DNA of 64,000 nucleotides from Kiritimatiellia bacterium. Lineage in GTDB: Bacteria > Verrucomicrobiota > Kiritimatiellia > RFP12 > UBA1067. Positions 1 through 64,000 of the stretch are shown here, piece after piece. The number at the start of each line of letters is the position of its first letter. Position 1 is the stretch's first letter. A model generated the notes under the pieces. It had not been told where the DNA came from. It worked only from the letters and a program-made list of their open reading frames with translations, and made no database searches. Position numbers and translations under genes: made by a program. The DNA is taken from positions 5,656 to 69,655 of the forward strand of contig JAFRSR010000121.1 in assembly GCA_017427485.1 (NCBI GenBank), written 5' to 3'.

Positions 1-933
1 GGCGACAAGGAACGCGAGGAGAAACTCGTGCGCCTCTTCGACGACTTCCTGCCGGGCGGCAAGCTGAGCTTCTGCTGCTCGCGTCCGTACCACGTGGACG
101 ACACGATCTTCGGCGCGCTCCCCTACGAGATCTACCTCGGCACGAAGGAGCCGAAGTACCTTGCGCTCGGCAACTACTACGCCGACACGCAGTGGACGCC
201 GCCTTGCGACGGCACGTTGAAGGAGCGCCACGCCCTGCCGCGCGAGAAGCAGGAGGAGTTCTGGAAGGGCGGGTACACGCCGCAGACGCGTCTCTGGATC
301 GACGACATGTACATGATCACCGTGCTCCAGAGCCAGGCCTACCGCGCGACGGGCAACCGCACCTACATCGAGCGCACCGCGCGCGAGATGTGCCTCTACC
401 TCGACGAGCTCCAGCTCAAGGAAGGCCCCGCGAAGGGGCTCTTCTACCACGCGCCCGACGTGCGGTACGTGTGGGGGCGCGGCGACGGCTGGATGGCGGC
501 CGGCATGGCGCTCGTCCTCGACCGCCTGCCGGAGGACAGCGAGTATCGCGCGCGGATCATGTCGGGCTACCGCCTGATGATGGAGACGCTCCTCCACTTC
601 CAGCGCGCGGACGGCCTCTGGAACCAGCTCGTGGACCGTCCTGACGATCCCCGCAACTGGGGCGAGACCTCCTGCTCGGCGATGTTCGCGTATGCGTTCG
701 TGACGGGCGTCAAGCGCGGCTGGCTGCCGAAGGAGTCGTACGGCCCCGCGTTCCGCAAGGCATGGCTCGCGCTCTGCGACCACCTCGACGAGTTCGCGAA
801 CATCTCCGACGTGTGCGTCGGCACGGGCAAGAAGGACGACCTGCAGTACTACTTCGACCGCCCGCGCGTGAACGGCGATCCCCACGGCCAGGCCCCCATG
901 CTCTGGATTTCCTCCGTGTTGCTGGAGAAATAA
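1..933 (+). CDS. Glycoside hydrolase family 88/105 (unsaturated glycuronyl hydrolase), 5' partial
   Basis: Frame is open from base 1. Motifs LWIDDMYM, WGRGDGW, ETSCSAMFAY and DPHGQAP are typical of GH105/GH88. Confidence 0.85.
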   Translation, partial: GDKEREEKLVRLFDDFLPGGKLSFCCSRPYHVDDTIFGALPYEIYLGTKEPKYLALGNYYADTQWTPPCDGTLKERHALPREKQEEFWKGGYTPQTRLWIDDMYMITVLQSQAYRATGNRTYIERTAREMCLYLDELQLKEGPAKGLFYHAPDVRYVWGRGDGWMAAGMALVLDRLPEDSEYRARIMSGYRLMMETLLHFQRADGLWNQLVDRPDDPRNWGETSCSAMFAYAFVTGVKRGWLPKESYGPAFRKAWLALCDHLDEFANISDVCVGTGKKDDLQYYFDRPRVNGDPHGQAPMLWISSVLLEK

Positions 934-983
934 TAGAGTGCTCCACTTGGTAGAAAACGAAAGATGCCAGGATCGGTGAGATA

Positions 984-1171
984 GCGGTGCGTGATGCCGT
1001 ATGGGGAGCCGCCGTCTCGGCGGCGGTCGGTGCGTGATGCCGTATGGGGAGCCGCCATCTTGGCGGCGTCTGCTGCGGATACAGCCGCCGGGACGGCGGC
1101 TCCCCATGCTGCGGCGTGCCCTGTGTCCTGCACGATTCGCAGATGCGCCCCAAACGAAACGAAAAACCGCC
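984..1171. repeat. REP-like palindrome cluster; 1032-1171 is copy 1 of a 140-bp direct repeat
   Basis: Tandem units cggtgcgtgatgccgtatggggagccgcc...ggcggc followed by the inverse unit gccgccgggacggcggctccccat. 1032-1171 matches 13258-13397 with 8 mismatches by manual alignment. Confidence 0.9.
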
Positions 1172-1206
1172 TTGCGCCGCAGGGCGGTTTTTGGTATTCT
1201 ATCGCC

Positions 1207-1455
1207 CGTTCTGCGGATTGGGCCTTGAAAACCCAGCCCAAGGGACAGACAGATTACCCGCGCGGGAGGGGCGAGCAACCGTAGCCACCGCCGCGTTTGG
1301 GTTTTGCGTCAGTGGTGAAGCCTGAGAAACTAAACCAAAGAACGGCGCTTGAAGAAGGACACTGCCTTCGTGCAGTCTCGCCTCCTTCGTGTATCGTTCG
1401 AAGGTTCTCTCAGGCACCTACCCTGATGCATCGGAGGGGGTGTCTATTTTCCCGC
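1207..1455 (+). ncRNA. Candidate structured non-coding RNA (possibly 6S-like)
   Basis: Lies downstream of a ttgcgc...TGgTATTCT promoter-like motif. Long imperfect hairpin: tgcgtcag/ctgatgca, ggtg/cacc, gcctgaga/tctcaggc, gaacg/cgttc, with an A-rich internal bubble. No credible ORF. Confidence 0.3.
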
Positions 1456-1470
1456 ATCGTTTCCGAAATC

Positions 1471-1500
1471 TGGTAGGGCGGCGTGTCCCCACGCCACCGC
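1471..1500 (+). repeat. GTAG-type REP
   Basis: tGGTAGggcggcgtgtccccacgccacc, with hairpin ggcgtg/cacgcc. Confidence 0.75.
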
Positions 1501-1578
1501 TCGGGAAAGCGGCACTCCTGCCGCTTCTTCGAAAAAAGGGGAAAGAGGCGATTTGAAGAAAACCGAAAGGAAACGAAG

Positions 1579-2595
1579 ATGGGCATGAAGCGAACGATGA
1601 TGATTGCCGGGCTGGCGGCAATTCTGGGAGGGCCGGCCGCCGTGCCGGCCCAGGCGGCGGTGAGCGTGACGGACGTCACCGCCAAACAGCGCTACCCCTG
1701 GAACGGCCTCGTCGATATCACGTGCAACGTGGCGGGCATCGACGGCGAGACGAACGGCTTGAAATTCGCGGTCGCGGCGGTGATGCCGGATACGGGCAAC
1801 GCACGCAGCGCACGGAATTTTTGGGTGGTGCAGGGCGGCACCAACTCTACAGATCGCGAGGTTCATGCGAACGGCAGCTACCGCCTTCTGTGGGACGCCC
1901 GCGCAGACCTCGGCATCGTGCGCTACACGAACATGGTCGTGCGCGTCAATTTCGATACCCATGAAAAAGTGCAGCTCTGGGAAGGCGGCCCGTATTGGGC
2001 CACCACCAACATCGGCGCCGAAAATCCGGAAGACTACGGCTATTACTTCTGGTGGGGCGACACGGTGGGCTACAGGCGCGAAGGCAACGCCTGGGTGGCG
2101 ACCGACGGCTCGTCTTCCAATTTCTCTTTCGGTTCCGGCAACACCCCGACTTACAATAAAACTCCAGCCACCTTGCAAAGCGAGGGCTGGGTCGTGTCGG
2201 AGAACGGCACGTACGTGCTTGCACCGGAGCATGATGCGGCGCAGGTACAGTGGGGCGGCGGCTGGCGTATGCCGACGTATCAGGAACTGAACGATCTCTG
2301 CTACAACAAGTGCGACTGGACGTGGACGACGCAGAACGGCGTGAATGGCTACGTCGTTCGCGGACGGGGCGACTACGCCTCCGCGAGCATCTTTCTCCCC
2401 TGCGCCGGCTACGGCGACGGGACTTCGCTCAGCAATTCCGGTTCGTACGGCCGCTGCTGGTCGTCCGTCCCGCTCTCGGACAGCAACGGCTCGTGGTACC
2501 TCTACTTCTATTCGGGCGACCACGGCACGTACAGCAACTACTACTACCGCAACTACGGTTTATCGGTTCGCCCTGTCCAAGGGTTCGCCCAATAG
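1579..2595 (+). CDS. Secreted DGR target-type protein with C-terminal C-type-lectin-fold (DUF1566/Fib_succ_major-like) domain
   Basis: Signal peptide and N-terminal QRYPWNG domain. Motifs KVQLWEGGPYWATTNIGA, WRMPT..EL, IFLPCAG, WSS and terminal GLSVRPV are characteristic of DGR variable proteins. Immediately upstream of a DGR RT. Confidence 0.85.
   Translation: MGMKRTMMIAGLAAILGGPAAVPAQAAVSVTDVTAKQRYPWNGLVDITCNVAGIDGETNGLKFAVAAVMPDTGNARSARNFWVVQGGTNSTDREVHANGSYRLLWDARADLGIVRYTNMVVRVNFDTHEKVQLWEGGPYWATTNIGAENPEDYGYYFWWGDTVGYRREGNAWVATDGSSSNFSFGSGNTPTYNKTPATLQSEGWVVSENGTYVLAPEHDAAQVQWGGGWRMPTYQELNDLCYNKCDWTWTTQNGVNGYVVRGRGDYASASIFLPCAGYGDGTSLSNSGSYGRCWSSVPLSDSNGSWYLYFYSGDHGTYSNYYYRNYGLSVRPVQGFAQ
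2401..2580 (+). other. Putative DGR variable region (VR)
   Basis: Non-conserved positions are mostly NNC/NAY codons (tac, gac, agc, cgc, tgc, cac, aac), as expected from adenine mutagenesis of AAC codons. It is followed by the hairpin gttcgc-ccaata-gcgaac (2583-2600). Confidence 0.7.
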
Positions 2596-2612
2596 CGAAC
2601 GAAGTGAGCGCA

Positions 2613-2638
2613 TTCAATTCTTCAATTCTTTAATTCTT
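2613..2638. repeat. 8-bp tandem repeat (ttcaattc)x3
   Basis: ttcaattc ttcaattc tttaattc tt, directly after the target stop codon and hairpin. Confidence 0.7.
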
Positions 2639-2660
2639 ATGGTGGAATGGTAGGCAGAAT

Positions 2661-2718
2661 TGGTAGGGCGCGTTGTCCCCAACGCGCCGCGGCGGCGTGA
2701 GGACACGCCACTCTACCA
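2661..2718. repeat. GTAG REP doublet (REPIN-like)
   Basis: tGGTAGggcgcgttg-tccc-caacgcgcc ... ggcgtgaggacacgccactCTACCa: two inverted REP units. Confidence 0.8.
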
Positions 2719-2730
2719 TGAAAGGCGAAT

Positions 2731-4827
2731 ATGGCATCGATTGAGAACAGCCTGAAATACGAATCCGAAGTGGAGCCGGGAAAGATCCGGCTCGTCACGT
2801 CGGGCGAGTTCGTGCGCGCCTACAACCGCAGCGCGTGGCTGTTCTACTGCTGCATCTCGAAATACAAGGTGATACGGAAATACTCCAAGCAGCAGCAGAA
2901 GGACGTGTACTTCCTCGGGTTTCCCGTGAGCAAGCTGCTGGAGCTTGCGAACGGGCGCGTGTGCACGAAGACGGACTTCGGGTACGACGTCATCCACGAC
3001 CCGAAGATGCGCGAGGTGTTCGCGGCGGAATTCCGCGACCGGGTGGTACACCACCTCTTCTACAACTACACGCATGAACTCTTCGAGCGCACGTTCATCG
3101 CGGACAGCTACAGTTGCATCGAGGGGCGCGGCACGCACTACGGGGTGGAGAGGTTGAAGCATCATCTCCTCTCCTGCTCGCAGAACTGGACGAAGCCGTG
3201 CTACGTGCTGAAGCTCGACGTGAAGGGCTACTTCATGAGCATCAACCGTGCGCGGCTGCTGGTGCGTTGCCGGGAGTTGCTGGGGAGGGTTAAATGTTCA
3301 CAAATGGCAAATGGCACAATTGTTCACAAATCACAAATGGCAAATAGCTGCGACGCGCGGAAGCCCTGCCGCATTTGCATTGATGGCATTGGTGGCAATT
3401 GTGAACAATTGAGATTTGTGAACAATGAAATCGCGTTGATGGATTGGCCTTTGGTGGACTACCTTCTCGAATCCATCTGCATGCTCGATCCAGTGGCGAA
3501 CTGTCGCATCATCGGCGACAGGGACGAATGGAAGCTGCTGCCGAAGGAGAAGTCGCTCTTCAACTCGAAGCCCGGATGCGGTCTGCCGATTGGCAACCTC
3601 TCGTCGCAACTGTTCAGCAACGTCTACCTCGGCGTGTTCGACGACTTCATGAAGCGCGAGCTCAAGTGCCGCCATTACGGACGGTACGTCGACGATGCGT
3701 ATGTGGTCGCGTCGTCGAAGGAGGAACTTTGGCGCATCGTGCCGAGGGCGAGGGAGTTCTTGCGCGACGAACTGGAACTTGAACTGAACGAGGCGAAGGT
3801 GCGCGTGATCGACGCGCGCAGGGGCGTGGAGTTCCTCGGCGCGTATGTGAAGCCGTACCGCACGTATCCGGCGAACAAGGCGCTTCGCAGGATGCGCGGG
3901 CGGCTGAAGTCGCTCGACTGGAGCGAAGGGCCGGACAAGGCGCAGACGCGCGTGAACAGCATGTTGGGCGTGCTTTCGCACTACGACTGCTGGCACGTGC
4001 GCAAGGTGATAACATGGGAAGCGCGGTTGCGCGAACACGGGCGCGTGACGGACGACTGCCTCAGGTTCGAGCCGGATCGGCTACCTGTCCCACACGGTGT
4101 CGTCGTGCGTCAGCAAGGCGGCGCAACGGACGAACGCGAGGATGCGACACTGCTCGCCCACGACCTCGTACACGATGCGATAGGGGCGGATGATCAGTTG
4201 ACGGAGGCGGTCCAGGTCGCGTGGCGGGGCGAGAAAGCATGCGAGCGGAATCCGGGAACCCATGGAGGGCATCGACTCAAGGAGGTTGACCTCCTCGGTG
4301 ATCTTGGCATGCCACCTGATGCCGTCCTCGTAGGAGAGCGCCGTGACGATGGCTCGGATTTGCTCCGTCAATTGTCCACCGGCATGGTTCGACCAGTCAA
4401 CGGTCATGCAAGTGTCCTTTCGTCAAGCTGCTTTTTGAGCCGGGCCATCAGGTCGTGGTGCGAAATGAACTCGCCGCGCTCGAACTGGTCGCGTGAGATT
4501 TCGACAGACCGTGAAAGTTCCTCGCGTTCGCGGCGGGCTTCGTTGTCGGCCCAGAGATCCTCGAAGTCGGATATGTCCAATAGGATGGAGGCCGCGTGTC
4601 CGTTCTGCGTGATGACGAGCGGACGGTGCGTCCGACGCGTCCGCTGCATGCAGTCCGCGAGGGTTTGGCGGCATTCGGTGTACGATACCACGTCCTTATC
4701 GAGGCGTGGGCGTTGCAAGGTCATTTCTTTGACGGGCATAGAATCTCCTGTGGGTGAAACGCCCATATTGTACAGCAAACCGTACAGGCATGTCAAGGGG
4801 GATGGAAAAAGCAATTTGAAAGGCTGA
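2731..4827 (+). CDS. DGR-type reverse transcriptase fused to an N-terminal MutS-N-like accessory domain; the RT-like part ends near 4080
   Basis: Motifs PKMREVFAAEFRDRVVHH, SYSCIEGRGT, LKLDVKGYFMSI, GLPIGNLSSQ (DGR [LI]GxxxSQ signature), YGRYVDD, EFLG, NSMLGVLSH. The first 87 aa (GEFVRAYNRSAWL...FLGFP) resemble MutS domain I-like DGR accessory proteins. The last ~250 codons are antisense to the TA operon. Confidence 0.9.
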   Translation: MASIENSLKYESEVEPGKIRLVTSGEFVRAYNRSAWLFYCCISKYKVIRKYSKQQQKDVYFLGFPVSKLLELANGRVCTKTDFGYDVIHDPKMREVFAAEFRDRVVHHLFYNYTHELFERTFIADSYSCIEGRGTHYGVERLKHHLLSCSQNWTKPCYVLKLDVKGYFMSINRARLLVRCRELLGRVKCSQMANGTIVHKSQMANSCDARKPCRICIDGIGGNCEQLRFVNNEIALMDWPLVDYLLESICMLDPVANCRIIGDRDEWKLLPKEKSLFNSKPGCGLPIGNLSSQLFSNVYLGVFDDFMKRELKCRHYGRYVDDAYVVASSKEELWRIVPRAREFLRDELELELNEAKVRVIDARRGVEFLGAYVKPYRTYPANKALRRMRGRLKSLDWSEGPDKAQTRVNSMLGVLSHYDCWHVRKVITWEARLREHGRVTDDCLRFEPDRLPVPHGVVVRQQGGATDEREDATLLAHDLVHDAIGADDQLTEAVQVAWRGEKACERNPGTHGGHRLKEVDLLGDLGMPPDAVLVGERRDDGSDLLRQLSTGMVRPVNGHASVLSSSCFLSRAIRSWCEMNSPRSNWSREISTDRESSSRSRRASLSAQRSSKSDMSNRMEAACPFCVMTSGRCVRRVRCMQSARVWRHSVYDTTSLSRRGRCKVISLTGIESPVGETPILYSKPYRHVKGDGKSNLKG
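3292..3430. repeat. AT-rich palindromic in-frame insert within the RT gene
   Basis: 3319-3336 and 3409-3426 are inverted repeats (17/18 match). Internal direct repeats tcacaaatggcaaat. Confidence 0.75.
4081..4407 (-). CDS. RelE/ParE family type II toxin
   Basis: 108 aa with MTVDWS...P.MG...LRQLIIRPYRIVYEV...ILAF pattern. Overlaps the antitoxin stop codon. Confidence 0.8.
   Translation of the reverse strand: MTVDWSNHAGGQLTEQIRAIVTALSYEDGIRWHAKITEEVNLLESMPSMGSRIPLACFLAPPRDLDRLRQLIIRPYRIVYEVVGEQCRILAFVRCAALLTHDDTVWDR
4404..4739 (-). CDS. Phd/YefM family antitoxin
   Basis: SYTECRQTLA...RPLVITQNGHAASILLDISDFE motif. AGGAGA RBS upstream of ATG at 4739. Confidence 0.85.
   Translation of the reverse strand: MPVKEMTLQRPRLDKDVVSYTECRQTLADCMQRTRRTHRPLVITQNGHAASILLDISDFEDLWADNEARREREELSRSVEISRDQFERGEFISHHDLMARLKKQLDERTLA
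4767..4796 (-). promoter_or_regulatory. TA promoter with overlapping TGTAC-N8-GTACA operator
   Basis: Minus strand TTGACA-18nt-TACAAT. The tgtac...gtaca palindrome resembles YefM/Phd autorepression operators. Confidence 0.7.
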
Positions 4828-4839
4828 AAGGAACGAAAA

Positions 4840-7800
4840 ATGAAAAGAATGTCGATGTTTCTGTTTGCGGCGGTCGCGGCAAACGCGATCCTCCCGGCAC
4901 GGGGTGGCGATTCCGCGCCGTTCCTGCTGGACACGGCGGACGGCACGCGCATAGCGACGGAGGGCGAGGCGATTCCGATTGCCTATTCGCCCCGCTGGGG
5001 CAACGCCGCAAGCTGTACGGTGACTGAAAGCGGGAGGGCCGCGCTTGTCGCGGCCGCGACCTCCGAAGGCACCACCACGTGGACGCCGCAGGGCACGGGC
5101 GGCCACACCCTCACGCACACGGCTGGCTCCACCACCTACACCGCGCAATTCGCGGTGCTGGGCGATGACGTGGAGACTCATGGCGGGACGATCCTTTCCA
5201 ATGAGACATGGGGGACGAATAAGGTTCATCTCGTCGTCGCGCCGATAACCCTTGGCGATAATGACTTTTCCCACTTCTATCGGCTTGAGATACAGTCTGG
5301 CGCCATTGTGAAGTTCATGCCTGGGACAGGCTTGTCGATCGAGTCCAACGCCTATTGTTCGGCTTCAGGGGCAATCTTCACGCATGTGAATGACGATACC
5401 ATAGGCGGCGACACGCTGATGGACGGCGATTCAACAAGCCCCGTGATAGACGACTACGCAGTGTCCAACATGCTGTCTTGGGATGATACGATTGAATTTC
5501 GTTACCGCACTGATCCGAATGTGACTCTGTCGGGAACAATTTCATCGGGCGAAACCTGGCGCGGACACAATATCTATTGTGTCACCGGTAACCTCACGGT
5601 TGCCTCTGGTGCGACGCTCACGATAATGCCCGGTGCTATTGTCAAATTCGCAGAAGGGAAATCGCTCACGGTCAACAGCGGCGCAATGCTCACGCTTCAA
5701 TCCGGCACGATCCTGAAGTTTGGCACGGGGTGCTCGCTCACGGTGAACGGTTTCTTGGACGCGCAGGGTACCCGCGCCGCGCCGATCGTTTTCACCTCAC
5801 TGAAGGACGACGCCCACGGCGGCGACACGAACGGGGATGGGGAGAAGACCTACGCCCAGGCAGGGGATTGGTATCAAATCAGCGTTCCCGGCACGGCCAA
5901 CTTCAACTACTGCCATGTACTGTACAACTCATCGACCGAGAACACGGGTGCGATCGATGCGCGCGGCGGCACGGTCAATTTCGACAACAGCGAAATTGCT
6001 CATACTAAGTACGAGTGCGTGAATGCCCACAACAGCGGTTATTTCACCGCCCGCAATTCGATATTCCGCGATTCTTCTCTTGGTTTCGGCTACTACGGGA
6101 GCGGTCGCGTCAAGGCGTACAACTGCGTGTTTGCCGACTTGACGGCGGGCATCAGACAAAGCGGCAAGACTCTGGTGAACTGCGTGTTCTATCGCTGCCT
6201 CGCCTTTACCGACCAAAGCGGTGATGGTAGCACGTTCAAGAACTGCGTGTTCTACAATCCATCTGGTTATGGTGCGCAGTCGTATTCCAAGTGCGGTTCC
6301 AACGGTAACATCTGGGACGATCCTCTCTTCGTCGACCCCGACAACGGCGATTTCCGCATTGCGGCGAACTCGCCGTGTGTGGACGCGGGCGACGGCACGG
6401 TCGCACCGGCGACCGATTACTGGGGTCAGCCACGCATGGACGTGAAGGCGGTCGCCGACACCGGTACGCCCAACTCCGACGGCGTGTGCCCCGACATTGG
6501 CATCTACGAGGTGCCCGGCACGGCGCCTGTGCCGCTGCCGGATCTGGCGGTGGTTTCGGTCGCGACAAGCGCGACCCTCCCGCTTGCGCCCGGAGACTCT
6601 TTGGCCGTTACCTACACCGTGACGAACCGCGGCGCGGCGGCGGTCTCCGGCCTCGTGCGCGACCTCTTCCGCTTCACGGGCGCGGACGCGGCGACGGCGG
6701 GCCTTACGGTCGATGCTGCCGAGATCGAGCAGGCGTACAGCGTGCCGACTGGCGGATGCGCCACGCTCACGGCCACCGTCACCGTGCCAATGCTCAAGGC
6801 TGGCAAGTGGAAAGTGGGCGTGATGGTGAATTCCGGGCGCGTTCCATACGAGGCGGTGATCGCGAACAATTTCGCTGAGGCGGACGAGATGATTACGGTT
6901 GCGGTCGAACCTTTTGCGGTCGGGGAGTCGAAAGACGTGGAAATCCCAGTTGGCGGCGTGGTTGGCGCGGCGGTGGTTGGACTACCCGCCACCGGCGGCG
7001 CGATCGTGGCGGCGCTGCCGAAGGGCGTCGTGTTCTACGCATCTGCGGGCTATGTGCCCGACGAAACGCGGCACGATGCGGCGGGTGTTCTGCTGGCCGA
7101 CGGACGCACGGCACTCTTCATTCCGGCGCACGAAGAGGGCGAGACGGTGTACGTCACGCTCGTGAACGATTCGAGGGCGGCACAGACGGTGGCGCTTGCG
7201 GCGCTGGCTTCAGGCGACGGCCTTGAAGTCGCGAAGCCCGCCGACGTGGCGGTGACGGCGAAAGGGCCGAAGGTGACGGCGAAGCTCGTGCTGCCGGAGA
7301 GCGTCCGAGACGGGCGCGTGTACGCCGCCTGGGTGGAATACTCGAACAGCGGCGACGAGGACGCCGAACTGCCGATCTTCACGGTCTCGCGCACCGGCGG
7401 CGGGGCGACGCTTTCGGCGACCGCGAAGGGAACGTATTCGGCGAATCCGCTTTCGCTCGTTGGGCTTGCGCCGTCCGCGCCGCGCGGGAAGCTGAAGCCG
7501 GGCGAGGCGGGGCGCGTGGCGTTCTACTTCATGTCGTCCGGCAATCTGTCGCTGAAGCTCGGCATGGTGACGGAAAAATCGACGTCCGTGCTGAACGGTT
7601 TCGCGACGGTCGCCGAATACCGCGCGGGGATGAGCGCGGCGGCGACGCGGCTCTGCGCGCGCGGCGGGGCGGAGCCGGGATTCACGGAGGTGCTTGCCCA
7701 GGCGCTCAACGAGAAGCGCGGCGCGGGCGGCGCGGCGGTGTGCGGAACTTTGAGGCATTCCGCCACGAAGATGCCGATGACGGGAGTGGAGGTGCATCTC

Positions 7801-10800
7801 GTCTTGACGAATGACTCGTCTGTCGTCGATGCCGTGTTGACGGACGCGAACGGACATTTCACGTTGACAGCAGATGATGCGGGCGATTATGCGGTGGACG
7901 TACGAGACGTGTTCTCGCATGCGCCTTGTATCGTCTCCCTTGCGGTCGGAGAGGACACTCCGGTCTCGCTGTCGGCGGTTCCGCTCTCTTCCGTGTCCGG
8001 CGTCGTGGGATATTCCGGCACGGCAGAAATCGCCGTCGGCGCGACCGTCGTGCTGGACGACCTCTCGACTGCCGATGCCGAGGACAGGGTTGCCGAGACG
8101 GACGAATCCGGCATGTACTCGTTCGGCGGACTCGCGGACGGCGAATACAGGCTGTCCCTCTATCCGTTCGAGGGCTACGCGCTTGTGGAATCGGATGCTT
8201 TCTCGGTTTCAAACGGAGTCCCCGTGTCGCGCAACCTCTCATACGGTGCGAAGGGGCGGGTTGTCTCCGGGGTCGTGGCGGATGTGGAAACCGGCGCCGT
8301 CGTGTCGAATGCGGTTGTGATGTTGTCGCGCGGAGGGACGAGTCTGGGCGTGACGACAGACGGAGGCGGGCGGTTCAAGTTCGACGGCATCGCCGCCGGA
8401 CGCTGGGGTTTGACCCTTGAGGCGCCGGCGCATCAGGTGGACGGGGTGTCCGAGATCGTAGTCGAGGACGGCGCAGGCGAACAGCGCATTGACATTCCGG
8501 CGCGCGCCAAATGTCCGTTTGCGGTGTTGCGTCCTGTGGGCATGGTTCCGCACAAGGCCACGTTCTCCGTTTTGCGCGAGGGAGTCGATTCGCTTGAATG
8601 GGATTTCGACGGCGACGGAGTCGCCGACTCAACCTCGGAGACGCCCGAGTGGACGTATTCTGCGGCTGGCACGTATTCGGTCGCGCTCTCCTATACGGAC
8701 GGCGACGGCGTACGGAGACGGTCGCAGTGGACGGATGCCGTGAAAGTTGTCGCGCCATTCGAGAACGTCCTCAAGCCGAACGGCGTACTGGTCTCGGAGG
8801 CGGACGGCGTCGCAGTCGAAAGCGTGTCTGAGACGGAACTCGCGCTTTCCGGTAGTCCGGTTTCGGCATGGGCTTCGCCGGGAACGGTGCTCGGCGCGGA
8901 GACTTCGTCGAAGGGCGGCTTCATCCGCCGCGTGGTTTCGTCCGAGAATCTGGGTGGCGGCCGCTGGCGATTCACGGTCGAGAAGGCGGGGCTGGCCGAT
9001 CTGTACGAGCAGTATTTCATGTCGGGCGACATTGCGCTGTCGGCGGCAAAGGCGAGAAAACTCATGGCGGCGCGGCTGGCCTCGGCCTCGCGCAGCGGCT
9101 CCGGCGAAGAGGTGTCGCACGGGGCGAAGGTGGTTGTTCCCGAGCGCGAGGCGGACAATTCGTTTACGCTGCCTACGCTTTCTTACACGCCTTTGTTCTC
9201 AGACGCTTCTGCGTCGATAACTGGTTCGTTCGAGGCGTGGAACGGCGATGCCGTCAAAGGAAGCTACGGGGCGTTGGTGTCCGAGGGACGGGTCTTGATG
9301 ACGTGGTACTCCGCCACCGACACCTACAAGGCGACGGTCACGGCGTCCGCCTCCTACACAAAGGACTGGACGAAGGGGTTGACGGGGAAGGAGCCGTTTT
9401 CAAAGACCTGGAATCAAAGTTGGGCCGACATTCCGATCGGATGGGGCTTTTCGCTCAGCCTCCAGACGGACGAAGACCTGAAGTTCTCGATCGAGGGGTC
9501 TGGCACCGTGACGGTCGAACAGTCTTTCATGGCGAGACGAACGCAGATGTTCTTTTTCGACGAGGACGGAGAACTTGACAGCTCCACGACGACAGACTGG
9601 GGGGCGACAACCTCCACGAAGAGGAGCATTGCGGGGTCGATTTCTCCCACTCTTGACGCGTCACTCACGCTGGGTCTGTATGGCTCGTTCGCCAAGTTTG
9701 TAGGCCGGGCTGGAGGCGGGCCGAAGGTCGGCGCAAAACTGTCGGTCACGCAGAGCTTGGGCATCGGGGTCGAGAATTCCTTCTCGGCGGGTTCGTCGGG
9801 AGTGGACTTTGACATGGCGCCGATTGTCGAGTCCAAGCTCGAGCTTGGATTCACCCCTTATGTCGGCGTCAACGTGTCCTGGAAATGGCTGAACATTCCC
9901 AAGGCGAAAAAATACGATGTCGATCTGCCGTTGAAGATGGAATGGCCGAACACGGCAAACGTGGGGAAGATGGGCATGTCAACTGCCGGAGACGGCCTGA
10001 CCGTGACGTTCACGGCGCAAAACCCGAAGATCGAGGCGACGGGCTGGATTTTCAAAGACCTGCTCGGTCTGGACGGCGTTGAAGTTCCCGCCGACAAGTT
10101 CTTGTGGGGGCTTGGGGACGGATCGCTTCTTCAGGAAGGGCGAACCGTTACACATACATACGCCAAGGAAGGCAGGTACAAGATTCGGCTGTTTGGCGAG
10201 TCTCCCATCCCAGCTACGCTGATTACGTACACGGGCAGCCCGTTCGTAAGGACGTCAGTGAAGTGGATCGAGGTATTCGACGACAAGCCGCCAGAGCCGC
10301 AGGACTCCGTAGACACCGGCAACAAGACCCCGAAGCAGTCGTGCGACCCGAACGAAATGGACGGGCCGGACGGTGTGGGCGAAGAACGCTACGTGAAACC
10401 CGGCGAGTGGATGACGTACACCGTCTATTTCGAGAACAAGTCCGACGCGGACGTCCCGGCGCAGGAGGTGCGCGTGACGAATCCGCTTTCCGAATGGCTC
10501 GACTGGAGTACGTTCGAGATGTGCGATATCGCTTTCTGCAACCAGGTCGAGACGGGTCTTGCCGGCAAGCAGAACGGGACAATCACTGTTGGTCAGAACG
10601 ATACTGCGTACAAGGTTCAGGCGACCGTCGCGCTTAATGGCGACAACGGGGTTGTAGAGTGGCATCTGCGGAGCTTGGACCCAGCGCGCGCCGACTTCAA
10701 CTACTGGCCGCCGGACGGCGAGGGCCTGCTGCCGCCCAACGACGCCACCCACCGCGGCGAGGGGCACCTCACCTACCGCGTCAAGGTGCGCGACGACGCG

Positions 10801-13131
10801 CCGGCGAACGTGAAGATCGTGAACAGCGCGACAATCGTGTTTGACTACAATGATCCAATTGAGACTGAACCCAACTGGACAAACACCGTTGCGCAGGTTG
10901 CGAGCGTGAAGGTCAACGGCGATGTTGAAGGGGAAGTGGCGGATCTCGATCTGATCGTCGGCATGCCGTATGGCGAGCTGCCCACGCCAAAGGCGCGGGC
11001 GGGGCACACCTTTGCCGGGTGGTACACCGGGCCGAGCGGCACGGGGCGGCGCGTGACGGCGCAGTCGCTCGTGGAGCCTGGCGACAGCCGTCTGTACGCC
11101 TATTGGCTTGCGCACGCCTACACGGTTCACTTCGAGCCCAACGGCGGAGAGGGGACGATGAGCGACCAGGCGTTTGAGTTCGACAAGGAGGACGAGCTTG
11201 ATGCCAACGCATTCACGCGGAAATTCTACCTGTTCACGGGTTGGGCCACGAACGAGACGGGCGAGGCTGTGTTTGGGGACAGCGCGGTTGTCACGAACCT
11301 CACGGCCATTGACCACAGCACGGTGACGCTCTATGCGACATGGCGATACAACGCCGTCGAGGTGTCGTTCGACGCGCAGGGCGGGACGCCCGTCCCGGCG
11401 AACAGCCTGTACGAACTGGACGCACCGTACGGTGAGTTGCCGGAGCTCACGCGCAGCGGCTTTACCTTCGGCGGATGGTACACCGGGCCGAACGGCACGG
11501 GGCGGCGCGTGACGGTTCAAGACCATGCGCAGGCGGATGTCACGAAACTGTACGCGCACTGGCTCGCGCACGCCTACACCGTGCGGTTCCATGCCAACGG
11601 CGGCACCGGGCTGATGAGCGACCAGGCGTTTGAGTTCGACAAGCCTACGGCACTCGATGCCAACGCCTTTACGCGGCAGGGGTTCTCCTTCGCGGGCTGG
11701 GCCACGAACGCGACGGGCGTGGCGGTCTACGCCGACGGCGTTGAGGTGAGAAACCTCACGGATGTCGATGGCGGCGTGGTGACGCTCTACGCCACGTGGA
11801 CGGTCAACTCCTACACCGTCACGTTCGACGCGAACGGCGGTGTGGGCGGCTGGAGCCGTGAGATGGAATACGGCGCGGAGATCCATGCGCCTACGGTGAC
11901 GCGCGAGGGCTACACCTTCGCGGGTTGGCAGCCCGTGCTACTCGGGACCGTTCCGGCGAACGACGTGACGTTCACGGCGCAGTGGGAGATCAGCGAGATC
12001 GTCAAGCCGGACCCTGGGCCAGAGCCCGATCCCGAGCCGGTCGCGGAGGAGACGCCGCGTCTGTGGACCGAGGTGACGGGCGCGGCGCCGTCGGCGGCCA
12101 CGACCTACGAGGGTTATCTCTACGACGCCAGCGGGAACGTGAAGGGCACGATCCAGGTGAAGGTGGGCAAGCCCAACAAGAAGACCGGTCTCGCCGCCGT
12201 GAAGGCGACGGTGATCGGGACGGACGGCAAGAAGAAGACGCTCAAGGCGGCCGAGAAGGGCAAGGCGCAGATCGCGGGTGACGGCCCGACCACGATTCCG
12301 CTTGCGGGCGGAGACGCCTGCGAGGTGATCCTCGGCGCGAAGGGCATGGGCGGCACGTATGGCGCGTATGTGATCGACGGCTCGCTGAACGTGTTCGCGT
12401 CGAAGGACGCGGCGGACAAGTCCGTCGCGGCGGGAGTGCTCGGCAAGTGGAAGGGCACGGTGAACGTGGCGTGGCGGCTCGTCGGGGACGGCTCGCCCTA
12501 CCAGACGCTGTCGGTGACCATCGCCGCCAAGGGCAAGGCGAAGGTGGCCGGGACGCTCGCGGACGGGACGAAGGTGAGCGCGAAGGGGCAGCTGGTCGTG
12601 GGAGAGGAATGGTGCTGCGTGCCGGTGGTGGTGGCCAAGAAGGCGAAGCTCGCGTTTGCGGTGTGGTTGCCGTTGAACGAGAAAGCCGCCGGGACGGCGG
12701 CTCCCCATGGTGCGGCCGCTCCGGTAGTGGTCGGGCTTGACGATGCGATTGCGGGGAAGCCGGGGACGTTGAAGGCCGGGGCGGCGTTCAGGCTGGGCGG
12801 CGAGATGGGCGATGCCACGTACGAGGCCTACTTGCCGAACGGCGTGCCGGTGACGGGCGGCGCGAAGTGGACGCTGCCGAAGGCCGGCAAGGTGCAGCAG
12901 GCGAAGGACGGCACCGTGGACGCGGCGAAGCTGGGCGAGAATCCCTCCGCGCTGAAGCTCACGTACAAGGCGAAGGACGGGACGTTCAAGGGCTCGTTCA
13001 AGGCGTATGCGGACGTGGGCGGGAAGCCGAAGGGGACGACGGTGAAGGTGACGGGCGTGTTGGTGGGGGGCACGGGGTATGGCGCCGCGACGGTGAAGGG
13101 CGGCGGCGGTGTGGCCGTGACGGTGGAGTGA
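4840..13131 (+). CDS. Giant secreted multidomain surface protein (beta-helix-like region, CARDB/Ig-like, carboxypeptidase-regulatory-like, PKD, InlB B-repeats)
   Basis: 2763 aa with signal peptide. Motifs DPLFVD..GDFRI...SPCVDAG...DIGIYE, PDLAV, WDFDGDG and SCDPNEM. Repeated YTVxFxxNGG...GYTFAGW units and a PDPGPEPDPEP linker. Confidence 0.85.
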   Translation: MKRMSMFLFAAVAANAILPARGGDSAPFLLDTADGTRIATEGEAIPIAYSPRWGNAASCTVTESGRAALVAAATSEGTTTWTPQGTGGHTLTHTAGSTTYTAQFAVLGDDVETHGGTILSNETWGTNKVHLVVAPITLGDNDFSHFYRLEIQSGAIVKFMPGTGLSIESNAYCSASGAIFTHVNDDTIGGDTLMDGDSTSPVIDDYAVSNMLSWDDTIEFRYRTDPNVTLSGTISSGETWRGHNIYCVTGNLTVASGATLTIMPGAIVKFAEGKSLTVNSGAMLTLQSGTILKFGTGCSLTVNGFLDAQGTRAAPIVFTSLKDDAHGGDTNGDGEKTYAQAGDWYQISVPGTANFNYCHVLYNSSTENTGAIDARGGTVNFDNSEIAHTKYECVNAHNSGYFTARNSIFRDSSLGFGYYGSGRVKAYNCVFADLTAGIRQSGKTLVNCVFYRCLAFTDQSGDGSTFKNCVFYNPSGYGAQSYSKCGSNGNIWDDPLFVDPDNGDFRIAANSPCVDAGDGTVAPATDYWGQPRMDVKAVADTGTPNSDGVCPDIGIYEVPGTAPVPLPDLAVVSVATSATLPLAPGDSLAVTYTVTNRGAAAVSGLVRDLFRFTGADAATAGLTVDAAEIEQAYSVPTGGCATLTATVTVPMLKAGKWKVGVMVNSGRVPYEAVIANNFAEADEMITVAVEPFAVGESKDVEIPVGGVVGAAVVGLPATGGAIVAALPKGVVFYASAGYVPDETRHDAAGVLLADGRTALFIPAHEEGETVYVTLVNDSRAAQTVALAALASGDGLEVAKPADVAVTAKGPKVTAKLVLPESVRDGRVYAAWVEYSNSGDEDAELPIFTVSRTGGGATLSATAKGTYSANPLSLVGLAPSAPRGKLKPGEAGRVAFYFMSSGNLSLKLGMVTEKSTSVLNGFATVAEYRAGMSAAATRLCARGGAEPGFTEVLAQALNEKRGAGGAAVCGTLRHSATKMPMTGVEVHLVLTNDSSVVDAVLTDANGHFTLTADDAGDYAVDVRDVFSHAPCIVSLAVGEDTPVSLSAVPLSSVSGVVGYSGTAEIAVGATVVLDDLSTADAEDRVAETDESGMYSFGGLADGEYRLSLYPFEGYALVESDAFSVSNGVPVSRNLSYGAKGRVVSGVVADVETGAVVSNAVVMLSRGGTSLGVTTDGGGRFKFDGIAAGRWGLTLEAPAHQVDGVSEIVVEDGAGEQRIDIPARAKCPFAVLRPVGMVPHKATFSVLREGVDSLEWDFDGDGVADSTSETPEWTYSAAGTYSVALSYTDGDGVRRRSQWTDAVKVVAPFENVLKPNGVLVSEADGVAVESVSETELALSGSPVSAWASPGTVLGAETSSKGGFIRRVVSSENLGGGRWRFTVEKAGLADLYEQYFMSGDIALSAAKARKLMAARLASASRSGSGEEVSHGAKVVVPEREADNSFTLPTLSYTPLFSDASASITGSFEAWNGDAVKGSYGALVSEGRVLMTWYSATDTYKATVTASASYTKDWTKGLTGKEPFSKTWNQSWADIPIGWGFSLSLQTDEDLKFSIEGSGTVTVEQSFMARRTQMFFFDEDGELDSSTTTDWGATTSTKRSIAGSISPTLDASLTLGLYGSFAKFVGRAGGGPKVGAKLSVTQSLGIGVENSFSAGSSGVDFDMAPIVESKLELGFTPYVGVNVSWKWLNIPKAKKYDVDLPLKMEWPNTANVGKMGMSTAGDGLTVTFTAQNPKIEATGWIFKDLLGLDGVEVPADKFLWGLGDGSLLQEGRTVTHTYAKEGRYKIRLFGESPIPATLITYTGSPFVRTSVKWIEVFDDKPPEPQDSVDTGNKTPKQSCDPNEMDGPDGVGEERYVKPGEWMTYTVYFENKSDADVPAQEVRVTNPLSEWLDWSTFEMCDIAFCNQVETGLAGKQNGTITVGQNDTAYKVQATVALNGDNGVVEWHLRSLDPARADFNYWPPDGEGLLPPNDATHRGEGHLTYRVKVRDDAPANVKIVNSATIVFDYNDPIETEPNWTNTVAQVASVKVNGDVEGEVADLDLIVGMPYGELPTPKARAGHTFAGWYTGPSGTGRRVTAQSLVEPGDSRLYAYWLAHAYTVHFEPNGGEGTMSDQAFEFDKEDELDANAFTRKFYLFTGWATNETGEAVFGDSAVVTNLTAIDHSTVTLYATWRYNAVEVSFDAQGGTPVPANSLYELDAPYGELPELTRSGFTFGGWYTGPNGTGRRVTVQDHAQADVTKLYAHWLAHAYTVRFHANGGTGLMSDQAFEFDKPTALDANAFTRQGFSFAGWATNATGVAVYADGVEVRNLTDVDGGVVTLYATWTVNSYTVTFDANGGVGGWSREMEYGAEIHAPTVTREGYTFAGWQPVLLGTVPANDVTFTAQWEISEIVKPDPGPEPDPEPVAEETPRLWTEVTGAAPSAATTYEGYLYDASGNVKGTIQVKVGKPNKKTGLAAVKATVIGTDGKKKTLKAAEKGKAQIAGDGPTTIPLAGGDACEVILGAKGMGGTYGAYVIDGSLNVFASKDAADKSVAAGVLGKWKGTVNVAWRLVGDGSPYQTLSVTIAAKGKAKVAGTLADGTKVSAKGQLVVGEEWCCVPVVVAKKAKLAFAVWLPLNEKAAGTAAPHGAAAPVVVGLDDAIAGKPGTLKAGAAFRLGGEMGDATYEAYLPNGVPVTGGAKWTLPKAGKVQQAKDGTVDAAKLGENPSALKLTYKAKDGTFKGSFKAYADVGGKPKGTTVKVTGVLVGGTGYGAATVKGGGGVAVTVE

Positions 13132-13139
13132 GGGGGCGG

Positions 13140-13397
13140 CGCGGGGGGTGCGGTCGCGACGGAGCGCGGCCCTCCCCGAATTGTCGCCGCCAAGATGGCG
13201 GCTCTCCATGCGGCCGCGACGGAGCGCGGCCCTCCCCGTTGCGGGCGCGCAGGAGGGGCGTGATGCCGTATGGGGAGCCGCCATCTTGGCGGCGTCTGCT
13301 GCGGATACAGCCGCCGGGACGGCGGCTCCCCATGTTGCGGCGCGTCCTGTTTTCCGCACGATTCGCAGATGCGCCCCAAACGAAACGAGAAACTGCC
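13140..13397. repeat. REP cluster (GGAG-type units) plus copy 2 of the 140-bp direct repeat (13258-13397)
   Basis: Two gcgg(t/c)cgcgacggagcgcggccctccc units, then a near-identical copy of 1032-1171. Confidence 0.9.
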
Positions 13398-13421
13398 GCG
13401 GATGCGCCCCTCCCGTGGTGC

Positions 13422-13450
13422 TTGACAGACGGAAAGGGGTCTGCGATAAT
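13422..13450 (+). promoter_or_regulatory. Sigma70-type promoter
   Basis: TTGACA-17nt-GATAAT upstream of the 13492 gene. Confidence 0.65.
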
Positions 13451-13491
13451 ACGCACGGCTTGTGGAAAGAAGCCGTTAAGGAGAAAATGTC

Positions 13492-16400
13492 ATGTCAAAG
13501 ATTCGTTCAAGAATGAAGCACGTTTTCACGTTTCTGGTTGCGGTGGCCGCGCTCGCGGCGTCCGCGTACTTGCCGCCCGTTGAGGAGCGGTGTGGGGTGA
13601 AGGTGGAGATCGGGTCGTTCCCGCAGAAGATCGAGCGGAACAACAAGAACCCGTTCGCCTGGCCGCTCGGCGTCACCGAGGTGGAGGCCGGCGCGCCGCG
13701 TTCCTTCCCCGTGACGCTGGAGAACAAGACGGACAAGTCCGTCTCCGGCGAGCTGGAGGTGTGGATGAACGACGACTGGGACGTGGCGGGTCCGCAGGGT
13801 CCCATTACGCTCGCGCCTGGGGAGAAGAAGGAACTGTCGTACACGGGCACGTCGCGTCCGCGCGCGCTCAACGCCCTCTATCCCGTCCACGCGCGCTTCA
13901 CGCCCGCGGGCGCGAAGAAGGAGGACGCGCCGCACCCGATCGCGATCTTCATGTACAAGAATCCCAACGCGCCGCGTCCCGTACGGAAGTCCCCGCAGCC
14001 TAAGCTCGCCCCCGGCGCGTTCAGTCTCGACGCCGGCTTCGCGCGCACGACATTCATCGAGGTGAAGGGCAAGGTGATGGCCGTCGATGCAGACGGCGCG
14101 CCGAAGGAATGGGGTGCCCACATGACGAAGGGGCGTCCTTCCCCGCGCGGCGAGGCGAAGGCCGGCTTCAACACGCACCCACCCTACAAGAAGGGCGCGG
14201 GGTTCATCTGGAGCGACTTCCCGCTGGATCTGCCGGCCGTGACGCCGCTCGCGTTCTCCTGCTCCAACTTCCTTGTGGACAACCACGGCCAGCCGCCGTC
14301 CGACGGTGCCGAGTACAAGGTGTTCGTGGTTGAGGAGGGACGCGAGCCGCAGCTCGTCTGCTCGCAGACCGTGAAGGACATACTCACGTGGCAGGACATG
14401 TCGGGCGACCTCTCGCCGTGGGCGGGTAAGAAGATCACGCTTCGTCTCTGGACGGGTCCCGGCCCGAAGATGAACACGTGCTGCGACGGCGGCGGCTGGG
14501 GCGACGTGAAGCTGCTGGTGGGCCCGCAGCCGAAGACGCCGGATGAGTCCGACTGGACGGCGCGCGGCGCGTCGGCGCTCGCGGCCGCGAAGGCGGCGCG
14601 CACGGCGGGGACGGACGCGGCGGCGGGGCGTTGGCGTCTGGAGGCGAACGGTGTCGTGTACGGCGCGGGCGTGGCGTATGGAGCGCGCGGGCTCATCGAC
14701 GGCGCGCTCGCGTTCACGGACGGCGAGAAGTCGGTCGTGTTCCGCGGCTTCACCGCGAAGGTGGCGACGGACGACGGTGCGCCGCCGCCCGAGGCAAAGG
14801 CCACGATCCGCGAGGAAAAGGGCACGCTGCGCGTTTCCTGGTCAATTCCCGGCGTGACGCGCAACGCGGCCGGGTTTCCGCGCATCGTCGACCTCGCGGT
14901 CGGCCCCGCCTCCGAGACACCGTATCGCGTCTACATGGGATTCGGCAACGTCGTGGAGGGACCGAAGAAGTTCTCGCTCCACGCGAACGGGTTCGGACTC
15001 TCCACGCGCCACGTGGGCGCGGACTACGCGAACGGGCTGTCCGTGGTGCAGGCCGTGGACGTGGTGCAGGACTCGGTGAGCTGCGACGGAGAGAAGAACC
15101 TCTTCGCGCTCCACGCGCACCATGACGCGACGTTCACGTTCGTGCCCTCGTCGAAGGGCTCGTTCGAGGCGGGACGCCGGTTCCGCGCCGTGGCGGGCTA
15201 CAAGGCGAGCCCCGGACGCGCCGCGCTCGGCTCGCGCATGTGCCTCGACCAGTGGGGGGGCGACTACGCCAAGGCGGCGGAGGGCCTGGCGAAGGCGGCG
15301 AAGTACGGTCTGAACGACTCGATCTTCGTGAAGCACGCCTGGCAGCGCTGGGGGTACGACTACCGTCTGCCGGAGATCTATCCGCCGGCCGGCGACCCGG
15401 CGGCGTTCGGCGCGATGCGCGACGCGTGCCGCGCCGGGGGCATGCTCTTCTGTCCGCACGACAACTACACGGACATCTACCCCGACTGCGACGGCTACAC
15501 CTACGACCTCACGGTGTTCAACCTCGACGGCACGCCGCAGCTCGCGTGGTTCAACCCCGGACGCCACGCGCGCTCCTACCGCTGGGCGCCGCACGCGTTC
15601 CACCCGTGGTGCCTCCGCAACGCGAAGCTGCTGAAGGAGGGATACGACCCCGACGCGATCTTCATCGACGTCTTCACGGCGCACGGTCCGTTCGACTACA
15701 TCGACCGCGAAGGGCGCTTCCACTCGAAGAACGAGACCTCGGCGAGCTGGGGACGTGGCTTCGAGATGTACAGGCAGGGTTTCCAGCGTCCCGACACGGT
15801 GTGCGTGAGCGAGGCCGGTCAGGACCACCTCGTGGGCATCGCGGACGCCGGGCAGAGCGACCACTTCGGCGCGCCGAAGGTGCTGGGCCGGGGGAACTTC
15901 GCGGACAGCGAGCGCACGCCGTGGCACGACATCGCGACGCACAACTACTACGTGCTCTTCGCGGGCGGGCTCGGCGGACGCTACCAGGAGGAGGACGGCT
16001 GGCACAAGGGCGGTGACGCGGAGCTGCACGGCTACGCCTCCGACGACTACCTCTCCAACGGCATCATCGGCGGACGCAACCCGATGTGCGACGGACCGTT
16101 CTCGCGCAACGCGGTGAAGACCTACTGGCTCCAGCACGATGCGTGCGCCGAGCTCGGGAGCGCCGAGTTCCTCGACCTGAAGTACGAGGGCAACATCCAC
16201 TGCCAGCATTCCTTCTTCTCCGACGGCGGGGAGGTGTGGGCCAACCGCCAGACGAACGCGACGTGGCGTCTGCCGAACGGCATCGTACTGCCACCCTACG
16301 GCTACTACGCGCGCACGCGCAACACGGCGAGCGGCGTGGTGGAGAAGGACGGCGTGCGCTGTGCCTTCGCGAAGTCGCCGAAGGGCATCTTCATCGACGC

Positions 16401-17148
16401 GCGCAAGCCGTCCTTACGGCGCGCCTACGGCGCCGTCACGTATCCGCTGCGCGCCGAAGCCGTCGCGCCCGACCGCCTGCGTCTCCACGTGTCGTGGGAG
16501 ATGACGCGCCCGGCGCCCGACTACCAGCCGTTCGTGCACATCTGCAATGAGGAAACGGATCACGAGGGCATCGTGTTCCAGTGCGGCATGGCGCGCGCGA
16601 AGGAAATGTTCGCGAAGGCCGGCAAGTACGAGACGTTCATTGACCTGGCCGTGCCGGCCGGCACGGTTGCCGGCACCTACCGGGTGCGCTACGGCGCGTG
16701 GTGTCCGAAGGGCGGCCACCGCCTTCCGCTCGGCGGCGCGCCGACGGACGGCGGCAGCCGCATCAAGGGCGGCACGATCGAGGTGGCGCGCGCGGACGGC
16801 AGGATCTCCGGCGTCACGTGGAAGCCCGAGGGCTCGCCCGACGAGGCGGCGGCGCGCGACCGTTTGCTTGGCGTGAACCGCGCGGGACGCGCCGTGCAGT
16901 TCGCCGGCTTGAAGACGGACGGCACGTTCCGCTTCGCGGACTGGACGATCACGCCGCTTCCGGACACCGACGCCTTCTCCGCCGAGATCGACCTCGCCGC
17001 GTTCAGCGCGGCGGGCCGCACGGTGGCCGGCGTGGACATGGTTGATCCGGAAGACGGCGCCGCTGCGCCGACCTGGAGCCAGACGGGCAACGTCCTCAAG
17101 GTCGCCTGCGACGCGAAGTCCTTCGCCTACCGCATCCGCCTGCGCTAG
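13492..17148 (+). CDS. Large secreted putative glycoside hydrolase (CBM-like domain plus DUF5696/GH129-like barrel)
   Basis: Signal peptide. NPCBM-like segment (HPPY...SDG...LRL.TGPGP). Barrel-like core WQRWGYDYRLP...HDNYTDIYP...IFIDVF...SEAG. Family assignment is tentative. Confidence 0.55.
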   Translation: MSKIRSRMKHVFTFLVAVAALAASAYLPPVEERCGVKVEIGSFPQKIERNNKNPFAWPLGVTEVEAGAPRSFPVTLENKTDKSVSGELEVWMNDDWDVAGPQGPITLAPGEKKELSYTGTSRPRALNALYPVHARFTPAGAKKEDAPHPIAIFMYKNPNAPRPVRKSPQPKLAPGAFSLDAGFARTTFIEVKGKVMAVDADGAPKEWGAHMTKGRPSPRGEAKAGFNTHPPYKKGAGFIWSDFPLDLPAVTPLAFSCSNFLVDNHGQPPSDGAEYKVFVVEEGREPQLVCSQTVKDILTWQDMSGDLSPWAGKKITLRLWTGPGPKMNTCCDGGGWGDVKLLVGPQPKTPDESDWTARGASALAAAKAARTAGTDAAAGRWRLEANGVVYGAGVAYGARGLIDGALAFTDGEKSVVFRGFTAKVATDDGAPPPEAKATIREEKGTLRVSWSIPGVTRNAAGFPRIVDLAVGPASETPYRVYMGFGNVVEGPKKFSLHANGFGLSTRHVGADYANGLSVVQAVDVVQDSVSCDGEKNLFALHAHHDATFTFVPSSKGSFEAGRRFRAVAGYKASPGRAALGSRMCLDQWGGDYAKAAEGLAKAAKYGLNDSIFVKHAWQRWGYDYRLPEIYPPAGDPAAFGAMRDACRAGGMLFCPHDNYTDIYPDCDGYTYDLTVFNLDGTPQLAWFNPGRHARSYRWAPHAFHPWCLRNAKLLKEGYDPDAIFIDVFTAHGPFDYIDREGRFHSKNETSASWGRGFEMYRQGFQRPDTVCVSEAGQDHLVGIADAGQSDHFGAPKVLGRGNFADSERTPWHDIATHNYYVLFAGGLGGRYQEEDGWHKGGDAELHGYASDDYLSNGIIGGRNPMCDGPFSRNAVKTYWLQHDACAELGSAEFLDLKYEGNIHCQHSFFSDGGEVWANRQTNATWRLPNGIVLPPYGYYARTRNTASGVVEKDGVRCAFAKSPKGIFIDARKPSLRRAYGAVTYPLRAEAVAPDRLRLHVSWEMTRPAPDYQPFVHICNEETDHEGIVFQCGMARAKEMFAKAGKYETFIDLAVPAGTVAGTYRVRYGAWCPKGGHRLPLGGAPTDGGSRIKGGTIEVARADGRISGVTWKPEGSPDEAAARDRLLGVNRAGRAVQFAGLKTDGTFRFADWTITPLPDTDAFSAEIDLAAFSAAGRTVAGVDMVDPEDGAAAPTWSQTGNVLKVACDAKSFAYRIRLR

Positions 17149-17210
17149 GCCCTTGGCTTTGGAAGGGCGCATCCGCGAATCGTGCGGGGTGGTAGATTGT
17201 ACGCCGAGTC

Positions 17211-17265
17211 TGGTAGGGGCACGCGTCCCGCGTGCCCGCGGTCGCGCGGGACGCGCGATCCTACC
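17211..17265. repeat. GTAG REP doublet
   Basis: tGGTAGgggcacgcgtcccgcgtgccc ... gtcgcgcgggacgcgcgatcCTACC. Confidence 0.8.
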
Positions 17266-17274
17266 GGCATGGAA

Positions 17275-17337
17275 ATGGTTACTCAATTGATAGTAACGAA
17301 GTCTTTTTGATGAAATCTTCGCCGACCGCGCGGCCGA
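17275..17337 (-). pseudogene. Duplicated 3' end of the patatin gene (direct repeat of 28363-28425)
   Basis: 52/63 identity by manual alignment. Translates on the minus strand to GRAVGEDFIKKTSLLSIE*, versus the patatin C-terminus GHAAGEDFVKKTPALSIE*. Confidence 0.85.
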
Positions 17338-17416
17338 ACAGCAGAAATATCTCGTTGCCCCCTTGCGATGGATATTCGCATTTTGGTAGAATGTTTTCGT
17401 TTGAAGGAGTAGAGTC

Positions 17417-20400
17417 ATGTCATTGAAGATCTATTGCGGAAGCCGGATCGAGAATCTGGCGGAGAAGTTGAAAGAGTTCCTATTGAAGGATCGACAGGGC
17501 AAGGATAAGGATCCGTTTTTGTTCTCCAAGGTCGTGGTGCCGAACGTCAATGTGGCGAAGTGGCTGCAGATACGGATGTTCGCCAAGGAGCCGGACCTCT
17601 GCGCGGGCATCAAGTTCCCTTTCATGGAGAAGGAGCTGAAGGAATTGATGATGGCGGGGCTGCCGCCGGAAGAGCGGGCAGAAGTCGATCTTCTGCCAGA
17701 CCATGCCTACGCGAATGCGATTGTGTCCATCCTGCTGGCGGATCCTAGGAAACAGCCGGAGCATGGCAAACTCGCCCCGTTTCGTAGCTACATCATGAAC
17801 TCTGATGATCCCGCAGATGCAGTCGCGATTACCGAACAGAAGCAGGCGGCGATGACTTGGCAGCTGGCGGACAAGCTAGCAAACCTGATGGACTCCTACG
17901 AGGTGTATCGTCCTGAGATCATCGAGGAGTGGCTGGGAACCGGAAAGTGCCCATACGACTTGCCGAAAGGCGCAACGGCAGAAGCGGAGGCCGCGCTGGC
18001 GCGTGCGCTGTGGGGCACGAATGGAAAATTCCAGCAAGATGGTAAGCTTTTGTCGTTGCGGCAGCTGTATAACCGAGTCAAGGGAAAAGCTCCAAGCGAG
18101 ACACCGAAGACAATCTACTTCTTCGGACAGTCGACGCTTTCCTATCTGCAGGCGCAGATTCTGGTCTGGCTGGCGAAGACGCACAATGTCGTGGTGTTTT
18201 ACCGCAATCCCTGCCGCGAGTTCTGGGAGGATATCAAGACGGCCAAGGAGGAACGCAAGGCGCGCGGGGAAAGCATTGCCGGTGCCAATCCTGAAGAAGA
18301 AGTCATTTGCGAGAACGAGCTTCTCAAGACGCTGGGCATCGCGGGACGGGAGACGTTGCGCTTGCTGGTGGAACTTGAAGCGTCGCCGGATGAAGCCGAG
18401 CGAATCGGATTCGACAGGGAGTCGCTTGACGATGAAGAGGCTGCGGATGAAACGGTTCTAGAAAAGATGCAGGAATCCATTCGATGCCGAACGAGTGAGG
18501 TCGCGAAATGCCGACAGGATGCGTCGGTTCAGATTGTCGGCACGCCCGGCGTGCGCCGCGAGATCGAGATGGTGTACAATTCGATCCTCGGAAGCGTCGC
18601 ACGTCCGAAAGAGGTATCGGGAAAGCGTCCGTGGCCGGACTGCTCGTTCTCGGACATCGCCGTGATCGTGCCGGACATGCAGACGTACCGTCCGGTGATC
18701 GAGGCCGTCTTTGATGCGCGTGGCGAGGTGCCGTACGGCCTTCTCGACACGTCCGCCAGCGACGACAGCAATTACCTTCGCGGGTTCCTCTCCTTGATAG
18801 AGCTCGGACGCAAGGGGCTGAACCGTGAGCGGCTTTTCAACGTGCTGGAGAATCCGTGCGTGCAGCGCGCGCTGGGGTTCGCACGCGAGGATGTCGTCAA
18901 GTGGCGTGAACTTACCGAGAAGATCGGCGCCTTCGACGGGTTCAAGCACGATGACGATGCGGGGTATTTCGACTGGTCGTCGGCGCTGAAGCGTCTTCGC
19001 CTTGCGCGGCTCGCCAACAAGGTCAGCGACGAGGACGGGAACGACCTTCCGCTCGTCAATGCTGGCGGAGACGAGGCTCTCAAGCTTTCCGAAGTCGTGG
19101 AACTGCTGTACCGCGATTTGTCCGACACGCTGTTCGACGAGGAGGGGAAGCCTCGCGCCCTGCCGTTAGTCGCCGATCGGGAGGAAGACGGGACGCGCGC
19201 AGACTGTTGGGCGGAACGCCTGGTTCGTCTCGCGAAGTCGTATCTTGCAGTCGATAAGGATGACAATCTCGAGAACAAGGTGGGTCAGTCCGTGATCGGG
19301 ACGCTCTACTCGCTTGGGGGGATTTCCGGCGGGCAGAGCTTTGAACTGGCCGCGTCCGCAGTGGAGCATTTCGTGGGCGGCATCCCCTGCCGCAAGGGCA
19401 GTTTTCTGACGAGCGGCGTCACGATCGGCGGATTCTCTTCCCTGAGCGCGATTCCGTTCAAGCAGGTTTACATGATGGGCATGGGCGCGGGTGGTTTCCC
19501 GGGCCGCGCAAGCGACTCCACGCTGGACGTTCGCGGAACGGGCTGGCGTCTGGGCGACGTCTCGATTCCGAACCGCAACCGGTTCCTGTTCCTCGAATCC
19601 ATCATGTCGGTTCGCGACCGGCTGGTTTTCAGTTACCCCAACAAGGACATCGAGAAGGACGCGGAGCTGTTCCCATCCGGCATCGTGCGGGAGGTGGAGA
19701 AGTTCATCGGCAAGCACGTGCTGGACTACGATGCCCAGACGGAGGAGAAAGATAAAAAGTTCCAGGAGTTCAAGTGTTATCCGCTTCTGGAACGTGGAGA
19801 AGCGGGGCCGCGCAAGGAGGGCGAGAAGCGTCCGACAGACGACATCGTCTGGGTAGCCGACGATCCCTTCGCGGGGCTGCTGCCGACGTATTCCAAGGCG
19901 GCGCGAAAACTGGCACGCGCGCGGGCCGAGGGGGAGGGTGCGAAACTTGAAGTCAAGGCGGTCACGGAGGAGGAGGCAAAGCCGAGGTTAGAACTTTCGG
20001 CGAAGGTTCTGGCGGATTTCCTGAAGAATCCTGTCCGTGCCGTGATGCGCTATCGTTTCGGCATCAGTGTGGCGGGCTATCTTGAAACCGACCTCGACCC
20101 GGATAGTCCGCTTGGTTCCTTGGATGGCCCCGACAAGTGGAATCTCCAGGCGAAGTGGCTGGAGTCGGATGCGAGCGGGGAAATGGAAAAGGAGATTCGC
20201 CGACTGCAGCTGTCTGGAAAGATGCCGACGGGTTTCCTCGGCGAATACGCCAAAAGCGCAATCATGCAGAAGGCCGGTGCGGGACTTGACGGCATCAAGG
20301 CTTTCGTGGAGGGTTTTGCCCTGTCCGACGGTAAAGACAACACGTTGCATCTTGACCACGTTGCTGATTTTGGCATCGGCGGAGCGGATGAACTGAAAGT

Positions 20401-20986
20401 GCGCTTTGTCGCCGAGGTCCTGAACTGGAAGGATGAGGGGGACGAAGTGCCGGTGCTCGTGACGGGATGGCTTGGGGAGAAGGTGCCCAAACTACCGTCC
20501 GATAATTGCTTTGACGCCTTTCTTGCCTATCTGATGGCCTTGCTCTCAGGGAAGTGTACGGCGCAAAGGTTGAAGGTTGGAGTTGTCGATCTCACGAACG
20601 GAACGACCTGCGCCTGGATGTGGAGTGGTATTGACGCCGATATGGCGGGCAAGTATCTCGAAACGCTCGCGCGGTCTTTCCTGACGTATGAACAGACACG
20701 TGACGGCAAGATGGTCGACTTCACCAGCAAGAAACTTTTGGAGGCCTTGAACAAGTACAAGCCGCCGTATGCCTGGGACGAGATACTGGAGACGGTGACT
20801 GGCGAAGATCACGACAATTCAAGCCGTTCCTTCAACAACGACCTCGTGTTGGAGCAGAATCTTGAGCGGTTCAAACGAGAACCAGGAAATGGCGAGGAGC
20901 TTAAGGGAATATACGAGGAACGCTACCAGCTGCCAGTGAGCGGCACCCGTGTGGAGACGGTTGAAGAGGAGGCGAACCATGAGTGA
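17417..20986 (+). CDS. recC: Exodeoxyribonuclease V gamma subunit
   Basis: N-terminal SRIENLAEKL..DPF..VVVPN..WL, NPCREFWEDI, REIE, DIAV.VPD...Y.P.IEAVF, IPFK.V..MGM..G.FP and FLESIMSVRDRL.FSY. First gene of a recCBD arrangement. Confidence 0.9.
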   Translation: MSLKIYCGSRIENLAEKLKEFLLKDRQGKDKDPFLFSKVVVPNVNVAKWLQIRMFAKEPDLCAGIKFPFMEKELKELMMAGLPPEERAEVDLLPDHAYANAIVSILLADPRKQPEHGKLAPFRSYIMNSDDPADAVAITEQKQAAMTWQLADKLANLMDSYEVYRPEIIEEWLGTGKCPYDLPKGATAEAEAALARALWGTNGKFQQDGKLLSLRQLYNRVKGKAPSETPKTIYFFGQSTLSYLQAQILVWLAKTHNVVVFYRNPCREFWEDIKTAKEERKARGESIAGANPEEEVICENELLKTLGIAGRETLRLLVELEASPDEAERIGFDRESLDDEEAADETVLEKMQESIRCRTSEVAKCRQDASVQIVGTPGVRREIEMVYNSILGSVARPKEVSGKRPWPDCSFSDIAVIVPDMQTYRPVIEAVFDARGEVPYGLLDTSASDDSNYLRGFLSLIELGRKGLNRERLFNVLENPCVQRALGFAREDVVKWRELTEKIGAFDGFKHDDDAGYFDWSSALKRLRLARLANKVSDEDGNDLPLVNAGGDEALKLSEVVELLYRDLSDTLFDEEGKPRALPLVADREEDGTRADCWAERLVRLAKSYLAVDKDDNLENKVGQSVIGTLYSLGGISGGQSFELAASAVEHFVGGIPCRKGSFLTSGVTIGGFSSLSAIPFKQVYMMGMGAGGFPGRASDSTLDVRGTGWRLGDVSIPNRNRFLFLESIMSVRDRLVFSYPNKDIEKDAELFPSGIVREVEKFIGKHVLDYDAQTEEKDKKFQEFKCYPLLERGEAGPRKEGEKRPTDDIVWVADDPFAGLLPTYSKAARKLARARAEGEGAKLEVKAVTEEEAKPRLELSAKVLADFLKNPVRAVMRYRFGISVAGYLETDLDPDSPLGSLDGPDKWNLQAKWLESDASGEMEKEIRRLQLSGKMPTGFLGEYAKSAIMQKAGAGLDGIKAFVEGFALSDGKDNTLHLDHVADFGIGGADELKVRFVAEVLNWKDEGDEVPVLVTGWLGEKVPKLPSDNCFDAFLAYLMALLSGKCTAQRLKVGVVDLTNGTTCAWMWSGIDADMAGKYLETLARSFLTYEQTRDGKMVDFTSKKLLEALNKYKPPYAWDEILETVTGEDHDNSSRSFNNDLVLEQNLERFKREPGNGEELKGIYEERYQLPVSGTRVETVEEEANHE

Positions 20987-23900
20987 GGAGAACAAAGTCA
21001 TCAAAGAGCGGCTGGGTGAGCGTGACGCGCAGGGCTGCTTTTGCGACGATAAGTACGTCTGCAACACCATCGACTATACGAGGGATGCAATCATCGAGGC
21101 GTCTGCGGGCACGGGCAAGACATACACGCTCCAGAGCATCGTCCTCAAGTTGTTGCTGGAGGGGACTATCGATAGCGTGAAGAACCTGCTGCTCGTGACA
21201 TACACGGAGAAGGCGGCGGGCGAGCTCAAGGACAAGATCCGCGAGGTGCTGGATGAGGCCGGGTGCCTGCCATCGGACTTTGACGAGGTCACGATCTGCA
21301 CGATCCATTCCTTCTGCCGCAGCCTCCTGACGGAATACGCCTTCGAGAACCGCGTCCCGATGCAGGTGGAAATCGGAGGCTCGGATAATGACCTCATCCA
21401 CCGCGCCGTGCGCACGGCCCTCCAGTGTGCCGAGTTCAAGGCGCGTTACGGGACATCGTACGGAGCCTACATGGAAAAAGCAGGCCTGACGTCCACGGAT
21501 GACCTCGTGGCGGCGGCCGAGAACGAATTGAAGGACAGTATGAGGTTGGGACAATCGCCGTCTGCCCCGGACGATGTCTGCAATGATGTTCGCCGAATTC
21601 TTCAGGAAACTATAAAGGTTACCAGTTTCAATTTTGAAGGTTTGGCCGTCCATGGCAGCGATAAGGGATTCCAGCCGGCATGTGAGATTGTCCGTGCAAA
21701 GAGCAATGACTTTTCTGCTGAAGATTTCCTGAAATTGTTTGACGCGGTTTCGAGCATTGCTGGGGTGTCAGTGAAGCAAGGCAAAACATTTGAGAAGTTA
21801 AATCCACGTATCAAAGTCGACGGGAAATGGGCTCGCCTATATGAAGTTCGTCCAGACCTGCGCAGATTCGCAGAAACGTTGCGAAATGCACGCGAAGTTC
21901 TTTCGAGGCAATTTGTAAACGGCCTTGCATTCCTCGCATGGCCAGTGTTCAAGCGTCTTAAGGAAGAAGTGTCCATGCTGACGTTCGACGATCTTGTGAG
22001 CCGAGCCCACGATGCCATCGTCGCAGAGTCCAAATTGGGCGAGCAGAGCGTGTTGCTCAAGTCTATACGCCATACATACCGCATTGCGCTTGTGGACGAA
22101 TTCCAGGATACCGACGGCAAGCAGTGGGAGATATTCAAGAGCATCTTCTCGGATGAGGTCAACAAGATCGACGATGGACCCAAGCCGAAGCAGGGCGCGC
22201 TGCTGGTTGTCGGTGACCCCAAGCAGGCGATCTATTCCTTCAGGGGAGCGGATGTCGGGGCTTATCTTATAGCCAAGGGAGATATCACAAAATACAATGC
22301 CGCCGCACGCCACTCGCTGGACACGACTTACCGCTCTTCTCCGAAACTCGTCAATGCGTTCAATAGGATTTTCGGCGCGAAGGTTGGAGCTGATCCTTTC
22401 TGGTTTGAGGGCATGAAGGAAGGTGACGGAAGCATCGACTACGAAGATGTCAACCCGCCGCCGGACGGTACCGAGAAATTCAATGGGATTGCGCCCCATG
22501 ACGAGTTCGGCGAGCCGGTGGAGCTACTGGAATCTCTGCCGCAGGACAAGGAGCCAAAGACGCCGGCTGCCTCCAATTCGGGATATGGAAACAAGACACG
22601 CTGTCTGCCTGAGTTCCTGCGCAACACCGCGCGGGAGATCAAACGTCTCATGGCGCTTAATCCCGCCTATACGACCGTGGACAAGGACACCGGCGGACGG
22701 GTGCCGCACACATTCTCCTACCGTGACATGTGCATTCTTGTGCGTGGGCATGCAGACGCGAACAAGGCGCGGGAGATTCTTGCCTCCGCCAACATTCCCT
22801 TTTCAATCTACAAGGAGCAGGGAATATATGCCTCTGCCGAGGCCGAGGCGTTGCTTGCGCTCTTCGACTTCCTTTCCGTGCCCAGTCGGCGCGGACGTCT
22901 TGAGGCGCTTTTGCTTACCCCCCTCTTTGGATATAGTCCGGATCAGCTTGAGGCTCGGCGCAAGCAGGAAGATCGCGAATTCTCCAAGCAGCTGGATGTT
23001 TGGCAGGAGCTTGTTTCCAAGAAGGAGTGGAGCAAGTTGTTCGAAAGCGTGATGAACGATACCTTGCTCGCGCATCCGGCCAAGGACGATTCCGACTTCG
23101 ACCGTCGCTGGGCGGCGACACGTCAGATACTCGACAAGCTTTTGGAACAGGTTGGGCGTAAGGCGCAGACAATCGACGAGTTCGCGGACGTTCTTCGCTC
23201 TTGGCGTCAGGACGACAAGCGCGCCGGAGAAGACGGGGCGCTGCGGCGCAAGGAGTCCGATGCTGATCGCGTCCAGATCATGACGATGCACGTCTCGAAG
23301 GGACTGGAGTACCCGGTCGTGTTCATCGCGTGGGGCTTTGGAGAACTTGCCTATCAGGTCAAGGACGAGGAGAAGGAGGCAGCCATTCGCGAGGAGAAGC
23401 GTCTGCTCTACGTGGCACTGACCCGCGCAGAGCATAAGCTTTACCTTCCCTGGTCCCGATGGGCACAGCATCAGCGACTAGTTAAAAGCAAGGCGGCAAA
23501 TGAAAAGATCCCGGTAAGTGAAACCGGCATCGGCAGCGCTGGCTCGGCGTTGCTGATCCAGGAGGGAAATCCGAATTCCGGTTTCCTTGCCCGCGGTATC
23601 CGCGCGTTCTTCAAAAGCGACGATGCGGCGAAGTGCGATGATGCGGCGAAGGCGGCAGTGATGAAGGTGTCGGAACGCCTGCGGAAGTTCGATAGCATGC
23701 CGAAGAGCACTTCCAAGCAAGATGCCGCGACAGAGGTCGGAGCCGCGGATCCTAAAATCAAGGTTTACGAGCTGGATGCCAATGCGCTTGCGCGGCAGAA
23801 GATCGATGACGATTCGTACTCGTCCGTCCATCGAAAAGCGAAAAAAGCCGTCGAATCGGCGGATGATGCCGGCAAGGGCGACGAAAACCATGACGATGAC

Positions 23901-24713
23901 ATGTCGCAGAATAAGAAGACTCTCCTGCCGCGCAACAACATTTCGGGCGACGTGTTTCACGAGATCATGGAGACGCTGTGCAACAACGACGACTCCGACG
24001 GCGAGACGCTGGGATTCTGTACGGTAGGCAAGGCGGATTTCGGGACATTAGTGAAGAAAGCGAAATCCCCCTTGCTGAGCCTTATTGGCAAGGTCATGCG
24101 CAAGCATCAGCTTTCCTCTCAGAAAGGCGCGAAGGACGCTCAGAAAGACGCGAAGGGGGAAACCACGGAGCTTGTGCTGGCCCGCATGGTCTGGCGTGTG
24201 TTGAACATTCCGATTGTCATTGGCGGCAGGCCAATCGTACTCAAGGACATTGGCGCATCCAACCGTCGTGCAGAGCTGGAGTTCGTGGTGAATCGCGCGA
24301 AAGTGCTGGGCGATGAGGTTGCATCGGACGGCGGCGGTCGCGGGGCGACCGCCCTACCGGATCCGCAGAGTGAAAGCACGTTTAACGGAAAAATCGATCT
24401 GCTGGTTCGCCCCGATGGCTTGGGAGCGCCCGTCTACATCCTTGACTGGAAGACGAATTCGCTATCAGACTATGGTTCTAAGGCCCTGGAGCGCTCGATG
24501 ACGAAGTCGGACTATCACCTCCAGTACAGATTCTACTCGCAGGCGGTGCGGTATTGGCTGCATGGAGCCGAGCTCGGCGGGGTAGCCTACCTGTACGTCC
24601 GCGCGGGCGAGCATTCGAAGAGTCTAGAGGGGGATACGGGCGTATTCGTCGCCAAGGCTGCGGATATCTCCCAGGAGACCTGCCGTGCGGCAATCAAAGA
24701 TGCATTGAAGTGA
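20979..24713 (+). CDS. recB: Exodeoxyribonuclease V beta subunit (UvrD-like helicase plus nuclease)
   Basis: IEASAGTGKTYT, TIHSFC, LVDEFQDTD, VGDPKQAIYSFRGAD, MTMHVSKGLEYP, RLLYVALTRA. C-terminal GKIDL...ILDWKTN...Y.LQ..FY nuclease motif. Confidence 0.93.
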   Translation: MSEENKVIKERLGERDAQGCFCDDKYVCNTIDYTRDAIIEASAGTGKTYTLQSIVLKLLLEGTIDSVKNLLLVTYTEKAAGELKDKIREVLDEAGCLPSDFDEVTICTIHSFCRSLLTEYAFENRVPMQVEIGGSDNDLIHRAVRTALQCAEFKARYGTSYGAYMEKAGLTSTDDLVAAAENELKDSMRLGQSPSAPDDVCNDVRRILQETIKVTSFNFEGLAVHGSDKGFQPACEIVRAKSNDFSAEDFLKLFDAVSSIAGVSVKQGKTFEKLNPRIKVDGKWARLYEVRPDLRRFAETLRNAREVLSRQFVNGLAFLAWPVFKRLKEEVSMLTFDDLVSRAHDAIVAESKLGEQSVLLKSIRHTYRIALVDEFQDTDGKQWEIFKSIFSDEVNKIDDGPKPKQGALLVVGDPKQAIYSFRGADVGAYLIAKGDITKYNAAARHSLDTTYRSSPKLVNAFNRIFGAKVGADPFWFEGMKEGDGSIDYEDVNPPPDGTEKFNGIAPHDEFGEPVELLESLPQDKEPKTPAASNSGYGNKTRCLPEFLRNTAREIKRLMALNPAYTTVDKDTGGRVPHTFSYRDMCILVRGHADANKAREILASANIPFSIYKEQGIYASAEAEALLALFDFLSVPSRRGRLEALLLTPLFGYSPDQLEARRKQEDREFSKQLDVWQELVSKKEWSKLFESVMNDTLLAHPAKDDSDFDRRWAATRQILDKLLEQVGRKAQTIDEFADVLRSWRQDDKRAGEDGALRRKESDADRVQIMTMHVSKGLEYPVVFIAWGFGELAYQVKDEEKEAAIREEKRLLYVALTRAEHKLYLPWSRWAQHQRLVKSKAANEKIPVSETGIGSAGSALLIQEGNPNSGFLARGIRAFFKSDDAAKCDDAAKAAVMKVSERLRKFDSMPKSTSKQDAATEVGAADPKIKVYELDANALARQKIDDDSYSSVHRKAKKAVESADDAGKGDENHDDDMSQNKKTLLPRNNISGDVFHEIMETLCNNDDSDGETLGFCTVGKADFGTLVKKAKSPLLSLIGKVMRKHQLSSQKGAKDAQKDAKGETTELVLARMVWRVLNIPIVIGGRPIVLKDIGASNRRAELEFVVNRAKVLGDEVASDGGGRGATALPDPQSESTFNGKIDLLVRPDGLGAPVYILDWKTNSLSDYGSKALERSMTKSDYHLQYRFYSQAVRYWLHGAELGGVAYLYVRAGEHSKSLEGDTGVFVAKAADISQETCRAAIKDALK

Positions 24714-24726
24714 GAGGAACTTTGCC

Positions 24727-26700
24727 ATGACAATTGAAGAAGCGGTGCGGCGGTTGCGTCTATTCGGGATCCCGCCAGCGGGCGACGGAACGAAGGAGGT
24801 CCGGGATGTTCTTGCTCACATTCTCGCGGGAGGCGCGCTGTCGCTTTCGGATATGCAGTCCGCACGCGATGTTGTGGAGCACCTGCGGTCCAAGGATCCG
24901 GGCGTGTATCTGTTCCTCGCCGCGATGTGCCTTTCGCTGAAGGACGGGAATACGTTCCTTCGGATCGGGAAGGGGGCGGACCTGCTGAAGAAGGCGGGGC
25001 ACATGGAGGATGGACATGACGCCAAGCACAACACATCGGTCGATGAGTGCTGGGTGAAGTATGCGCAGGCTGCAGGCGATGTGCTGGCGAAAGGGGATGG
25101 ACAGCTTGTCACTTGCACGGACGTCGCCAAGGACGAAAAGGGATGGTTCTTCGAACGGGTCTGGGATTCGGTGAAGGCGGTGTCGGACAGGCTGAGCGAG
25201 ATGGCGGGGGAAGGAGATTTTGGCGAGTTGCCGGAGGAGATTGTCCGCAAGTCGGTTCTGTTTAACGGCAAGGATGGTCAATACTCCTTGAACGGTGAAC
25301 AGCAACAAGCCGTAAGGACGGTTGGAAAACGTCGGTTCACCGTGGTCACCGGAGGACCTGGTACGGGCAAGACGACGGTGGTCTGCGCAATCTTGCGCGC
25401 CTTGATGGAGAGCAAAGTCGTGACCGCCGAGGACGTTGCGCTGGTTGCGCCGACCGGGCGCGCCGGACAGCGGATGGGGGAGTCGATACATGACCAATGC
25501 GAAGCGGCGGTCGGAATGCCCGCAGAGATCAAAAGTCAGATCAAGGAAATGTCAGGCGCGACGATCCACACGACATTGGGCGGCTTTCCGCCGAACTGGA
25601 AGTACACGAAGGAGAACCAACTCCCGTACAAGCTGGTAATCGTCGATGAATCGTCGATGGTTGACGTGCACCTGATGAAGGCACTCCTCGATGCGTTGCC
25701 CGATCAATGTCGTCTAGTGTTGCTGGGCGATAAGGACCAGTTGCCGTCCGTTGAAGCGGGGGCGGTGCTGGGCGACGTGGTGGCAAACTATGACGAACGG
25801 ACGGTCGTCGAGCTGAAGGAATCGAACCGCTTTAAGGGGGCGCTCGCCGATTGCGCCCGCGCGGTCAATGGGGGCGACAAGGCACTCTTCGAAAAATCGG
25901 CTAAGGTATTGCCGGTTGCGGGCGAGGTCTGGACGGAATCCTTGTCCAGTGAGGATGACGAGAACGTCAACCGCGTGTTCCATTATGACATCGGGGAATC
26001 GGTGAAGCCGGATGCCTGCCGCAAGCTGCTTCTTGAATGGGTGCGTAACTACGGGCTGCTTCACGTCCCGGCAGACGCGGCCAAGGGAACGGCTCGGGCC
26101 GAAGGTCTGCTTATCGGCGCCGCGAAGTCAGTGGGGACGGACAATTCCGTTTTCAAGGATGGTACAAAGACAGATGAGGTCGCTGCTTTGTTCACGCAGC
26201 TTAACCAGTCCCGCATCCTGACAGTGGTGCGCGAGGGCCCGTTTGGGGCCGTCGGCATCAACGACCTTGTCATTACGGAGCGATTTGGCGGACGTCGCCC
26301 GGCGAATCCGCTGTCGAAGGTCGGCGTGCCTGTCATCGTCACGCGAAACACGCGCGAACGGAATCTCTGGAACGGGGACATCGGCGTGACCGTGAGGGGG
26401 CCGGACGGGATGACCGTTTTGTTCCCGCGGGGCAAGAAGGTCGCGGTGTGTCCTGTTGGCCTCCTGCCCGAGCATGAGCTTGCGTATGCGATGACGGTGC
26501 ACAAGAGCCAGGGGTCGGAGTTTGGGAACGTGATGGTGGTTTTGCCCGACGACAAGGAGCATCCGCTTCTCAACAGGCAGATCGTCTACACCGGCATCAC
26601 CCGCGCGAAGAAGCGGGCCGTGCTCGTGGGAACCAGGGCGGCGCTTGACACGGCGCTGAAGAGGAAGGTGGAAAGGGACACCGGGATTAAGCGACACTAA
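24727..26700 (+). CDS. recD: Exodeoxyribonuclease V alpha subunit
   Basis: VTGGPGTGKTT, APTGRAG, VIVDESSMVD, LGDKDQLPSVEAG, NGDIG, YAMTVHKSQGSEF, YTGITRAK. Confidence 0.93.
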   Translation: MTIEEAVRRLRLFGIPPAGDGTKEVRDVLAHILAGGALSLSDMQSARDVVEHLRSKDPGVYLFLAAMCLSLKDGNTFLRIGKGADLLKKAGHMEDGHDAKHNTSVDECWVKYAQAAGDVLAKGDGQLVTCTDVAKDEKGWFFERVWDSVKAVSDRLSEMAGEGDFGELPEEIVRKSVLFNGKDGQYSLNGEQQQAVRTVGKRRFTVVTGGPGTGKTTVVCAILRALMESKVVTAEDVALVAPTGRAGQRMGESIHDQCEAAVGMPAEIKSQIKEMSGATIHTTLGGFPPNWKYTKENQLPYKLVIVDESSMVDVHLMKALLDALPDQCRLVLLGDKDQLPSVEAGAVLGDVVANYDERTVVELKESNRFKGALADCARAVNGGDKALFEKSAKVLPVAGEVWTESLSSEDDENVNRVFHYDIGESVKPDACRKLLLEWVRNYGLLHVPADAAKGTARAEGLLIGAAKSVGTDNSVFKDGTKTDEVAALFTQLNQSRILTVVREGPFGAVGINDLVITERFGGRRPANPLSKVGVPVIVTRNTRERNLWNGDIGVTVRGPDGMTVLFPRGKKVAVCPVGLLPEHELAYAMTVHKSQGSEFGNVMVVLPDDKEHPLLNRQIVYTGITRAKKRAVLVGTRAALDTALKRKVERDTGIKRH

Positions 26701-26752
26701 GCTTTCAAAAGGTAGCGGACACGGGGCGCGGAAGTGTGGTATAATAAACGCC

Positions 26753-28324
26753 GTGGAGAAATGCTTCAACATCGCGGGGCCGTGCTTCCCGGACGAGCAC
26801 TACATGTTGCCGGCGCTTGAAAGGCTGCCGGGGATCATGCGCATCGTCGAGCAACGTAGCTACTTCGTGTTGCACGCCGCGCGGCAGTCAGGCAAGACGA
26901 CGGCGCTCTTGGCGCTTGTGAAGGAAATCAATGCGAAGGGCGAGATGAACGCCCTCTATTTCACCGTCGAGACCGTCCAGCGGTTCACTGACCCCAGAGA
27001 CGGAATACCGAAGATCGTGGAGTCGATGCGCAATGCCGTCTTGCGTCATCCAATCTTCAAGGATCTCGTCCGCGATCCCGATTCGTCCATTCCCGCGCTT
27101 CTCCCGCCGCCGCGGGGTCTGGATGTCAAGGCGCTGCTTGCCATGTTATCCGAACATTCAAAGAAGCCGCTCGCCGTGTTCTTCGACGAGGTGGACTGCC
27201 TTTCGGACGACACGCTCGTGACTTTTCTCCGCCAGCTACGTGACGGCTACATTACGCGGGACACTTCACCTTTCCCCTCGTCGATCGCACTTGTTGGGAT
27301 GCGCGATATCCGCGACTACAAGGCTCGGATCCGTCCGGACGGCCAGACGCTCGGCGACGCGAGCCCGTTCAACATCATCAAGCGCGACCTGACGATTCCC
27401 AACTTCGGCAGGGATGACGTAGCCCGTCTCTACGCGCAGCATACAGAGGCGACCGGACAGGTCTTTTGCGACGGGGTTGTGGACAGGGTGTACGAATACA
27501 CGCGCGGCCAGCCGTGGCTCGTGAACGCCCTTGCCGAGGAGTGCGTCGAGAATATCCACGCATATCGTTACGACGAGCCTGTTACCGTCGATGACATCGC
27601 CACGGCGAAGGAGACGATCATCCGCGCAAGGGGCACGCATGTGGACAGCCTCATGGAACGGCTGAAGGAACCGCGCGTGAGACGCATCGTGGAGCCGGTC
27701 ATTCTCGGCAAGGAACGCGGAATGCCCGTCAATGATGACGACTATAGATACGTCCTTGATCTAGGGCTTCTCCGCGAGAACGAGAACCGCGTACTCGTCC
27801 CGGGCAATTCGATGTATGCCGAGATCATCCTCCGGTATCTTTCCAACGACGAGCAGGTGTATTTCTACTCGAAGTACGAGAAGCCGTTCTGGCTCAAGCC
27901 CGACGGCTCGCTCGACATGCCCGCGCTGATGGCGGAGTTCCAGCGGTTCTGGCGCGAGAACAGCGGGGCGGACCACGAGGTGTACGGCTACAACGAGGCG
28001 ACGCCGCACCTCGTGCTGATGGGCTACCTCCAGCGCGTCGTGAACGGCGGAGGGCGCATCGCCCGCGAGATGGCGCTCGGCTCGAAGCGCCTCGACCTCT
28101 GCGTGGAGTTCGGGAAGTTCCGCTACGCCGTGGAGCTCAAGATGAAGCGCAACTTCTCGCCGACCGAATCGCCCGCGCAGCTCGTCGGCTACCTCGACCA
28201 CCTCAAGCTTCCCGAAGGCTGGATGGCGATTTTCGACGATGACGCGTTAAAGTCCTGGGACGAGAAGATCTACACCCGCGACGAGGTGGTAGACGGCAAG
28301 ACCATCCACTTCATCGGACTGTGA
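26753..28324 (+). CDS. AAA-family ATPase with C-terminal PD-(D/E)XK nuclease-like domain
   Basis: FNIAGPC, Walker A ARQSGKTT, Walker B FFDEVD, SPFNI, GQPWLVNAL, C-terminal RE...G..RLDL......AVELK. Confidence 0.8.
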   Translation: MEKCFNIAGPCFPDEHYMLPALERLPGIMRIVEQRSYFVLHAARQSGKTTALLALVKEINAKGEMNALYFTVETVQRFTDPRDGIPKIVESMRNAVLRHPIFKDLVRDPDSSIPALLPPPRGLDVKALLAMLSEHSKKPLAVFFDEVDCLSDDTLVTFLRQLRDGYITRDTSPFPSSIALVGMRDIRDYKARIRPDGQTLGDASPFNIIKRDLTIPNFGRDDVARLYAQHTEATGQVFCDGVVDRVYEYTRGQPWLVNALAEECVENIHAYRYDEPVTVDDIATAKETIIRARGTHVDSLMERLKEPRVRRIVEPVILGKERGMPVNDDDYRYVLDLGLLRENENRVLVPGNSMYAEIILRYLSNDEQVYFYSKYEKPFWLKPDGSLDMPALMAEFQRFWRENSGADHEVYGYNEATPHLVLMGYLQRVVNGGGRIAREMALGSKRLDLCVEFGKFRYAVELKMKRNFSPTESPAQLVGYLDHLKLPEGWMAIFDDDALKSWDEKIYTRDEVVDGKTIHFIGL

Positions 28325-28366
28325 GGACCTGACGATGGTGCATGAAATGAATTTTCGGCATCATGG

Positions 28367-29221
28367 TTACTCAATTGATAATGCCGGGGTCTTCTTGACG
28401 AAATCTTCGCCAGCTGCGTGGCCGATGTCGTAGATGCGCTGCATGCGCGCGGGGTCGTGGCAGACGCGCGAGATGTCGAGCGGCTCCTGGGGCGCGATGA
28501 GCGCGGCGGCGCCGGCGGCCACGCGCGCGTCGATGTACTCGAGTGTCTCGTTGTACCAGACGTGGCGCGTGGTGAGCGCCTTGTAGATCGCGGGGTGGCG
28601 TCGCAGAAGGGGCTTCAGGAGGCACATGCGCTTCTTGGGGAACTTGCGGTAGCCGTGCGGACGCGTGGTGATCACGAGGTTCCAGTCGTAGCCCAGGCTC
28701 TCGAAGTAGCGGAGCGGGATGCCGTCCGAGAGCCCGCCGTCGAGCAGTTCGCGTCCGTCAATAGCGACGGGACGCGAGACGATCGGCATGGAGGCCGAGG
28801 CTTGGATCCACTTGAATGCGGTCTCGTCGGCCGCGTCGAGCCGTTTGTAGACGGGCTGGCCCGTGGCGCAGTCCGTGGTGACGACGTGGAACTCCATCAG
28901 ATTCGCGGCGAAGGCCGCCGCGTCGAACACGTCCAGCTCGAGCGGCAGCTTGCGGTAGCAGAAATCCGCCCCGAAGAGGTCGCCCGTCGTGAGGAGCGAC
29001 TTCCACGAGCAGTAGCGCGGATCGCGCGCGAAGCGTTTGTTGTAGCGGATCACGCGCCCGATCTGCCCGCTCTTGTAGTTGCAGCCGAAGCAGGCGCCGG
29101 CTGAGACGCCGACCACGCCGTCGAACGCGACGCCGCGCTCCATGAGCACGTCGAGCACGCCCGCCGTGAACAGGCCGCGCATCGCGCCGCCTTCCAGGAC
29201 CAGTCCTCTCTTCGCATGCAC
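28367..29221 (-). CDS. Patatin-like phospholipase family protein
   Basis: GLVLEGGAMRG, GVSAG (GxSxG), ASASMP, LDGG. GTG start at 29221. Confidence 0.9.
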   Translation of the reverse strand: MHAKRGLVLEGGAMRGLFTAGVLDVLMERGVAFDGVVGVSAGACFGCNYKSGQIGRVIRYNKRFARDPRYCSWKSLLTTGDLFGADFCYRKLPLELDVFDAAAFAANLMEFHVVTTDCATGQPVYKRLDAADETAFKWIQASASMPIVSRPVAIDGRELLDGGLSDGIPLRYFESLGYDWNLVITTRPHGYRKFPKKRMCLLKPLLRRHPAIYKALTTRHVWYNETLEYIDARVAAGAAALIAPQEPLDISRVCHDPARMQRIYDIGHAAGEDFVKKTPALSIE

Positions 29222-29355
29222 GCCTATAGTGTAGCAAATCCGTCTTGCCGGGACAACGGGCGCCCATTGGCAATTCTGTGTCCGCACTTGCGCGAACGCA
29301 GGGATTTTGCTATTCTGTTGCCACAAACATCGACGGACTAAGGAGGGAACGACAA

Positions 29356-32300
29356 ATGAGAAAAATCGCGTATGTGGCGGCGATGGGTATCGCCGCGTTG
29401 GTGGCAGGCGCGGCGCAGGGCGCGGCGGCGGACAACCCCGTGCTGCGCATCATGCCGCTCGGCGACTCGATCACGCACGGGTCGCAGTCCGTGCGCGGCA
29501 ACGGCTACCGCGCGCCGCTCTACGTGGCGCTCACCAACCTCGGCTACAACGTGAACTACGTGGGTACGGAGACGGACAACTACGGCAAGGAGGATCCCTT
29601 CCTCGCCGACAGCGACCACGAGGGCCACAGCGGCTGGAAGATCGAGAACGCCTCCAACGGCATCTACGACTTCATCCCGGAGTTCTTCTCCCAGATCGAC
29701 GACCCGCACGTGATCCTCCTCCACATCGGCACGAACGACACGGGCGACGGAGAGCCGGCTTTCCGCAGCGAGGCCACCAACCGCCTCGTGCGCCTCCTCG
29801 ACCGCATCCACGAATGCCAGCCCTCCGCCAAGGTGGTGGTGACCACGCTCATGCGGCGCTACACGACGGCCGGCGACTTGACGAACAACTGGAAGTACGC
29901 CGCGATCACGAACGTGTTCAACCCCGCCATCCCCGGCATCGTCGCCGACCAGCAGGCGAAGGGGCAGGCCGCCTACTTCCTCGACATGCACGCCGCCGTG
30001 TCGGACTGGGACCAGATCGCCGACACCGTCCATCCCAACGACGTGGGCTACACGAACATGGCGAACGCCTGGGTGAGCGCCGTCACGACGATCGTCCCCG
30101 ACCCCGCGAACTTCGCGACGGAGAACGACCTCGCCGTGGTGCAGACGACGATGGAGATTGTGGGCGAAGACGCGTTTGCGATCAACTTCACGTTCAACCA
30201 GAAGGTCACGGCCGCGACGGCGACCAACGCGGCGAACTGGACCGTGTCGGGGACGGAAGCCGTGCCGGCCATCACGCTCTCCGCCGACCAGCGCACGGCC
30301 ACGCTCGCGTTCCCGTCCGGCGAATACTACTCGCCCGTCACGGTGACGGCGAAGCAGGGCGGCGTGCGCAACGCGACGGGCGGCAAGACGCTCCACGCCG
30401 ACGCGACGCTGACGATCCCCGGCGTGTTCCCGCAGGGGGCGTACCGCTACGTGCCGCCGGAGGAGTTCAACAGCTACCGCCTCGTCTACGACCTCGACAT
30501 CCCGGCCAAGGGCAACTTCGGGAGGGTTCCCGTGCCCTACACCGTGGACGACGCGGCGAAGATCGGCGCGTTCAGCCGCGTGGCCTACTACCTGGAGCTG
30601 CAGAAGGCGGGTGAACCGATGCAGTACGTGTGGGTGTCGATGGACGCGTTTACGAACGACGCCGCGCGCGTAGGCGTGCCGGTGGGCTGGCAGTTCCAGA
30701 AGGACGTGACGAACCTGCGCGTGTGGAGCAACGTGCCGAACATCCGCACGAACGAGACGATCGCCGTCGGCAACATCGAGTTCTGGCCGGTGAGCTTCGA
30801 GGGGACTGTCACGCGCGGCCTTGAAGGGGCGCTCGCCGTGTACGACATGGACGACAAGCCGACGAGCGGAGAATACGGCTCCATGCAGGTGCACGATACG
30901 GCCCGTACCACGAACAGCTGCATCTTTACCTACAACAGGTTCCAGAAGAACGACGCGACCGAGCTGGGCATCGGGCCGCACTACAACGCGAACAACAAGG
31001 GCTGGGACTGGACGCAGACGTACAACGCGGGACAATATTCCCTCCGCCACTTCCAGGTGTACGTGCTACCGGAAGCGTCCGCCACGGTCGCGCCGGAGAT
31101 CGTCTCGGCCACGCCGACGTTAACGAGCGACAGGACGGTGGTGGACGTGAAGTTCTCGGTGGACGTGCTGCTGGACGGCCTCGACGGGGCGTTCTCCGTC
31201 TCGTCCGGCTACGTGACGTCCGTCGAGCGCGATGGAAACGACTTCTCGCTCGTCCACGTCTACGTGGCGGGCGTGGCGTCGGACAGCTTCAACCTGTCGG
31301 TGGACGGCGCGCGCGTGAAGGCGGCGGCGAACGGCGCCACGCCGATGGCGGCAGGCGCCACCCTGACGCTCGCGCGTCCGCTTCCGACGGGCGTCGCCGA
31401 GCACGTGCCGGCGGAGCTCCGCGCGGGCTACTTGCCGCTCTACTCCCTGAACGTGCCGGTCACGAAGGGCGTGAACTGGCGCAACCGCGTGCCGTACTAC
31501 CTGGACGCGACGCGGAGCCTGCCAGACGGCGCCGAGCGCGTGGCGTACTACTTCGAGCAGGTGAAGAAGGACGGGACGGGGACGAACTTCGTGTGGGTCT
31601 CGTTCGACGCCTGGACGGACGACCTCGCCAAGTTCGGCGTGCCGGCGAACGACAGCATCGGCTTCGGGCAGAAGTGGGTGACGAACCAGGACGTGTTCTC
31701 AAACGTGGACGGCGTCGTGAACGGCACGGGGATGGACGGCGGGTTCCTCGAGTTCTGGCCGCACAACTACGGGGGATCTAACGTCAACCACATCCCTTAT
31801 GCTTCGGACTCCACCTGCGACTGGGGCGACAGCTTGACGGGCGGCGCGACCACGTGGCACGCCTGCATGCAGGTGCACAACGTGACGAACCGGCAGACGA
31901 TCTTCGGCATCAGCAACTTCAACGGCAGCAACACCAGCCAGCCGGTCGGCGCCGGCATCGGCAACAACACGCAGTACCGGGCCAACAGAAGCGCGACCGG
32001 CACGATCAACCCAGACTGGACACAGGCATACGACAACGCCGACAACTTCTCCAGCATGAGTCTCCACGTCCTCGTGCGGCCGAAACCGGACGTGCCCGCG
32101 CATGTGGCCGCGAACGTGCCCCAGGCGAAGGACTACACGCTCCTCTACCAGATCGACGTGCCTACGCCGTTCAACAGCCACAACGCGGCGCAGTACGCGG
32201 CCGCGCACACGGTCGACAACCGCGCGCGCTACGCCGGCCGGCACGTCGCGCGCGTGGGCTACTACCTGGAGCTGACGACGACCAACGCGACTCCCACGAC

Positions 32301-34041
32301 GACCTGGTGCTGGGCGGCGTTCGACGGCTTCACGGACGACCTCGCCTCCTACTCGTTCGCCACGAACGGCAACATCAAGCGGTTCGTCTCGAACCTCGAC
32401 GTCGCCTCCAACGTGAGCGGCGTGAAGCAGGGCCGGTACGCGGACGGCAACATCGAGTTCTTCTTCTCGTCGTACGGCAAGGGCAACAGCCTCAACATCG
32501 GCGCGAACACGGGCCGGTACGACTTCGACGACTTGCCGAGTTCCGCGACGGCCGCCGGCTACAGCTGCCTGCAGATCCACAACTACAACGAGGCGCAGAC
32601 GCTGATCTCCATCAGCCGGCTCCGCCACTCCGACGGCAACACGGACATCGGCATCGGCAACTACTCGACGGCGGCCAACCAGGACTGGACGCAGACGTAC
32701 AAGGCCCCCCAGTACGCCGTGCGCCGCCTCTACGTGTTCGTGGCGTTCGAGACGACGCCGTCCGCGATCTTCCACGCCGTCGCGAGCCTGGACCGGACGA
32801 AGGTGAGCGTGGCGTTCGACGAGACCGTGCCGCCGCAGCTGCGCGACCCCTCGGCGTGGACGTTCACGTCGGGCAACGCGGCCGTGGCCGACGTCGTTGC
32901 GTCCCCGGTCGACCCGCGCGAGGTGGTGCTGACGCTCGCCGCGCCGCTCGCCGCCTCCGCGAGCTACACGCTCCAGTGCGCCTACACGTCCTGCGGCGAG
33001 GCGAAGACGGCGAGCACGTCATTCACGACCGCCGCCGCCGACCCGCTTCCCGCGTTCCTCACGGCGGAGGCCGTGCCGGAAGCGGGCGACTACACGCTCG
33101 TGAACCTGCTGAACATCCCGCACACGACGTTCAGCTACACGTGGACGGACGCGCCGTATGCGGTGGACGAGTCGCGCTTCGGAAACATGGCCTTCGACCG
33201 CGTGGCCTACTTGCTGCACCTCGTCGGCACAGACGGCTTGGAGCAATGGGCGTGGGCGTCGATGGGCGCCTTCACGGACGACCTTTCGAAGATCGGCTTG
33301 CCGACGAAGCGCCGCGTCAACGACTTCCAGGAATACGTGACGAACCTCTCCGTGCGCGCCTACCGGTCGGACGGTACTCTCCACGTGACGCCGGGCGACT
33401 TCCCGGACGGCAACATCGAGTTCTGCTGGCACGACTTCAGTCAGGCAAATTCCAAGGGGATTCCCAATGCCAACCCAGACGGCAACAACGTCTATGACTG
33501 GGGCGACTCGTGGACTTTCACCACCAAGCCGGGCTACGGCTGCCTGCAGGTACACAACTACCAGCAAAGCCAGGTGATTCTCTCCGTATCCCGTACGGGA
33601 GCGTCCGCGGGACCGACGACGTTGCGCTATGCCTCGCTCGGCATCGGCAACCGCAGCGAGCAGGCGGACGCGGAGAAGGACTGGACGACGGCTGCGAACG
33701 GCGCGAGCTTCACGACGAGCGACCTGTACGTGTTTGTGCGCCCGGCAGTGGCGTCGAAGGGCAGCGGCCCGGCGTTCACGATCCAGCCGCAGCCGGCGGT
33801 CGTCGGCATCGGGAAGCCGCACGCGCTCCACGCCTTCGCGCCGGGCGCGGTGCGCTACCAGTGGTTCAAGGGGACGACGCCGATCGCCGGCGCCACGGGC
33901 GCCTGGCTCGACGTGGACACGGGCACGCCGGAGAAGGCCCGGTATTCGGTGGTCGCCTATGCGGACGACGCGAACTACACCGCGTCCGAAACGGTCACGG
34001 TGCGCGTCGGCGATAAGAGCACGTGCGTCTTCGTGCGTTAG
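29356..34041 (+). CDS. Secreted SGNH/GDSL esterase with four repeated ~200-aa domains, Ig-like linkers and a C-terminal Ig domain
   Basis: IMPLGDSIT, HEGHSGW, HIGTND, D..HPN catalytic blocks. Four repeats of RVAYYLEL...WVS.DAFTDD...GNIEF...QVHN...GIGN...DWT. Confidence 0.85.
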   Translation: MRKIAYVAAMGIAALVAGAAQGAAADNPVLRIMPLGDSITHGSQSVRGNGYRAPLYVALTNLGYNVNYVGTETDNYGKEDPFLADSDHEGHSGWKIENASNGIYDFIPEFFSQIDDPHVILLHIGTNDTGDGEPAFRSEATNRLVRLLDRIHECQPSAKVVVTTLMRRYTTAGDLTNNWKYAAITNVFNPAIPGIVADQQAKGQAAYFLDMHAAVSDWDQIADTVHPNDVGYTNMANAWVSAVTTIVPDPANFATENDLAVVQTTMEIVGEDAFAINFTFNQKVTAATATNAANWTVSGTEAVPAITLSADQRTATLAFPSGEYYSPVTVTAKQGGVRNATGGKTLHADATLTIPGVFPQGAYRYVPPEEFNSYRLVYDLDIPAKGNFGRVPVPYTVDDAAKIGAFSRVAYYLELQKAGEPMQYVWVSMDAFTNDAARVGVPVGWQFQKDVTNLRVWSNVPNIRTNETIAVGNIEFWPVSFEGTVTRGLEGALAVYDMDDKPTSGEYGSMQVHDTARTTNSCIFTYNRFQKNDATELGIGPHYNANNKGWDWTQTYNAGQYSLRHFQVYVLPEASATVAPEIVSATPTLTSDRTVVDVKFSVDVLLDGLDGAFSVSSGYVTSVERDGNDFSLVHVYVAGVASDSFNLSVDGARVKAAANGATPMAAGATLTLARPLPTGVAEHVPAELRAGYLPLYSLNVPVTKGVNWRNRVPYYLDATRSLPDGAERVAYYFEQVKKDGTGTNFVWVSFDAWTDDLAKFGVPANDSIGFGQKWVTNQDVFSNVDGVVNGTGMDGGFLEFWPHNYGGSNVNHIPYASDSTCDWGDSLTGGATTWHACMQVHNVTNRQTIFGISNFNGSNTSQPVGAGIGNNTQYRANRSATGTINPDWTQAYDNADNFSSMSLHVLVRPKPDVPAHVAANVPQAKDYTLLYQIDVPTPFNSHNAAQYAAAHTVDNRARYAGRHVARVGYYLELTTTNATPTTTWCWAAFDGFTDDLASYSFATNGNIKRFVSNLDVASNVSGVKQGRYADGNIEFFFSSYGKGNSLNIGANTGRYDFDDLPSSATAAGYSCLQIHNYNEAQTLISISRLRHSDGNTDIGIGNYSTAANQDWTQTYKAPQYAVRRLYVFVAFETTPSAIFHAVASLDRTKVSVAFDETVPPQLRDPSAWTFTSGNAAVADVVASPVDPREVVLTLAAPLAASASYTLQCAYTSCGEAKTASTSFTTAAADPLPAFLTAEAVPEAGDYTLVNLLNIPHTTFSYTWTDAPYAVDESRFGNMAFDRVAYLLHLVGTDGLEQWAWASMGAFTDDLSKIGLPTKRRVNDFQEYVTNLSVRAYRSDGTLHVTPGDFPDGNIEFCWHDFSQANSKGIPNANPDGNNVYDWGDSWTFTTKPGYGCLQVHNYQQSQVILSVSRTGASAGPTTLRYASLGIGNRSEQADAEKDWTTAANGASFTTSDLYVFVRPAVASKGSGPAFTIQPQPAVVGIGKPHALHAFAPGAVRYQWFKGTTPIAGATGAWLDVDTGTPEKARYSVVAYADDANYTASETVTVRVGDKSTCVFVR

Positions 34042-34078
34042 GAACTGTCAAGGAAATAACCGATAAGGGAAAAATGTC

Positions 34079-35266
34079 ATGAAAAAGAGTCTGGCTCTCC
34101 TGCCGATACTGGCGGGGTTCTTCGTGATGGGGTTCAGCGACATCATCGGCACGGTGATGAACCAGGTGAAGGCGGAATGCGCGCTTTCCGACGTCACGGC
34201 GGGATTCCTGCCGTCGATGATCTTCATCTGGTTCTTCCTCATCTCGATCCCCACGGGCGTGCTCTGCGGGAAGATCGGGCGGAAGAACACCGTTCTCGTC
34301 TCGCTCGGCGTCACCGTGTTCGCGATGCTCCTGCCGCTCGCGGCGAACGCGGAACGGTTCTGGATCTACTTCATCGCCTTTGCGTTGCTCGGCATCGGCA
34401 ACACGATCATCCAGGCGGCGCTTCCCGCGCTCATGAGCAACGTGGTCGCGCCCGACCAGCTGACGAGCCGCATCTCGCTCGGACAGTTCGTCAAGGCCGT
34501 CTGCGCGGCGCTCACGCCCGTGTTCGTCTACCTTACGGCCACGGCGCTCGGCAACTGGAAGCTGCTCTTCCCGCTGTATGGCGCGCTCACGGTCGTCGCC
34601 GCGCTCTGGCTGTGGTTCTCGTCCATCCCCGATGAACGGGAAGAGACGCGCTCCGGCGCGTCCGCCACAACCACTTTCGGCAGTTGCCTCGCCATGCTGA
34701 AGCATCCCTACGTGCTCGCGATGACGGTGGGCATCCTCTTCTCGGTTGGAGCGGACGTGGGCTTCGCGGTGGCGATCCCCGAGTACCTCAAGAACGTCTA
34801 CAAGGTCGATCTCAACAAGGCGGGGATGGGACCGACGGTCTACTTCGTGGCGAAGACGCTCGCGGCGATCGGCGGGGCGGCGCTTTTCGCGAAGGTGTCG
34901 GCGGCGAAATGCTTCCCGTGGTGCATGGGGCTCGGCATCCTCGCGACGGCGGGCATCTTCTTCGCGGGCACGCCGTTCGTGTTCCTCGCGTGCGTGTTCG
35001 TGGCGGCGCTCGCCACGGCGAACAGCTTCGGCATGTGCATGGGCCTCGCGCTCGACAAGGTGCCGGAGAAGGCGAACGAGATCACGTCGCTGATGGTGAT
35101 GGCGATCGTGGGCGGCGGCATCGTGACGCCCGTCCTCGGCTTCATGCAGAAATCCGCGGGGGCGATCGGCGTCGTGTGCGTCCTGCTCGCCTGCCTCGCC
35201 TATCTTTTCGCGCTCGGCCTCTTCGCCGGACGTTCATCTGCCAAGAAGCAGGTGGCCCAGAAATGA
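34079..35266 (+). CDS. MFS sugar transporter (fucose/glucose-galactose permease-like)
   Basis: About 12 hydrophobic segments; GFFVMGF.D, KIGRKNTV, LLGIGNT..Q, MAIVGG. Confidence 0.85.
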   Translation: MKKSLALLPILAGFFVMGFSDIIGTVMNQVKAECALSDVTAGFLPSMIFIWFFLISIPTGVLCGKIGRKNTVLVSLGVTVFAMLLPLAANAERFWIYFIAFALLGIGNTIIQAALPALMSNVVAPDQLTSRISLGQFVKAVCAALTPVFVYLTATALGNWKLLFPLYGALTVVAALWLWFSSIPDEREETRSGASATTTFGSCLAMLKHPYVLAMTVGILFSVGADVGFAVAIPEYLKNVYKVDLNKAGMGPTVYFVAKTLAAIGGAALFAKVSAAKCFPWCMGLGILATAGIFFAGTPFVFLACVFVAALATANSFGMCMGLALDKVPEKANEITSLMVMAIVGGGIVTPVLGFMQKSAGAIGVVCVLLACLAYLFALGLFAGRSSAKKQVAQK

Positions 35267-35331
35267 CGACACCGTGCCTGTCACCGCGGCGAGCGCTTCC
35301 GGCGGTCATACGCCGGAACAGGAGGAATGCG

Positions 35332-36405
35332 ATGAGGATGTGCAAATGCGTATGGGCGCTGGTGGCCGTTGCCCTGTCGGGCGCGGCCCTTTCGGCTCAG
35401 CCGGAATGGAAGCCGGTGGGCGAGCTGCAGGTCGCCTCGATGAAGGTGATGGCGCCGCAGATTGCGGAACTGGGCCGCCAGGCCAATTTCACGCTGCTCC
35501 CGATGCTCGTGCGGCAGTGGCTCGCCGCGACGGAGCCCGGTATCGCCTTCGGCGCGCCGATGGAGACCGCGGACTGGGGCATGAAGTTGTTCATGCGGGA
35601 AAATGTGCTCGCGGCCGTGACGGTGTGGCCGGTTGCGAAACCGCCCGCCGCCGACAAGCCCCTCCCCAAGGACACCGTCCTTACAAAGGACGGCAAGTGG
35701 GCGTGCATGTGCGAGGACGTTTCGCTCGCTCAGGAAGTCGCCGAGAAGGACGTTTCGTTCCGAAAGCCCCTGAAGAAGGGACTCGTGAGCCTGACGCTTG
35801 ACGGACGGGTTCTCCTTGACCGCGCGGAGGATATCCTTCGCGAAGCCGTTCAGAATGCCGAGGCGGGCGAGCAGAAGAACGGACACGGGCAGAAGAACGA
35901 ACAGAAGTCTCAGGAGGACGCCGGCATCGCCGCCGTTGGTTCCTTCGCGAAGGATCTGGAATCGTTCGGGGCCGTCGTGGGCGTGTCGAAGAGGGGGCTT
36001 GACCTGCGTTTCCGCGCCGTCCCCCGCGCGGGCAGCGCCCTCGCGGGCGCATCCCGTTCGCTGCCGGAGGATTTCCTGAAGCTCGCGAAGGGGGAAGGTG
36101 TTGAGATAAGGTCGTTTGTGGGTTCGCCGTCGGCCGTGAAGGACGTCGCTGACTGGAAGGAACTCATGTCGGTCCTGCCGGAATGCAAGGAGGCGAAGGA
36201 GCCGCTGTTCGCGTTCACCATGCCGCTCGTCGGGGCGTTTCCGGCCAAGGCTTCCGCGTCCTCAACCACCTCCGCCACGCCCGCTTCGGCGTGGGTGTTC
36301 GCCTGGCGCGACGGCAAGGACTACCGGGTCATTTTCCGCATCCCCTCCGCCGAGCTTGCCAAGGCGATGATGGAAATCGTCCGGTTGCCGGGGGAGGCGA
36401 CGTGA
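35332..36405 (+). CDS. Secreted hypothetical protein
   Basis: AGGAGG RBS and signal peptide. Stop overlaps the next gene's start (GTGA). Confidence 0.65.
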   Translation: MRMCKCVWALVAVALSGAALSAQPEWKPVGELQVASMKVMAPQIAELGRQANFTLLPMLVRQWLAATEPGIAFGAPMETADWGMKLFMRENVLAAVTVWPVAKPPAADKPLPKDTVLTKDGKWACMCEDVSLAQEVAEKDVSFRKPLKKGLVSLTLDGRVLLDRAEDILREAVQNAEAGEQKNGHGQKNEQKSQEDAGIAAVGSFAKDLESFGAVVGVSKRGLDLRFRAVPRAGSALAGASRSLPEDFLKLAKGEGVEIRSFVGSPSAVKDVADWKELMSVLPECKEAKEPLFAFTMPLVGAFPAKASASSTTSATPASAWVFAWRDGKDYRVIFRIPSAELAKAMMEIVRLPGEAT

Positions 36406-38384
36406 GTGCGCTTCGCCCGGCCGCGCTGTTTGGCGCCGTGGCCGTGGTCTGCCTCTGCGCGGGCGCGGAAACGAACGGGGTGAGCGCGGAGCTGTCCCGG
36501 GAAATCGGCCATGTGCTCGAGGAGATGCACATGACGCGGCGCGCGCCGGACGACTTCATCTCCCGCCGGGCGTTCACGAACCTGCTCGACGCATGCGACG
36601 CACGGCACATGGTCTTTCTCGCGGGGGACGTGGCCGAGTTCGCGAAGACGCGGGACAAGCTCGACGACATGTTCAAGGCGGGCGACTTCTCCTTCGCGCG
36701 GCGTGTCCGCGAAAGGTACCGCATGCGACTGAAGGAATGCACGGCATTTGCCACCAACGCGCTTGCGGGCGCGCTGCATCCGGTCGGCAATCCTTCCGCA
36801 TACGTCTTTGACCGTTCGCACGAGCCTTGGCCGCAGGACGACGCGGCGCGCGACGCGATCTGGTCGGCGCGGTTGGCGAGCGAGGCTCTTGTGCGCCCAG
36901 CGAGTTCCCTTGTGCGGTCATACGCCGACGCGCTGGAGACGGAGATGAAACGCGGAGAAGATGCGGCGGACGAGGACTTCATCATGTCCGTCGTCTCCGC
37001 ATACGACGCCCACACGATTTACCTTTCACCGAAGACGCACGGGCTCCTCGAAGCCCAGCTCAAGCTCTCCTTGTGCGGGGTCGGAGCGCAGTGGACGGCG
37101 AAGGACGGCGTCGTCGTCTTCACGCGCCTCATCCCCGGCGGCCCGCTGTCCAAGGACGGCCGCGTCGCCGCGGGCGACCGGCTCGTGGCCGTCTCCTCGA
37201 ACGGCGACGGCGCCTTTACGCGGGTTGCCGGGCTCGGCGACCTTGAACTGGTCGCCCTTTTCAGCGGGAAGGAGGGAACGCGCATCTCGCTGGAAATCGA
37301 GCATGCGGACGGCCGGTGCGAAGTGGTCACGGTCAAGCGTGAGCGGATCGAGGTGGCGGACCTTGCCGCATCGTCCCAGACGGTCGAGACGCCGGCCGGA
37401 CGCCTCGGCTACCTGCGCCTGCCGTCGTTCTACGTGACCGCCCCGTCGAAAGGCGGCGCACCGCGCTCGTCAAGCGAGGATGTCCGCAGGGAACTGCGCA
37501 AACTCAGGGAGGCGGGCGTGAAGGGCGTGCTGTTCGACCTTCGCGGCAACTCCGGCGGGTCGCTGGACGACGCGGTGAAGATCATCGGGATGTTCGTGGG
37601 GGGCGGTCCGGCCGTGCGCATGACGGGGCATGCGGGCGAAGTGGCGCTGGACGTGCTCGGCGGCGGCGTCGAATGCGACACGCCGCTGGTCGTCCTGGTG
37701 AGCCGGGAGAGCGCGAGCGCGGGCGAGCTTGTTCCGGCGACGTTGCAGGACACGGGACGTGCGGTGGTGGTGGGCGACCGCACGGTGGGCAAGGGGACGG
37801 CGCAGTCGGTCGTTCCCCTTGAAGCCCTTGAGGGTGCGGCGCTTTTCGTGACCGAAGGACGCTTCTACCGCATCACGGGCGGATCCACGCAGCTGAGGGG
37901 CGTTGAGCCGGACATCGCGCTTCCGTGCTTTGCGTCCTACTGGAAGGGCGAGGAGGGGTTTGCGCATCCGGTGGAGTGGAACGAAATTGCGCCCGTGCCG
38001 TTCCAGAAGAGCTGGGACATGGACCGGTTCGTGCCGGAGCTGCGCACGGCGTCCCTGACGCGGCGTGCCGCCGGAAACGCGGCGTGGAAGCGCCACAAGC
38101 GGCTGGTCGCCTGGGCGAGGGAATGCAACGAACGCACGTCCGTGCCGCTCTCACATGACGCGCGCAAGGCGATGCGCGCGCGCGACGATGCGGTCGATGC
38201 GGAGTTTGAACGGCTGGAGCGCGAGGGTTTCGACCCCGCGCACCGCGTGGCCGACGCCGCGCTGGACGAGGCCTTGAACATTCTTGCCGACCTCGTGCGT
38301 CTCAACGCGGGACGCGCCCTGCCGAAAACGCAAGCGGCCGCGTTGGACGGATCGGGTCTCTTTGAAGGCCTGAACGACGACTGA
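36402..38384 (+). CDS. prc: Carboxy-terminal processing protease (S41, Prc/Tsp type)
   Basis: YDAHT.YLSP, PDZ-like segment, GYLRLPSFY, DLRGNSGGSL, SASAGE, GDRTVGKGTAQ, FYRITGGSTQLRGVEPDI. Confidence 0.85.
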   Translation: MSALRPAALFGAVAVVCLCAGAETNGVSAELSREIGHVLEEMHMTRRAPDDFISRRAFTNLLDACDARHMVFLAGDVAEFAKTRDKLDDMFKAGDFSFARRVRERYRMRLKECTAFATNALAGALHPVGNPSAYVFDRSHEPWPQDDAARDAIWSARLASEALVRPASSLVRSYADALETEMKRGEDAADEDFIMSVVSAYDAHTIYLSPKTHGLLEAQLKLSLCGVGAQWTAKDGVVVFTRLIPGGPLSKDGRVAAGDRLVAVSSNGDGAFTRVAGLGDLELVALFSGKEGTRISLEIEHADGRCEVVTVKRERIEVADLAASSQTVETPAGRLGYLRLPSFYVTAPSKGGAPRSSSEDVRRELRKLREAGVKGVLFDLRGNSGGSLDDAVKIIGMFVGGGPAVRMTGHAGEVALDVLGGGVECDTPLVVLVSRESASAGELVPATLQDTGRAVVVGDRTVGKGTAQSVVPLEALEGAALFVTEGRFYRITGGSTQLRGVEPDIALPCFASYWKGEEGFAHPVEWNEIAPVPFQKSWDMDRFVPELRTASLTRRAAGNAAWKRHKRLVAWARECNERTSVPLSHDARKAMRARDDAVDAEFERLEREGFDPAHRVADAALDEALNILADLVRLNAGRALPKTQAAALDGSGLFEGLNDD

Positions 38385-38496
38385 CTGCATCCGAACTTTT
38401 GCGATTTGAATGCCACCGAAAGTCAGGGAAATGATATAATGAAGCGCAACAGGAAAGGAAGCAGACAAGCATCTGGAATCGTCTCGCTAGTTTAAC

Positions 38497-39639
38497 ATGA
38501 CAACTCGACGCAACTTCATCATGTGCGGCGCCGCCTTGGGCACGGTCTGGGCGGGAGGGCCGCGCTCCTGCGCGGCCGCTTCATCCTCCCCCGGCGACGC
38601 CTATTCAATCTCGATCCTCGGCGACACGCACTTCGACGCCGCCCCCACGAGCCTCTACCACGGCAAGTGGGTGCCGCGCCACCAGAACGACTGGCGCGAC
38701 CGGCAGAACGAGTTCAGGCGCAACCAGGACATGTGGGCCACGCGCCTGCCGCGCCTGATCGCCGCCGCCGCCCAGACGCGCCGTCCCGACACGGCCTACC
38801 TCTTCCAGATGGGCGACCTCATCCAGGGCGACTGCACCGACTACGAGACGCACCTCCGCTTCTTCAAGGACGCCCAGGCCGCCTGCTCGAAGGGTTTCGG
38901 CGACCTGCCGTTCCTCACCGTCTGCGGCAACCACGACATCCGCGGCGGCGGGGACAAGGCGTTCGACGCCTACATCCTGCCCATCGCCGCGAAGGCGATC
39001 GGGAAGCCCGTCACGAGCGCCAACTTCCTCTTCTTCCACGGCCCCGACGCCTTCATCTTCGTGGACTTCATGCGACCCGACGCGGCGAAGATCGACGCGA
39101 TGCTCGGCGCGAGCGAAGGCGCGCGCCACACGTTCTTCGTGCTGCATTCGCCCATCGGTCCGTACGACGGCTGGGGCGCGTACTGGTTCCTCTTCGGCAA
39201 GCCGGCGGATGCGGAAAAACGTCGGGCGCTGTTCGTGCGGCTCCTCAAGCGCCGTGCAATCGTGTTGTGCGGGCACATCCACCGCACGCAGATCCGTCGC
39301 TGGGTGCGTCCGGAAGGGGAGCTCGTGGAGTTCTCGGCGAACAGCGTGTGGCGTCCGCAGGAGGATACGCCCAAGGTACTCTTCGACACGCCCGCTCGTT
39401 TTGGCGAGTACGTGAAGGCGCATCCCGCCCGAATGGACGAGGACCACGACGGCTGCCTCCAGAAACGTACGGTACCCGAACTCCTTGCGCTCGTGGAGGA
39501 GTACCGTCCCGGCCTCGTCGAATACCGCCAGACGCAGTCGGCCGGGCACTACATGCTCCGCGTCTCCGGCGCGCGCGTGGAAATCGACTTCTACGCCTGT
39601 GACTCGCTCGTTCCCACCGAGACCTATCGCCTCGTTTGA
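38497..39639 (+). CDS. Tat-exported metallophosphoesterase (calcineurin-like)
   Basis: TRRNF Tat motif; GDTH, GDLIQG, GNHD, GHIH. Confidence 0.88.
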   Translation: MTTRRNFIMCGAALGTVWAGGPRSCAAASSSPGDAYSISILGDTHFDAAPTSLYHGKWVPRHQNDWRDRQNEFRRNQDMWATRLPRLIAAAAQTRRPDTAYLFQMGDLIQGDCTDYETHLRFFKDAQAACSKGFGDLPFLTVCGNHDIRGGGDKAFDAYILPIAAKAIGKPVTSANFLFFHGPDAFIFVDFMRPDAAKIDAMLGASEGARHTFFVLHSPIGPYDGWGAYWFLFGKPADAEKRRALFVRLLKRRAIVLCGHIHRTQIRRWVRPEGELVEFSANSVWRPQEDTPKVLFDTPARFGEYVKAHPARMDEDHDGCLQKRTVPELLALVEEYRPGLVEYRQTQSAGHYMLRVSGARVEIDFYACDSLVPTETYRLV

Positions 39640-39739
39640 CGATAGATTGCGCTCTATATGCCTTCTGTTGCAAATTCTCGCTGGTATCGAACCAGATATA
39701 TGATATAATTCCACCAACTTGTAGCCAAAAAGGGACAAA

Positions 39740-40213
39740 GTGATGAAGAAGACATTGAGATTCTTGCTGGTCGCAGTCGCCGCGATGTGGTGTTGCGCCG
39801 CTTCTGCCAAAGAACCTGCCCATCATGACAAAGGCGACGATTCGAGGCTGTGGTTTCCGCTCGGGCTGTCGATCATCGCGCCGCCCGTGCAGCTTCCCAG
39901 CCCTTCGCACTCGCTTTTCGGCGCAATGGTGAATCTCGGGTACGGGCAGATGACGGATGTGTGCCTTCTTGACGTGGGGCTCATAAATAACGTGACGAGC
40001 ACCATGGCAGGTCTGGAAATTGGCCCCGTCAACATTGCTGACTTGTGCTATGGCGGGCAGGTGGGCGCGCTCAACATCACGACTACGCTCTACGGCGCCC
40101 AGGTGGGTGTCGTCAACATCACTGGCGACCTGCATGGGTTGCAGCTTGGCGTCCTCAACTTCTCGTCAAATGGCGGTGCGCTGGTGTTTCCGATCCTGAA
40201 CTTCGGGTTCTAG
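39740..40213 (+). CDS. Secreted small repeat protein (GxQxGxxN repeats, LA_2272-like)
   Basis: Signal peptide; GLEIGPVN, GGQVGALN, GAQVGVVN, GLQLGVLN; ends FPILNFGF. Confidence 0.7.
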   Translation: MMKKTLRFLLVAVAAMWCCAASAKEPAHHDKGDDSRLWFPLGLSIIAPPVQLPSPSHSLFGAMVNLGYGQMTDVCLLDVGLINNVTSTMAGLEIGPVNIADLCYGGQVGALNITTTLYGAQVGVVNITGDLHGLQLGVLNFSSNGGALVFPILNFGF

Positions 40214-40290
40214 CCCGAGGAGGGGCGTTCCTTCCTTGTGTTTAGGGAATGGTTTGGCATAATAATCGCATTTATCTCAAAGGAAAAACT

Positions 40291-43200
40291 ATGAAACTTG
40301 AGCGGATGTATGTTCAAGGGTGCAAAATAGGCGTTCTTCTCGGTGTGTTGACATGCTGCTGGAGCGCGGAGGCCGCCGAGTACGTGTGGACTGGCGCGGA
40401 GGACGGCTACTGGACGAACGCCGCCAACTGGATGGTGTCCGGTGCGGTGGCCACGCAGCCGCCGGGGCAGGTCGACCTTCCGGACGGAACTGTCGGGGGC
40501 GACCTTGGCGACACGGCCGTTTTTTCCCAGGCGTCCGCCAACACGACGATCAACCTCGCCGGACACCACTCGATCTTTCACGTGACGGTGACGGGCGCAC
40601 AGACGCCGGTCTACACCTTCGGCATGTCGGACGCCCAGATTCTTCGCTTTGAATTTGAAGGCATCTTGCTGGTCGACGCCTCGGTCGTGAACATGCCCTT
40701 GCTGACCTGCGGGCTGGGAATCGTGACCGACGGCATGAAGACGGCGTTCAACGTGAGGTTCGAGAACAATGCCTCCGAGACGCTCGTCCTCAACAAGGTG
40801 GGGTACATCACGAAGGCCACCGGGGCGAGCGGTTGGCTGGAAACGACGCTGACGCTTGCCGGAACGGGCGATTTCCGGCTGGCCGGCGCGTTGACGAGCA
40901 TGAACGGCTGGCAAGTGAAACCCACCTTCAGCGCGCCGAAGGTGACGGTCGTCGCGGACTGGACCGGCTTGCACGGGCTGGTGCTGTCACGGGCGGCGGG
41001 CCACACGCTTGAGCTGGAGAATGGCGCGATCGTGGCGATGGGCGACAGCTGGTGCCAGCTGACGGTCAATTACGACGCGGAGATCAGTGGCAACGGGACT
41101 GTTCGCATGGCGAGCAGCAACAGGGGCGGGACCGTTGGCTGGTACGACGGCGAAATCAACATCGCGGAGAATCGCACGCTTACGGTCGGCGCGAACGTGA
41201 CGCTGACGAACTCGAAGTCCGACTCTACCTGGATCGGCAAGGCGACCCGAGTCGGTGCCGGCGTGCTTGTCATCAACGGGCCCAACACGATGCCGGGTTC
41301 GATTTTGCTGCATGCTGGCATCACGCGCGTCTCAAACATCTCGCAGTTGGGCGGTACGGCGGCAGGGATGGACCTGATCGTCGTGCGCGGCGGTGCGCGT
41401 CTGGTGTACACGGGCGCGGGCGAGACGACGGCGCGGATGGTCGTGATGACGAACGGCAACGCCATCGTCGAGCAGGCGGGCACGGGGCCGCTCGTCATGA
41501 ACGGCGCGATGACCACGCTTGCGGGGAAGACCGGCATGCTCACGCTGGTAAATGGCTCGAACGCAGACGCGACGTGGAACGGCGTGATTCCGTCCGACGT
41601 GACGGGCGTGATGGTGCAGGGCGACGGAGGCTGGACGCTGACGGGCGCCAATGGCGTGCAGAGCTACACGATTGCGGGCGGCGGTCGGCTGTGCCTGACG
41701 GGCGATGCCGCAACTGCCGGCGTGGCGACGGTCAGCACGGGGCCTTCAGGCACCGGCGTGTTGCGCGTCCTTGACGGCGAGACGGTGACGCTGGCCGGGC
41801 TTTCCTCGGCCGGCGGCACGCTGAACGTCGTGACGGAGGGTTCGGGCAAGGTGGTCGTGCCGGGACAGAGCGGAATGGCGCCGGGATGGCTCGTCCTCAA
41901 CGGGAAGAACAGCGAATACGAGGCTGACGGAACGCTTGCCGTCGCCTCCTACACGACGACCACGTCCATCGCCGCGCGGGGCGACGTGGTGCCGAACGAC
42001 GCGACGGCGATGGTGGGCATCACCTCGGCGGGGTCAGGCGGCGCGGACACGCTCGCGGCCGATGCCACGGCGGTCGCGGGCCTTGTCCAGAAGTCCGACA
42101 CCCCTGCGACCATCGACGTCGCGGCCAACCAGGCGCTGACGGCCGACATCCTTGCGGTGAACGACGGCAAGGCCTCGCTCGCGGTGGGCGCGACGGCCGG
42201 CACGGGCACGTTCGCCGCCGGTTCCGCCGGCACGCTGATCCTCGACAACGCGAATCCGGACGCGTCTCTCACGATCGCCGCCACGGCCGACCTCTCCACC
42301 GCGGCGACGGTGGACAAGCGCGGCCCGGGCGCGGTGCGGTTCGAGGGGCCGGTCGCGCCCTGGAACGGGACGATGATGGTCAACCGGGGCGAGGTGGTGC
42401 TCGCGAACGACGCGCAGGCCGTGCCGGCGTTTGCGCTTTCGGGATCTGCCACGTTCGCCAAGGAGGGGGCGGCGGACTGGACGCTGACGAAACTTCAGCC
42501 GGACTTCACGGGCGATTTCGTCCTGCGCGGCGGCGTCACTCGTCTTGGCAGCATCGACTCGCGCGTGCTGGGCGCGACGAGCGCGATGCTGACGATCACG
42601 AACGGCGCGGCTCTCGATGTTTCCGGCGGACTTTCAAATGGAACGTTTGAGAACTTGCGGCTCGGCAAACGGCATATACGCATCGCGGGCGCAGGGCCGG
42701 ACGGCCACGGGGCGATTCGACCGGATGGGTTTGACGCGGTCTCTGGTGCGGAAAAGGGCGCCACGAACGTAAACTATAGCCTGTTTAACGGAACCCGCAT
42801 CACGCTCCTGGACGATGCGTCGATCGGTCTCGGGACGGCGGGCGGCGTCCGATACGGGATTAACGCATCGGCCGTGATCGACCAGCAGGGACACACTCTG
42901 GTGATAACCAACTCGGGAACGTTTGAGATGAGCTATTCCTCGTTTACCAATGCGGGTCCCCTCGTGATTGCGCCCGGGGATTCCTCCATCGACTTGCTGT
43001 TGGAGACCGACACCAATCTTGGCGGTGCGGACGCCCCGCCGGTTACCGCGCACGCGAAAACGATGATCACTTTCGCCCAAAGCATGCCAGCGCAGTGGCG
43101 CCCGCTGAACGTGCTGGCCGACGACTTTGTGTTCTACAACTGGCACTGGTACAACCCCGACGATCCAGAGCGCAACGCATGGTCCGGGCCAATCAATCTG

Positions 43201-45495
43201 GTGAATCCCGAATCGCGGGTTACCCTCAACGTATACAGCCAGTCGGATCGTACGATTCGCCTCAACGGCCAGATATCCGGTCCCGGCGGCGTCAAGACAT
43301 CTGGCACGGGCCGATACTTCTTCTCGTATCCCTCCAACACGTGGACGGGCGCGAGCACCTTCACCGCCAACAACTGGCCGGGGTTCTGGCAGTTCGACTA
43401 CGCCGGTTCGCTTCCGGCGTACTCCAACGCCACGTTCGCGGCGGGTGTAGTTAGGTTGCCGATGGGGACCGGCGACCGGTGGCCGACCGACCGGCTGGCG
43501 GACTTCCTCAACGAGGCGAACATGGCGTCCGGCACCATCGTGCAGCTGGACACGGCGGAAGGGGACGCGCATCTCGACTACTCCGTCCGCGCCGTGACCA
43601 ACGCGATGAAGGGCACGCTGCGCAACGGCGGAACGGGCAAGCTCGTCATTTCTGGCCCCGGCGACTTCCCCGGCAACCTGAAGTTCAACAGCGCCTGGAC
43701 GGGCACCGTGGAGGTGACCGGCAGCGAAGCCGTGTCGATCAGTGCCGCGAAGCCGCTCGCGCCGGCCTCCGACGGATTCACGCGCATGCTCGCGTTCCGC
43801 GACGCCGCCGACGTGCGGTTGGGGAACGGCAAGTTCGTTCTCAGCGACAGCGCGAACACCTACGGCATGCTCAAGGTGGAGAATTCCCGCCTTGTATACG
43901 AGAACTTCCTGACGTCCACGGGCGGCTTCCAGATCGGATACTCGGGCACGGATATAATGGAGGTGTCGGGCGAGGGCACGGTGATCACCAATCTGTTCAA
44001 CATCGGTTACTTCGACACCGGACACGGTGCCGTGTACCAGCGCGGCGGCGAGGTCGCCAACGTGGGCATGGACGGCCAGCACTACGGCATCGTGGGCGGT
44101 TCGTCTCATAGCTACGGCTACTACGAGCTTTCGAACGGCCGGTACAAGATGCTTGGAGCGCATCGTGTCGGGTTCAACCTCGGCAACGGCATTCTGGCGA
44201 TCCACGGCGGCGAGGCCGAATGCGTTGTGCCCGAGGGGTTGAGCTCGTCCTGCCTCAACCTCGGCGTGGACCATTCCGTCGGCGTCCTGTACATGAAGGA
44301 CGGCACGTTGCGGCTGGGACCGGCTTCATTGTCCATCTGCGAGTGGAACAATACGCATCATGACGGCATCGGCGTGATTTCGCTTGACGGACCCGACGCC
44401 CGGATCGTCTACGACGCGACGTTCGACCGCCTCGGCGTCTCGTCCAACGCGCTGGCGATCGTCAACCTCAACGCCGGCGTGCTGGAGACGCGCACCATCG
44501 CGAGGAGCGTGCGCAGCGGCAACGCGCCCTGGGTCGGGGCGAAGGTCTACGTCAACTTCGGCGGCGGCACGCTCAAGCCGAGCGCGTCGAATGTCAACCT
44601 GTTCGGCACAGGCCTCTACGAGGTCGACCGCGTGACGTCCTTCGCGGGCGGCGCGGTGATCGACACGGCCGGGAGCGACCGCACGGTCGACGTGCCCATC
44701 GAGGCGCCGGAGGGCATGGGCGTGGCGTCCGTGGACGGCACGGGCATCGTCGGCGAGACGTTCGTGGGGCCGCCGATCGTCCTCATCGAGAACACGGGAA
44801 CGAGCGAGGGCTACGGCGCCACGGCGTATGCGGACTTCGATTCCGTCACGCGGAAGGTGACGGGCATCCACGTGACGAGCCCGGGCTGCAACTACACGTC
44901 GGCGCAGGCCGTCTTCCGCTACGGCAAGCCGTGGATCACGAACGCGGTGACGCTGGCCGCGTCGCCTTCGGGCGGCATCACGAAGAAGGGCGAGGGCACG
45001 CTCACGCTCAACGCGGCGAACTCCTTCACGGGCGCGGTGTCCGTGGAAGGCGGCACGCTCAAGGTCGGAACCGACGGCGCATTGCCGTCCGTCGCGCCGG
45101 TCTCCCTCTCCGCGGGCGGCACGCTCGACCTGAACGGGCGTTCGCTCTCCTGCAGCGCGATCTCCAGCACGGGCGGCGCCGTCGCGAACGGCACGCTCAC
45201 GCTTCCCGCCGCGCTCACGGTCGACGTCGCCGAGGCGAAGGCGGGCAACTGCCTCACGTTCGCCTCGGGCTCGTTCGCGTTTCCCGCGAACGCCACGCTC
45301 ACGCTGGAGAACGCGCAGGCGGTCAATCCCGACGACAAGACGTACACGCTCCTGAAGATCACCGGGACGGGCTCGTTCGCCAACCTGCCCCGCCTGACGA
45401 ACGACGATCTCGACCCCTGGACGCTCACGCTCGGGGCCGGCGGACGCGAGGTGCGCCTTGCCTTCCCGCGCGGCACGATGCTGATCTTCCGGTAA
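40291..45495 (+). CDS. Secreted protein with autotransporter-associated beta-strand repeats, no C-terminal barrel
   Basis: Signal peptide; YVWTG...W...ANW; KKGEGTLTLNAANSFTGAVSVEGGTL-type repeats; ends PRGTMLIFR. Confidence 0.8.
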   Translation: MKLERMYVQGCKIGVLLGVLTCCWSAEAAEYVWTGAEDGYWTNAANWMVSGAVATQPPGQVDLPDGTVGGDLGDTAVFSQASANTTINLAGHHSIFHVTVTGAQTPVYTFGMSDAQILRFEFEGILLVDASVVNMPLLTCGLGIVTDGMKTAFNVRFENNASETLVLNKVGYITKATGASGWLETTLTLAGTGDFRLAGALTSMNGWQVKPTFSAPKVTVVADWTGLHGLVLSRAAGHTLELENGAIVAMGDSWCQLTVNYDAEISGNGTVRMASSNRGGTVGWYDGEINIAENRTLTVGANVTLTNSKSDSTWIGKATRVGAGVLVINGPNTMPGSILLHAGITRVSNISQLGGTAAGMDLIVVRGGARLVYTGAGETTARMVVMTNGNAIVEQAGTGPLVMNGAMTTLAGKTGMLTLVNGSNADATWNGVIPSDVTGVMVQGDGGWTLTGANGVQSYTIAGGGRLCLTGDAATAGVATVSTGPSGTGVLRVLDGETVTLAGLSSAGGTLNVVTEGSGKVVVPGQSGMAPGWLVLNGKNSEYEADGTLAVASYTTTTSIAARGDVVPNDATAMVGITSAGSGGADTLAADATAVAGLVQKSDTPATIDVAANQALTADILAVNDGKASLAVGATAGTGTFAAGSAGTLILDNANPDASLTIAATADLSTAATVDKRGPGAVRFEGPVAPWNGTMMVNRGEVVLANDAQAVPAFALSGSATFAKEGAADWTLTKLQPDFTGDFVLRGGVTRLGSIDSRVLGATSAMLTITNGAALDVSGGLSNGTFENLRLGKRHIRIAGAGPDGHGAIRPDGFDAVSGAEKGATNVNYSLFNGTRITLLDDASIGLGTAGGVRYGINASAVIDQQGHTLVITNSGTFEMSYSSFTNAGPLVIAPGDSSIDLLLETDTNLGGADAPPVTAHAKTMITFAQSMPAQWRPLNVLADDFVFYNWHWYNPDDPERNAWSGPINLVNPESRVTLNVYSQSDRTIRLNGQISGPGGVKTSGTGRYFFSYPSNTWTGASTFTANNWPGFWQFDYAGSLPAYSNATFAAGVVRLPMGTGDRWPTDRLADFLNEANMASGTIVQLDTAEGDAHLDYSVRAVTNAMKGTLRNGGTGKLVISGPGDFPGNLKFNSAWTGTVEVTGSEAVSISAAKPLAPASDGFTRMLAFRDAADVRLGNGKFVLSDSANTYGMLKVENSRLVYENFLTSTGGFQIGYSGTDIMEVSGEGTVITNLFNIGYFDTGHGAVYQRGGEVANVGMDGQHYGIVGGSSHSYGYYELSNGRYKMLGAHRVGFNLGNGILAIHGGEAECVVPEGLSSSCLNLGVDHSVGVLYMKDGTLRLGPASLSICEWNNTHHDGIGVISLDGPDARIVYDATFDRLGVSSNALAIVNLNAGVLETRTIARSVRSGNAPWVGAKVYVNFGGGTLKPSASNVNLFGTGLYEVDRVTSFAGGAVIDTAGSDRTVDVPIEAPEGMGVASVDGTGIVGETFVGPPIVLIENTGTSEGYGATAYADFDSVTRKVTGIHVTSPGCNYTSAQAVFRYGKPWITNAVTLAASPSGGITKKGEGTLTLNAANSFTGAVSVEGGTLKVGTDGALPSVAPVSLSAGGTLDLNGRSLSCSAISSTGGAVANGTLTLPAALTVDVAEAKAGNCLTFASGSFAFPANATLTLENAQAVNPDDKTYTLLKITGTGSFANLPRLTNDDLDPWTLTLGAGGREVRLAFPRGTMLIFR

Positions 45496-45504
45496 GGAGA
45501 CGCG

Positions 45505-46929
45505 ATGAAAGAAATGAAGCATGTCACAGCGCTGGCAGGTGCGGCGCTCTCCCTTGTCTGCGTCGCCGGCACGGTGACGTTCACCGAAGAGACCGGCGTA
45601 ATCCGCAATCCCGGACAGGGCTGGTCGACCATGGGCGGCAAGTGGTCGTTTGACCAGTCGGATCCAGTCGTCAACGTCGGGTCTGTCTATTGCCGTTTTT
45701 CGTGGACGAGCCTCGAGCCGGAGGAAGGACGCTACAACTGGAAGCCCTTGGACGAGCTGCTCGCGTTCGCGGCTTCGAAGGGATTGCCCGCTTCCTTCCG
45801 CATCATGTGCGCGAGCCAGCATAGCAATACCGGCTGGCCGACGCCGCCGTGGGTGTTCAAGAAGGGGGCGAAGGACGAGCCGTTCATTGTGCCGAAAGTC
45901 CTGCGCGGGCAGCCGACGAACATGGTGCACCACACGCCCGTGTTCGACGACCCCGTTTTCATGGCGGCGCACAAGCGCTTCGTGAAGGCCCTTGCGGCCC
46001 GGTACGACGGCGATCCGCGCCTCGCGGGACTCGACCTCGGCAGCTACGGGCATTGGGGTGAATGGCACTGCGGCGGGCTGCCGCCGGACACGAACCGCTA
46101 CGTGGCGGCGGAGGCTCGGGCGAAGTTGAAGTGGGTGCCGCCGCGCAAGTTTCCGTTCGAGATCCGCAAACAGTACGCGGACTGGTATCTGGAAAACTTC
46201 AAGAAGACGCCGATCGTGTTCATGACCGATGACTGGGAGGTGCTGCGCTACGCGCTCGGGGACGGCCCGACCGCGCGCGTGGGGCTTCGCCGCGACGGCG
46301 TAGCGTCGCCGTGGCACTTCAAGCGCTGGATCGGCACTACGCCGTACGACGCCATCCCGCGCATGGGCGACGTGTGGAAGGACCGTCCGGTCTGGTTCGA
46401 GTTCTTCGGCAGCGGCAAGTCGATTGTGGAGAAGGGCTGGGACCTTCCATATGCGGTGGAATGGATGCTCACGAACCACGTCAGCGTGGTGAATACGTGT
46501 CCGTTTTCGCCTTGGCAGCTGAAGGACGATCCCGTCCACTATCCGCTCCTGCGGAAACTCGACTTGTACGCGGGCGCGCGCCTTGTGCCGCAGGAGGCAA
46601 CCGTGCAGCGCAGCGGACGGCGCGTGACGGTGTCGCTCTCGGGCGTGAACAAGGGCGTGGCGCGGATTCATCTGCCGTACGTGGCACAGATCGTCGTCAC
46701 CGATGCGGCCGGACGCGAGGTGATGGTGCATGAGGCGGCAGCTGATCCCGGGACGTGGCTGCCGGGGCCGTTCCGTTTCTCGGAGACGTTCAGCCTGCCG
46801 CCCTCGGCCGGCGCCGACGTGTCGTTCGCGATTCGTTTGCGCCACCGCCACGGCATCTTCCGCAACTTCCGTTTCGCGGCCCGCGAAACGTCGCCGGACG
46901 GCTCCCTGCCGCTTGGCTCAGTAAGATGA
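45505..46929 (+). CDS. Secreted GH42-like/DUF4832 family glycosidase
   Basis: NPGQGW, YCRFSW..LEPEEG.YNW, RYDGDPR...D.GSYG.WGEWH, GLRRDG. Confidence 0.7.
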   Translation: MKEMKHVTALAGAALSLVCVAGTVTFTEETGVIRNPGQGWSTMGGKWSFDQSDPVVNVGSVYCRFSWTSLEPEEGRYNWKPLDELLAFAASKGLPASFRIMCASQHSNTGWPTPPWVFKKGAKDEPFIVPKVLRGQPTNMVHHTPVFDDPVFMAAHKRFVKALAARYDGDPRLAGLDLGSYGHWGEWHCGGLPPDTNRYVAAEARAKLKWVPPRKFPFEIRKQYADWYLENFKKTPIVFMTDDWEVLRYALGDGPTARVGLRRDGVASPWHFKRWIGTTPYDAIPRMGDVWKDRPVWFEFFGSGKSIVEKGWDLPYAVEWMLTNHVSVVNTCPFSPWQLKDDPVHYPLLRKLDLYAGARLVPQEATVQRSGRRVTVSLSGVNKGVARIHLPYVAQIVVTDAAGREVMVHEAAADPGTWLPGPFRFSETFSLPPSAGADVSFAIRLRHRHGIFRNFRFAARETSPDGSLPLGSVR

Positions 46930-46964
46930 TTTTCCGTATCTCGAAAACAGAAAGGTAGAAAACC

Positions 46965-48215
46965 ATGGTAACAGAAAACACGTTTGGCATTTCACGCAAG
47001 AGCTTCCTTGGCGGATCGCTCGCGTTGCTCGCGGCGGCCAGATCCTCCGCCGCGCCGGAGCCGGCGAAGAAAATCCAGGGTTTTGACGAGACGAACGCGG
47101 GCAAGCTCGCCGCACAGGCGTGGACGCCGTTCTCCGACAGGAAGGTGCGCGTGGGCATCGCCGGCGAGGGCTACTGCTCGTTCGGCTCGGCGTTCGGGTA
47201 CCAGAACCACCCCAACGTGGAGGTGGTGGCGTGCACGGACCTCGACGCCGGGCGCTGCAAGCTCCTCCAGGAGCGCGTCAAGGCGCAGAAGACGTATCCC
47301 AGCTGCGAGGAGATGATCAAGCACGCCGCGGAGGACAAGCTCGAGGCCGTCTACATCGCCACCGACGCGGCGAGCCACGTGCGCCTCGCGATCATGGCGC
47401 TGGAGCACGGCCTCAACGTCGCTACGGCCGTTCCCGCGTTCCTCGGCAAGGACCAGCTCGAGTTCGTGCCGCGCCTCCTCGACGCGGTGAAGCGCAGCGG
47501 GAAGGTCTACCAGATGAACGAGACGACGGCATTCCGCGCGTCCTGCTACGCCATGCGCAAGCTCTACGAGGCCGGCAAGCTCGGCGCGATCACCTACACC
47601 GAGGGCGAGTATTTCCATCCCGGCTCGAACAACATCACTGACATCTCCAACAACAACAGCTACAACGGCTGGCGGTACGGCTTGCCGCCGCAGTACTACC
47701 CCACGCACTCGAACGGCTACTACACGTGCGTGACGCACAAGCGGTTCGTGAAGGTGTCGTGCACGGGCATCCCGTCGCTCAAGTTCAAGTACGCGAAGGG
47801 CAACGCCTACAACAACCCGTACGGGAGCGAGTACGCGATGTTCACGTGCGAGGACGGCTCGGCCGCGCGCATGCTCGTGTCGTGGGATGTGCCGTCCTAC
47901 GGCGGCGAGGACGGGCGCATCTGGGGGCAGAAGGGCTGCTACGTGCCGGAGAAGGGCGGCTACCGCGGCTGGTTCGACGCCGAGGTCAAGAAGATGGCGA
48001 TCGCGAAGCCTCAGCTCCCGCCCGGCATGCCCGCCGGCGGACACGGCGGCTCGCACGGCTATCTCACGGACGACTTCATCCGCGCGATACTCCTGCCCGA
48101 CCACAAGCCGTGCGTGGACGTGAAGACGGCCCTCGACACGACGATCGCCGGCGTCTACGCGCACCTCTCGGCGATGAAGGGCGGCGAGACGCTCGCCGTC
48201 CCGGCGGTGGTGTAA
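46965..48215 (+). CDS. Gfo/Idh/MocA family NAD-dependent oxidoreductase with Tat-like signal
   Basis: SRKSFLGG, VRVGIAG, AVYIATD...H, EGEYFH, YYPTH, GGHGGSH. Confidence 0.85.
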   Translation: MVTENTFGISRKSFLGGSLALLAAARSSAAPEPAKKIQGFDETNAGKLAAQAWTPFSDRKVRVGIAGEGYCSFGSAFGYQNHPNVEVVACTDLDAGRCKLLQERVKAQKTYPSCEEMIKHAAEDKLEAVYIATDAASHVRLAIMALEHGLNVATAVPAFLGKDQLEFVPRLLDAVKRSGKVYQMNETTAFRASCYAMRKLYEAGKLGAITYTEGEYFHPGSNNITDISNNNSYNGWRYGLPPQYYPTHSNGYYTCVTHKRFVKVSCTGIPSLKFKYAKGNAYNNPYGSEYAMFTCEDGSAARMLVSWDVPSYGGEDGRIWGQKGCYVPEKGGYRGWFDAEVKKMAIAKPQLPPGMPAGGHGGSHGYLTDDFIRAILLPDHKPCVDVKTALDTTIAGVYAHLSAMKGGETLAVPAVV

Positions 48216-48235
48216 TCTGTTCTGAGGGCGGTGCC

Positions 48236-50731
48236 ATGAAAAAAGAGTCGATCCTTGCAACGGCCTTCGCGGCCGGAATCGTCGCGGCTGCGGCCGCATC
48301 GGAGACGCTGTCGCTGAACGGCGCGTGGAAGCTGGAGACGTTCGCCCAGCCGGACGACGGCGCGGTGCGTTCGCTGCCGCTGCCGACGGGGCTGGCGGTG
48401 AAAAGCTACCAGGCCACCGTGCCGGGGTGCTGCGAGATGGAGCTCGTGAAGGCTGGCGAGATGCCCGATCCGATGTTCTCCACGAACGCTCTCGCGTTCA
48501 CGACGCTGGAGGGCAACCAGTGGCTCTACACGAAGACGTTCCGCTGTCCGGCGCGCGAGCCGGGCGAACGGGCGGTGCTCGCCTTCGACGGCATCGACAC
48601 GCTCGCGGACGTGTTCCTCAACGGGGAGAAGATCGGCGAGGCCGACAACATGCTCATCCCGCACGCGTTCGACGTGACGGACCGGATCCGGGTCGGCGCG
48701 GAGAACACGGTGCAGGTGCTGATCCGTCCCGTGGGCCTCGCCTCCGGCGTGGAGCGGATCGGCGAACTCGGCTACACGATGAGCGGCGGCGCGGACCACG
48801 AGCGCATCCGCAAGGCGCCGTACATGTACGGGTGGGACACGATGCCGCACATGCCGTTCAGCGGCATCTGGCGCGACGTGCGGCTGGAGGTGCGTCCGGC
48901 GGTGCGCATCGAGGATCCCGCCTGGATCGTACGCGACCTCAACGTCAAAACGCGCTGGGCGAACGTCCTCGCGCGCGCCCGCATTCCAGCGCCGTTCCGG
49001 CACTTCTACAAGGCGCGCGTGCGCTGCACGCTCTCGCGCGGCGGCAAGGTCGTGGCCGCGAACACGCGTCCCTACCGCGGGCCGCACGTCAGCGTGTTTC
49101 TCTCGCTCTCCAACGTCGAGCTCTGGTGGCCGCGGGGCGCGGGCGAGCAGCCGCTCTACGAGGCGGCGATCGAGGTCGTCGGGGAGGACGGGTCGGTCCT
49201 CGCGCGCGACGCGCGCAAGATCGGCATCCGCACGATCGCCCTCGAGTACGACGACCGCAAGCTGCCGGAACGTCCGGGCCGGTTCCTCTTCAAGGTGAAC
49301 GGCGAGCCGATCTACGTCCGCGGCGTGGACTGGATCCCGCTCGACCCGATCCCCTCCCGCCAGGCGGCGCAGCTCGCGTGGACGCTGCCGATGATGGCCG
49401 ACCTCAACTGCAACCTCGTGCGCGTGTGGGGCGGCGGCGTGTACGAGCCGGAAGAATTCTTCGACTGGTGCGACGCGAACGGCGTGCTGGTGTGGCAGGA
49501 CTTCATGATGGCCTGCACGATGCCGCCGATGGACGACGCCTTCGCCGAGGCGATGAAGAAGGAGGTGCTGTCCGTCGTGCTGCGCCTCCGGAACCACGCC
49601 TCGCTCGCGCTCTGGGCCGGCGACAACGAGAACGACCAGGCGGGCGGCTGGAGCCTCGGCAAGGGGCTCATGCGCGACCCGAACAAGAACCGCATCACGC
49701 GCGAGGTGATTCCCGCCGTCCTGCACGAGTACGACGTCACGCGCCCCTACCTGCCCAGCTCGCCCTACGTGAGCGAGGCGGCGTTCCGCGGCGAGACCGA
49801 GCCGTGCGAGGACCACCTGTGGGGAGGGCCCCGCGCGTGGTGGAAGACGCCCTACTACACGAACAACGCCTGCTGGTTCTGCAGCGAGGGCGGCGCGCAC
49901 GCGCTGCCCGCCCGCTCCACGATCGAGAAGATGATGCCGGCCGCGGACGTGGCGCGCATCTGGTCGAACCCCGACGCGAAGGAGTGGAAGAAGCTCGACT
50001 GGATGCCGCAGTGGCGCTACCGGGCCACCTGCCCCTACCTGGAGCCGAACGTCTACCCGTGGTTCCGCAACGACCTCATCCTGAAGCAGACGTCCGCCCT
50101 GTTCGGCGACGTGCCGCGCCATGACCTCGACCTCTTCATCGCCCAGTCGCAGAGCGCGCAGGCGGAGGCCATCAAGTTCCAGGTGGAGCTCTTCCGCTCG
50201 CAGAAGTTCACGAAGAAGGGCGGGTTCGTGGTGTGGAACCTGCGCGACGGCTGGCCGACGATCTCCGACGCCGTCTGCGACTCCTTTGGCACGAAGAAGA
50301 AATCCTATTTCGCCCTCAAGACCGCCTACCGCGACGTGCTGCCCATCGTGACCGAAGACCGGCGGCTCGTGGTCGTGAACGACCTCCTCGCGCCCGTGAA
50401 GGGACATGTGAAGTTGACGGAGGCGGCGACGGGCAAGGTCGTGCTGGAGCGCGACTACGAGGCGGCGTCCAACGCCGTGACCGACCTCGCGCCCGTCGCG
50501 TGGGACGGCCAGGGCCTCTTCATCATCGATTATACGGTGCAAGGCACGGCGGGTCGGGACGCCCCGCCCTACCAACACGACGGTAGGGCGCGGCCTCCGG
50601 ACGCGCCGCCCAGCCAACGCGACGGTAGGGCGCGGCCTCCGGACGCGCCGCAAACGTTCCGCACGCACTACCTCCACGGCGAACCGCCGTTCAAGTGGTT
50701 GGACTACTCGGAATGGACCAAGGGGCTCTGA
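48236..50731 (+). CDS. Glycoside hydrolase family 2 (beta-mannosidase-like)
   Basis: FDGIDT.A.V.LNG, RKA.Y.YGWD, GIWRDV, RVWGGGVYE, VWQDFM, RLRNHASLALWAGDNE, SEGG. Confidence 0.9.
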   Translation: MKKESILATAFAAGIVAAAAASETLSLNGAWKLETFAQPDDGAVRSLPLPTGLAVKSYQATVPGCCEMELVKAGEMPDPMFSTNALAFTTLEGNQWLYTKTFRCPAREPGERAVLAFDGIDTLADVFLNGEKIGEADNMLIPHAFDVTDRIRVGAENTVQVLIRPVGLASGVERIGELGYTMSGGADHERIRKAPYMYGWDTMPHMPFSGIWRDVRLEVRPAVRIEDPAWIVRDLNVKTRWANVLARARIPAPFRHFYKARVRCTLSRGGKVVAANTRPYRGPHVSVFLSLSNVELWWPRGAGEQPLYEAAIEVVGEDGSVLARDARKIGIRTIALEYDDRKLPERPGRFLFKVNGEPIYVRGVDWIPLDPIPSRQAAQLAWTLPMMADLNCNLVRVWGGGVYEPEEFFDWCDANGVLVWQDFMMACTMPPMDDAFAEAMKKEVLSVVLRLRNHASLALWAGDNENDQAGGWSLGKGLMRDPNKNRITREVIPAVLHEYDVTRPYLPSSPYVSEAAFRGETEPCEDHLWGGPRAWWKTPYYTNNACWFCSEGGAHALPARSTIEKMMPAADVARIWSNPDAKEWKKLDWMPQWRYRATCPYLEPNVYPWFRNDLILKQTSALFGDVPRHDLDLFIAQSQSAQAEAIKFQVELFRSQKFTKKGGFVVWNLRDGWPTISDAVCDSFGTKKKSYFALKTAYRDVLPIVTEDRRLVVVNDLLAPVKGHVKLTEAATGKVVLERDYEAASNAVTDLAPVAWDGQGLFIIDYTVQGTAGRDAPPYQHDGRARPPDAPPSQRDGRARPPDAPQTFRTHYLHGEPPFKWLDYSEWTKGL
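50548..50651. repeat. In-frame GTAG REP array inside the GH2 gene
   Basis: One reverse unit (...gccctacc) plus two forward units ggtagggcgcggcctccggacgcgccgc. Confidence 0.85.
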
Positions 50732-50732
50732 C

Positions 50733-52508
50733 ATGAGCAACGCGATCAAGGCGGTCGTCTGCGACTTCGACGGCACGTTCTCCACCTTGCGCTGCGGGTG
50801 GGAGGCCGTGATGAAGCGCATGATGCTGAAGTACCTGCCCGACGAGGCGTGGATCGACGAGTTCATCGGCGAGACGACGGGCGTGCAGACCATCCTTCAG
50901 ATGAAGGGTTTTCTGGGGGAGTTGAAGCGGCGGGTCGAGACGCCCCGCCCTACCGACGCGACGGTAGGGCGCGGCCTCCGGACGCGCCGCCCTGTCATCC
51001 CTTCCGACGATCCGTGGTTCTACAAGAACGAGTACAACGCGATGCTGATGGAATCAGTCGCCGTGAAGCGCGACGAGGTTCTGTCGGGCAAGGTGCCGGC
51101 GGTGACCTACCACGTGCCGGGCGCGATCCTCTTCCTCCAGGCGCTGAAGACGCGCGGCGTGAAGATCTACTTCGCGAGCGGTACGGACGAGGCGGACGTG
51201 CAGGCCGAGGCCGCGGCGCTCGGGTTCGCCGGGTTCGCGGATGGCATCGCGGGCGCGCTGCCGCAGAGCGAGGCCTGCGCAAAGGAGGCGGCGCTGAAGC
51301 GCCTCGTGGAGCAGGCGGGTGTGGCGCCGGACGAGCTGGCGGTCGTCGGCGACGGCAAGGTGGAGATCGCGCTCGGCAAGGCGCTTGGCGCGCGCACGCT
51401 CGGCGTCGCCACCAATGAAACGGACTTCTCGATTCTCAACGCCGCCAAGAAGGCGCGGCTCGAAAAGGCAGGCGCGGACATGATCGTGGGCGACTTCCGC
51501 GACCTGCGCCCCATCCTCGATTTCCTTGGACTGGGCGCGAATCCCTCGTTCGCGTTCGACAAGATCAAGACGTACGACGCGCACGATCGCACGAACCTCG
51601 TGACGATCGAGTCGATGTTCCGTCCGGGCGTCGATCCCGTGCCGGAGTGGACGGACGACGGCTTCGACGAGCTGGTGGACCGCGTGGTGGCTGCGCGGAA
51701 GAACGGCCGCCCGGTCGTGTTCTCCATGGGCGCGCACGTGATCAAGAACAACATGTCGCTCTATCTCATCGACTTGATGGAGAAGGGGATCATTACGCAC
51801 ATCGCGGGAAATGGCGCGTGCTCAATCCACGACTTCGAGCTCGCCTACCTGGGCGGCACCTCCGAGGACGTGCCCACGGCCATCGAGGACGGCTCGTTCG
51901 GCATGTGGGAGCAGACGGGCCGATGGATGAACGAGGCGATCCAGCAGGGCGCGGCGGCGGGCTACGGCTACGGCGAGTCGCTCGCGCGCTACATCGACGC
52001 GCACCGGGAGCGCTTCCCGTACCGCGAGCAGTGCGTGCTCTACAAGGCGTGGACCTTCGGCATCCCGGCCACCTACCACATCGCGCTCGGCACGGACATC
52101 ATCCACCAGCATCCGATCGTCGATTTCGGCGCGATCGGCGTCGCCTCGGGACGCGACTTTCACACGATGTGCAACGCAATCTCGCAGCTCGACGGCGGCG
52201 CGTTCCTTAACTTCGGATCGGCCGTGATCGGCCCGGAGGTATTCCTGAAGGCGCTCTCCATCAGCCGCAATCTCGGCCATCCGACGTTCAAGATCACGAC
52301 GGCGGACTTCGACCTCAAGCCGCTCGGCGACTACCGCTGCAAGATCGGCTACGAGGACCCGAACTACTACTATCGCCCGCGGAAGAACATCGTCAACCGC
52401 CCCGTCTCCTGCGGCGGCAAGGGCTGGCACTTCGTCGGCGACCACAAGGAGACGATTGCAAATCTCTGGAAGAGATTGACCGATTTGCCGATGGCGGCAC
52501 GGAGGTAA
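50733..52508 (+). CDS. HAD-family hydrolase fused to a deoxyhypusine-synthase-like domain
   Basis: N-terminal DFDGT, ASGT, VGDG..E motifs. C-terminal MGAHVIK, NGA..IHDFE, GTDIIH.HP, GSAV.GPEVFLKA, G.H. Confidence 0.7.
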   Translation: MSNAIKAVVCDFDGTFSTLRCGWEAVMKRMMLKYLPDEAWIDEFIGETTGVQTILQMKGFLGELKRRVETPRPTDATVGRGLRTRRPVIPSDDPWFYKNEYNAMLMESVAVKRDEVLSGKVPAVTYHVPGAILFLQALKTRGVKIYFASGTDEADVQAEAAALGFAGFADGIAGALPQSEACAKEAALKRLVEQAGVAPDELAVVGDGKVEIALGKALGARTLGVATNETDFSILNAAKKARLEKAGADMIVGDFRDLRPILDFLGLGANPSFAFDKIKTYDAHDRTNLVTIESMFRPGVDPVPEWTDDGFDELVDRVVAARKNGRPVVFSMGAHVIKNNMSLYLIDLMEKGIITHIAGNGACSIHDFELAYLGGTSEDVPTAIEDGSFGMWEQTGRWMNEAIQQGAAAGYGYGESLARYIDAHRERFPYREQCVLYKAWTFGIPATYHIALGTDIIHQHPIVDFGAIGVASGRDFHTMCNAISQLDGGAFLNFGSAVIGPEVFLKALSISRNLGHPTFKITTADFDLKPLGDYRCKIGYEDPNYYYRPRKNIVNRPVSCGGKGWHFVGDHKETIANLWKRLTDLPMAARR

Positions 52509-53169
52509 CGGAGTCCACGGAGACACGGAGATTGATTTGGAGTTTTGCTCCGCACGCCCCATCAAAAATCCTCTCACAAGGATATTGGCACAATGGCTAC
52601 GATAGACTACGGCGGACCAGACAGTGAGTTGACTGGCAAGATAATCGGTTGTGCCATAGAGGTACATCGCCACTTCGGATGTGGACTTAAGGAGGAGGCT
52701 TATGAAATTGCGCTTTGCTGGGAACTTCGCCAGTTGGACTTGAAAGTGGAACGTCAGAAAGCCTGTCCTGTAATCTACAAGGGGATGGATCTTTCACAAG
52801 AGAACGAGCGCCCGCGTAGGATCGACATCCTTGTAGAAGACAGGATTGTCGTGGAGTGCAAGGCATTGCCATCAAATGACTATGTTTTCAAGGCGCAATG
52901 CCTTACTTATTTGAAGATGTTGAACCTTCGTGTCGGACTTGTGCTGAATTTCGGACTTCCCACGCTCAAGGCCGGTATCCAGCATGTCATAAACGAAACT
53001 AAGGAAGAGTATCTCAGTCGTTTGAGAAAGGAGCAGCCAGTAATATACCGTGCTGTTATTGAGGAAGAAAGTCAGACGCTATCACAAATCGGAGAGGAGT
53101 GCATTGAGATGCGCGCAAGCATATCTCCAAAATGACCTCCGTGTCTCCGTGCGCTCCGGTTCCTCCGTG
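52498..53169. mobile_element. GxxExxY cassette bounded by 33-bp inverted repeats
   Basis: 52498-52530 and 53137-53169 are inverted repeats (29/33) built from cacggag units. The interior is visibly more AT-rich than the flanks. Confidence 0.55.
52593..53135 (+). CDS. GxxExxY protein (PD-(D/E)XK nuclease superfamily)
   Basis: IIGCAIEVHR..GCGLKEEAYE, RIDILVED.IVVECK, AQ.LTYLK, GLVLNFG. Confidence 0.92.
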   Translation: MATIDYGGPDSELTGKIIGCAIEVHRHFGCGLKEEAYEIALCWELRQLDLKVERQKACPVIYKGMDLSQENERPRRIDILVEDRIVVECKALPSNDYVFKAQCLTYLKMLNLRVGLVLNFGLPTLKAGIQHVINETKEEYLSRLRKEQPVIYRAVIEEESQTLSQIGEECIEMRASISPK

Positions 53170-53234
53170 TTGGCGCCGCAGGCCATGACATCAGAACAAG
53201 TTAACGCATTAAAAGAAGTTAAGGAGAATCAAGC

Positions 53235-54239
53235 ATGAAACACAACCTGGAGAAACTCGGCAAGGGGCGGATCGGCGTGATCGGCGACTTCTGCCTCGAC
53301 GTGTACTGGCATGCGGACATGACGAAGAGCGAGCTCTCGCGCGAGACGCCGCACTTCCCGCTGCCGATCGTGCAGGAGCGCCTTTCGCCCGGCGGCGCGG
53401 GCAACGTGGCGATGAACGTGCTCGCGCTGGAGCCGAAGAAGGTGTACGCCCTCGGCGTGTTCGGCGACGACTGGCGCGGACTCGCGCTGAAGGGACTGCT
53501 GGAACGGGCCGGCGCCGACGTCTCGGGCGTCGTGCCCGACCGCGCGCGCGTGACGAATACCTACATCAAGCCGCTCCGCAAGGGGTATGCCGAGAACGTG
53601 GTGTACGAGGATCCGCGCCTTGACTTCACGAACTACGAGCCGCTTGCCGCCGCCACGGAGAAGAAACTCTTGGCGCTCCTCGATAAGGTGGCGAAGAAGA
53701 TCGACGTGCTCTGCGTCTGCGACCAGATGCCGTTCGGCTGCATCACCGAGGCGGTGCGCGACCGGATTTGCGAGCTGGGCGAGGCCGGGCTGCGGGTGAT
53801 CGTGGACAGCCGTGACCGGATCGGGCTCTATTCGAACGCAATCGTGAAGCCCAACGAGATCGAGGCGTCGCGCGTGTTCAAGGGGAAGGTCAAACCGACC
53901 GACTTCGAAAAGCTTGCGAAGCTGCTGGAGGTCCGCACGGGCCGTCCGGCGATCGTGACGGCGGGCGAGAAGGGGTGCTACGTCTCGGAGAAAGGGTGCG
54001 TGACGCACGTGCCCGCGTGCAAGGTGACGGGCGAGATCGACTTCTGCGGCGCGGGCGATACGTTCCTATCCTGCCTCGCGTGCGCGACGGCGGCCGGTTT
54101 TCCGCTCGTCGACGCGGCGACGCTCGCCTGCGCGGCCTCGGCCGTGACGATCAAGAAGCTGCGGACGACCGGCACGGCGTCCCGCGCCGAACTCTTTGCG
54201 CAGTTGCATGAGCGGTACGCGGACAGTGAAATGCAGTAG
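53235..54239 (+). CDS. PfkB-family sugar kinase, RfaE/HldE kinase-domain-like
   Basis: VIGDFCLDVY, PGGAGNVA.N, VDSR, KPNE.E, VTAGEKG, D.CGAGDTF. Confidence 0.85.
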   Translation: MKHNLEKLGKGRIGVIGDFCLDVYWHADMTKSELSRETPHFPLPIVQERLSPGGAGNVAMNVLALEPKKVYALGVFGDDWRGLALKGLLERAGADVSGVVPDRARVTNTYIKPLRKGYAENVVYEDPRLDFTNYEPLAAATEKKLLALLDKVAKKIDVLCVCDQMPFGCITEAVRDRICELGEAGLRVIVDSRDRIGLYSNAIVKPNEIEASRVFKGKVKPTDFEKLAKLLEVRTGRPAIVTAGEKGCYVSEKGCVTHVPACKVTGEIDFCGAGDTFLSCLACATAAGFPLVDAATLACAASAVTIKKLRTTGTASRAELFAQLHERYADSEMQ

Positions 54240-54333
54240 CGTTTTGGGCCGCATTTCCCGTGTACATCCTTTCCGCGTTGTGCTATACTATCCCGCAATT
54301 CCGCCTCAGCGGAGAAAAAAGGAGTAAAGAAAG

Positions 54334-55446
54334 ATGGACATCAATTTCGGCGGCGTCGTCGAGAAAATCGTAACGCGCAAGGAATTCCCGCTCAAGAAGG
54401 CCCAGAAGGTCCTCAAGGGCAAGACGATCGCGGTGCTTGGCTATGGCATCCAGGGGCCGGGCCAGGCGCTCAACATGCGGGACAACGGCATCAATGTGAT
54501 CGTCGGCCAGCGCAAGTCCACGAAGCCCAATTCGAGCTGGAAGCGCGCGATCAAGGACGGCTGGGTGCCGGGCAAGACGCTCTTCTCCCTTGAAGAGGCC
54601 GCCGAGAAGGGCGACGTGATCATGATGCTCACGTCGGACGCCTCGCAGCCCACGATCTGGAAGGCGATCGAGAAGTACGTCACGCCCGGCAAGGCGCTCT
54701 ACTTCTCGCACGGCTTCGGCTACGTCTACAACAAGCTCACGGGCATCAAGCCGCAGAAGGGCGTGATGCTCGTCATGGTGGCCCCGAAGGGCTCGGGCAC
54801 GTCCGTGCGCCGCAACTTCCTCTCCGGCGCGGGCATCAACAGCTCCTACGCCTACGAGCCGAACGGCGCGGACGAGGCGAAGACGCGCGAGCTCACGATC
54901 GCGATCGGCATCGCGGTCGGCTCCGGCTACCTCTTCCCCACCACCTTCGAGCGCGAGGTCACGAGCGACCTCGTGGGCGAGCGCGGCATCCTCATGGGCG
55001 CGCTCTGCGGCGTGATGGAGGCGCAGTTCTACACCCTCCGCGCGAACGGCCACAGCCCGAGCGAGGCGTTCAACGAGACGTGCGAGGAACTCACGCAGAG
55101 CCTCATCCGCCTCGTGGACGAGAACGGCATGGACTGGATGTACTCCAACTGCTCGCAGACGGCGCAGCACGGCGCGCTCAAGTGGCGCCCGATCTTCCGC
55201 AAGGCCGTGGAGCCCGTATTCAAGAAGCTCTACGCGAGCGTGAAGACGATGAAGGAGGCGAAGGAAGTCATCCGCGACACGGGCCGTCCCGACTACAAGG
55301 AGTTCATGGCGGCCAAGCTGCAGGACATGCACGACGGCGAGATGTGGCAGGCCGGCGCGGCCGTGCGCTCGCTGCGTCCGCACGAGAAGGCCAAGGCCAA
55401 CGCCGCGACGGCGGCGGGCGTCCGCGGCCGCAAGATCGTGAAGTAA
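54334..55446 (+). CDS. ilvC: Ketol-acid reductoisomerase
   Basis: IAVLGYGIQGPGQALN, FSHGF, VAPKGSG, SDLVGERG.LMG, SEAFNET.EE, CS.TAQHG. Confidence 0.95.
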   Translation: MDINFGGVVEKIVTRKEFPLKKAQKVLKGKTIAVLGYGIQGPGQALNMRDNGINVIVGQRKSTKPNSSWKRAIKDGWVPGKTLFSLEEAAEKGDVIMMLTSDASQPTIWKAIEKYVTPGKALYFSHGFGYVYNKLTGIKPQKGVMLVMVAPKGSGTSVRRNFLSGAGINSSYAYEPNGADEAKTRELTIAIGIAVGSGYLFPTTFEREVTSDLVGERGILMGALCGVMEAQFYTLRANGHSPSEAFNETCEELTQSLIRLVDENGMDWMYSNCSQTAQHGALKWRPIFRKAVEPVFKKLYASVKTMKEAKEVIRDTGRPDYKEFMAAKLQDMHDGEMWQAGAAVRSLRPHEKAKANAATAAGVRGRKIVK

Positions 55447-55456
55447 GGGACTTCGC

Positions 55457-57139
55457 ATGACCTCGGCCGAAATCGAGGCCCGGGCCCGCGCGGTGCCGCC
55501 GGAGGAACGTCCGGTGCCCACCGCGCGGCTTTCGTCTCTCGGGGCGTTTCTCGGCATCTACGGGGGCGAGCACATCGCCGCCACCGAGTTCGTGATCGGC
55601 GCGCTCCTCGTGACGTGGGGCGTGCGGGCCTCGGAGCTCCTACTCGGTCTCGTCGTCGGCAACTTCCTCGCCACGCTCATGTACGCGGTCGTGTGCGCGC
55701 CGATCGCGGTGGACACGCGCCTCTCGCTCTTCGCCTACCTGCGCAAGGCGACGGGACCGTGGTTCCAGAAGGCGTACAGCGCGGCGTGGGGCCTCACCTC
55801 GATCTGCTACGCGGCCACGATGACGGCGATCGCCGTGTCGTCCCTGCGCGAGGCGTGCGGTTTCCCGATCCAGCTGCACTGGTATCCCACGAGCGCGGGG
55901 TGCGTGGCGCTCACGCTCGCCCTCGCGGCCGTGACGGTGTTCGTGGCGGCATACGGTTTCCGCGGCGTCGCGCGTTTCTCGGCCATCTGCGCGCCGTGGA
56001 TGATCACCTGCTTTTTCTGCGGCGCCTGCGTGGCGTTGCCGATGCTCACCGGCGCGACGGGATTCGGGAGCGTGGACTCTCCCGCCGCGCTCCTGCGCCT
56101 CTTCGAGACGCATATCTTCACGGGAGAGGTCCCCGCCGGTCAGCCGCACCTTTCCTTCTGGCACGTCGCGGCGTTCGCCTGGATGTGCAACTTCGCCTAC
56201 CACGGCGGACTCAACGACATGGCGATCTTCCGCTTCGCGAAGAAGGCCCGCTACGGCTGGGTGGGCTTCTACGGCATGTACGTGGGCCACTTCTTCGCCT
56301 GGACGTGCGCCGGCGTGATGGGCGCCACGGCGGCGCTCCTCCTCAAGACCAACCTCGCGCAGCTCGACTCCGGCGCCGTCACGCGCGTGATCCTTGGCTG
56401 GACGGGCCTCCTGGCCGTCGTCGCCGCGGGCTGGACCACGGCCACGCCGAACATCTACCGCGCCGCGCTCTCGTTCGCGACGTTCTTCCCGAAGGCGACG
56501 CTGCGCCAGCTCTCGTTCGGCGTGGGCGCGGTCATCGCCGTTTCGGCCTGTTTCCCCGCGATGATGCAGGTGGACAAGCTCGTCTCCTACGTCGTGTGGC
56601 TTCTCTCGAGCGTCGGGGCGGTCTGCCTCGTGGAACACTGGATTTTCCCGCGCATCGGCTTCACGCGTTTCTGGTGTCTCTACCGCGGCCTGCGGATCAA
56701 CCCCGCGGCACTCGGCGCGTGGGGCGTGTCGAGCGCGTTCATCATCGCCGCGCTTGCCGGCGGCTGGATGCATCCGTTCTTCCTGTTCCTGCCGTCCTTC
56801 CTGATCGCGGCCGTCGCGTACGTGGCGTTCGCGGCGCTCTGCGGCGCGCGTGCGCCGGTGCCGGCGGACGTGTGGAAGGATGTCAACGCCGTCGAGGCGC
56901 GCGTCGCCGCGCTTGCGGAAGAGGACGCGGCAACAGAAGGCGTTGCCGCGCCGGAGACCGCGCCCGTTCGCAACACGCCGTTGCGTCTTTTCCGCTTTCT
57001 GCCTGTCCTCGTTCTCGCGCTGCTCGCCGGACTGGCCGTTGCCGTGGCCGCTGGCGGATTGTCTGCCGATACTTTCCGAACGCTCGCGCTCGTGCTGACG
57101 GGCGCCTATTTTGCCGTTGCTGCCGTGTTAGCCCGATAG
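55457..57139 (+). CDS. Purine-cytosine permease (NCS1)-like transporter
   Basis: Multi-TM protein; GEHIAATEFVIG, CNFAYH.G..DM..FRFA, AGWTTA.P.IYRA. Confidence 0.75.
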   Translation: MTSAEIEARARAVPPEERPVPTARLSSLGAFLGIYGGEHIAATEFVIGALLVTWGVRASELLLGLVVGNFLATLMYAVVCAPIAVDTRLSLFAYLRKATGPWFQKAYSAAWGLTSICYAATMTAIAVSSLREACGFPIQLHWYPTSAGCVALTLALAAVTVFVAAYGFRGVARFSAICAPWMITCFFCGACVALPMLTGATGFGSVDSPAALLRLFETHIFTGEVPAGQPHLSFWHVAAFAWMCNFAYHGGLNDMAIFRFAKKARYGWVGFYGMYVGHFFAWTCAGVMGATAALLLKTNLAQLDSGAVTRVILGWTGLLAVVAAGWTTATPNIYRAALSFATFFPKATLRQLSFGVGAVIAVSACFPAMMQVDKLVSYVVWLLSSVGAVCLVEHWIFPRIGFTRFWCLYRGLRINPAALGAWGVSSAFIIAALAGGWMHPFFLFLPSFLIAAVAYVAFAALCGARAPVPADVWKDVNAVEARVAALAEEDAATEGVAAPETAPVRNTPLRLFRFLPVLVLALLAGLAVAVAAGGLSADTFRTLALVLTGAYFAVAAVLAR

Positions 57140-57144
57140 GGGTA

Positions 57145-57194
57145 GTGGGGCTTGGTGGGGAGCTGTGTGGGGCCTGGTGGGGCGCTGTGTGGGG
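57145..57194 (+). promoter_or_regulatory. GTGGGG repeat array, probable MraZ-binding boxes
   Basis: GTGGGG at 57145, 57155, 57167, 57177 and 57189, upstream of mraZ. One more copy next to TTGACA (57378). Confidence 0.55.
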
Positions 57195-57417
57195 CCTAGC
57201 GGGGGGCGCGCGGAGCCTGAAGGCCCTTTGGGGCGCTTGATCTCAATGTGGTGCTGAACCCCTCGCGCAGAGGCCGTGAAGTGCGTTTTGCCCTTTATTT
57301 TCAAGGGTTTCCTTGATTTTCATTTACATGGAGGAATGGGGCGCCTAAAAATTTTTTCAATTTTTCAATTTTTCGGTTTGACATTCGGTGGGGAAAAGTG
57401 TTTACTAGTGTCCAGCG

Positions 57418-57900
57418 ATGTCAATAAAAGGTAGACAGAGTGTCGAAGAGACGAGAGAGGTGGCCACCGGCTTGCTGGTGAACACCTACGAACGTCCTCT
57501 TGACCCGAAGAAGCGCCTTACGGTTCCTAGCGTCTGGCGCCATGCTTTGGGTTCCGACTACGTCTACGTCATGAAGGAGGAGGGGAAACCCTGTCTCCAG
57601 CTCATCCCGAAAGGGGTGTTTGAGTCGCGTATGGCGGGCATCCAGGAGGAGGCCCTGTCAGACGACGATCTCAATGACGTACTCGAAAGGGTCGGCGAAG
57701 ACTCGGAGCTCCTTGAGTTTGACGTGCAGGGGCGCATCCGCATCAGTGACCGGCTGCTTGCGTATGCGAACCTGAAGGGTCCCGTCGTCATGAAGGGTGC
57801 GGTTCGGATGGCCCGTCTTTGGGCTCCCGAAAACGTACCCGAACGGACGCCGGAGGAGTCGGAGAACCTGCGGGCCGCCAGGAAGCGGCTGCGTTTCTGA
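57418..57900 (+). CDS. mraZ: Transcriptional regulator MraZ
   Basis: LDPKKRLTVPS..R and DVQGRIRI repeats; first gene of the dcw cluster. Confidence 0.9.
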   Translation: MSIKGRQSVEETREVATGLLVNTYERPLDPKKRLTVPSVWRHALGSDYVYVMKEEGKPCLQLIPKGVFESRMAGIQEEALSDDDLNDVLERVGEDSELLEFDVQGRIRISDRLLAYANLKGPVVMKGAVRMARLWAPENVPERTPEESENLRAARKRLRF

Positions 57901-57913
57901 GGAGGAAGGGAAC

Positions 57914-58840
57914 ATGCACATTCCTGTACTTCTCAGGGAAGCGGTTGATTCGCTGGCGGTTCGTCACGGGGGCGTGTACGTCGATGGAACACTGGGGCGT
58001 GCCGGCCACGCGCGGGAGATCATCCTGCGCGGCGGTGCGGGCACGACCCTGGTGGGTGTCGACCGTGACGAGCAGGCTCTTGCGGAGAGCGCCGCGGCCC
58101 TTGAGGGGTTGGCGGGCGCGAAAGTTGTTCTGGTCCACGGATGCCATGGTTCGATCGCGGAGATCGTGCGGGGCGAGGGAATAGGAGAAGTCGATGGGAT
58201 TCTGCTTGATTTGGGCGTGTCGAGTCCTCAACTGGATGAACCCGGTCGCGGGTTCAGCTTCCGGGCGGACGGGCCTCTTGACATGCGGATGGATCGGTCG
58301 CGGGGCGTGACGGCGGCGACGTTGGTCGCAACGCGGTCGGAAGAGGAATTGGCGGGCGTCCTGCGCACGCTGGGCGAGGAGCCGCATGCGCGGCGCATCG
58401 CGCGCGCGATCGTTCAGGCGCGGGCGTCGCGTCCGATCGAGACGACGGGCCAGCTCGCGGAGTTGGTGGAGAGGACGGTGGGCCGCCACGGTCCGCACCA
58501 TCCGGCCACGCGGACGTTTCAGGCGCTTCGCATGGCCGTGAACGACGAGATCGGCGAACTGGAGCGAGCCTTGGACGGCGGCCTCGGCCTCCTGAAGGTC
58601 GGCGGCCGGTTCGCGGTGATCACGTTCGAGAGTCTGACGGACCGGATCGTGAAGCGGTTCTTCGCCGCGCACGTCGGCCGCATGGTTTCGCTCCAACAGG
58701 GCGGGGAGCGGTGGGAGGGGGACCTTCCAAGAGTCCGTCCGGTCACGCGCCACGCGGTGGTCGCGTCGGAGCAGGAGACGGATGTCAACCCAAGGGCGCG
58801 CAGCGCAAAGCTGCGAACGGTAGAAAGGATGGCTGCATGA
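57914..58840 (+). CDS. rsmH: 16S rRNA m4C1402 methyltransferase
   Basis: HIPVLL, DGTLG.AGH, LDLGVSSPQLD..RGFSF..GPLDMRMD, HPATRTFQALR, NPRARSAKLR. Confidence 0.96.
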   Translation: MHIPVLLREAVDSLAVRHGGVYVDGTLGRAGHAREIILRGGAGTTLVGVDRDEQALAESAAALEGLAGAKVVLVHGCHGSIAEIVRGEGIGEVDGILLDLGVSSPQLDEPGRGFSFRADGPLDMRMDRSRGVTAATLVATRSEEELAGVLRTLGEEPHARRIARAIVQARASRPIETTGQLAELVERTVGRHGPHHPATRTFQALRMAVNDEIGELERALDGGLGLLKVGGRFAVITFESLTDRIVKRFFAAHVGRMVSLQQGGERWEGDLPRVRPVTRHAVVASEQETDVNPRARSAKLRTVERMAA

Positions 58841-59274
58841 GGAAAAGAAACAGGAAGATAAACCGGTATTCCAGTTTTACGATCAACACGGCAGGCGTCG
58901 TCGCGCTGCTCGTGACGTTGTTCTCGATGGTGATGGTCTATTGCGTGCTGGGCATGCGGTGTACGTCGATCGCGCAGGAGCTGCAGGAGGCCGAGAAGAG
59001 CTATAAGCAGCTGTCGAAGGAATGCGAGCGCGTGGCGGCTCGCTGGACTGAAATGATGGCGGTGGACCGTTTGCAGGACAAGCTTACCCGCTTCGGGCTT
59101 GAGATGAACCTCCCGCGCCAGGACCAGGTGGTGCGCATGAACGCGGCGGGCCATCCGAAGCCTGGCCAGATTGCCGTTGCACGCGCACGCGAGCGACTGG
59201 CCACGGCCAACATGGCGCAGGTCACGTCGGAGGCGCAGGCCCGGAAAAGATCGCCGCGCGGGAAAATTCGCTAA
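58837..59274 (+). CDS. ftsL: Cell division protein FtsL-like
   Basis: Single TM segment plus coiled coil, positioned between rsmH and ftsI. Confidence 0.6.
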   Translation: MRKRNRKINRYSSFTINTAGVVALLVTLFSMVMVYCVLGMRCTSIAQELQEAEKSYKQLSKECERVAARWTEMMAVDRLQDKLTRFGLEMNLPRQDQVVRMNAAGHPKPGQIAVARARERLATANMAQVTSEAQARKRSPRGKIR

Positions 59275-59288
59275 CGGCGGTCACGAGA

Positions 59289-61112
59289 ATGGCATGGCGT
59301 GGTGAAAAGATTCGATTCTGGATTCCGGTCGCGCTCCTGGGCGTGGGGCTTGTCGGTCTGGTCGTGCGCCTGACCATGTTGCATCTTGGATACGTCGAGA
59401 TCCAGAAGGAACCCACTTACACGTTGATCCGGAACACCATCGCCGTGCGCGGGAGCATCTACTCCTCGACGGGCATCCCGTACGCGCGCACGAAGGTCGT
59501 GTGGGAATATGCGGTTGATCCCAAGGCCGGCAACGAGGATACCGTCCACGCAGGCCGTCCGGTCGACCCCGCCGTCCGGTGGGCGAACATCACCAATCTC
59601 GCCGAGTCGCTGAACCTGCCGCAGGTCAAGGTGATGGACGCCTACGCGGAATGGGCGCGGCGCGGCCGGCGCTACGTGTTCCTTGCGACCAATGAAGACG
59701 AGACCGTACATGCGCGGCTGTCGAAAATCCACGAGCTGAGCGTGTCGGAGAAGATCGTGCGCGTGTACCCGCAGGGACGGAATCTGTCGCAGGTCATCGG
59801 TTTCGTGAGCCGTGACGCCACGAACGCCGTTGGCGTAGCCGGCATCGAACAGCGGTTCGAGCGGCAATTGAGGGGGGTGCCCGGACGCGTGACCGGGCGC
59901 AAGGACGCGCACGGCCGCGAACTTCGCATCCTGCGCGAGTTCACGGCCGAACCCCGCCCCGGCAACGACGTGTACCTGACGGTCGACCACAACATCCAGC
60001 ATGAAGTCGAGCGGATACTGCTGGAGGGGCGCCTCCGCCATCAGGCCGAACGAGTCTGGGCGATCGTCCTTGACGCGAAGACGAGCGCCGTCCTTGCGAT
60101 GGCGACGGCGCCTGACTACGACCCGGGCAATTTCACCGCCTCCACCGGGGCGCTGCGCAAGAACTACGCCGTCGCCCAGGTCTACGATCCCGGCAGCGTG
60201 ATGAAGACGATCACCGCCTGCGCGGCCATCAACGAGGGGATGGTGGGCCCGAACACGGTGATGAGCACGGACCGGTCGGATCCCCGCTACTACCGACTGC
60301 CCACGGATTCGCACAAGATGGACGATTTCATGACCGTGCGCGACGCGCTTGTCCATTCCTGCAACGTCATCTACGGCAAGCTTGGATACGATCTCGGCCC
60401 CCGTCGCCTGAGGTCGTACATGACTGAATTCGGATTCGGGCGCAAGTCGGGCATTGAACTGCCGGGCGAGGAGAAGGGGCTCTTGCCGCCGTTGAACAAG
60501 TGGGACAAGCTCAAGCAGTCGCGCGCGCCCATCGGCCAGGGCGTCTCCGTGACGGCGATTCAGCTGGCGGCCGCATACGCCTGCATCGCGAACGACGGCG
60601 AGCTCCTGCAGCCCTACATCGTCGAGCGCGTCGTGGAGCATGACAAGTCCCCGGATGACGCGGCGGCGGTCATCTACCAGCACGAGCGGCAGGTGGTGGG
60701 GCATCCCATCCGTCCCGATACGGCGCGAAAGGTGCGCGAAATGATGCTGGGCGTGGCGAAGAAGGGCGGCACGGCCCGTCGGGCGGCCGTTGCAGGATAC
60801 ACCGTGGCGGGCAAGACGGGCACTGCCCAGATCGCGCGGCCGGGCGGCGGTTACTACGACGACCAGTTCAACGGCTCCTTCATCGGCATCGTCCCCGCCT
60901 CGCAGCCGCGGGTCGTGATCCTCGTCACCTACCACAAACCTTTCACCTGCCGTCGGCGCGACACCGCCGAGGCGCGCGGAGTGCCGATCTACAACCACCA
61001 GGGCGGCGTCTGCGCCGGTCCCACGTTCAGCGAGATCGCCGCGTTCGTCCTGCGCTACCTCGCCGTGGAGCCGGACGTGCCGGACGAAGTGCCGGAGGAG
61101 GACGACGTATGA
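59289..61112 (+). CDS. ftsI: Class B penicillin-binding protein (PBP3)
   Basis: RGSI, R.YP.G, GIE, PGSVMK (SxxK), SCN (SxN), KTGTAQ. Confidence 0.9.
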   Translation: MAWRGEKIRFWIPVALLGVGLVGLVVRLTMLHLGYVEIQKEPTYTLIRNTIAVRGSIYSSTGIPYARTKVVWEYAVDPKAGNEDTVHAGRPVDPAVRWANITNLAESLNLPQVKVMDAYAEWARRGRRYVFLATNEDETVHARLSKIHELSVSEKIVRVYPQGRNLSQVIGFVSRDATNAVGVAGIEQRFERQLRGVPGRVTGRKDAHGRELRILREFTAEPRPGNDVYLTVDHNIQHEVERILLEGRLRHQAERVWAIVLDAKTSAVLAMATAPDYDPGNFTASTGALRKNYAVAQVYDPGSVMKTITACAAINEGMVGPNTVMSTDRSDPRYYRLPTDSHKMDDFMTVRDALVHSCNVIYGKLGYDLGPRRLRSYMTEFGFGRKSGIELPGEEKGLLPPLNKWDKLKQSRAPIGQGVSVTAIQLAAAYACIANDGELLQPYIVERVVEHDKSPDDAAAVIYQHERQVVGHPIRPDTARKVREMMLGVAKKGGTARRAAVAGYTVAGKTGTAQIARPGGGYYDDQFNGSFIGIVPASQPRVVILVTYHKPFTCRRRDTAEARGVPIYNHQGGVCAGPTFSEIAAFVLRYLAVEPDVPDEVPEEDDV

Positions 61113-62206
61113 ACGTCTACGGCATCACGGGCACAAACGGCAAGACCACCACCACCTGGGTGCTGGCCGAGTTCCTCAAACCCCTCGGGCGCGTCGGGCA
61201 TGTCACGACGGTGGAGGTGGACACGGGGGCGCGAAAATTCTCCACCGGCTACACCACGCCGCCGAACAAGGTCCTTATGGAGATTTTCGCCGAGATGGAG
61301 GCGAACGGCCTCGCGAACTGCGTGATGGAGGTCTCGAGCCACGCCATCCACCAGAACCGCACCGCCGGCACGCGTTTCGCGGGCGGCGCGTTCACGAACC
61401 TCTCAGAGGACCATCTCGACTACCACAAGACGATGGAGGCCTACTTCGCCGCGAAGCGCCTGTTCTTCGAACGCCTGGCCGCCGAGAACCCCGGCGCCCC
61501 CGCCGTGGTGTGCGTGGACGGCGACTGGGGACGCCGCCTCGCGGACGAACTGTCCGCGCTTCCGTTGCGTCTTGTCACATGTGGATTTACCGTCCCGTGC
61601 GATGCGGACTTCGCCGATTTCGTATCCCGGCGAAGTCCGCTCGCGGGACGTTACAACGTCCAGAACGTGCTCGTGGCCGCCGCGCTCGCGCGTGCGGCGG
61701 GCGTCTCCGAGGATGCAATCCGCGCCGCCGTGCCCGCGCTCACGCCACGCTGGGGGCGCCTGGAACGCGTGAAGACGCGCAGCGCCGCCGAGGTGTTCGT
61801 GGACTTCGCCCACACTGACGACGCGCTCGCAAACGTCCTTTCCACCGTCCGCGCCTTCACGAAGGGACGGGTATGGGCCGTGTTCGGCGCAGGAGGGGAC
61901 CGCGACCGCGCGAAGCGTCCGCTCATGGGCGCCGCGGCCGCGCGTCACGCGGACCACCTCGTGGTGACGAGCGACAATCCCCGCAGCGAGCGCCCCGAGG
62001 ACATCATCGCCGAAATCGTCGCCGGCATCCCCGCCGGCACCGACGTGACCGTGGAACCCGACCGCCGTGCTGCCATCCATTTCGCCCTTGCACGCGCCGC
62101 GCAAGGCGATACCGTCGTTGTGTGCGGGAAGGGACACGAAACAACCCAGACGATCGGCACGCGCGTGTTGCCGTTCGACGACAGGATCGTATGCGCAGAA
62201 TACTGA
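61109..62206 (+). CDS. murE: UDP-MurNAc-dipeptide:meso-DAP ligase, lacking the N-terminal domain
   Basis: GITGTNGKTTT, MEVSSH, FTNL..DHLDYH, DFAHT.DA, GAGGDRD..KRP.MG, SDNPRSE, GKGHE. Confidence 0.9.
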   Translation: MNVYGITGTNGKTTTTWVLAEFLKPLGRVGHVTTVEVDTGARKFSTGYTTPPNKVLMEIFAEMEANGLANCVMEVSSHAIHQNRTAGTRFAGGAFTNLSEDHLDYHKTMEAYFAAKRLFFERLAAENPGAPAVVCVDGDWGRRLADELSALPLRLVTCGFTVPCDADFADFVSRRSPLAGRYNVQNVLVAAALARAAGVSEDAIRAAVPALTPRWGRLERVKTRSAAEVFVDFAHTDDALANVLSTVRAFTKGRVWAVFGAGGDRDRAKRPLMGAAAARHADHLVVTSDNPRSERPEDIIAEIVAGIPAGTDVTVEPDRRAAIHFALARAAQGDTVVVCGKGHETTQTIGTRVLPFDDRIVCAEY

Positions 62207-62592
62207 CAGCGCTTATCCTTGCCGCCCTGTGCGGTTGCTGGACGCCTGGCTCCGTCACGGAGGTGCTGCCGAAGCACACGGAGAAATTTCCCGCAGGGTC
62301 TTCGTTTTTCGTGGTGAAGACCGAACGCCGCGTGGAGGCCGCGTTGAAGCGGGCGCTGCGCGCGCGCGGCTTCGAGGTGAAGGAGAGCAAGGACGACGCC
62401 GATCTTGTGATGACGGCGAAGGTGCTGGGATGGGAGTACAACGACGCGGGCTTTAGCGGATTCCATCCCCGCGACGACATGGAACTCGTCATCACCGTGG
62501 CGGACCGCAAGACGAAATTCGTCCGCGCGCGTTCAAACGTATCCGTCAGATCCGACATCCGGATCCTGGAAAAGTACGTCAAGACGCTCTAG
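62191..62592 (+). CDS. Hypothetical lipoprotein
   Basis: MRRILTALILAALCGC lipobox-like signal. Confidence 0.65.
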   Translation: MRRILTALILAALCGCWTPGSVTEVLPKHTEKFPAGSSFFVVKTERRVEAALKRALRARGFEVKESKDDADLVMTAKVLGWEYNDAGFSGFHPRDDMELVITVADRKTKFVRARSNVSVRSDIRILEKYVKTL

Positions 62593-63311
62593 TGCATGTG
62601 GCCGAGGAATTCTTCCTCGGCCTTCTTGATCGCCGCGTGCATGGTCTCCACGTCGGGCGCTTCGCGGAGTTCCTCCAGCAGGGTGGTGCCATGCGCGAGC
62701 AGGCAGAGCCGCGCGAGGATGTGCAGGTGAAGCGCGTGGTCCGTGCAGCAGATGAGGAAGAAGAGGTCGGTGCCCGTGCCGTCCTGCGCGCCGAAGAAGA
62801 CGGGGCGCACGGTGCGCCCGAGCGCGAGGAAGGTCTCCTGGAAGAGATAGGGGTCGTGGTAGCGCGGATGGAGGAAGGCGACGCCCCCGCCGGCCGCCGT
62901 GGAGGCCACCTCCTCGCGCGCCTGCAGTTCGGCGAAGAGCGTCTCGGGATCGTAGAGGAGACCGGTGGAGTCCGCGAAGTCCGTCATGTCGCGCAGCACG
63001 CCGGCGCGCGTCTTGGACGTGAGGTCAGGGACAATGACGGCGGGCGAAAGGAGATCGGCGACGTGGAGGTCGTGTCCGTCCGCCTGGCGCCGCTCGGCCA
63101 TGGCGAGCTGGTGCTCGCCCGTGAGTTGCTTGTCGGAGATCGCCATGAGGCGGCGCTGGGCCCATTCGTCGAGAAGCCGGTGCTCAAAGAAGAAGGCGTC
63201 CCCGCGCCGGACGCTGGGGACTTCCTCTCGCTGCGCGAAGTGCCGAAGGTCGTTGACCTTCATGTGCAGATGGGCGGCAGCGCTTTTCAGATCCATCAAC
63301 TGGTAACCCAT
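62589..63311 (-). CDS. PTS EIIA (PtsN-like) protein with N-terminal HTH
   Basis: Excisionase-type HTH (AAAHLH...E.P..R...F....LDEW), then ARE..ST..G.GVAFLHPR, DLFFL, HLHILARL. Confidence 0.85.
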   Translation of the reverse strand: MGYQLMDLKSAAAHLHMKVNDLRHFAQREEVPSVRRGDAFFFEHRLLDEWAQRRLMAISDKQLTGEHQLAMAERRQADGHDLHVADLLSPAVIVPDLTSKTRAGVLRDMTDFADSTGLLYDPETLFAELQAREEVASTAAGGGVAFLHPRYHDPYLFQETFLALGRTVRPVFFGAQDGTGTDLFFLICCTDHALHLHILARLCLLAHGTTLLEELREAPDVETMHAAIKKAEEEFLGHMH

Positions 63312-63439
63312 GGCGCGTATTCTACCATAAACCACGTCCGCGCGCCAGTCTGCAAACGGCACGAATCATGCACCGACGACTGGCGCGTGGGCGGCGGATG
63401 TGGTAGAATAGGGGCGTTTCGACGAACGAGGTGTATACA

Positions 63440-63814
63440 ATGGACATCATTTCCACAGACCGGGCGCCGCAGGCGCTCGGACCCTACAGCCAGGCCATCC
63501 GCGCCAACGGCTTCATCTTCTGCTCCGGGCAGATTCCCATCGACCCGGCCGCGGGCGCCGTGGTCGCGACGACGGCCGCGGACCAGGCGCGCCAGGCGAT
63601 CACCAACCTCCAGAAGGTTCTGGAGGCGGCGGGCTCGGGCCTCGGCAAGGTCGTGAAGACCACGGTCTTCCTCGGCGACATGAACGACTTCGCCGCCGTC
63701 AACGCCGTCTACGCCGAACTGTTCGGCGACACGAAGCCCGCGCGCAGCTGCGTGCAGGCGGCGCGTCTCCCCAAGGACGTGAAAATCGAAATCGAGGCCA
63801 TTGCACTCGCGTGA
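63440..63814 (+). CDS. ridA: RidA/YjgF family enamine deaminase
   Basis: APQALGPYSQA, SGQIP, VVKTTVFL.DMNDFA.VN.VY, PARS.V...LPK...IEIEAIA. Confidence 0.93.
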   Translation: MDIISTDRAPQALGPYSQAIRANGFIFCSGQIPIDPAAGAVVATTAADQARQAITNLQKVLEAAGSGLGKVVKTTVFLGDMNDFAAVNAVYAELFGDTKPARSCVQAARLPKDVKIEIEAIALA

Positions 63815-64000
63815 ACAGCCGCCGCACAGCCGCCTTCATCGTCGCCCGCTGGCTCGCGACGCATGAGTTCCCGAACGAGCTGCTCCCCAAGGGCGGCCCG
63901 GACCGCGCGTTCGTGCAGGACCTCGTCTACACGACCATACGCCGGTTCCGTCCGCTCCGCGCCGTGCTGGGCGAACTCCTCAAGACGTGGCCGAAGGGCG
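63811..64000 (+). CDS. rsmB: RsmB/Sun 16S rRNA methyltransferase, NusB-like N-terminus (3' partial)
   Basis: GTG overlaps the ridA stop; MNSRRTAAFIV...DRAFVQDLVYTTIR resembles the RsmB N-terminal DRA...ELVYGTLR motif. Confidence 0.65.
   Translation, partial: MNSRRTAAFIVARWLATHEFPNELLPKGGPDRAFVQDLVYTTIRRFRPLRAVLGELLKTWPKG

What the first reader, a model, noticed from the sequence alone, without database searches (positions are those of the whole stretch)
1579..4080. DGR with accessory domain fused in frame to the RT and no template repeat in the window
Seen: a CLec-type target with a VR-like 3' end, then one ORF in which an 87-aa MutS-N-like domain (GEFVRAYNRSAWL..FLGFP) runs straight into IHDPKMREVFAAEFRDRVVHH at 2989-2994. 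The RT has the DGR GLPIGNLSSQ and YVDD motifs. I found no AAC-rich second copy of the VR on either strand. Known: DGRs need TR, RT and an accessory protein (Avd or MutS-like), TR often lies between accessory gene and RT, and DGR RTs normally have roughly 60 aa upstream of the PKxR motif, absent here. Inference, three options: (a) an in-frame deletion removed the accessory C-terminus, the TR and the RT N-terminus, freezing one target variant; (b) a fused accessory-RT architecture that uses a TR in trans; (c) an assembly collapse.
Basis: partly seen in the sequence, partly recalled or inferred. Interest (0 to 1): 0.8.

Follow-up and report, generated by a model that had tools for sequence, protein, structure and literature searches.

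The report
Deletion-scarred, switched-off diversity-generating retroelement
This is the leftover of a bacterial protein-diversifying retroelement that lost its template, one helper gene and the start of its reverse transcriptase in a single 1.2-kb deletion, so the surface protein it once varied is now fixed; such decay is ordinary, though unusually frequent in this lineage.

Summary
A DUF1566/Lcl_C-type target gene (1579-2595) ends in a variable repeat (VR). The next ORF (from 2731) joins an 86-aa MutS-domain-I-like segment directly to a DGR reverse transcriptase (RT) at motif 1 (junction about 2987-2991). No template repeat (TR) exists in the window or in the 6.3-Mb assembly.

Intact relatives (L004, L005, L039, L040) show the ancestral order: target/VR, Msl (about 165 aa), Avd (about 175 aa), TR inside the 5' end of the RT ORF, RT. 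Against them the window lacks 1219-1372 nt: the Msl C-half, all of avd, the TR, the post-TR segment and about 65 aa of RT N-terminus. The break sits at a 3-4-nt microhomology.

Per-run contigs from two samples bridge the junction without differences, so it is not an assembly collapse. The VR differs from relatives' TRs mainly at TR adenines (24/51 versus 11/135).

Options (b) and (c) are not.

About 19 other in-frame Msl-RT junction classes and several complete cassette losses occur in related metagenome sequences. In-frame fusions look over-represented. Ordinary in kind, of modest interest.

The parts
1579..2595 (+). DGR target gene (338 aa, signal-peptide-like N-terminus, DUF1566/Lcl_C-type C-terminal domain), intact
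   Evidence: ORF. Lcl_C E 1.8e-4; 10/10 homologues match Lcl_C. 59-77% identical to the targets of related loci.
2394..2585 (+). Variable repeat (VR), now without a template. The 3' end (CAAGGGTT.. to the stop at 2595) is the VR-type end shared with the relatives' VRs and differs from their TR ends.
   Evidence: Against the L004 TR, 24/51 TR-adenine positions are changed versus 11/135 other positions, p 1.3e-8. Against the L005 TR the non-adenine count is 9/134 or 13/135 depending on end-gap scoring. Identical in contigs of two runs.
2661..2718 (.). REP-like imperfect palindrome in the target-Msl spacer; a related copy lies at 1471-1500
   Evidence: Repeats D19, I3, I6. Six partial copies elsewhere in the genome. 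Contig depth 109-455 against about 15 in the flanks in runs X3 and X6.
2731..2988 (+). Remnant of the msl accessory gene: codons 1-86, the complete MutS-domain-I-like domain
   Evidence: 83-84% nt identity to L004:3520-3777 and L005:3512-3765. Intact 164-165-aa proteins are 98-99% identical over these 86 aa (P0121, P0122). Fold match.
2987..2991 (+). Deletion junction. The break falls after 2987 and its position is ambiguous over a 3-4-nt microhomology (CAT/CATC in the relatives).
   Evidence: net loss of 1219 nt versus L004, 1231 versus L005, 1372 versus L039. Bridged by contig X1 record 5 (2852-3113, 0 differences) and X3 record 14 (2916-3105, 0 differences).
2989..4083 (+). Remnant of the DGR reverse transcriptase, from motif 1 (IHDPK) to the thumb. 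GLPIGNLSSQ at 3580-3609, YVDD at 3685-3696. The N-terminal ~65 aa and the TR-encoded leader are missing.
   Evidence: RVT_1 E 6.7e-13. 71-76% aa identity to the RTs of TR/VR-bearing loci L004, L005, L025. Alignment.
3285..3445 (.). Low-GC palindromic insert (about 50 codons, in frame) inside the RT ORF. Absent from P0002; replaced by other inserts in P0003 and P0004.
   Evidence: DNA hairpin -33.7 kcal/mol, z -3.76. 17 partial copies in the genome. Contig depth 60-118 against 16. Alignment.
4084..4827 (+). Read-through tail of the RT ORF, with no stop until 4825-4827, antisense to the toxin-antitoxin pair. Also present in P0002 and in the intact relative P0004.
4081..4407 (-). ParE-family toxin gene inserted at the RT 3' end. 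Its TAG stop is the complement of an RT-frame Leu codon.
   Evidence: ParE_toxin E 1.1e-7; sequence.
4404..4739 (-). Phd/YefM-family antitoxin gene. The start is taken at the internal Met; the open frame reaches 4952.
   Evidence: PhdYeFM_antitox E 4.1e-10 at residues 87-145 of the 182-aa frame.

Best explanation
The locus is the remnant of a diversity-generating retroelement (DGR) of the Msl+Avd type.

Its ancestor had this order: target gene with VR, msl, avd, TR (read as the N-rich leader of the RT ORF), RT. RT with Avd, and probably Msl, copied TR RNA into adenine-mutagenised cDNA that overwrote the VR of the target at 1579-2595. It probably also overwrote the VRs of four paralogous targets elsewhere in the genome.

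One deletion of about 1.2 kb at a 3-4-nt microhomology then removed five things:
- the C-terminal half of msl;
- all of avd;
- the TR;
- the RNA segment just downstream of the TR;
- the N-terminal extension of the RT.

Because msl and the RT lie in different frames, a 3n+1 deletion happened to join them in frame. The result is an open Msl(1-86)-RT(motif 1 to thumb) ORF.

Shown: the deletion, its extent, the absence of a TR and of avd from the assembly, the adenine-biased history of the VR, and support for the junction in independent per-run contigs.

Inferred: the element can no longer diversify anything, the VR is frozen, and the fused ORF is an inert scar. The inference rests on the Bordetella system, where bRT has no activity without Avd, Avd binds the RT N-terminal extension, and the RNA downstream of the TR supplies the primer.
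For: 1. Architecture of relatives. In 19 of 25 related loci an Msl match lies upstream of the RT core. The gap is 1.17-1.29 kb in 18 of them and 2.7 kb in one. It is 0 nt in the window.

2. L004 and L005 encode a 166-aa Msl (the longest open frame in L004, from an upstream TTG, is 175 aa), a 172-177-aa Avd-like protein (bAvd E 4e-8) and an RT ORF whose first ~95 aa are the TR read in frame.

3. Extent of the loss. Window 2727-2984 aligns to L004:3520-3777 and window 2990-3200 to L004:5002-5212. The net loss is 1219, 1231 and 1372 nt versus L004, L005 and L039, with microhomology CAT(C).

4. tblastn and blastn with the relatives' full Msl, Avd, full RT and TR DNA find no Msl C-half, no Avd and no TR in the 6.3-Mb assembly.

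5. History of the VR. The relatives' own TR/VR pairs differ at adenines: L004 29/53 versus 2/136, L005 25/51 versus 5/135. The window VR shows the same bias against their TRs, 24/51 versus 11/135.

6. Read support. Logan contigs of two samples bridge the junction with 0 differences, at depth 16.1 in X1 (equal to its flanks) and 7.3 in X3 (flanks about 10-13). The VR stretch is identical in both.

7. Recent origin. Intact 164-165-aa Msl proteins are 98-99% identical to the window's 86 aa (P0121, P0122). An intact relative, P0004, shares the same downstream antisense TA tail.

8. Many other junctions. Related proteins fuse Msl to the RT at about 19 different in-frame points, from motif 1 to the last 20 aa. 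At least seven of the 14 long fusions begin beyond YVDD. This is what random decay predicts, not a designed fusion.

9. Literature. bRT needs Avd, its N-terminal extension contacts Avd, and the spacer downstream of the TR primes cDNA synthesis (passages of bioRxiv 10.1101/2023.10.23.563531). Over half of candidate DGRs in GenBank were discarded as inactivated (passage of PMC5758913).
Against: - The fused ORF is fully open over 450 codons. It keeps all catalytic motifs, and its lineage-specific substitutions relative to P0002, P0004 and P0005 are conservative. There is therefore no positive sign of decay beyond the deletion itself.
- The left break falls at the end of the MutS-like domain (model residues 2-84), so a folded fusion protein is conceivable.
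- The same junction occurs in P0002, whose RT core is closer to the intact P0004 (6 differences in 313) than to the window (13 in 313). The window's Msl part is closest to the intact P0121. This needs either recombination or a second identical deletion.
- In-frame fusions look over-represented among related deletion forms.
- The assembly is 90% complete, so a TR on unassembled DNA cannot be excluded.
- Only contigs, not raw reads, could be laid. Minority intact alleles or rare VR variants would be invisible.
Confidence: 0.88

Rival explanations
1. The Msl-RT fusion arose by deletion but is now kept by selection. Either it is a protein with a new, TR-independent role, or only its reading frame is kept so that ribosomes reach the RT stop and the downstream giant surface-protein gene stays expressed (translational coupling, or avoidance of polarity).
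For: - About 19 in-frame junction classes against about 10 out-of-frame or unclassifiable ones, where neutrality predicts 1:2.
- All 3 Msl-RT deletions reached through DNA-level searches are in frame: the window, L038 and L041.
- The same junction appears in P0001 and P0002, each nearest to a different intact allele.
- The break lies at a domain boundary.
- In L005 the RT stop overlaps the start region of the downstream large gene.
Against: - The fusions keep anything from a near-complete RT to its last 20 residues, so no common protein function is plausible.
- Short out-of-frame tails could not be classified reliably: tblastn E values were 0.1-3.
- Gene calling and 90% clustering may favour long in-frame products.
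- In the window lineage the TA insertion separates the RT end from the downstream gene, and the ORF reads through 250 antisense codons.
Confidence: 0.1
2. A functional fused accessory-RT architecture that diversifies the VR from a TR located elsewhere (in trans).
For: - RT motifs 1-7 and the thumb are intact.
- A second DGR exists in the genome on contig C431.
- Four paralogous targets show that this DGR type can act on remote VRs.
Against: - No TR-like copy of this VR was found in 6.3 Mb.
- The C431 TR/VR pair (4226-4370 and 6030-6174) has no similarity to the window VR.
- No avd related to the relatives' Avd was found anywhere in the assembly (tblastn with the L005 Avd).
- The RT lacks the N-terminal extension, which in bRT binds Avd.
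- None of the best 150 Msl representatives carries a full RT.
- The VR is identical in two samples.
Confidence: 0.03
3. Assembly artefact: a collapse or chimeric join that skipped avd and the TR.
For: - The window comes from a fragmented metagenome-assembled genome (446 contigs, 7% contamination).
- A divergent relative whose msl appears to run on past 2992 co-occurs in run X3 (record 13, depth 3.5, 36 differences).
Against: - Per-run contigs of two samples span the junction exactly: X1 record 5 (depth 16.1, equal to its flanks) and X3 record 14 (depth 7.3, flanks about 10-13).
- The identical 698-aa product is on record from 6 contigs, and a 96%-identical one with the same junction (P0002) comes from another assembly.
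- The only repeat at the break is 3-4 nt, far below any assembly k-mer.
Confidence: 0.02

Closest known systems
DGRs of 'Architecture D' (MSL + avd accessory genes) with category-d / CLec2 (DUF1566) targets, exemplified by the Legionella DGR (Wu et al. 2018, PMC5758913; passages read)
   Same: The intact relatives L004, L005, L039 and L040 have msl and avd, a DUF1566/Lcl_C-type target with a C-terminal VR, and an adenine-specific TR/VR pair. The window keeps the target, the VR, the Msl N-domain and the RT core of that design.
   Different: The window lacks avd, the TR, the Msl C-half and the RT N-terminal extension, so it is a remnant and not a member in working order. In this clade the TR lies inside the RT ORF, in frame, as an N-rich leader. 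I did not check whether that also holds for the Legionella element.
Bacteroides DGRs Bfr, Bth and Bun, which encode Avd plus Msl (bioRxiv 10.1101/2024.11.15.621889; passages read)
   Same: The same pair of accessory genes. The Bacteroidales loci L006-L022 are the window RT's next-nearest relatives (37-53% aa identity; 47-53% for L006-L018) and have the same order and spacing.
   Different: According to the passage read, those elements diversify pilus-tip and related adhesins and are active. The window's element sits in a Kiritimatiellae genome, targets a small DUF1566 protein upstream of a 2763-aa surface protein, and is deleted.
Bordetella phage BPP-1 DGR (bRT, Avd, TR, spacer RNA)
   Same: The reference for mechanism: adenine mutagenesis, dependence of the RT on Avd, Avd bound by the RT N-terminal extension, and priming from RNA just downstream of the TR.
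   Different: As I recall (not checked in any call), it has no Msl, and its TR and spacer lie between avd and brt rather than inside the RT ORF. All of its parts that correspond to the window's deleted segment are essential there.
Inactivated or truncated DGRs noted in surveys (Wu et al. 2018: more than half of candidates discarded; passage)
   Same: A DGR RT and VR without a usable TR or accessory set.
   Different: Here the inactivating event is resolved to the nucleotide, and the same cassette is seen to have decayed many times independently in one lineage.

Membership tests
Diversity-generating retroelement (complete, working cassette) | Reverse transcriptase of the DGR clade | tested here: met
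   The RT core is 71-76% identical to the RTs of L004, L005 and L025. L004 and L005 carry adenine-specific TR/VR pairs. The motif GLPIGNLSSQ is present; I recall the I/LGxxxSQ signature from the literature and did not find it in the text searched. No phylogeny was built.
Diversity-generating retroelement (complete, working cassette) | Template repeat paired with the VR, differing at adenines | tested here: not met
   No TR in the window or in the 6.3-Mb assembly, which is 90% complete.
Diversity-generating retroelement (complete, working cassette) | Accessory gene avd (in avd-dependent lineages) | tested here: not met
   tblastn with the L005 Avd finds nothing in the genome. The relatives have it between msl and the TR.
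Diversity-generating retroelement (complete, working cassette) | Target gene with a C-terminal VR in a C-type-lectin-type domain, showing adenine-directed variation | tested here: met
   Lcl_C/DUF1566 match in 10/10 homologues. The VR is adenine-biased against the relatives' TRs, p about 1e-8. The lectin fold itself was not confirmed: the AlphaFold model was poor, pLDDT 47.5.
Msl (MutS-like DGR accessory protein) | Small stand-alone protein (112-283 aa per Wu et al.) encoded in a DGR that also has avd | tested here: not met
   Only codons 1-86 remain, fused to the RT. The relatives' Msl is 162-177 aa. Most of the best 150 representatives are 148-197 aa; about a tenth are shorter fragments and the longest is 289 aa.
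Msl (MutS-like DGR accessory protein) | Fold of the MutS mismatch-recognition domain (domain I) | tested here: met
   The model of L005 Msl aligns residues 2-84 to E. coli MutS 12-94, Z 6.9, rmsd 2.9 A over 80 residues. The top 39 rows are MutS/MSH and the next is Z 2.9. Foldseek E is 0.026. Sequence searches give no Pfam or PDB match. The window's 86 aa are 91% identical to that part.
Group II intron RT / retron / defence RTs (Drt2, 3a, 4) | Score above the curated NCBIfam cut-off | tested here: not met
   Best match is group_II_RT_mat, 82.6 bits against a cut-off of 300. Drt3a scores 42 against 200, retron St85 40 against 235.

The most novel reading that the evidence does not exclude
Loss of avd, the TR and the RT 5' part is not random decay. 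On this reading it is a recurrent, favoured way of switching this DGR off once a useful target variant exists, and selection keeps the msl-RT reading frame open, either to sustain expression of the downstream giant adhesin gene or because some fusions retain a function. The same junction in two lineages (the window and P0002), each nearest to a different intact allele, would then be a repeated event at a preferred site.
Probability: 0.12. Interest if true: 0.55.

Novelty: new member of a known kind. Interest (0 to 1): 0.3.

Why it matters
The locus itself is ordinary: a dead DGR, a class that surveys already report as common. It is useful in three ways.

1. It is a clean, nucleotide-resolved example of how a DGR dies while its diversified target survives. 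Annotation pipelines should call such an ORF an RT remnant, not a new fused architecture.

2. It exposes a lineage of animal-gut Kiritimatiellae in which the same Msl+Avd cassette has been deleted many times. Three of the 4 species-representative genomes with an msl match are deleted, 4 of 9 metagenome loci are deleted, and there are about 19 in-frame fusion classes. That makes the question of how long DGRs are kept, and what removes them, directly countable.

3. The apparent excess of in-frame fusions is a small, testable oddity.

Tried and rejected
**Structure and family searches that gave nothing**
- The AlphaFold model of the target protein, built from a 10-sequence alignment, was poor (pLDDT 47.5). 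It was not used for fold searches, so the C-type-lectin fold of the target is unconfirmed.
- Profile searches of PDB sequences with the Msl and target alignments gave nothing significant (best E 0.083 and 0.4).
- Pfam gives no family for Msl. NCBIfam gives none for the target.

**Wider searches for the fused form**
- A degenerate DNA pattern spanning the window's junction found 0 matches in the JGI metagenome contigs.
- A class-wide sample of 401 genomes had an Msl match only in the window's own genome.

**Read support**
- The look-up of sequencing runs listed no RNA holder.
- All four runs laid are Logan contigs, not raw reads. Read-level VR variants and minority intact alleles could not be examined.
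- Runs X5 and X6 carry only divergent relatives and have no cover over parts of 2752-3063.

**Other**
- Short out-of-frame tails of related proteins could not be assigned to a frame with confidence.
- One script stopped at L025 because its VR and TR lack the anchor words used. L025 was left out of the TR/VR counts.
- The search of earlier findings was not open.
- I considered RT-mediated (template-switch) deletion as a cause of the recurrent losses. I found no way to test it, and the 3-9-nt microhomologies fit ordinary slippage.
- No dN/dS was computed for the fused ORF. No DNA of the closest deletion-bearing relative (P0002) was available, and divergence from L004 and L005 mostly predates the deletion.
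- Supplementary tables of Wu et al. 2018, which list Architecture D members, were not seen.

Full report
**What is in the window**

The + strand carries a 338-aa ORF (1579-2595). After a 135-nt spacer holding a REP-like palindrome, an ORF starts at 2731 and has no stop codon until 4827.

Pfam finds a weak Lcl_C (DUF1566) match in the first ORF and RVT_1 in the second. Two minus-strand ORFs at 4081-4407 and 4404-4739 are a ParE/Phd toxin-antitoxin pair, and the RT frame reads through them in antisense.

The second ORF begins with 86 residues that match no Pfam family. It then continues without interruption into IHDPKMREVFAAEFRDRVVHH, with GLPIGNLSSQ (3580-3609) and YVDD (3685-3696) further on. 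Two points differ: the ORF does not end at 4080, and (see below) an avd gene is also missing.

**No template repeat**

Three searches looked for a TR.
- An ungapped scan of the whole 6.3-Mb assembly with the 121-nt VR core, counting any mismatch as a match where the subject base is A, returned only the VR itself at >= 80%.
- blastn with word size 7 found four paralogous target genes (contigs C212, C8, C409, C254) and nothing TR-like.
- Searches with the TR DNA, Avd and full-length Msl and RT of intact relatives again found only the five VR regions and the window's own fragments.

The genome does hold a second DGR on contig C431. It has an RT with GLPIGNLTSQ and YMDD, and a 145-nt repeat pair at 4226-4370 and 6030-6174, with further copies on C340 and C43. 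That repeat has no similarity to the window's VR.

**What the intact form looks like**

A protein search with residues 1-450 returned thousands of RT relatives. Of the 120 listed, only the window's own product, P0002 and P0003 cover the N-terminal 86 aa. Most of the others cover about 80% of the query, and many carry instead an N-rich leader followed by about 55-65 aa before IHDPK.

A scan of species-representative genomes gave 25 loci. In 19 of them an Msl match lies upstream of the RT core. The gap is 1.17-1.29 kb in 18 loci and 2.7 kb in one.

The two closest loci with DNA, L004 and L005 (Kiritimatiellae MAGs), read as follows:
- target with VR;
- a 166-aa Msl in both (the longest open frame in L004, from an upstream TTG, is 175 aa);
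- a 172-177-aa Avd-like protein (bAvd E 4e-8, below Pfam's cut-off);
- an RT ORF whose first ~95 residues are the TR read in frame (...AGNGNGTSLNNAGSNGNYWSS...NNNRNNGQ.VRP.Q...).

Their own TR/VR pairs differ almost only at TR adenines: L004 29/53 adenines versus 2/136 other positions, L005 25/51 versus 5/135. These are therefore bona fide DGRs.

This is the Msl+avd 'Architecture D' with DUF1566/CLec2 targets of Wu et al. 2018 (passages). Bacteroides DGRs with Avd+Msl are described in bioRxiv 2024.11.15.621889 (passage).

**The deletion**

Window 2727-2984 aligns to L004:3520-3777 and window 2990-3200 to L004:5002-5212. The equivalent holds for L005.

The net loss is 1219 nt relative to L004, 1231 relative to L005 and 1372 relative to L039. 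The break falls after window 2987. The two parental sites share CAT or CATC.

In the relatives msl and the RT lie in different frames, so a 3n+1 loss joins them in frame.

Five things are lost:
- Msl residues from 87 onward;
- the whole avd gene;
- the TR;
- the segment just downstream of the TR;
- the RT N-terminal ~65 aa.

In the Bordetella system bRT is inactive without Avd. Its N-terminal extension is the Avd-binding surface. The RNA downstream of the TR supplies the primer and wraps the enzyme (passages of bioRxiv 2023.10.23.563531). By analogy, every non-catalytic requirement for cDNA synthesis is gone here. This last step is inference.

**The VR was once diversified**

Against the TRs of L004 and L005 the window's VR is changed at 24 of 51 TR adenines. 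Only 11/135 (L004) and 9/134 or 13/135 (L005, depending on end-gap scoring) other positions are changed, p about 1e-8. The adenine changes give Y, D, S, G, R, C and L codons where the TRs have AAC.

The numbers of AAC codons differ slightly from those TRs, so the lost TR was not identical to either.

The four paralogues show the same bias in decreasing strength: C212 p 5e-9, C8 about 1e-5, C409 about 3e-5, C254 0.03-0.001. They end in the same VR-type 3' sequence. The ancestral element probably served several targets, and all are now orphaned in this assembly.

**Not an assembly artefact**

All runs holding the stretch are kept as per-run Logan contigs.
- In X1 a 262-nt contig (depth 16.1, flanks 16-17) covers 2852-3113 with no differences.
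- In X3 a 190-nt contig (depth 7.3, flanks about 10-13) covers 2916-3105 with no differences.
- The VR stretch is identical in both: X1 2401-2687 at depth 17.2, X3 2401-2601 at depth 6.6.
- A low-depth, 86%-identical contig in X3 (record 13) matches 2730-2992. Its further 115 letters do not lie on the window. This fits a co-occurring relative with an intact msl.

Contigs cannot show rare variants, so VR homogeneity is not proven. The identical 698-aa product is on record from six contigs.

**The Msl part**

An AlphaFold model of L005 Msl, built from a 15-sequence alignment, has pLDDT 79.5. Its residues 2-84 align to MutS domain I (E. coli MutS 12-94) with Z 6.9 and rmsd 2.9 A over 80 residues. 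The top 39 rows are all MutS/MSH proteins and the next unrelated row scores 2.9. Foldseek alone gives E 0.026.

The deletion left exactly this domain.

A profile search of 1.84 billion representatives finds 1446 Msl relatives at E <= 0.001. Most of the best 150 are 148-197 aa, about a tenth are shorter fragments, and the longest is 289 aa; that one (P0144) is itself a deletion fusion. No established family joins Msl to a full RT.

**Many other deletions in the same lineage**

Searching with the 86-aa domain among longer and similar-length proteins gave 73 and 30 hits. Mapping all 103 onto L005, and reading the 39 sequences I fetched, gave the following.
- About 46 are full-length, or nearly full-length, stand-alone Msl. 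They include P0121 and P0122, 98-99% identical to the window.
- About 19 different in-frame Msl-RT junction classes. The 14 long fusions fall into 12 classes; the window/P0002 pair and the P0035/P0045 pair each share a junction. Shorter proteins add the rest. Msl ends range from residue about 34 to about 155. RT starts range from motif 1 to the last 20 residues, and at least seven of the 14 long fusions begin beyond YVDD.
- Fusions to REP arrays, to a REP-associated-transposase-like gene, or to the downstream surface protein.
- About 10 classes that are out of frame or unclassifiable.

With DNA in hand:
- L038 joined at a 9-nt repeat (CCGGTGGAG) and L041 at about 7 nt.
- In the genus, 4 of 33 species-representative genomes have an Msl match. 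One is intact (G021). Three are deleted at different points: the window; G019, where Msl residue ~117 joins a REP array plus a transposase-like gene; and G432, where Msl residue 34 joins the downstream giant gene.
- Of 9 metagenome loci, 4 are deleted (L038, L041, L042, L044). Two carry the full cassette up to the contig end (L039, L040, where the RT is cut at about residues 394 and 351), 2 are partial but consistent with intact, and 1 is odd.

Decay of this cassette is therefore common. That agrees with the remark of Wu et al. that over half of candidate DGRs look inactivated.

**Open points**

1. P0002 has the same junction as the window (GYDI|IHDPK against GYDV|IHDPK). Yet its RT core differs from the intact P0004 at 6 of 313 positions and from the window at 13 of 313. 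The window's Msl part is one residue from the intact P0121 and four from P0002. Either recombination around an old deletion allele or two hits at one site would explain this. The numbers are too small to decide.

2. In-frame junction classes outnumber out-of-frame or unclassified ones by about 19 to 10, where neutrality predicts 1:2. All three DNA-ascertained Msl-RT deletions are in frame. Gene calling and clustering may bias this. Selection against polarity on the downstream gene is a mundane possibility, since that gene overlaps the RT stop region in L005.

3. The RT ORF in the window, in P0002 and in the intact P0004 has lost its own last ~14 codons and stop to the ParE/Phd insertion. That event therefore predates the deletion.

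**Verdict**

This is a deletion-derived remnant of a known DGR type. The fused ORF is a scar, not a new architecture. The VR is most likely frozen. Novelty: a new member of a known kind. Interest is modest. What raises it is the lineage-wide pattern of repeated cassette loss.

Noticed in passing
proteins P0003, P0033, P0035, P0045, P0059, P0125, P0131, P0144, P0156, P0157, P0165, P0167, P0168, P0176, P0180, P0181, P0192, P0193, P0197-P0200, P0202; loci L038, L041: About 19 different in-frame Msl-RT deletion junctions occur in related Kiritimatiellae metagenome sequences, against about 10 out-of-frame or unclassifiable ones. Neutrality predicts 1:2. Microhomologies of 3-9 nt were found wherever DNA was available.
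   Followed up: partly
window 2986-2994 versus proteins P0002, P0004, P0121: P0002 has the same junction position as the window. Its RT core is nearer to the intact P0004, while the window's Msl part is nearest to the intact P0121. This means either recombination or a recurrent deletion at one site.
   Followed up: partly
L043:537-1000: A 1213-nt metagenome contig reads avd, RT start, the 5' half of a TR (unmutated AAC codons), the 3' half of a VR (diversified, with the VR-type end), then msl. That is the joint expected from TR x VR recombination (a circle or a tandem duplication). It could also be an assembly chimera through the shared ~19-nt stretch.
   Followed up: partly
window 3285-3445: A low-GC palindromic element of about 50 codons sits in frame inside the RT ORF (my placement between motifs 2 and 3 is by eye, not tested). 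It forms a hairpin (-33.7 kcal/mol, z -3.76) and is repeated in the genome and metagenome. At the same site, homologues have no insert (P0002), only a short one of about 5-9 residues (P0005, P0017), a half-size version (L004, L005), or a GC-rich REP-like insert (P0003, P0004). The site is a hot spot for insertions that the intact DGRs apparently tolerate.
   Followed up: partly
window 1471-1500 and 2661-2718; L034:4185-4900; L042; L044: REP-like palindromes (TGGTAGGGCG..GTCCCC type) flank the target gene. Arrays of them, plus a REP-associated-transposase-like gene (..PDHIHFF..), lie exactly at the junctions of complete cassette losses in G019 and L044.
   Followed up: no
window 4081-4827: The RT ORF has no stop of its own and reads about 250 codons antisense through a convergent ParE/Phd pair. 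The ParE TAG stop is the complement of an RT-frame Leu codon. P0002 and the intact P0004 share this, so the TA insertion came before the deletion.
   Followed up: partly
G000 contig C431:4225-6174 (also C340:10540-10689, C43:2820-3132): A second, apparently complete DGR lies in the same genome. Its RT has a full N-terminus, and a 145-nt repeat pair (89% identical) has further similar copies on two other contigs. It is unrelated to the window's VR.
   Followed up: partly
L004:4536-4805, L005:4539-4805 and proteins P0004-P0087: In this RT family the TR lies inside the RT ORF, in frame, downstream of a conserved start (MTVND.. or MVNKK..). The RT is therefore predicted to carry an N-rich leader that mimics the target's C-terminus. 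This is conserved from Kiritimatiellae to Bacteroidales.
   Followed up: no
G000 contigs C212:507-1415, C8:12920-13543, C409:37964-38659, C254:28044-28652: Four paralogues of the target gene have adenine-biased VR-like ends and the same VR-type 3' sequence. None has msl, avd or an RT beside it. They are probably former remote targets of the lost TR.
   Followed up: partly
L022:2455-3183: In one Bacteroidales locus the frame that begins with the Msl domain is open for 242 aa. By eye its second half looks Avd-like, which would be a natural Msl-Avd fusion. Not tested.
   Followed up: no
window 985-1112: Two 43-nt tandem copies (91% identical) are followed by an inverted copy, upstream of the target gene in the spacer after the 5' neighbour.
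   Followed up: no

Follow-up and report, generated by a model that had tools for sequence, protein, structure and literature searches.

RecBCD and AddAB are usually viewed as stable housekeeping genes, and analogous replacement of one by the other is known between large clades; a 2009 article by Cromie is reportedly cited for this pattern. Genomic islands offer a second point of reference: tyrosine recombinases integrate them into the 3′ ends of genes, and integrase-less derivatives of such islands are cis-mobilisable elements. The analogous-replacement pattern of RecBCD and AddAB is described by Rocha et al. (2005; PMC1193525), and Bernheim et al. (2019; PMC6452273) count just 16 genomes with both systems. 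Here, we describe a recCBD locus of a Kiritimatiellia bacterium (genome G000), located in a 64,000-nt stretch of DNA, which is called the window below.

Organization of the recCBD locus

A sequence-only reading of the window had placed recC, recB, recD and an AAA ATPase/PD-(D/E)XK gene, and nothing else, between two copies of a direct repeat, and all four genes were found there (Table 1). The domains expected of the three RecBCD subunits are present: RecC has Exonuc_V_gamma and a C-terminal domain, RecB an SF1A helicase (UvrD-helicase, 5.9e-46; UvrD_C, 1.6e-28) and a nuclease (PDDEXK_1, residues 998-1229), and RecD is an SF1B helicase of the RecD1 type, above the TIGR01447 cut-off. RecC matched TIGR01450 over residues 3-955 (1.1e-82; 278.6 bits, under the equivalog cut-off of 582.9) and RecB matched TIGR00609 (4.6e-133; 445.6 bits, under the cut-off of 696). 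An in-frame REP-like 33-mer lies within recB at 24329-24362, and the block upstream of recC (17357-17416) is common to G000 and its relative G005.

The region from 17149 to 28366 (11,218 nt) is an insertion at the junction of the convergent hyp1218 and patatin genes. The hyp1218 protein, which gave no Pfam, NCBIfam or PADLOC match, is 93-94% identical in G012 and 87% in G008, and the patatin body (28455-29234) shows 90-100% nucleotide identity to G008. The REP-like palindromes in the gap between hyp1218 and the orphan tail are an addition to the features listed earlier, and the element at 17212-17266 was found again on many G000 contigs. No tRNA genes were found in the window, and no Rfam matches in 12000-31000.

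Table 1. Features of the insertion and its neighbours (window positions)
Feature	Position	Strand	Description
hyp1218	13492..17148	+	1218-aa gene, conserved, to the left of the insertion site
REP-like palindromes	17165..17265 (17165-17187 and 17212-17265)	.	Inverted repeats between hyp1218 and the orphan tail
Left direct-repeat copy	17275..17337	-	Orphan patatin tail: final 18 codons, stop codon and 4 nt (GRAVGEDFIKKTSLLSIE*)
Promoter-like site ahead of recC	17363..17392	+	TTGCGA-18-TAGAAT, TG-extended
recC	17417..20986	+	Exonuc_V_gamma PF04257, 2.3e-40; RecC_C PF17946, 8e-13
recB	20949..24713	+	SF1 helicase with C-terminal PD-(D/E)XK nuclease
recD	24727..26700	+	TIGR01447, 357.8 bits, full length, above cut-off 310.15
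AAA+/PD-(D/E)XK unit	26732..28354	+	ORF 26753-28324, 523 aa, own promoter-like site; bounds from homology in orthologues
Right direct-repeat copy	28363..28425	-	Working 3′ end of patatin (GHAAGEDFVKKTPALSIE*)
Patatin-like phospholipase	28367..29326	-	PF01734, 4.2e-22, and DUF6363; right neighbour of the insertion site

The direct repeat and the route of integration

A repeat search of the window recovered the two-copy, 63-nt direct repeat that had been noted earlier; the copies match at 52/63 positions (83%) and begin with 18 identical nt (ATGGTTACTCAATTGATA). Translation bore out the assignment of the right copy as the true C-terminus and stop of the patatin (IYDIGHAAGEDFVKKTPALSIE), and of the left copy as an orphan variant (FLLFGRAVGEDFIKKTSLLSIE), in which patatin homology begins at the G of GRA; beyond this tail, the patatin body is absent. 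The 18-mer occurs at just two sites in the 6.30-Mb genome, even with up to three mismatches, a level at which about four sites would be expected by chance, assuming uniform composition. Blastn of each repeat junction against the genome returned the partner copy as the sole match.

We consider it probable that the locus is an acquired mosaic insertion carrying a RecBCD of standard function. In the ancestral state, hyp1218 and patatin would have overlapped tail to tail. The insert would be a mosaic of four parts: REP-like palindromes native to G000; the orphaned 63-nt patatin tail; an intact recC-recB-recD operon of the lineage termed type A (see below), with its own promoter, exchanged among gut Kiritimatiellae species; and a gene-sized AAA+/PD-(D/E)XK unit, likewise with its own promoter, occupying a different place in every genome. 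The direct repeat would have been left by the event in which incoming DNA became joined to the patatin 3′ end, and may represent either an att-like footprint or a scar of illegitimate recombination. One route would be the integration of a circle bearing a copy of the patatin tail, by a single crossover or site-specifically, with the crossover in the identical 18-nt core; under this att/Campbell model, the right copy would be native, the orphan would have come with the DNA, and patatin in uninserted strains should end in ...DFVKKTPALSIE. The other would be homology-facilitated illegitimate recombination, the orphan being the recipient's own patatin end left in place, in which case patatin in uninserted strains should end in ...DFIKKTSLLSIE. 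The mechanism is conjectural, because no integrase was found, nor a circular form of the island, nor an empty site with just one copy of the tail in the same species, G008 being a different species. In the HFIR test for a homologous anchor in patatin, no block of raised divergence was seen in the body beside the tail, which is uninformative.

It is possible, if somewhat unlikely, that the 63-nt repeats are the attL and attR of an integrase-less, cis-mobilisable island that can be excised by a recombinase encoded elsewhere. The whole insert is indeed bracketed by imperfect direct repeats that share an identical core of 18 nt and lie at the 3′ end of a protein-coding gene, and the site is empty in G008. 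However, Pfam matched no integrase or transposase in the scanned ORFs of the window (8 + 18), which include those of the island, as the sequence-only reading had stated, and no 17275-to-28363 joint was present among the listed joints of four runs. The 18-nt core gave 16 matches in 185,579 species genomes, all in unrelated taxa, whereas about 17 would be expected by chance (our own estimate from the collection size and 4^18), and a degenerate 32-mer covering both copies had no match in metagenome contigs; a second host of the patatin tail was thus not found. Three other recCBD loci, those for which the 3-kb flanks are complete, lack bracketing repeats, and the insert itself is composed of two units that are placed separately.

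Acquisition and phylogeny of the cassette

The proposal that the cassette was acquired is supported by an empty site in G008, a different cargo in G012, the patchy distribution of recCBD and a RecB tree that is incongruent with RpoB. An empty site in relatives had been suggested as a check, and one is present in G008, where the stops of hyp1218 and patatin overlap by 17 nt. In G012, the hyp1218/patatin junction carries a 2,158-nt cargo (GC 0.51) with a Polbeta/HepT (MNT/HepT) pair and a 296-aa ORF. RecB was detected in 12 of the 33 genomes of the genus, and in 8/17 of those with at least 90% completeness and at most 5% contamination; all are metagenome-assembled genomes (MAGs), G000 itself comprising 446 contigs with 7% contamination.

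The recCBD loci of the genus fall into at least three lineages, and the G000 operon belongs to type A. The RpoB of G000 is 95% identical to that of G012, 94% to G024, 93-95% to G021 and 86% to G005, whereas its RecB is closest to that of G005 (86%), followed by G021 (75%), G024 (74%) and G012 (47%). Comparison of the RecB phylogeny with the species tree, as proposed earlier, revealed a conflict: G000 pairs with G005 in the RecB tree (SH-aLRT 100), and groups with G012/G019/G024/G021 in the RpoB tree (99). In AU tests, the RpoB-type clade was rejected by the RecB data (p 3.2e-9) and G000+G005 by the RpoB data (p 2e-75), the species tree being that of one marker (RpoB) and the clades having been named after the trees were seen. 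At eight metagenome loci with type-A recC, only ~13 nt upstream of the ATG are common with G000, and the orphan tail, patatin, hyp1218 and the AAA gene are absent from all eight.

The genes between the repeats are less GC-rich than the flanks, as had been remarked (0.58 versus 0.69 on the left and 0.66 on the right; genome mean 0.635), and 9% of the 11-kb windows across the genome have a GC content below that of the island. Since the GC content of recCBD is 0.54-0.59 in every host examined, it is no marker of a low-GC donor, and was rejected as a donor signal. A plasmid or phage vehicle was also considered and set aside: RecC had 11 matches in the plasmid collection, all at ≤25% identity, and none in phages.

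Vertical descent from an ancestor of the genus with several RecBCD paralogues and AddAB, followed by differential loss and rearrangement, would account for the two recBCD sets in G021 and the RecBCD plus AddAB of G002, for the similar GC content (0.54-0.59) of the cassette in all hosts, and for the REP-like element of the genus found inside recB in both G000 and G005. This history appears quite improbable to us: it requires at least four ancestral systems and many losses, the conflict with RpoB persists within type A (G000+G005 versus G024/G021; AU p 1.7e-4), and a recent insertion is evident from the orphan tail and from the empty site of G008.

RecBCD and AddAB in the genus

An AddB-like gene lies beside an AddA-like gene in G009, and orthologues were found in 15 of the 33 genus genomes. 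RecBCD and AddAB are nearly mutually exclusive in the genus, with only G002 (1/33) containing both; four high-quality genomes matched neither set of queries, which may miss divergent forms. The search for AddAB or a second recBCD that had been recommended gave no AddA or AddB orthologue in G000 (10% of which is unassembled) and RecB as a single copy. Because AddAB is lacking and the two systems nearly exclude each other, the RecBCD of G000 would most simply be the sole enzyme that processes break ends, and is probably the only end-resection enzyme of the genome. The earlier suggestion that RecBCD is accessory rather than core repair machinery is not supported.

Judging from its domains, the enzyme would perform the standard job of RecBCD, that is, bind double-strand ends, unwind and degrade them and load RecA, linear foreign DNA being degraded incidentally. 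The acquired RecBCD, thus, looks like one with an ordinary repair function, and not a special phage-defence module. Within the genus, RecBCD (three lineages) and AddAB would replace one another laterally, G000 having only the type-A RecBCD.

The AAA+/PD-(D/E)XK gene

The fourth gene is predicted to encode an Orc1/Cdc6-like ATPase with a C-terminal PD-(D/E)XK nuclease domain. The Walker A/B core is intact, GKT47-49 and D145/E146 being invariant in 18 sequences, and the E...D...ExK core of the nuclease is represented by the invariant E415, D448, E461 and K463. The model of the protein (pLDDT 78.5) matched 2qen and 2fna at ~1e-9, as well as Orc1/Cdc6, and that of the C-terminal domain (pLDDT 81.6) matched best to Bax1, McrC, Hjc, SfsA and NucS (E 5e-4 to 5e-2). 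In Pfam, the protein itself stayed below threshold (26.0 bits for AAA_22, where the cut-off is 27; E 0.095 for PDDEXK_9), and a sequence-profile search of the PDB with the family gave nothing below E 0.5. A promoter-like site (26716-26745) overlaps the start of the unit, and the homology to orthologues, in five genomes, runs from 26732-26754 to 28324-28354.

This gene is a multi-copy unit that is placed separately from recCBD. Five further full-length paralogues and one fragment are present in G000; orthologues with 85-94% identity lie on contigs other than that of recCBD in 6/6 genomes, and their loci have no shared flanks. The unit was also considered as a self-mobilising element and rejected, no flanking direct repeats being present at five paralogue loci; the 18-mer core is absent from every paralogue locus. 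One paralogue alone (C26) sits beside a DDE transposase.

The sequence-only reading had tentatively joined recCBD and this gene in a single acquired module against phages, additional to core repair, which we regard as very improbable. It is established that RecBCD degrades linear DNA, the nuclease domain resembles McrC, Bax1 and Hjc in fold, and a toxin-antitoxin pair occupies the same site in the neighbouring species G012. The co-occurrence that had been proposed as a check is apparent in the counts (10 of 12 RecB-positive versus 8 of 21 RecB-negative genomes of the genus), but kinship and genome size both confound this comparison. It failed at the level of the locus, where the gene adjoins recD in none of the eight further recCBD loci whose sequence continues past recD, in addition to the placement on other contigs and the paralogues described above. 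PADLOC-DB returned no families for the AAA gene, RecC or hyp1218, and no system-specific profiles for RecB and RecD, which matched generic helicase profiles only (GajB, RecD-like). Finally, as G000 lacks AddAB, its RecBCD is not surplus.

Independent metagenome contigs

A contig from an independent study spans the AAA gene to patatin (27927-29021); no piece bridging the left junction (17239-17446) was present among the listed contigs from an independent study. That a chimeric contig joined foreign recCBD to G000, a fragmented MAG with 7% contamination, is extremely improbable: an assembler would not be misled by repeats with only 18 identical nt, the sequence on either side is 87-94% identical to that of genus relatives, the independent contig bridges the right junction, and across the left junction 94-99% of the sampled words are present in three runs marked as possible sources and in X4 from the same study.

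In run X10, depth was 0.2-7 in the recCBD bins and 70-300 in the flanking bins, and is no basis for ranking. One X10 contig (depth 6.4; 90% likeness threshold) joins 26693 to 28389 with three letters between. With this joint, recD would adjoin patatin and the AAA gene would be missing; as a single contig, it is only a lead.

Significance

The observation is real, the cassette is acquired, and its function looks ordinary. Here, in an uncultured lineage from the animal gut, replacement is seen on a fine scale, together with the insertion site, the empty site and the scar. The locus offers a concrete case in which to ask by what means a core recombination enzyme is replaced, and for what reason, such as pressure from phage inhibitors or Chi compatibility. 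A broader proposal, which we put forward as an unlikely one, is that in gut Kiritimatiellae RecBCD (three lineages) and AddAB form a swappable accessory cassette with hot-spot insertions and defence-like turnover, possibly driven by phage-encoded inhibitors of RecBCD and AddAB, the repeat marking an integrase-independent or trans-mobilised route. The case also counsels caution: an island with a nuclease neighbour should not be called a defence system without co-occurrence data.

Comparison with known systems

The AAA+ protein resembles the ~520-aa "predicted AAA-ATPase" proteins (AAA_35/AAA-ATPase_like plus PDDEXK_3/PDDEXK_9) in its length, its multi-copy occurrence, its Orc1/Cdc6-like AAA+ N-terminal part and its C-terminal PD-(D/E)XK domain. 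Its atlas neighbours at scores of 0.99-1.00 carry these Pfam families, whereas its own Pfam matches are sub-threshold.

The insertion shares with tyrosine-recombinase islands at gene 3′ ends the imperfect repeats that duplicate the target 3′ end, the identical core and the intact target. It differs from them in that no integrase, tRNA target or excision product was seen, and in that the cargo consists of two separately placed units and not one element.

The enzyme has the same three subunits and domain sets as E. coli RecBCD (exodeoxyribonuclease V), the gene order here being recC-recB-recD. The complementary distribution of RecBCD and AddAB, for which the 2019 article cited above (PMC6452273) gives only 16 genomes with both systems, is paralleled by the 1/33 found here. 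What differs from the replacement described in those articles is that the swap took place within one GTDB genus, among species at 83-95% RpoB identity, and involves three RecBCD lineages as well as AddAB, one copy being an insertion with defined bounds whose site is empty in a relative.

Insertion of recCBD next to the patatin gene

The recCBD genes of the genome studied here (G000) were found to be a real, bounded, laterally acquired insertion, which left a scar at the insertion site. A repeat search bore out the flanking direct repeats described in the sequence-only reading: there are two copies, identical at 52 of 63 positions and throughout the first 18 nt, and the 18-mer core has no further site in the G000 genome, even with up to three mismatches allowed. 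Translations of both copies agreed with the same reading. The right copy comprises the final 18 codons, the stop and 4 nt of the patatin gene, and the left copy, an orphan, encodes GRAVGEDFIKKTSLLSIE*, where homology to patatin begins only at the G. The bracketing repeats were seen at the G000 locus only, and at none of three other recCBD loci with full flanks. The reported lack of an integrase also held, with zero Pfam matches to integrases or transposases among 26 window ORFs scanned; searches revealed no tRNA genes in the window and, over 12000-31000, no match to Rfam families.

Features of the insertion and its surroundings (window positions)
Feature	Position	Strand	Remark
RVT_1 ORF, 698 aa	2731-4827	+	reverse-transcriptase domain (6.7e-13)
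Surface-protein gene, 2763 aa	4840-13131		repeat-rich
REP-like palindromes	13140-13400		cluster
REP-like palindromes	13354-13376 / 17165-17187		23-nt inverted pair
hyp1218	13492-17148	+	left of insert
REP-like palindromes	17212-17265		
Direct repeat, left copy	17275-17337		orphan
recC	17417-20986		between repeat copies
recB	20949-24713		between repeat copies
REP-like element, 33 nt	24329-24362		in frame within recB
recD	24727-26700		between repeat copies
AAA+ gene, 523 aa	26753-28324		between repeat copies
Direct repeat, right copy	28363-28425		patatin 3′ end
Patatin-like phospholipase gene	28367-29326	minus	right of insert

The anticipated empty site was found in a relative, G008 (C251), where the ends of hyp1218 (a 1218-aa gene; 87% amino acid identity) and patatin (92%) converge with nothing between them, their stops overlapping by 17 nt. 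In G012, which stands nearest to G000 in RpoB (95%), hyp1218 (93-94%) and patatin (86%) are parted by 2,158 nt at GC 0.51 (flank 0.69; L032, C285 3032-5189). This cargo, bracketed by a GC-rich inverted repeat, encodes a Polbeta-type nucleotidyltransferase and a HepT-like RNase (a toxin-antitoxin pair), and a 296-aa ORF of no family. The junction thus exists in three states, of 0, 2.2 and 11.2 kb: G008 is empty, G012 holds other cargo, and G000 holds the recCBD insert. Among 12 genus orthologues, patatin ends in several mutually unrelated ways after a conserved ...YDIGRxAGE, and the G000 tail is absent from all 12, indicating that insertions land within the dispensable last codons and provide a new tail. 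Nucleotide similarity among G000, G008 and G012 drops at once past the patatin start (29235 onward, compared with L031 and L032); the hyp1218-patatin pair is therefore a small conserved block amid variable surroundings.

Two routes of arrival may be envisaged. A circle bearing a copy of the patatin tail would have recombined with the chromosomal tail inside the 18-nt core, making the inner 45 nt of the orphan foreign; alternatively, linear DNA anchored in patatin would have undergone illegitimate joining at the GRA codon, leaving the orphan as the recipient's own tail. Patatin divergence along the gene did not discriminate between these models. The AAA-to-patatin junction is bridged by a contig of an independent study, and a single contig of low depth, assembled from a different run, hints (as a lead only) at a variant that lacks the AAA gene, so that recD directly adjoins patatin.

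The REP-like palindromes fall into several families. The inverted pair (96% complementary) encloses the whole hyp1218 gene, and blast gave 220 short matches in the genome for the 13140-13400 cluster. Directly 5′ of the surface-protein gene lies an ORF whose reverse transcriptase could be of the diversity-generating, retron or defence type.

Lateral exchange of recCBD

RecB was found in 12 of 33 genus genomes (8 of 17 high-quality ones), and RecC in 9 of 24 sampled, G000 excluded. The ranking of RecB identity to G000 opposes that of RpoB: RecB and RpoB identities are 86% and 86% for G005, 75% and 93-95% for G021, which holds two recBCD sets, 74% and 94% for G024, 51% and 91% for G045, and 47% and 95% for G012. 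In maximum-likelihood trees, RecB of G000 pairs with G005 (support 100), G012 with G016, and G045 with G020, whereas RpoB places G000 with G012, G019, G024 and G021 (support 99). The RecB phylogeny therefore conflicts with the species tree as represented by a single marker, RpoB: in AU tests of MAG sequences, with clades chosen in the light of the trees themselves, the RecB data rejected the RpoB-type clade (p 3.2e-9) and G000+G024+G021a excluding G005 (p 1.7e-4), and the RpoB data rejected G000+G005 (p 2e-75). Homology between G000 and G005 is confined to the stretch from 17357 (recC promoter) to 26702 (recD stop). For eight metagenome loci belonging to this recCBD lineage, homology with G000 begins only ~13 nt 5′ of the recC ATG. 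Upstream contexts are common only within a G021-like group, and no downstream context is common among seven loci.

The contig that carries the window (C50, 70.9 kb) belongs to a 6.30-Mb assembly (446 contigs, GC 0.635, completeness 90%, contamination 7%), which the names of homologues assign to Kiritimatiellae. The sequencing runs in which it occurs are animal-gut and bovine metagenomes. The full rpoB lies on C185; a second, divergent rpoB-like frame (C19:12479-13669; 1671-aa open frame, partial matches E 2.7e-47) is either bin contamination or an unusual paralogue.

Of the cassettes, that of G005 stands nearest to the one in G000. Its recC (L033, C124 599-4100) consists of two overlapping ORFs, 599-2941 and 2790-4100, reflecting either a frameshift or an assembly error, and is preceded by a fragment that, by its motif, may resemble a DUF234-type ATPase. 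The GC-rich palindromic element within recB encodes ...ASDGGGRGATALPD... and has ~80 blast matches across G000; the peptide is the same in G005 RecB and variant in G024, and other RecB lineages are without the segment.

The cassette has a GC of 0.54-0.59 in every host examined; the GC dip is thus a trait of the genes and does not point to a low-GC donor.

The AAA+/nuclease gene

Model matches and invariant residues support the AAA ATPase/PD-(D/E)XK label of the sequence-only reading. Archaeal AAA+ ATPases and Orc1/Cdc6 are the structures that the predicted full-length fold (pLDDT 78.5) resembles, and the C-terminal 119 residues (pLDDT 81.6) best match PD-(D/E)XK nucleases such as Bax1, McrC, Hjc, SfsA and NucS, with E415, D448, E461 and K463 invariant. 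The family has >7,500 members in a large database, and G000 holds five more full-length paralogues and one fragment. Orthologues 85-94% identical occur in G021, G005, G020, G045 and G012, on different contigs from recCBD, with only 26732-28354 in common with the window and no common flanks; a sixth (G024) is cut off by a contig end. The unit in six genomes (26732-28354 and L146-L150) starts at a TGGTATAAT -10 box and ends ≤30 nt from the stop, in a different context in every genome; it is gene-sized, without visible means of moving.

The proposed partnership with recCBD fared poorly. The gene, preceded by its own promoter-like site, adjoins recD in none of eight other loci, and the presence of the family in 10 of 12 RecB-positive genomes vs 8 of 21 RecB-negative ones is a contrast that kinship and genome size may produce. 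The link of the AAA+/nuclease gene with recCBD is incidental.

RecBCD and AddAB

The sequence-only reading regarded RecBCD as accessory rather than core. AddA and AddB orthologues were looked for in G000 and not found, and RecB is single-copy. G000 encodes two further SF1 helicases. One is PcrA/UvrD-like; the other, of 988 aa, is a UvrD-helicase/PD-(D/E)XK fusion, not an AddA orthologue, followed by an N6_N4 DNA methylase (C29:9491-14385, L047). The fusion and the methylase may form a defence or restriction-related pair. RecBCD is probably the sole end-resection enzyme in G000, and recCBD would, from its domains, have an ordinary function.

AddB orthologues occur in 15 of the 33 genus genomes, with adjacent AddB-like and AddA-like genes in G009, which is without RecBCD; only G002 has both systems, and neither was found in seven of the 33, four of them high quality. 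This pattern agrees with the complementary distribution of RecBCD and AddAB described in published work (PMC1193525, PMC6452273), which argues against an accessory rather than core role.
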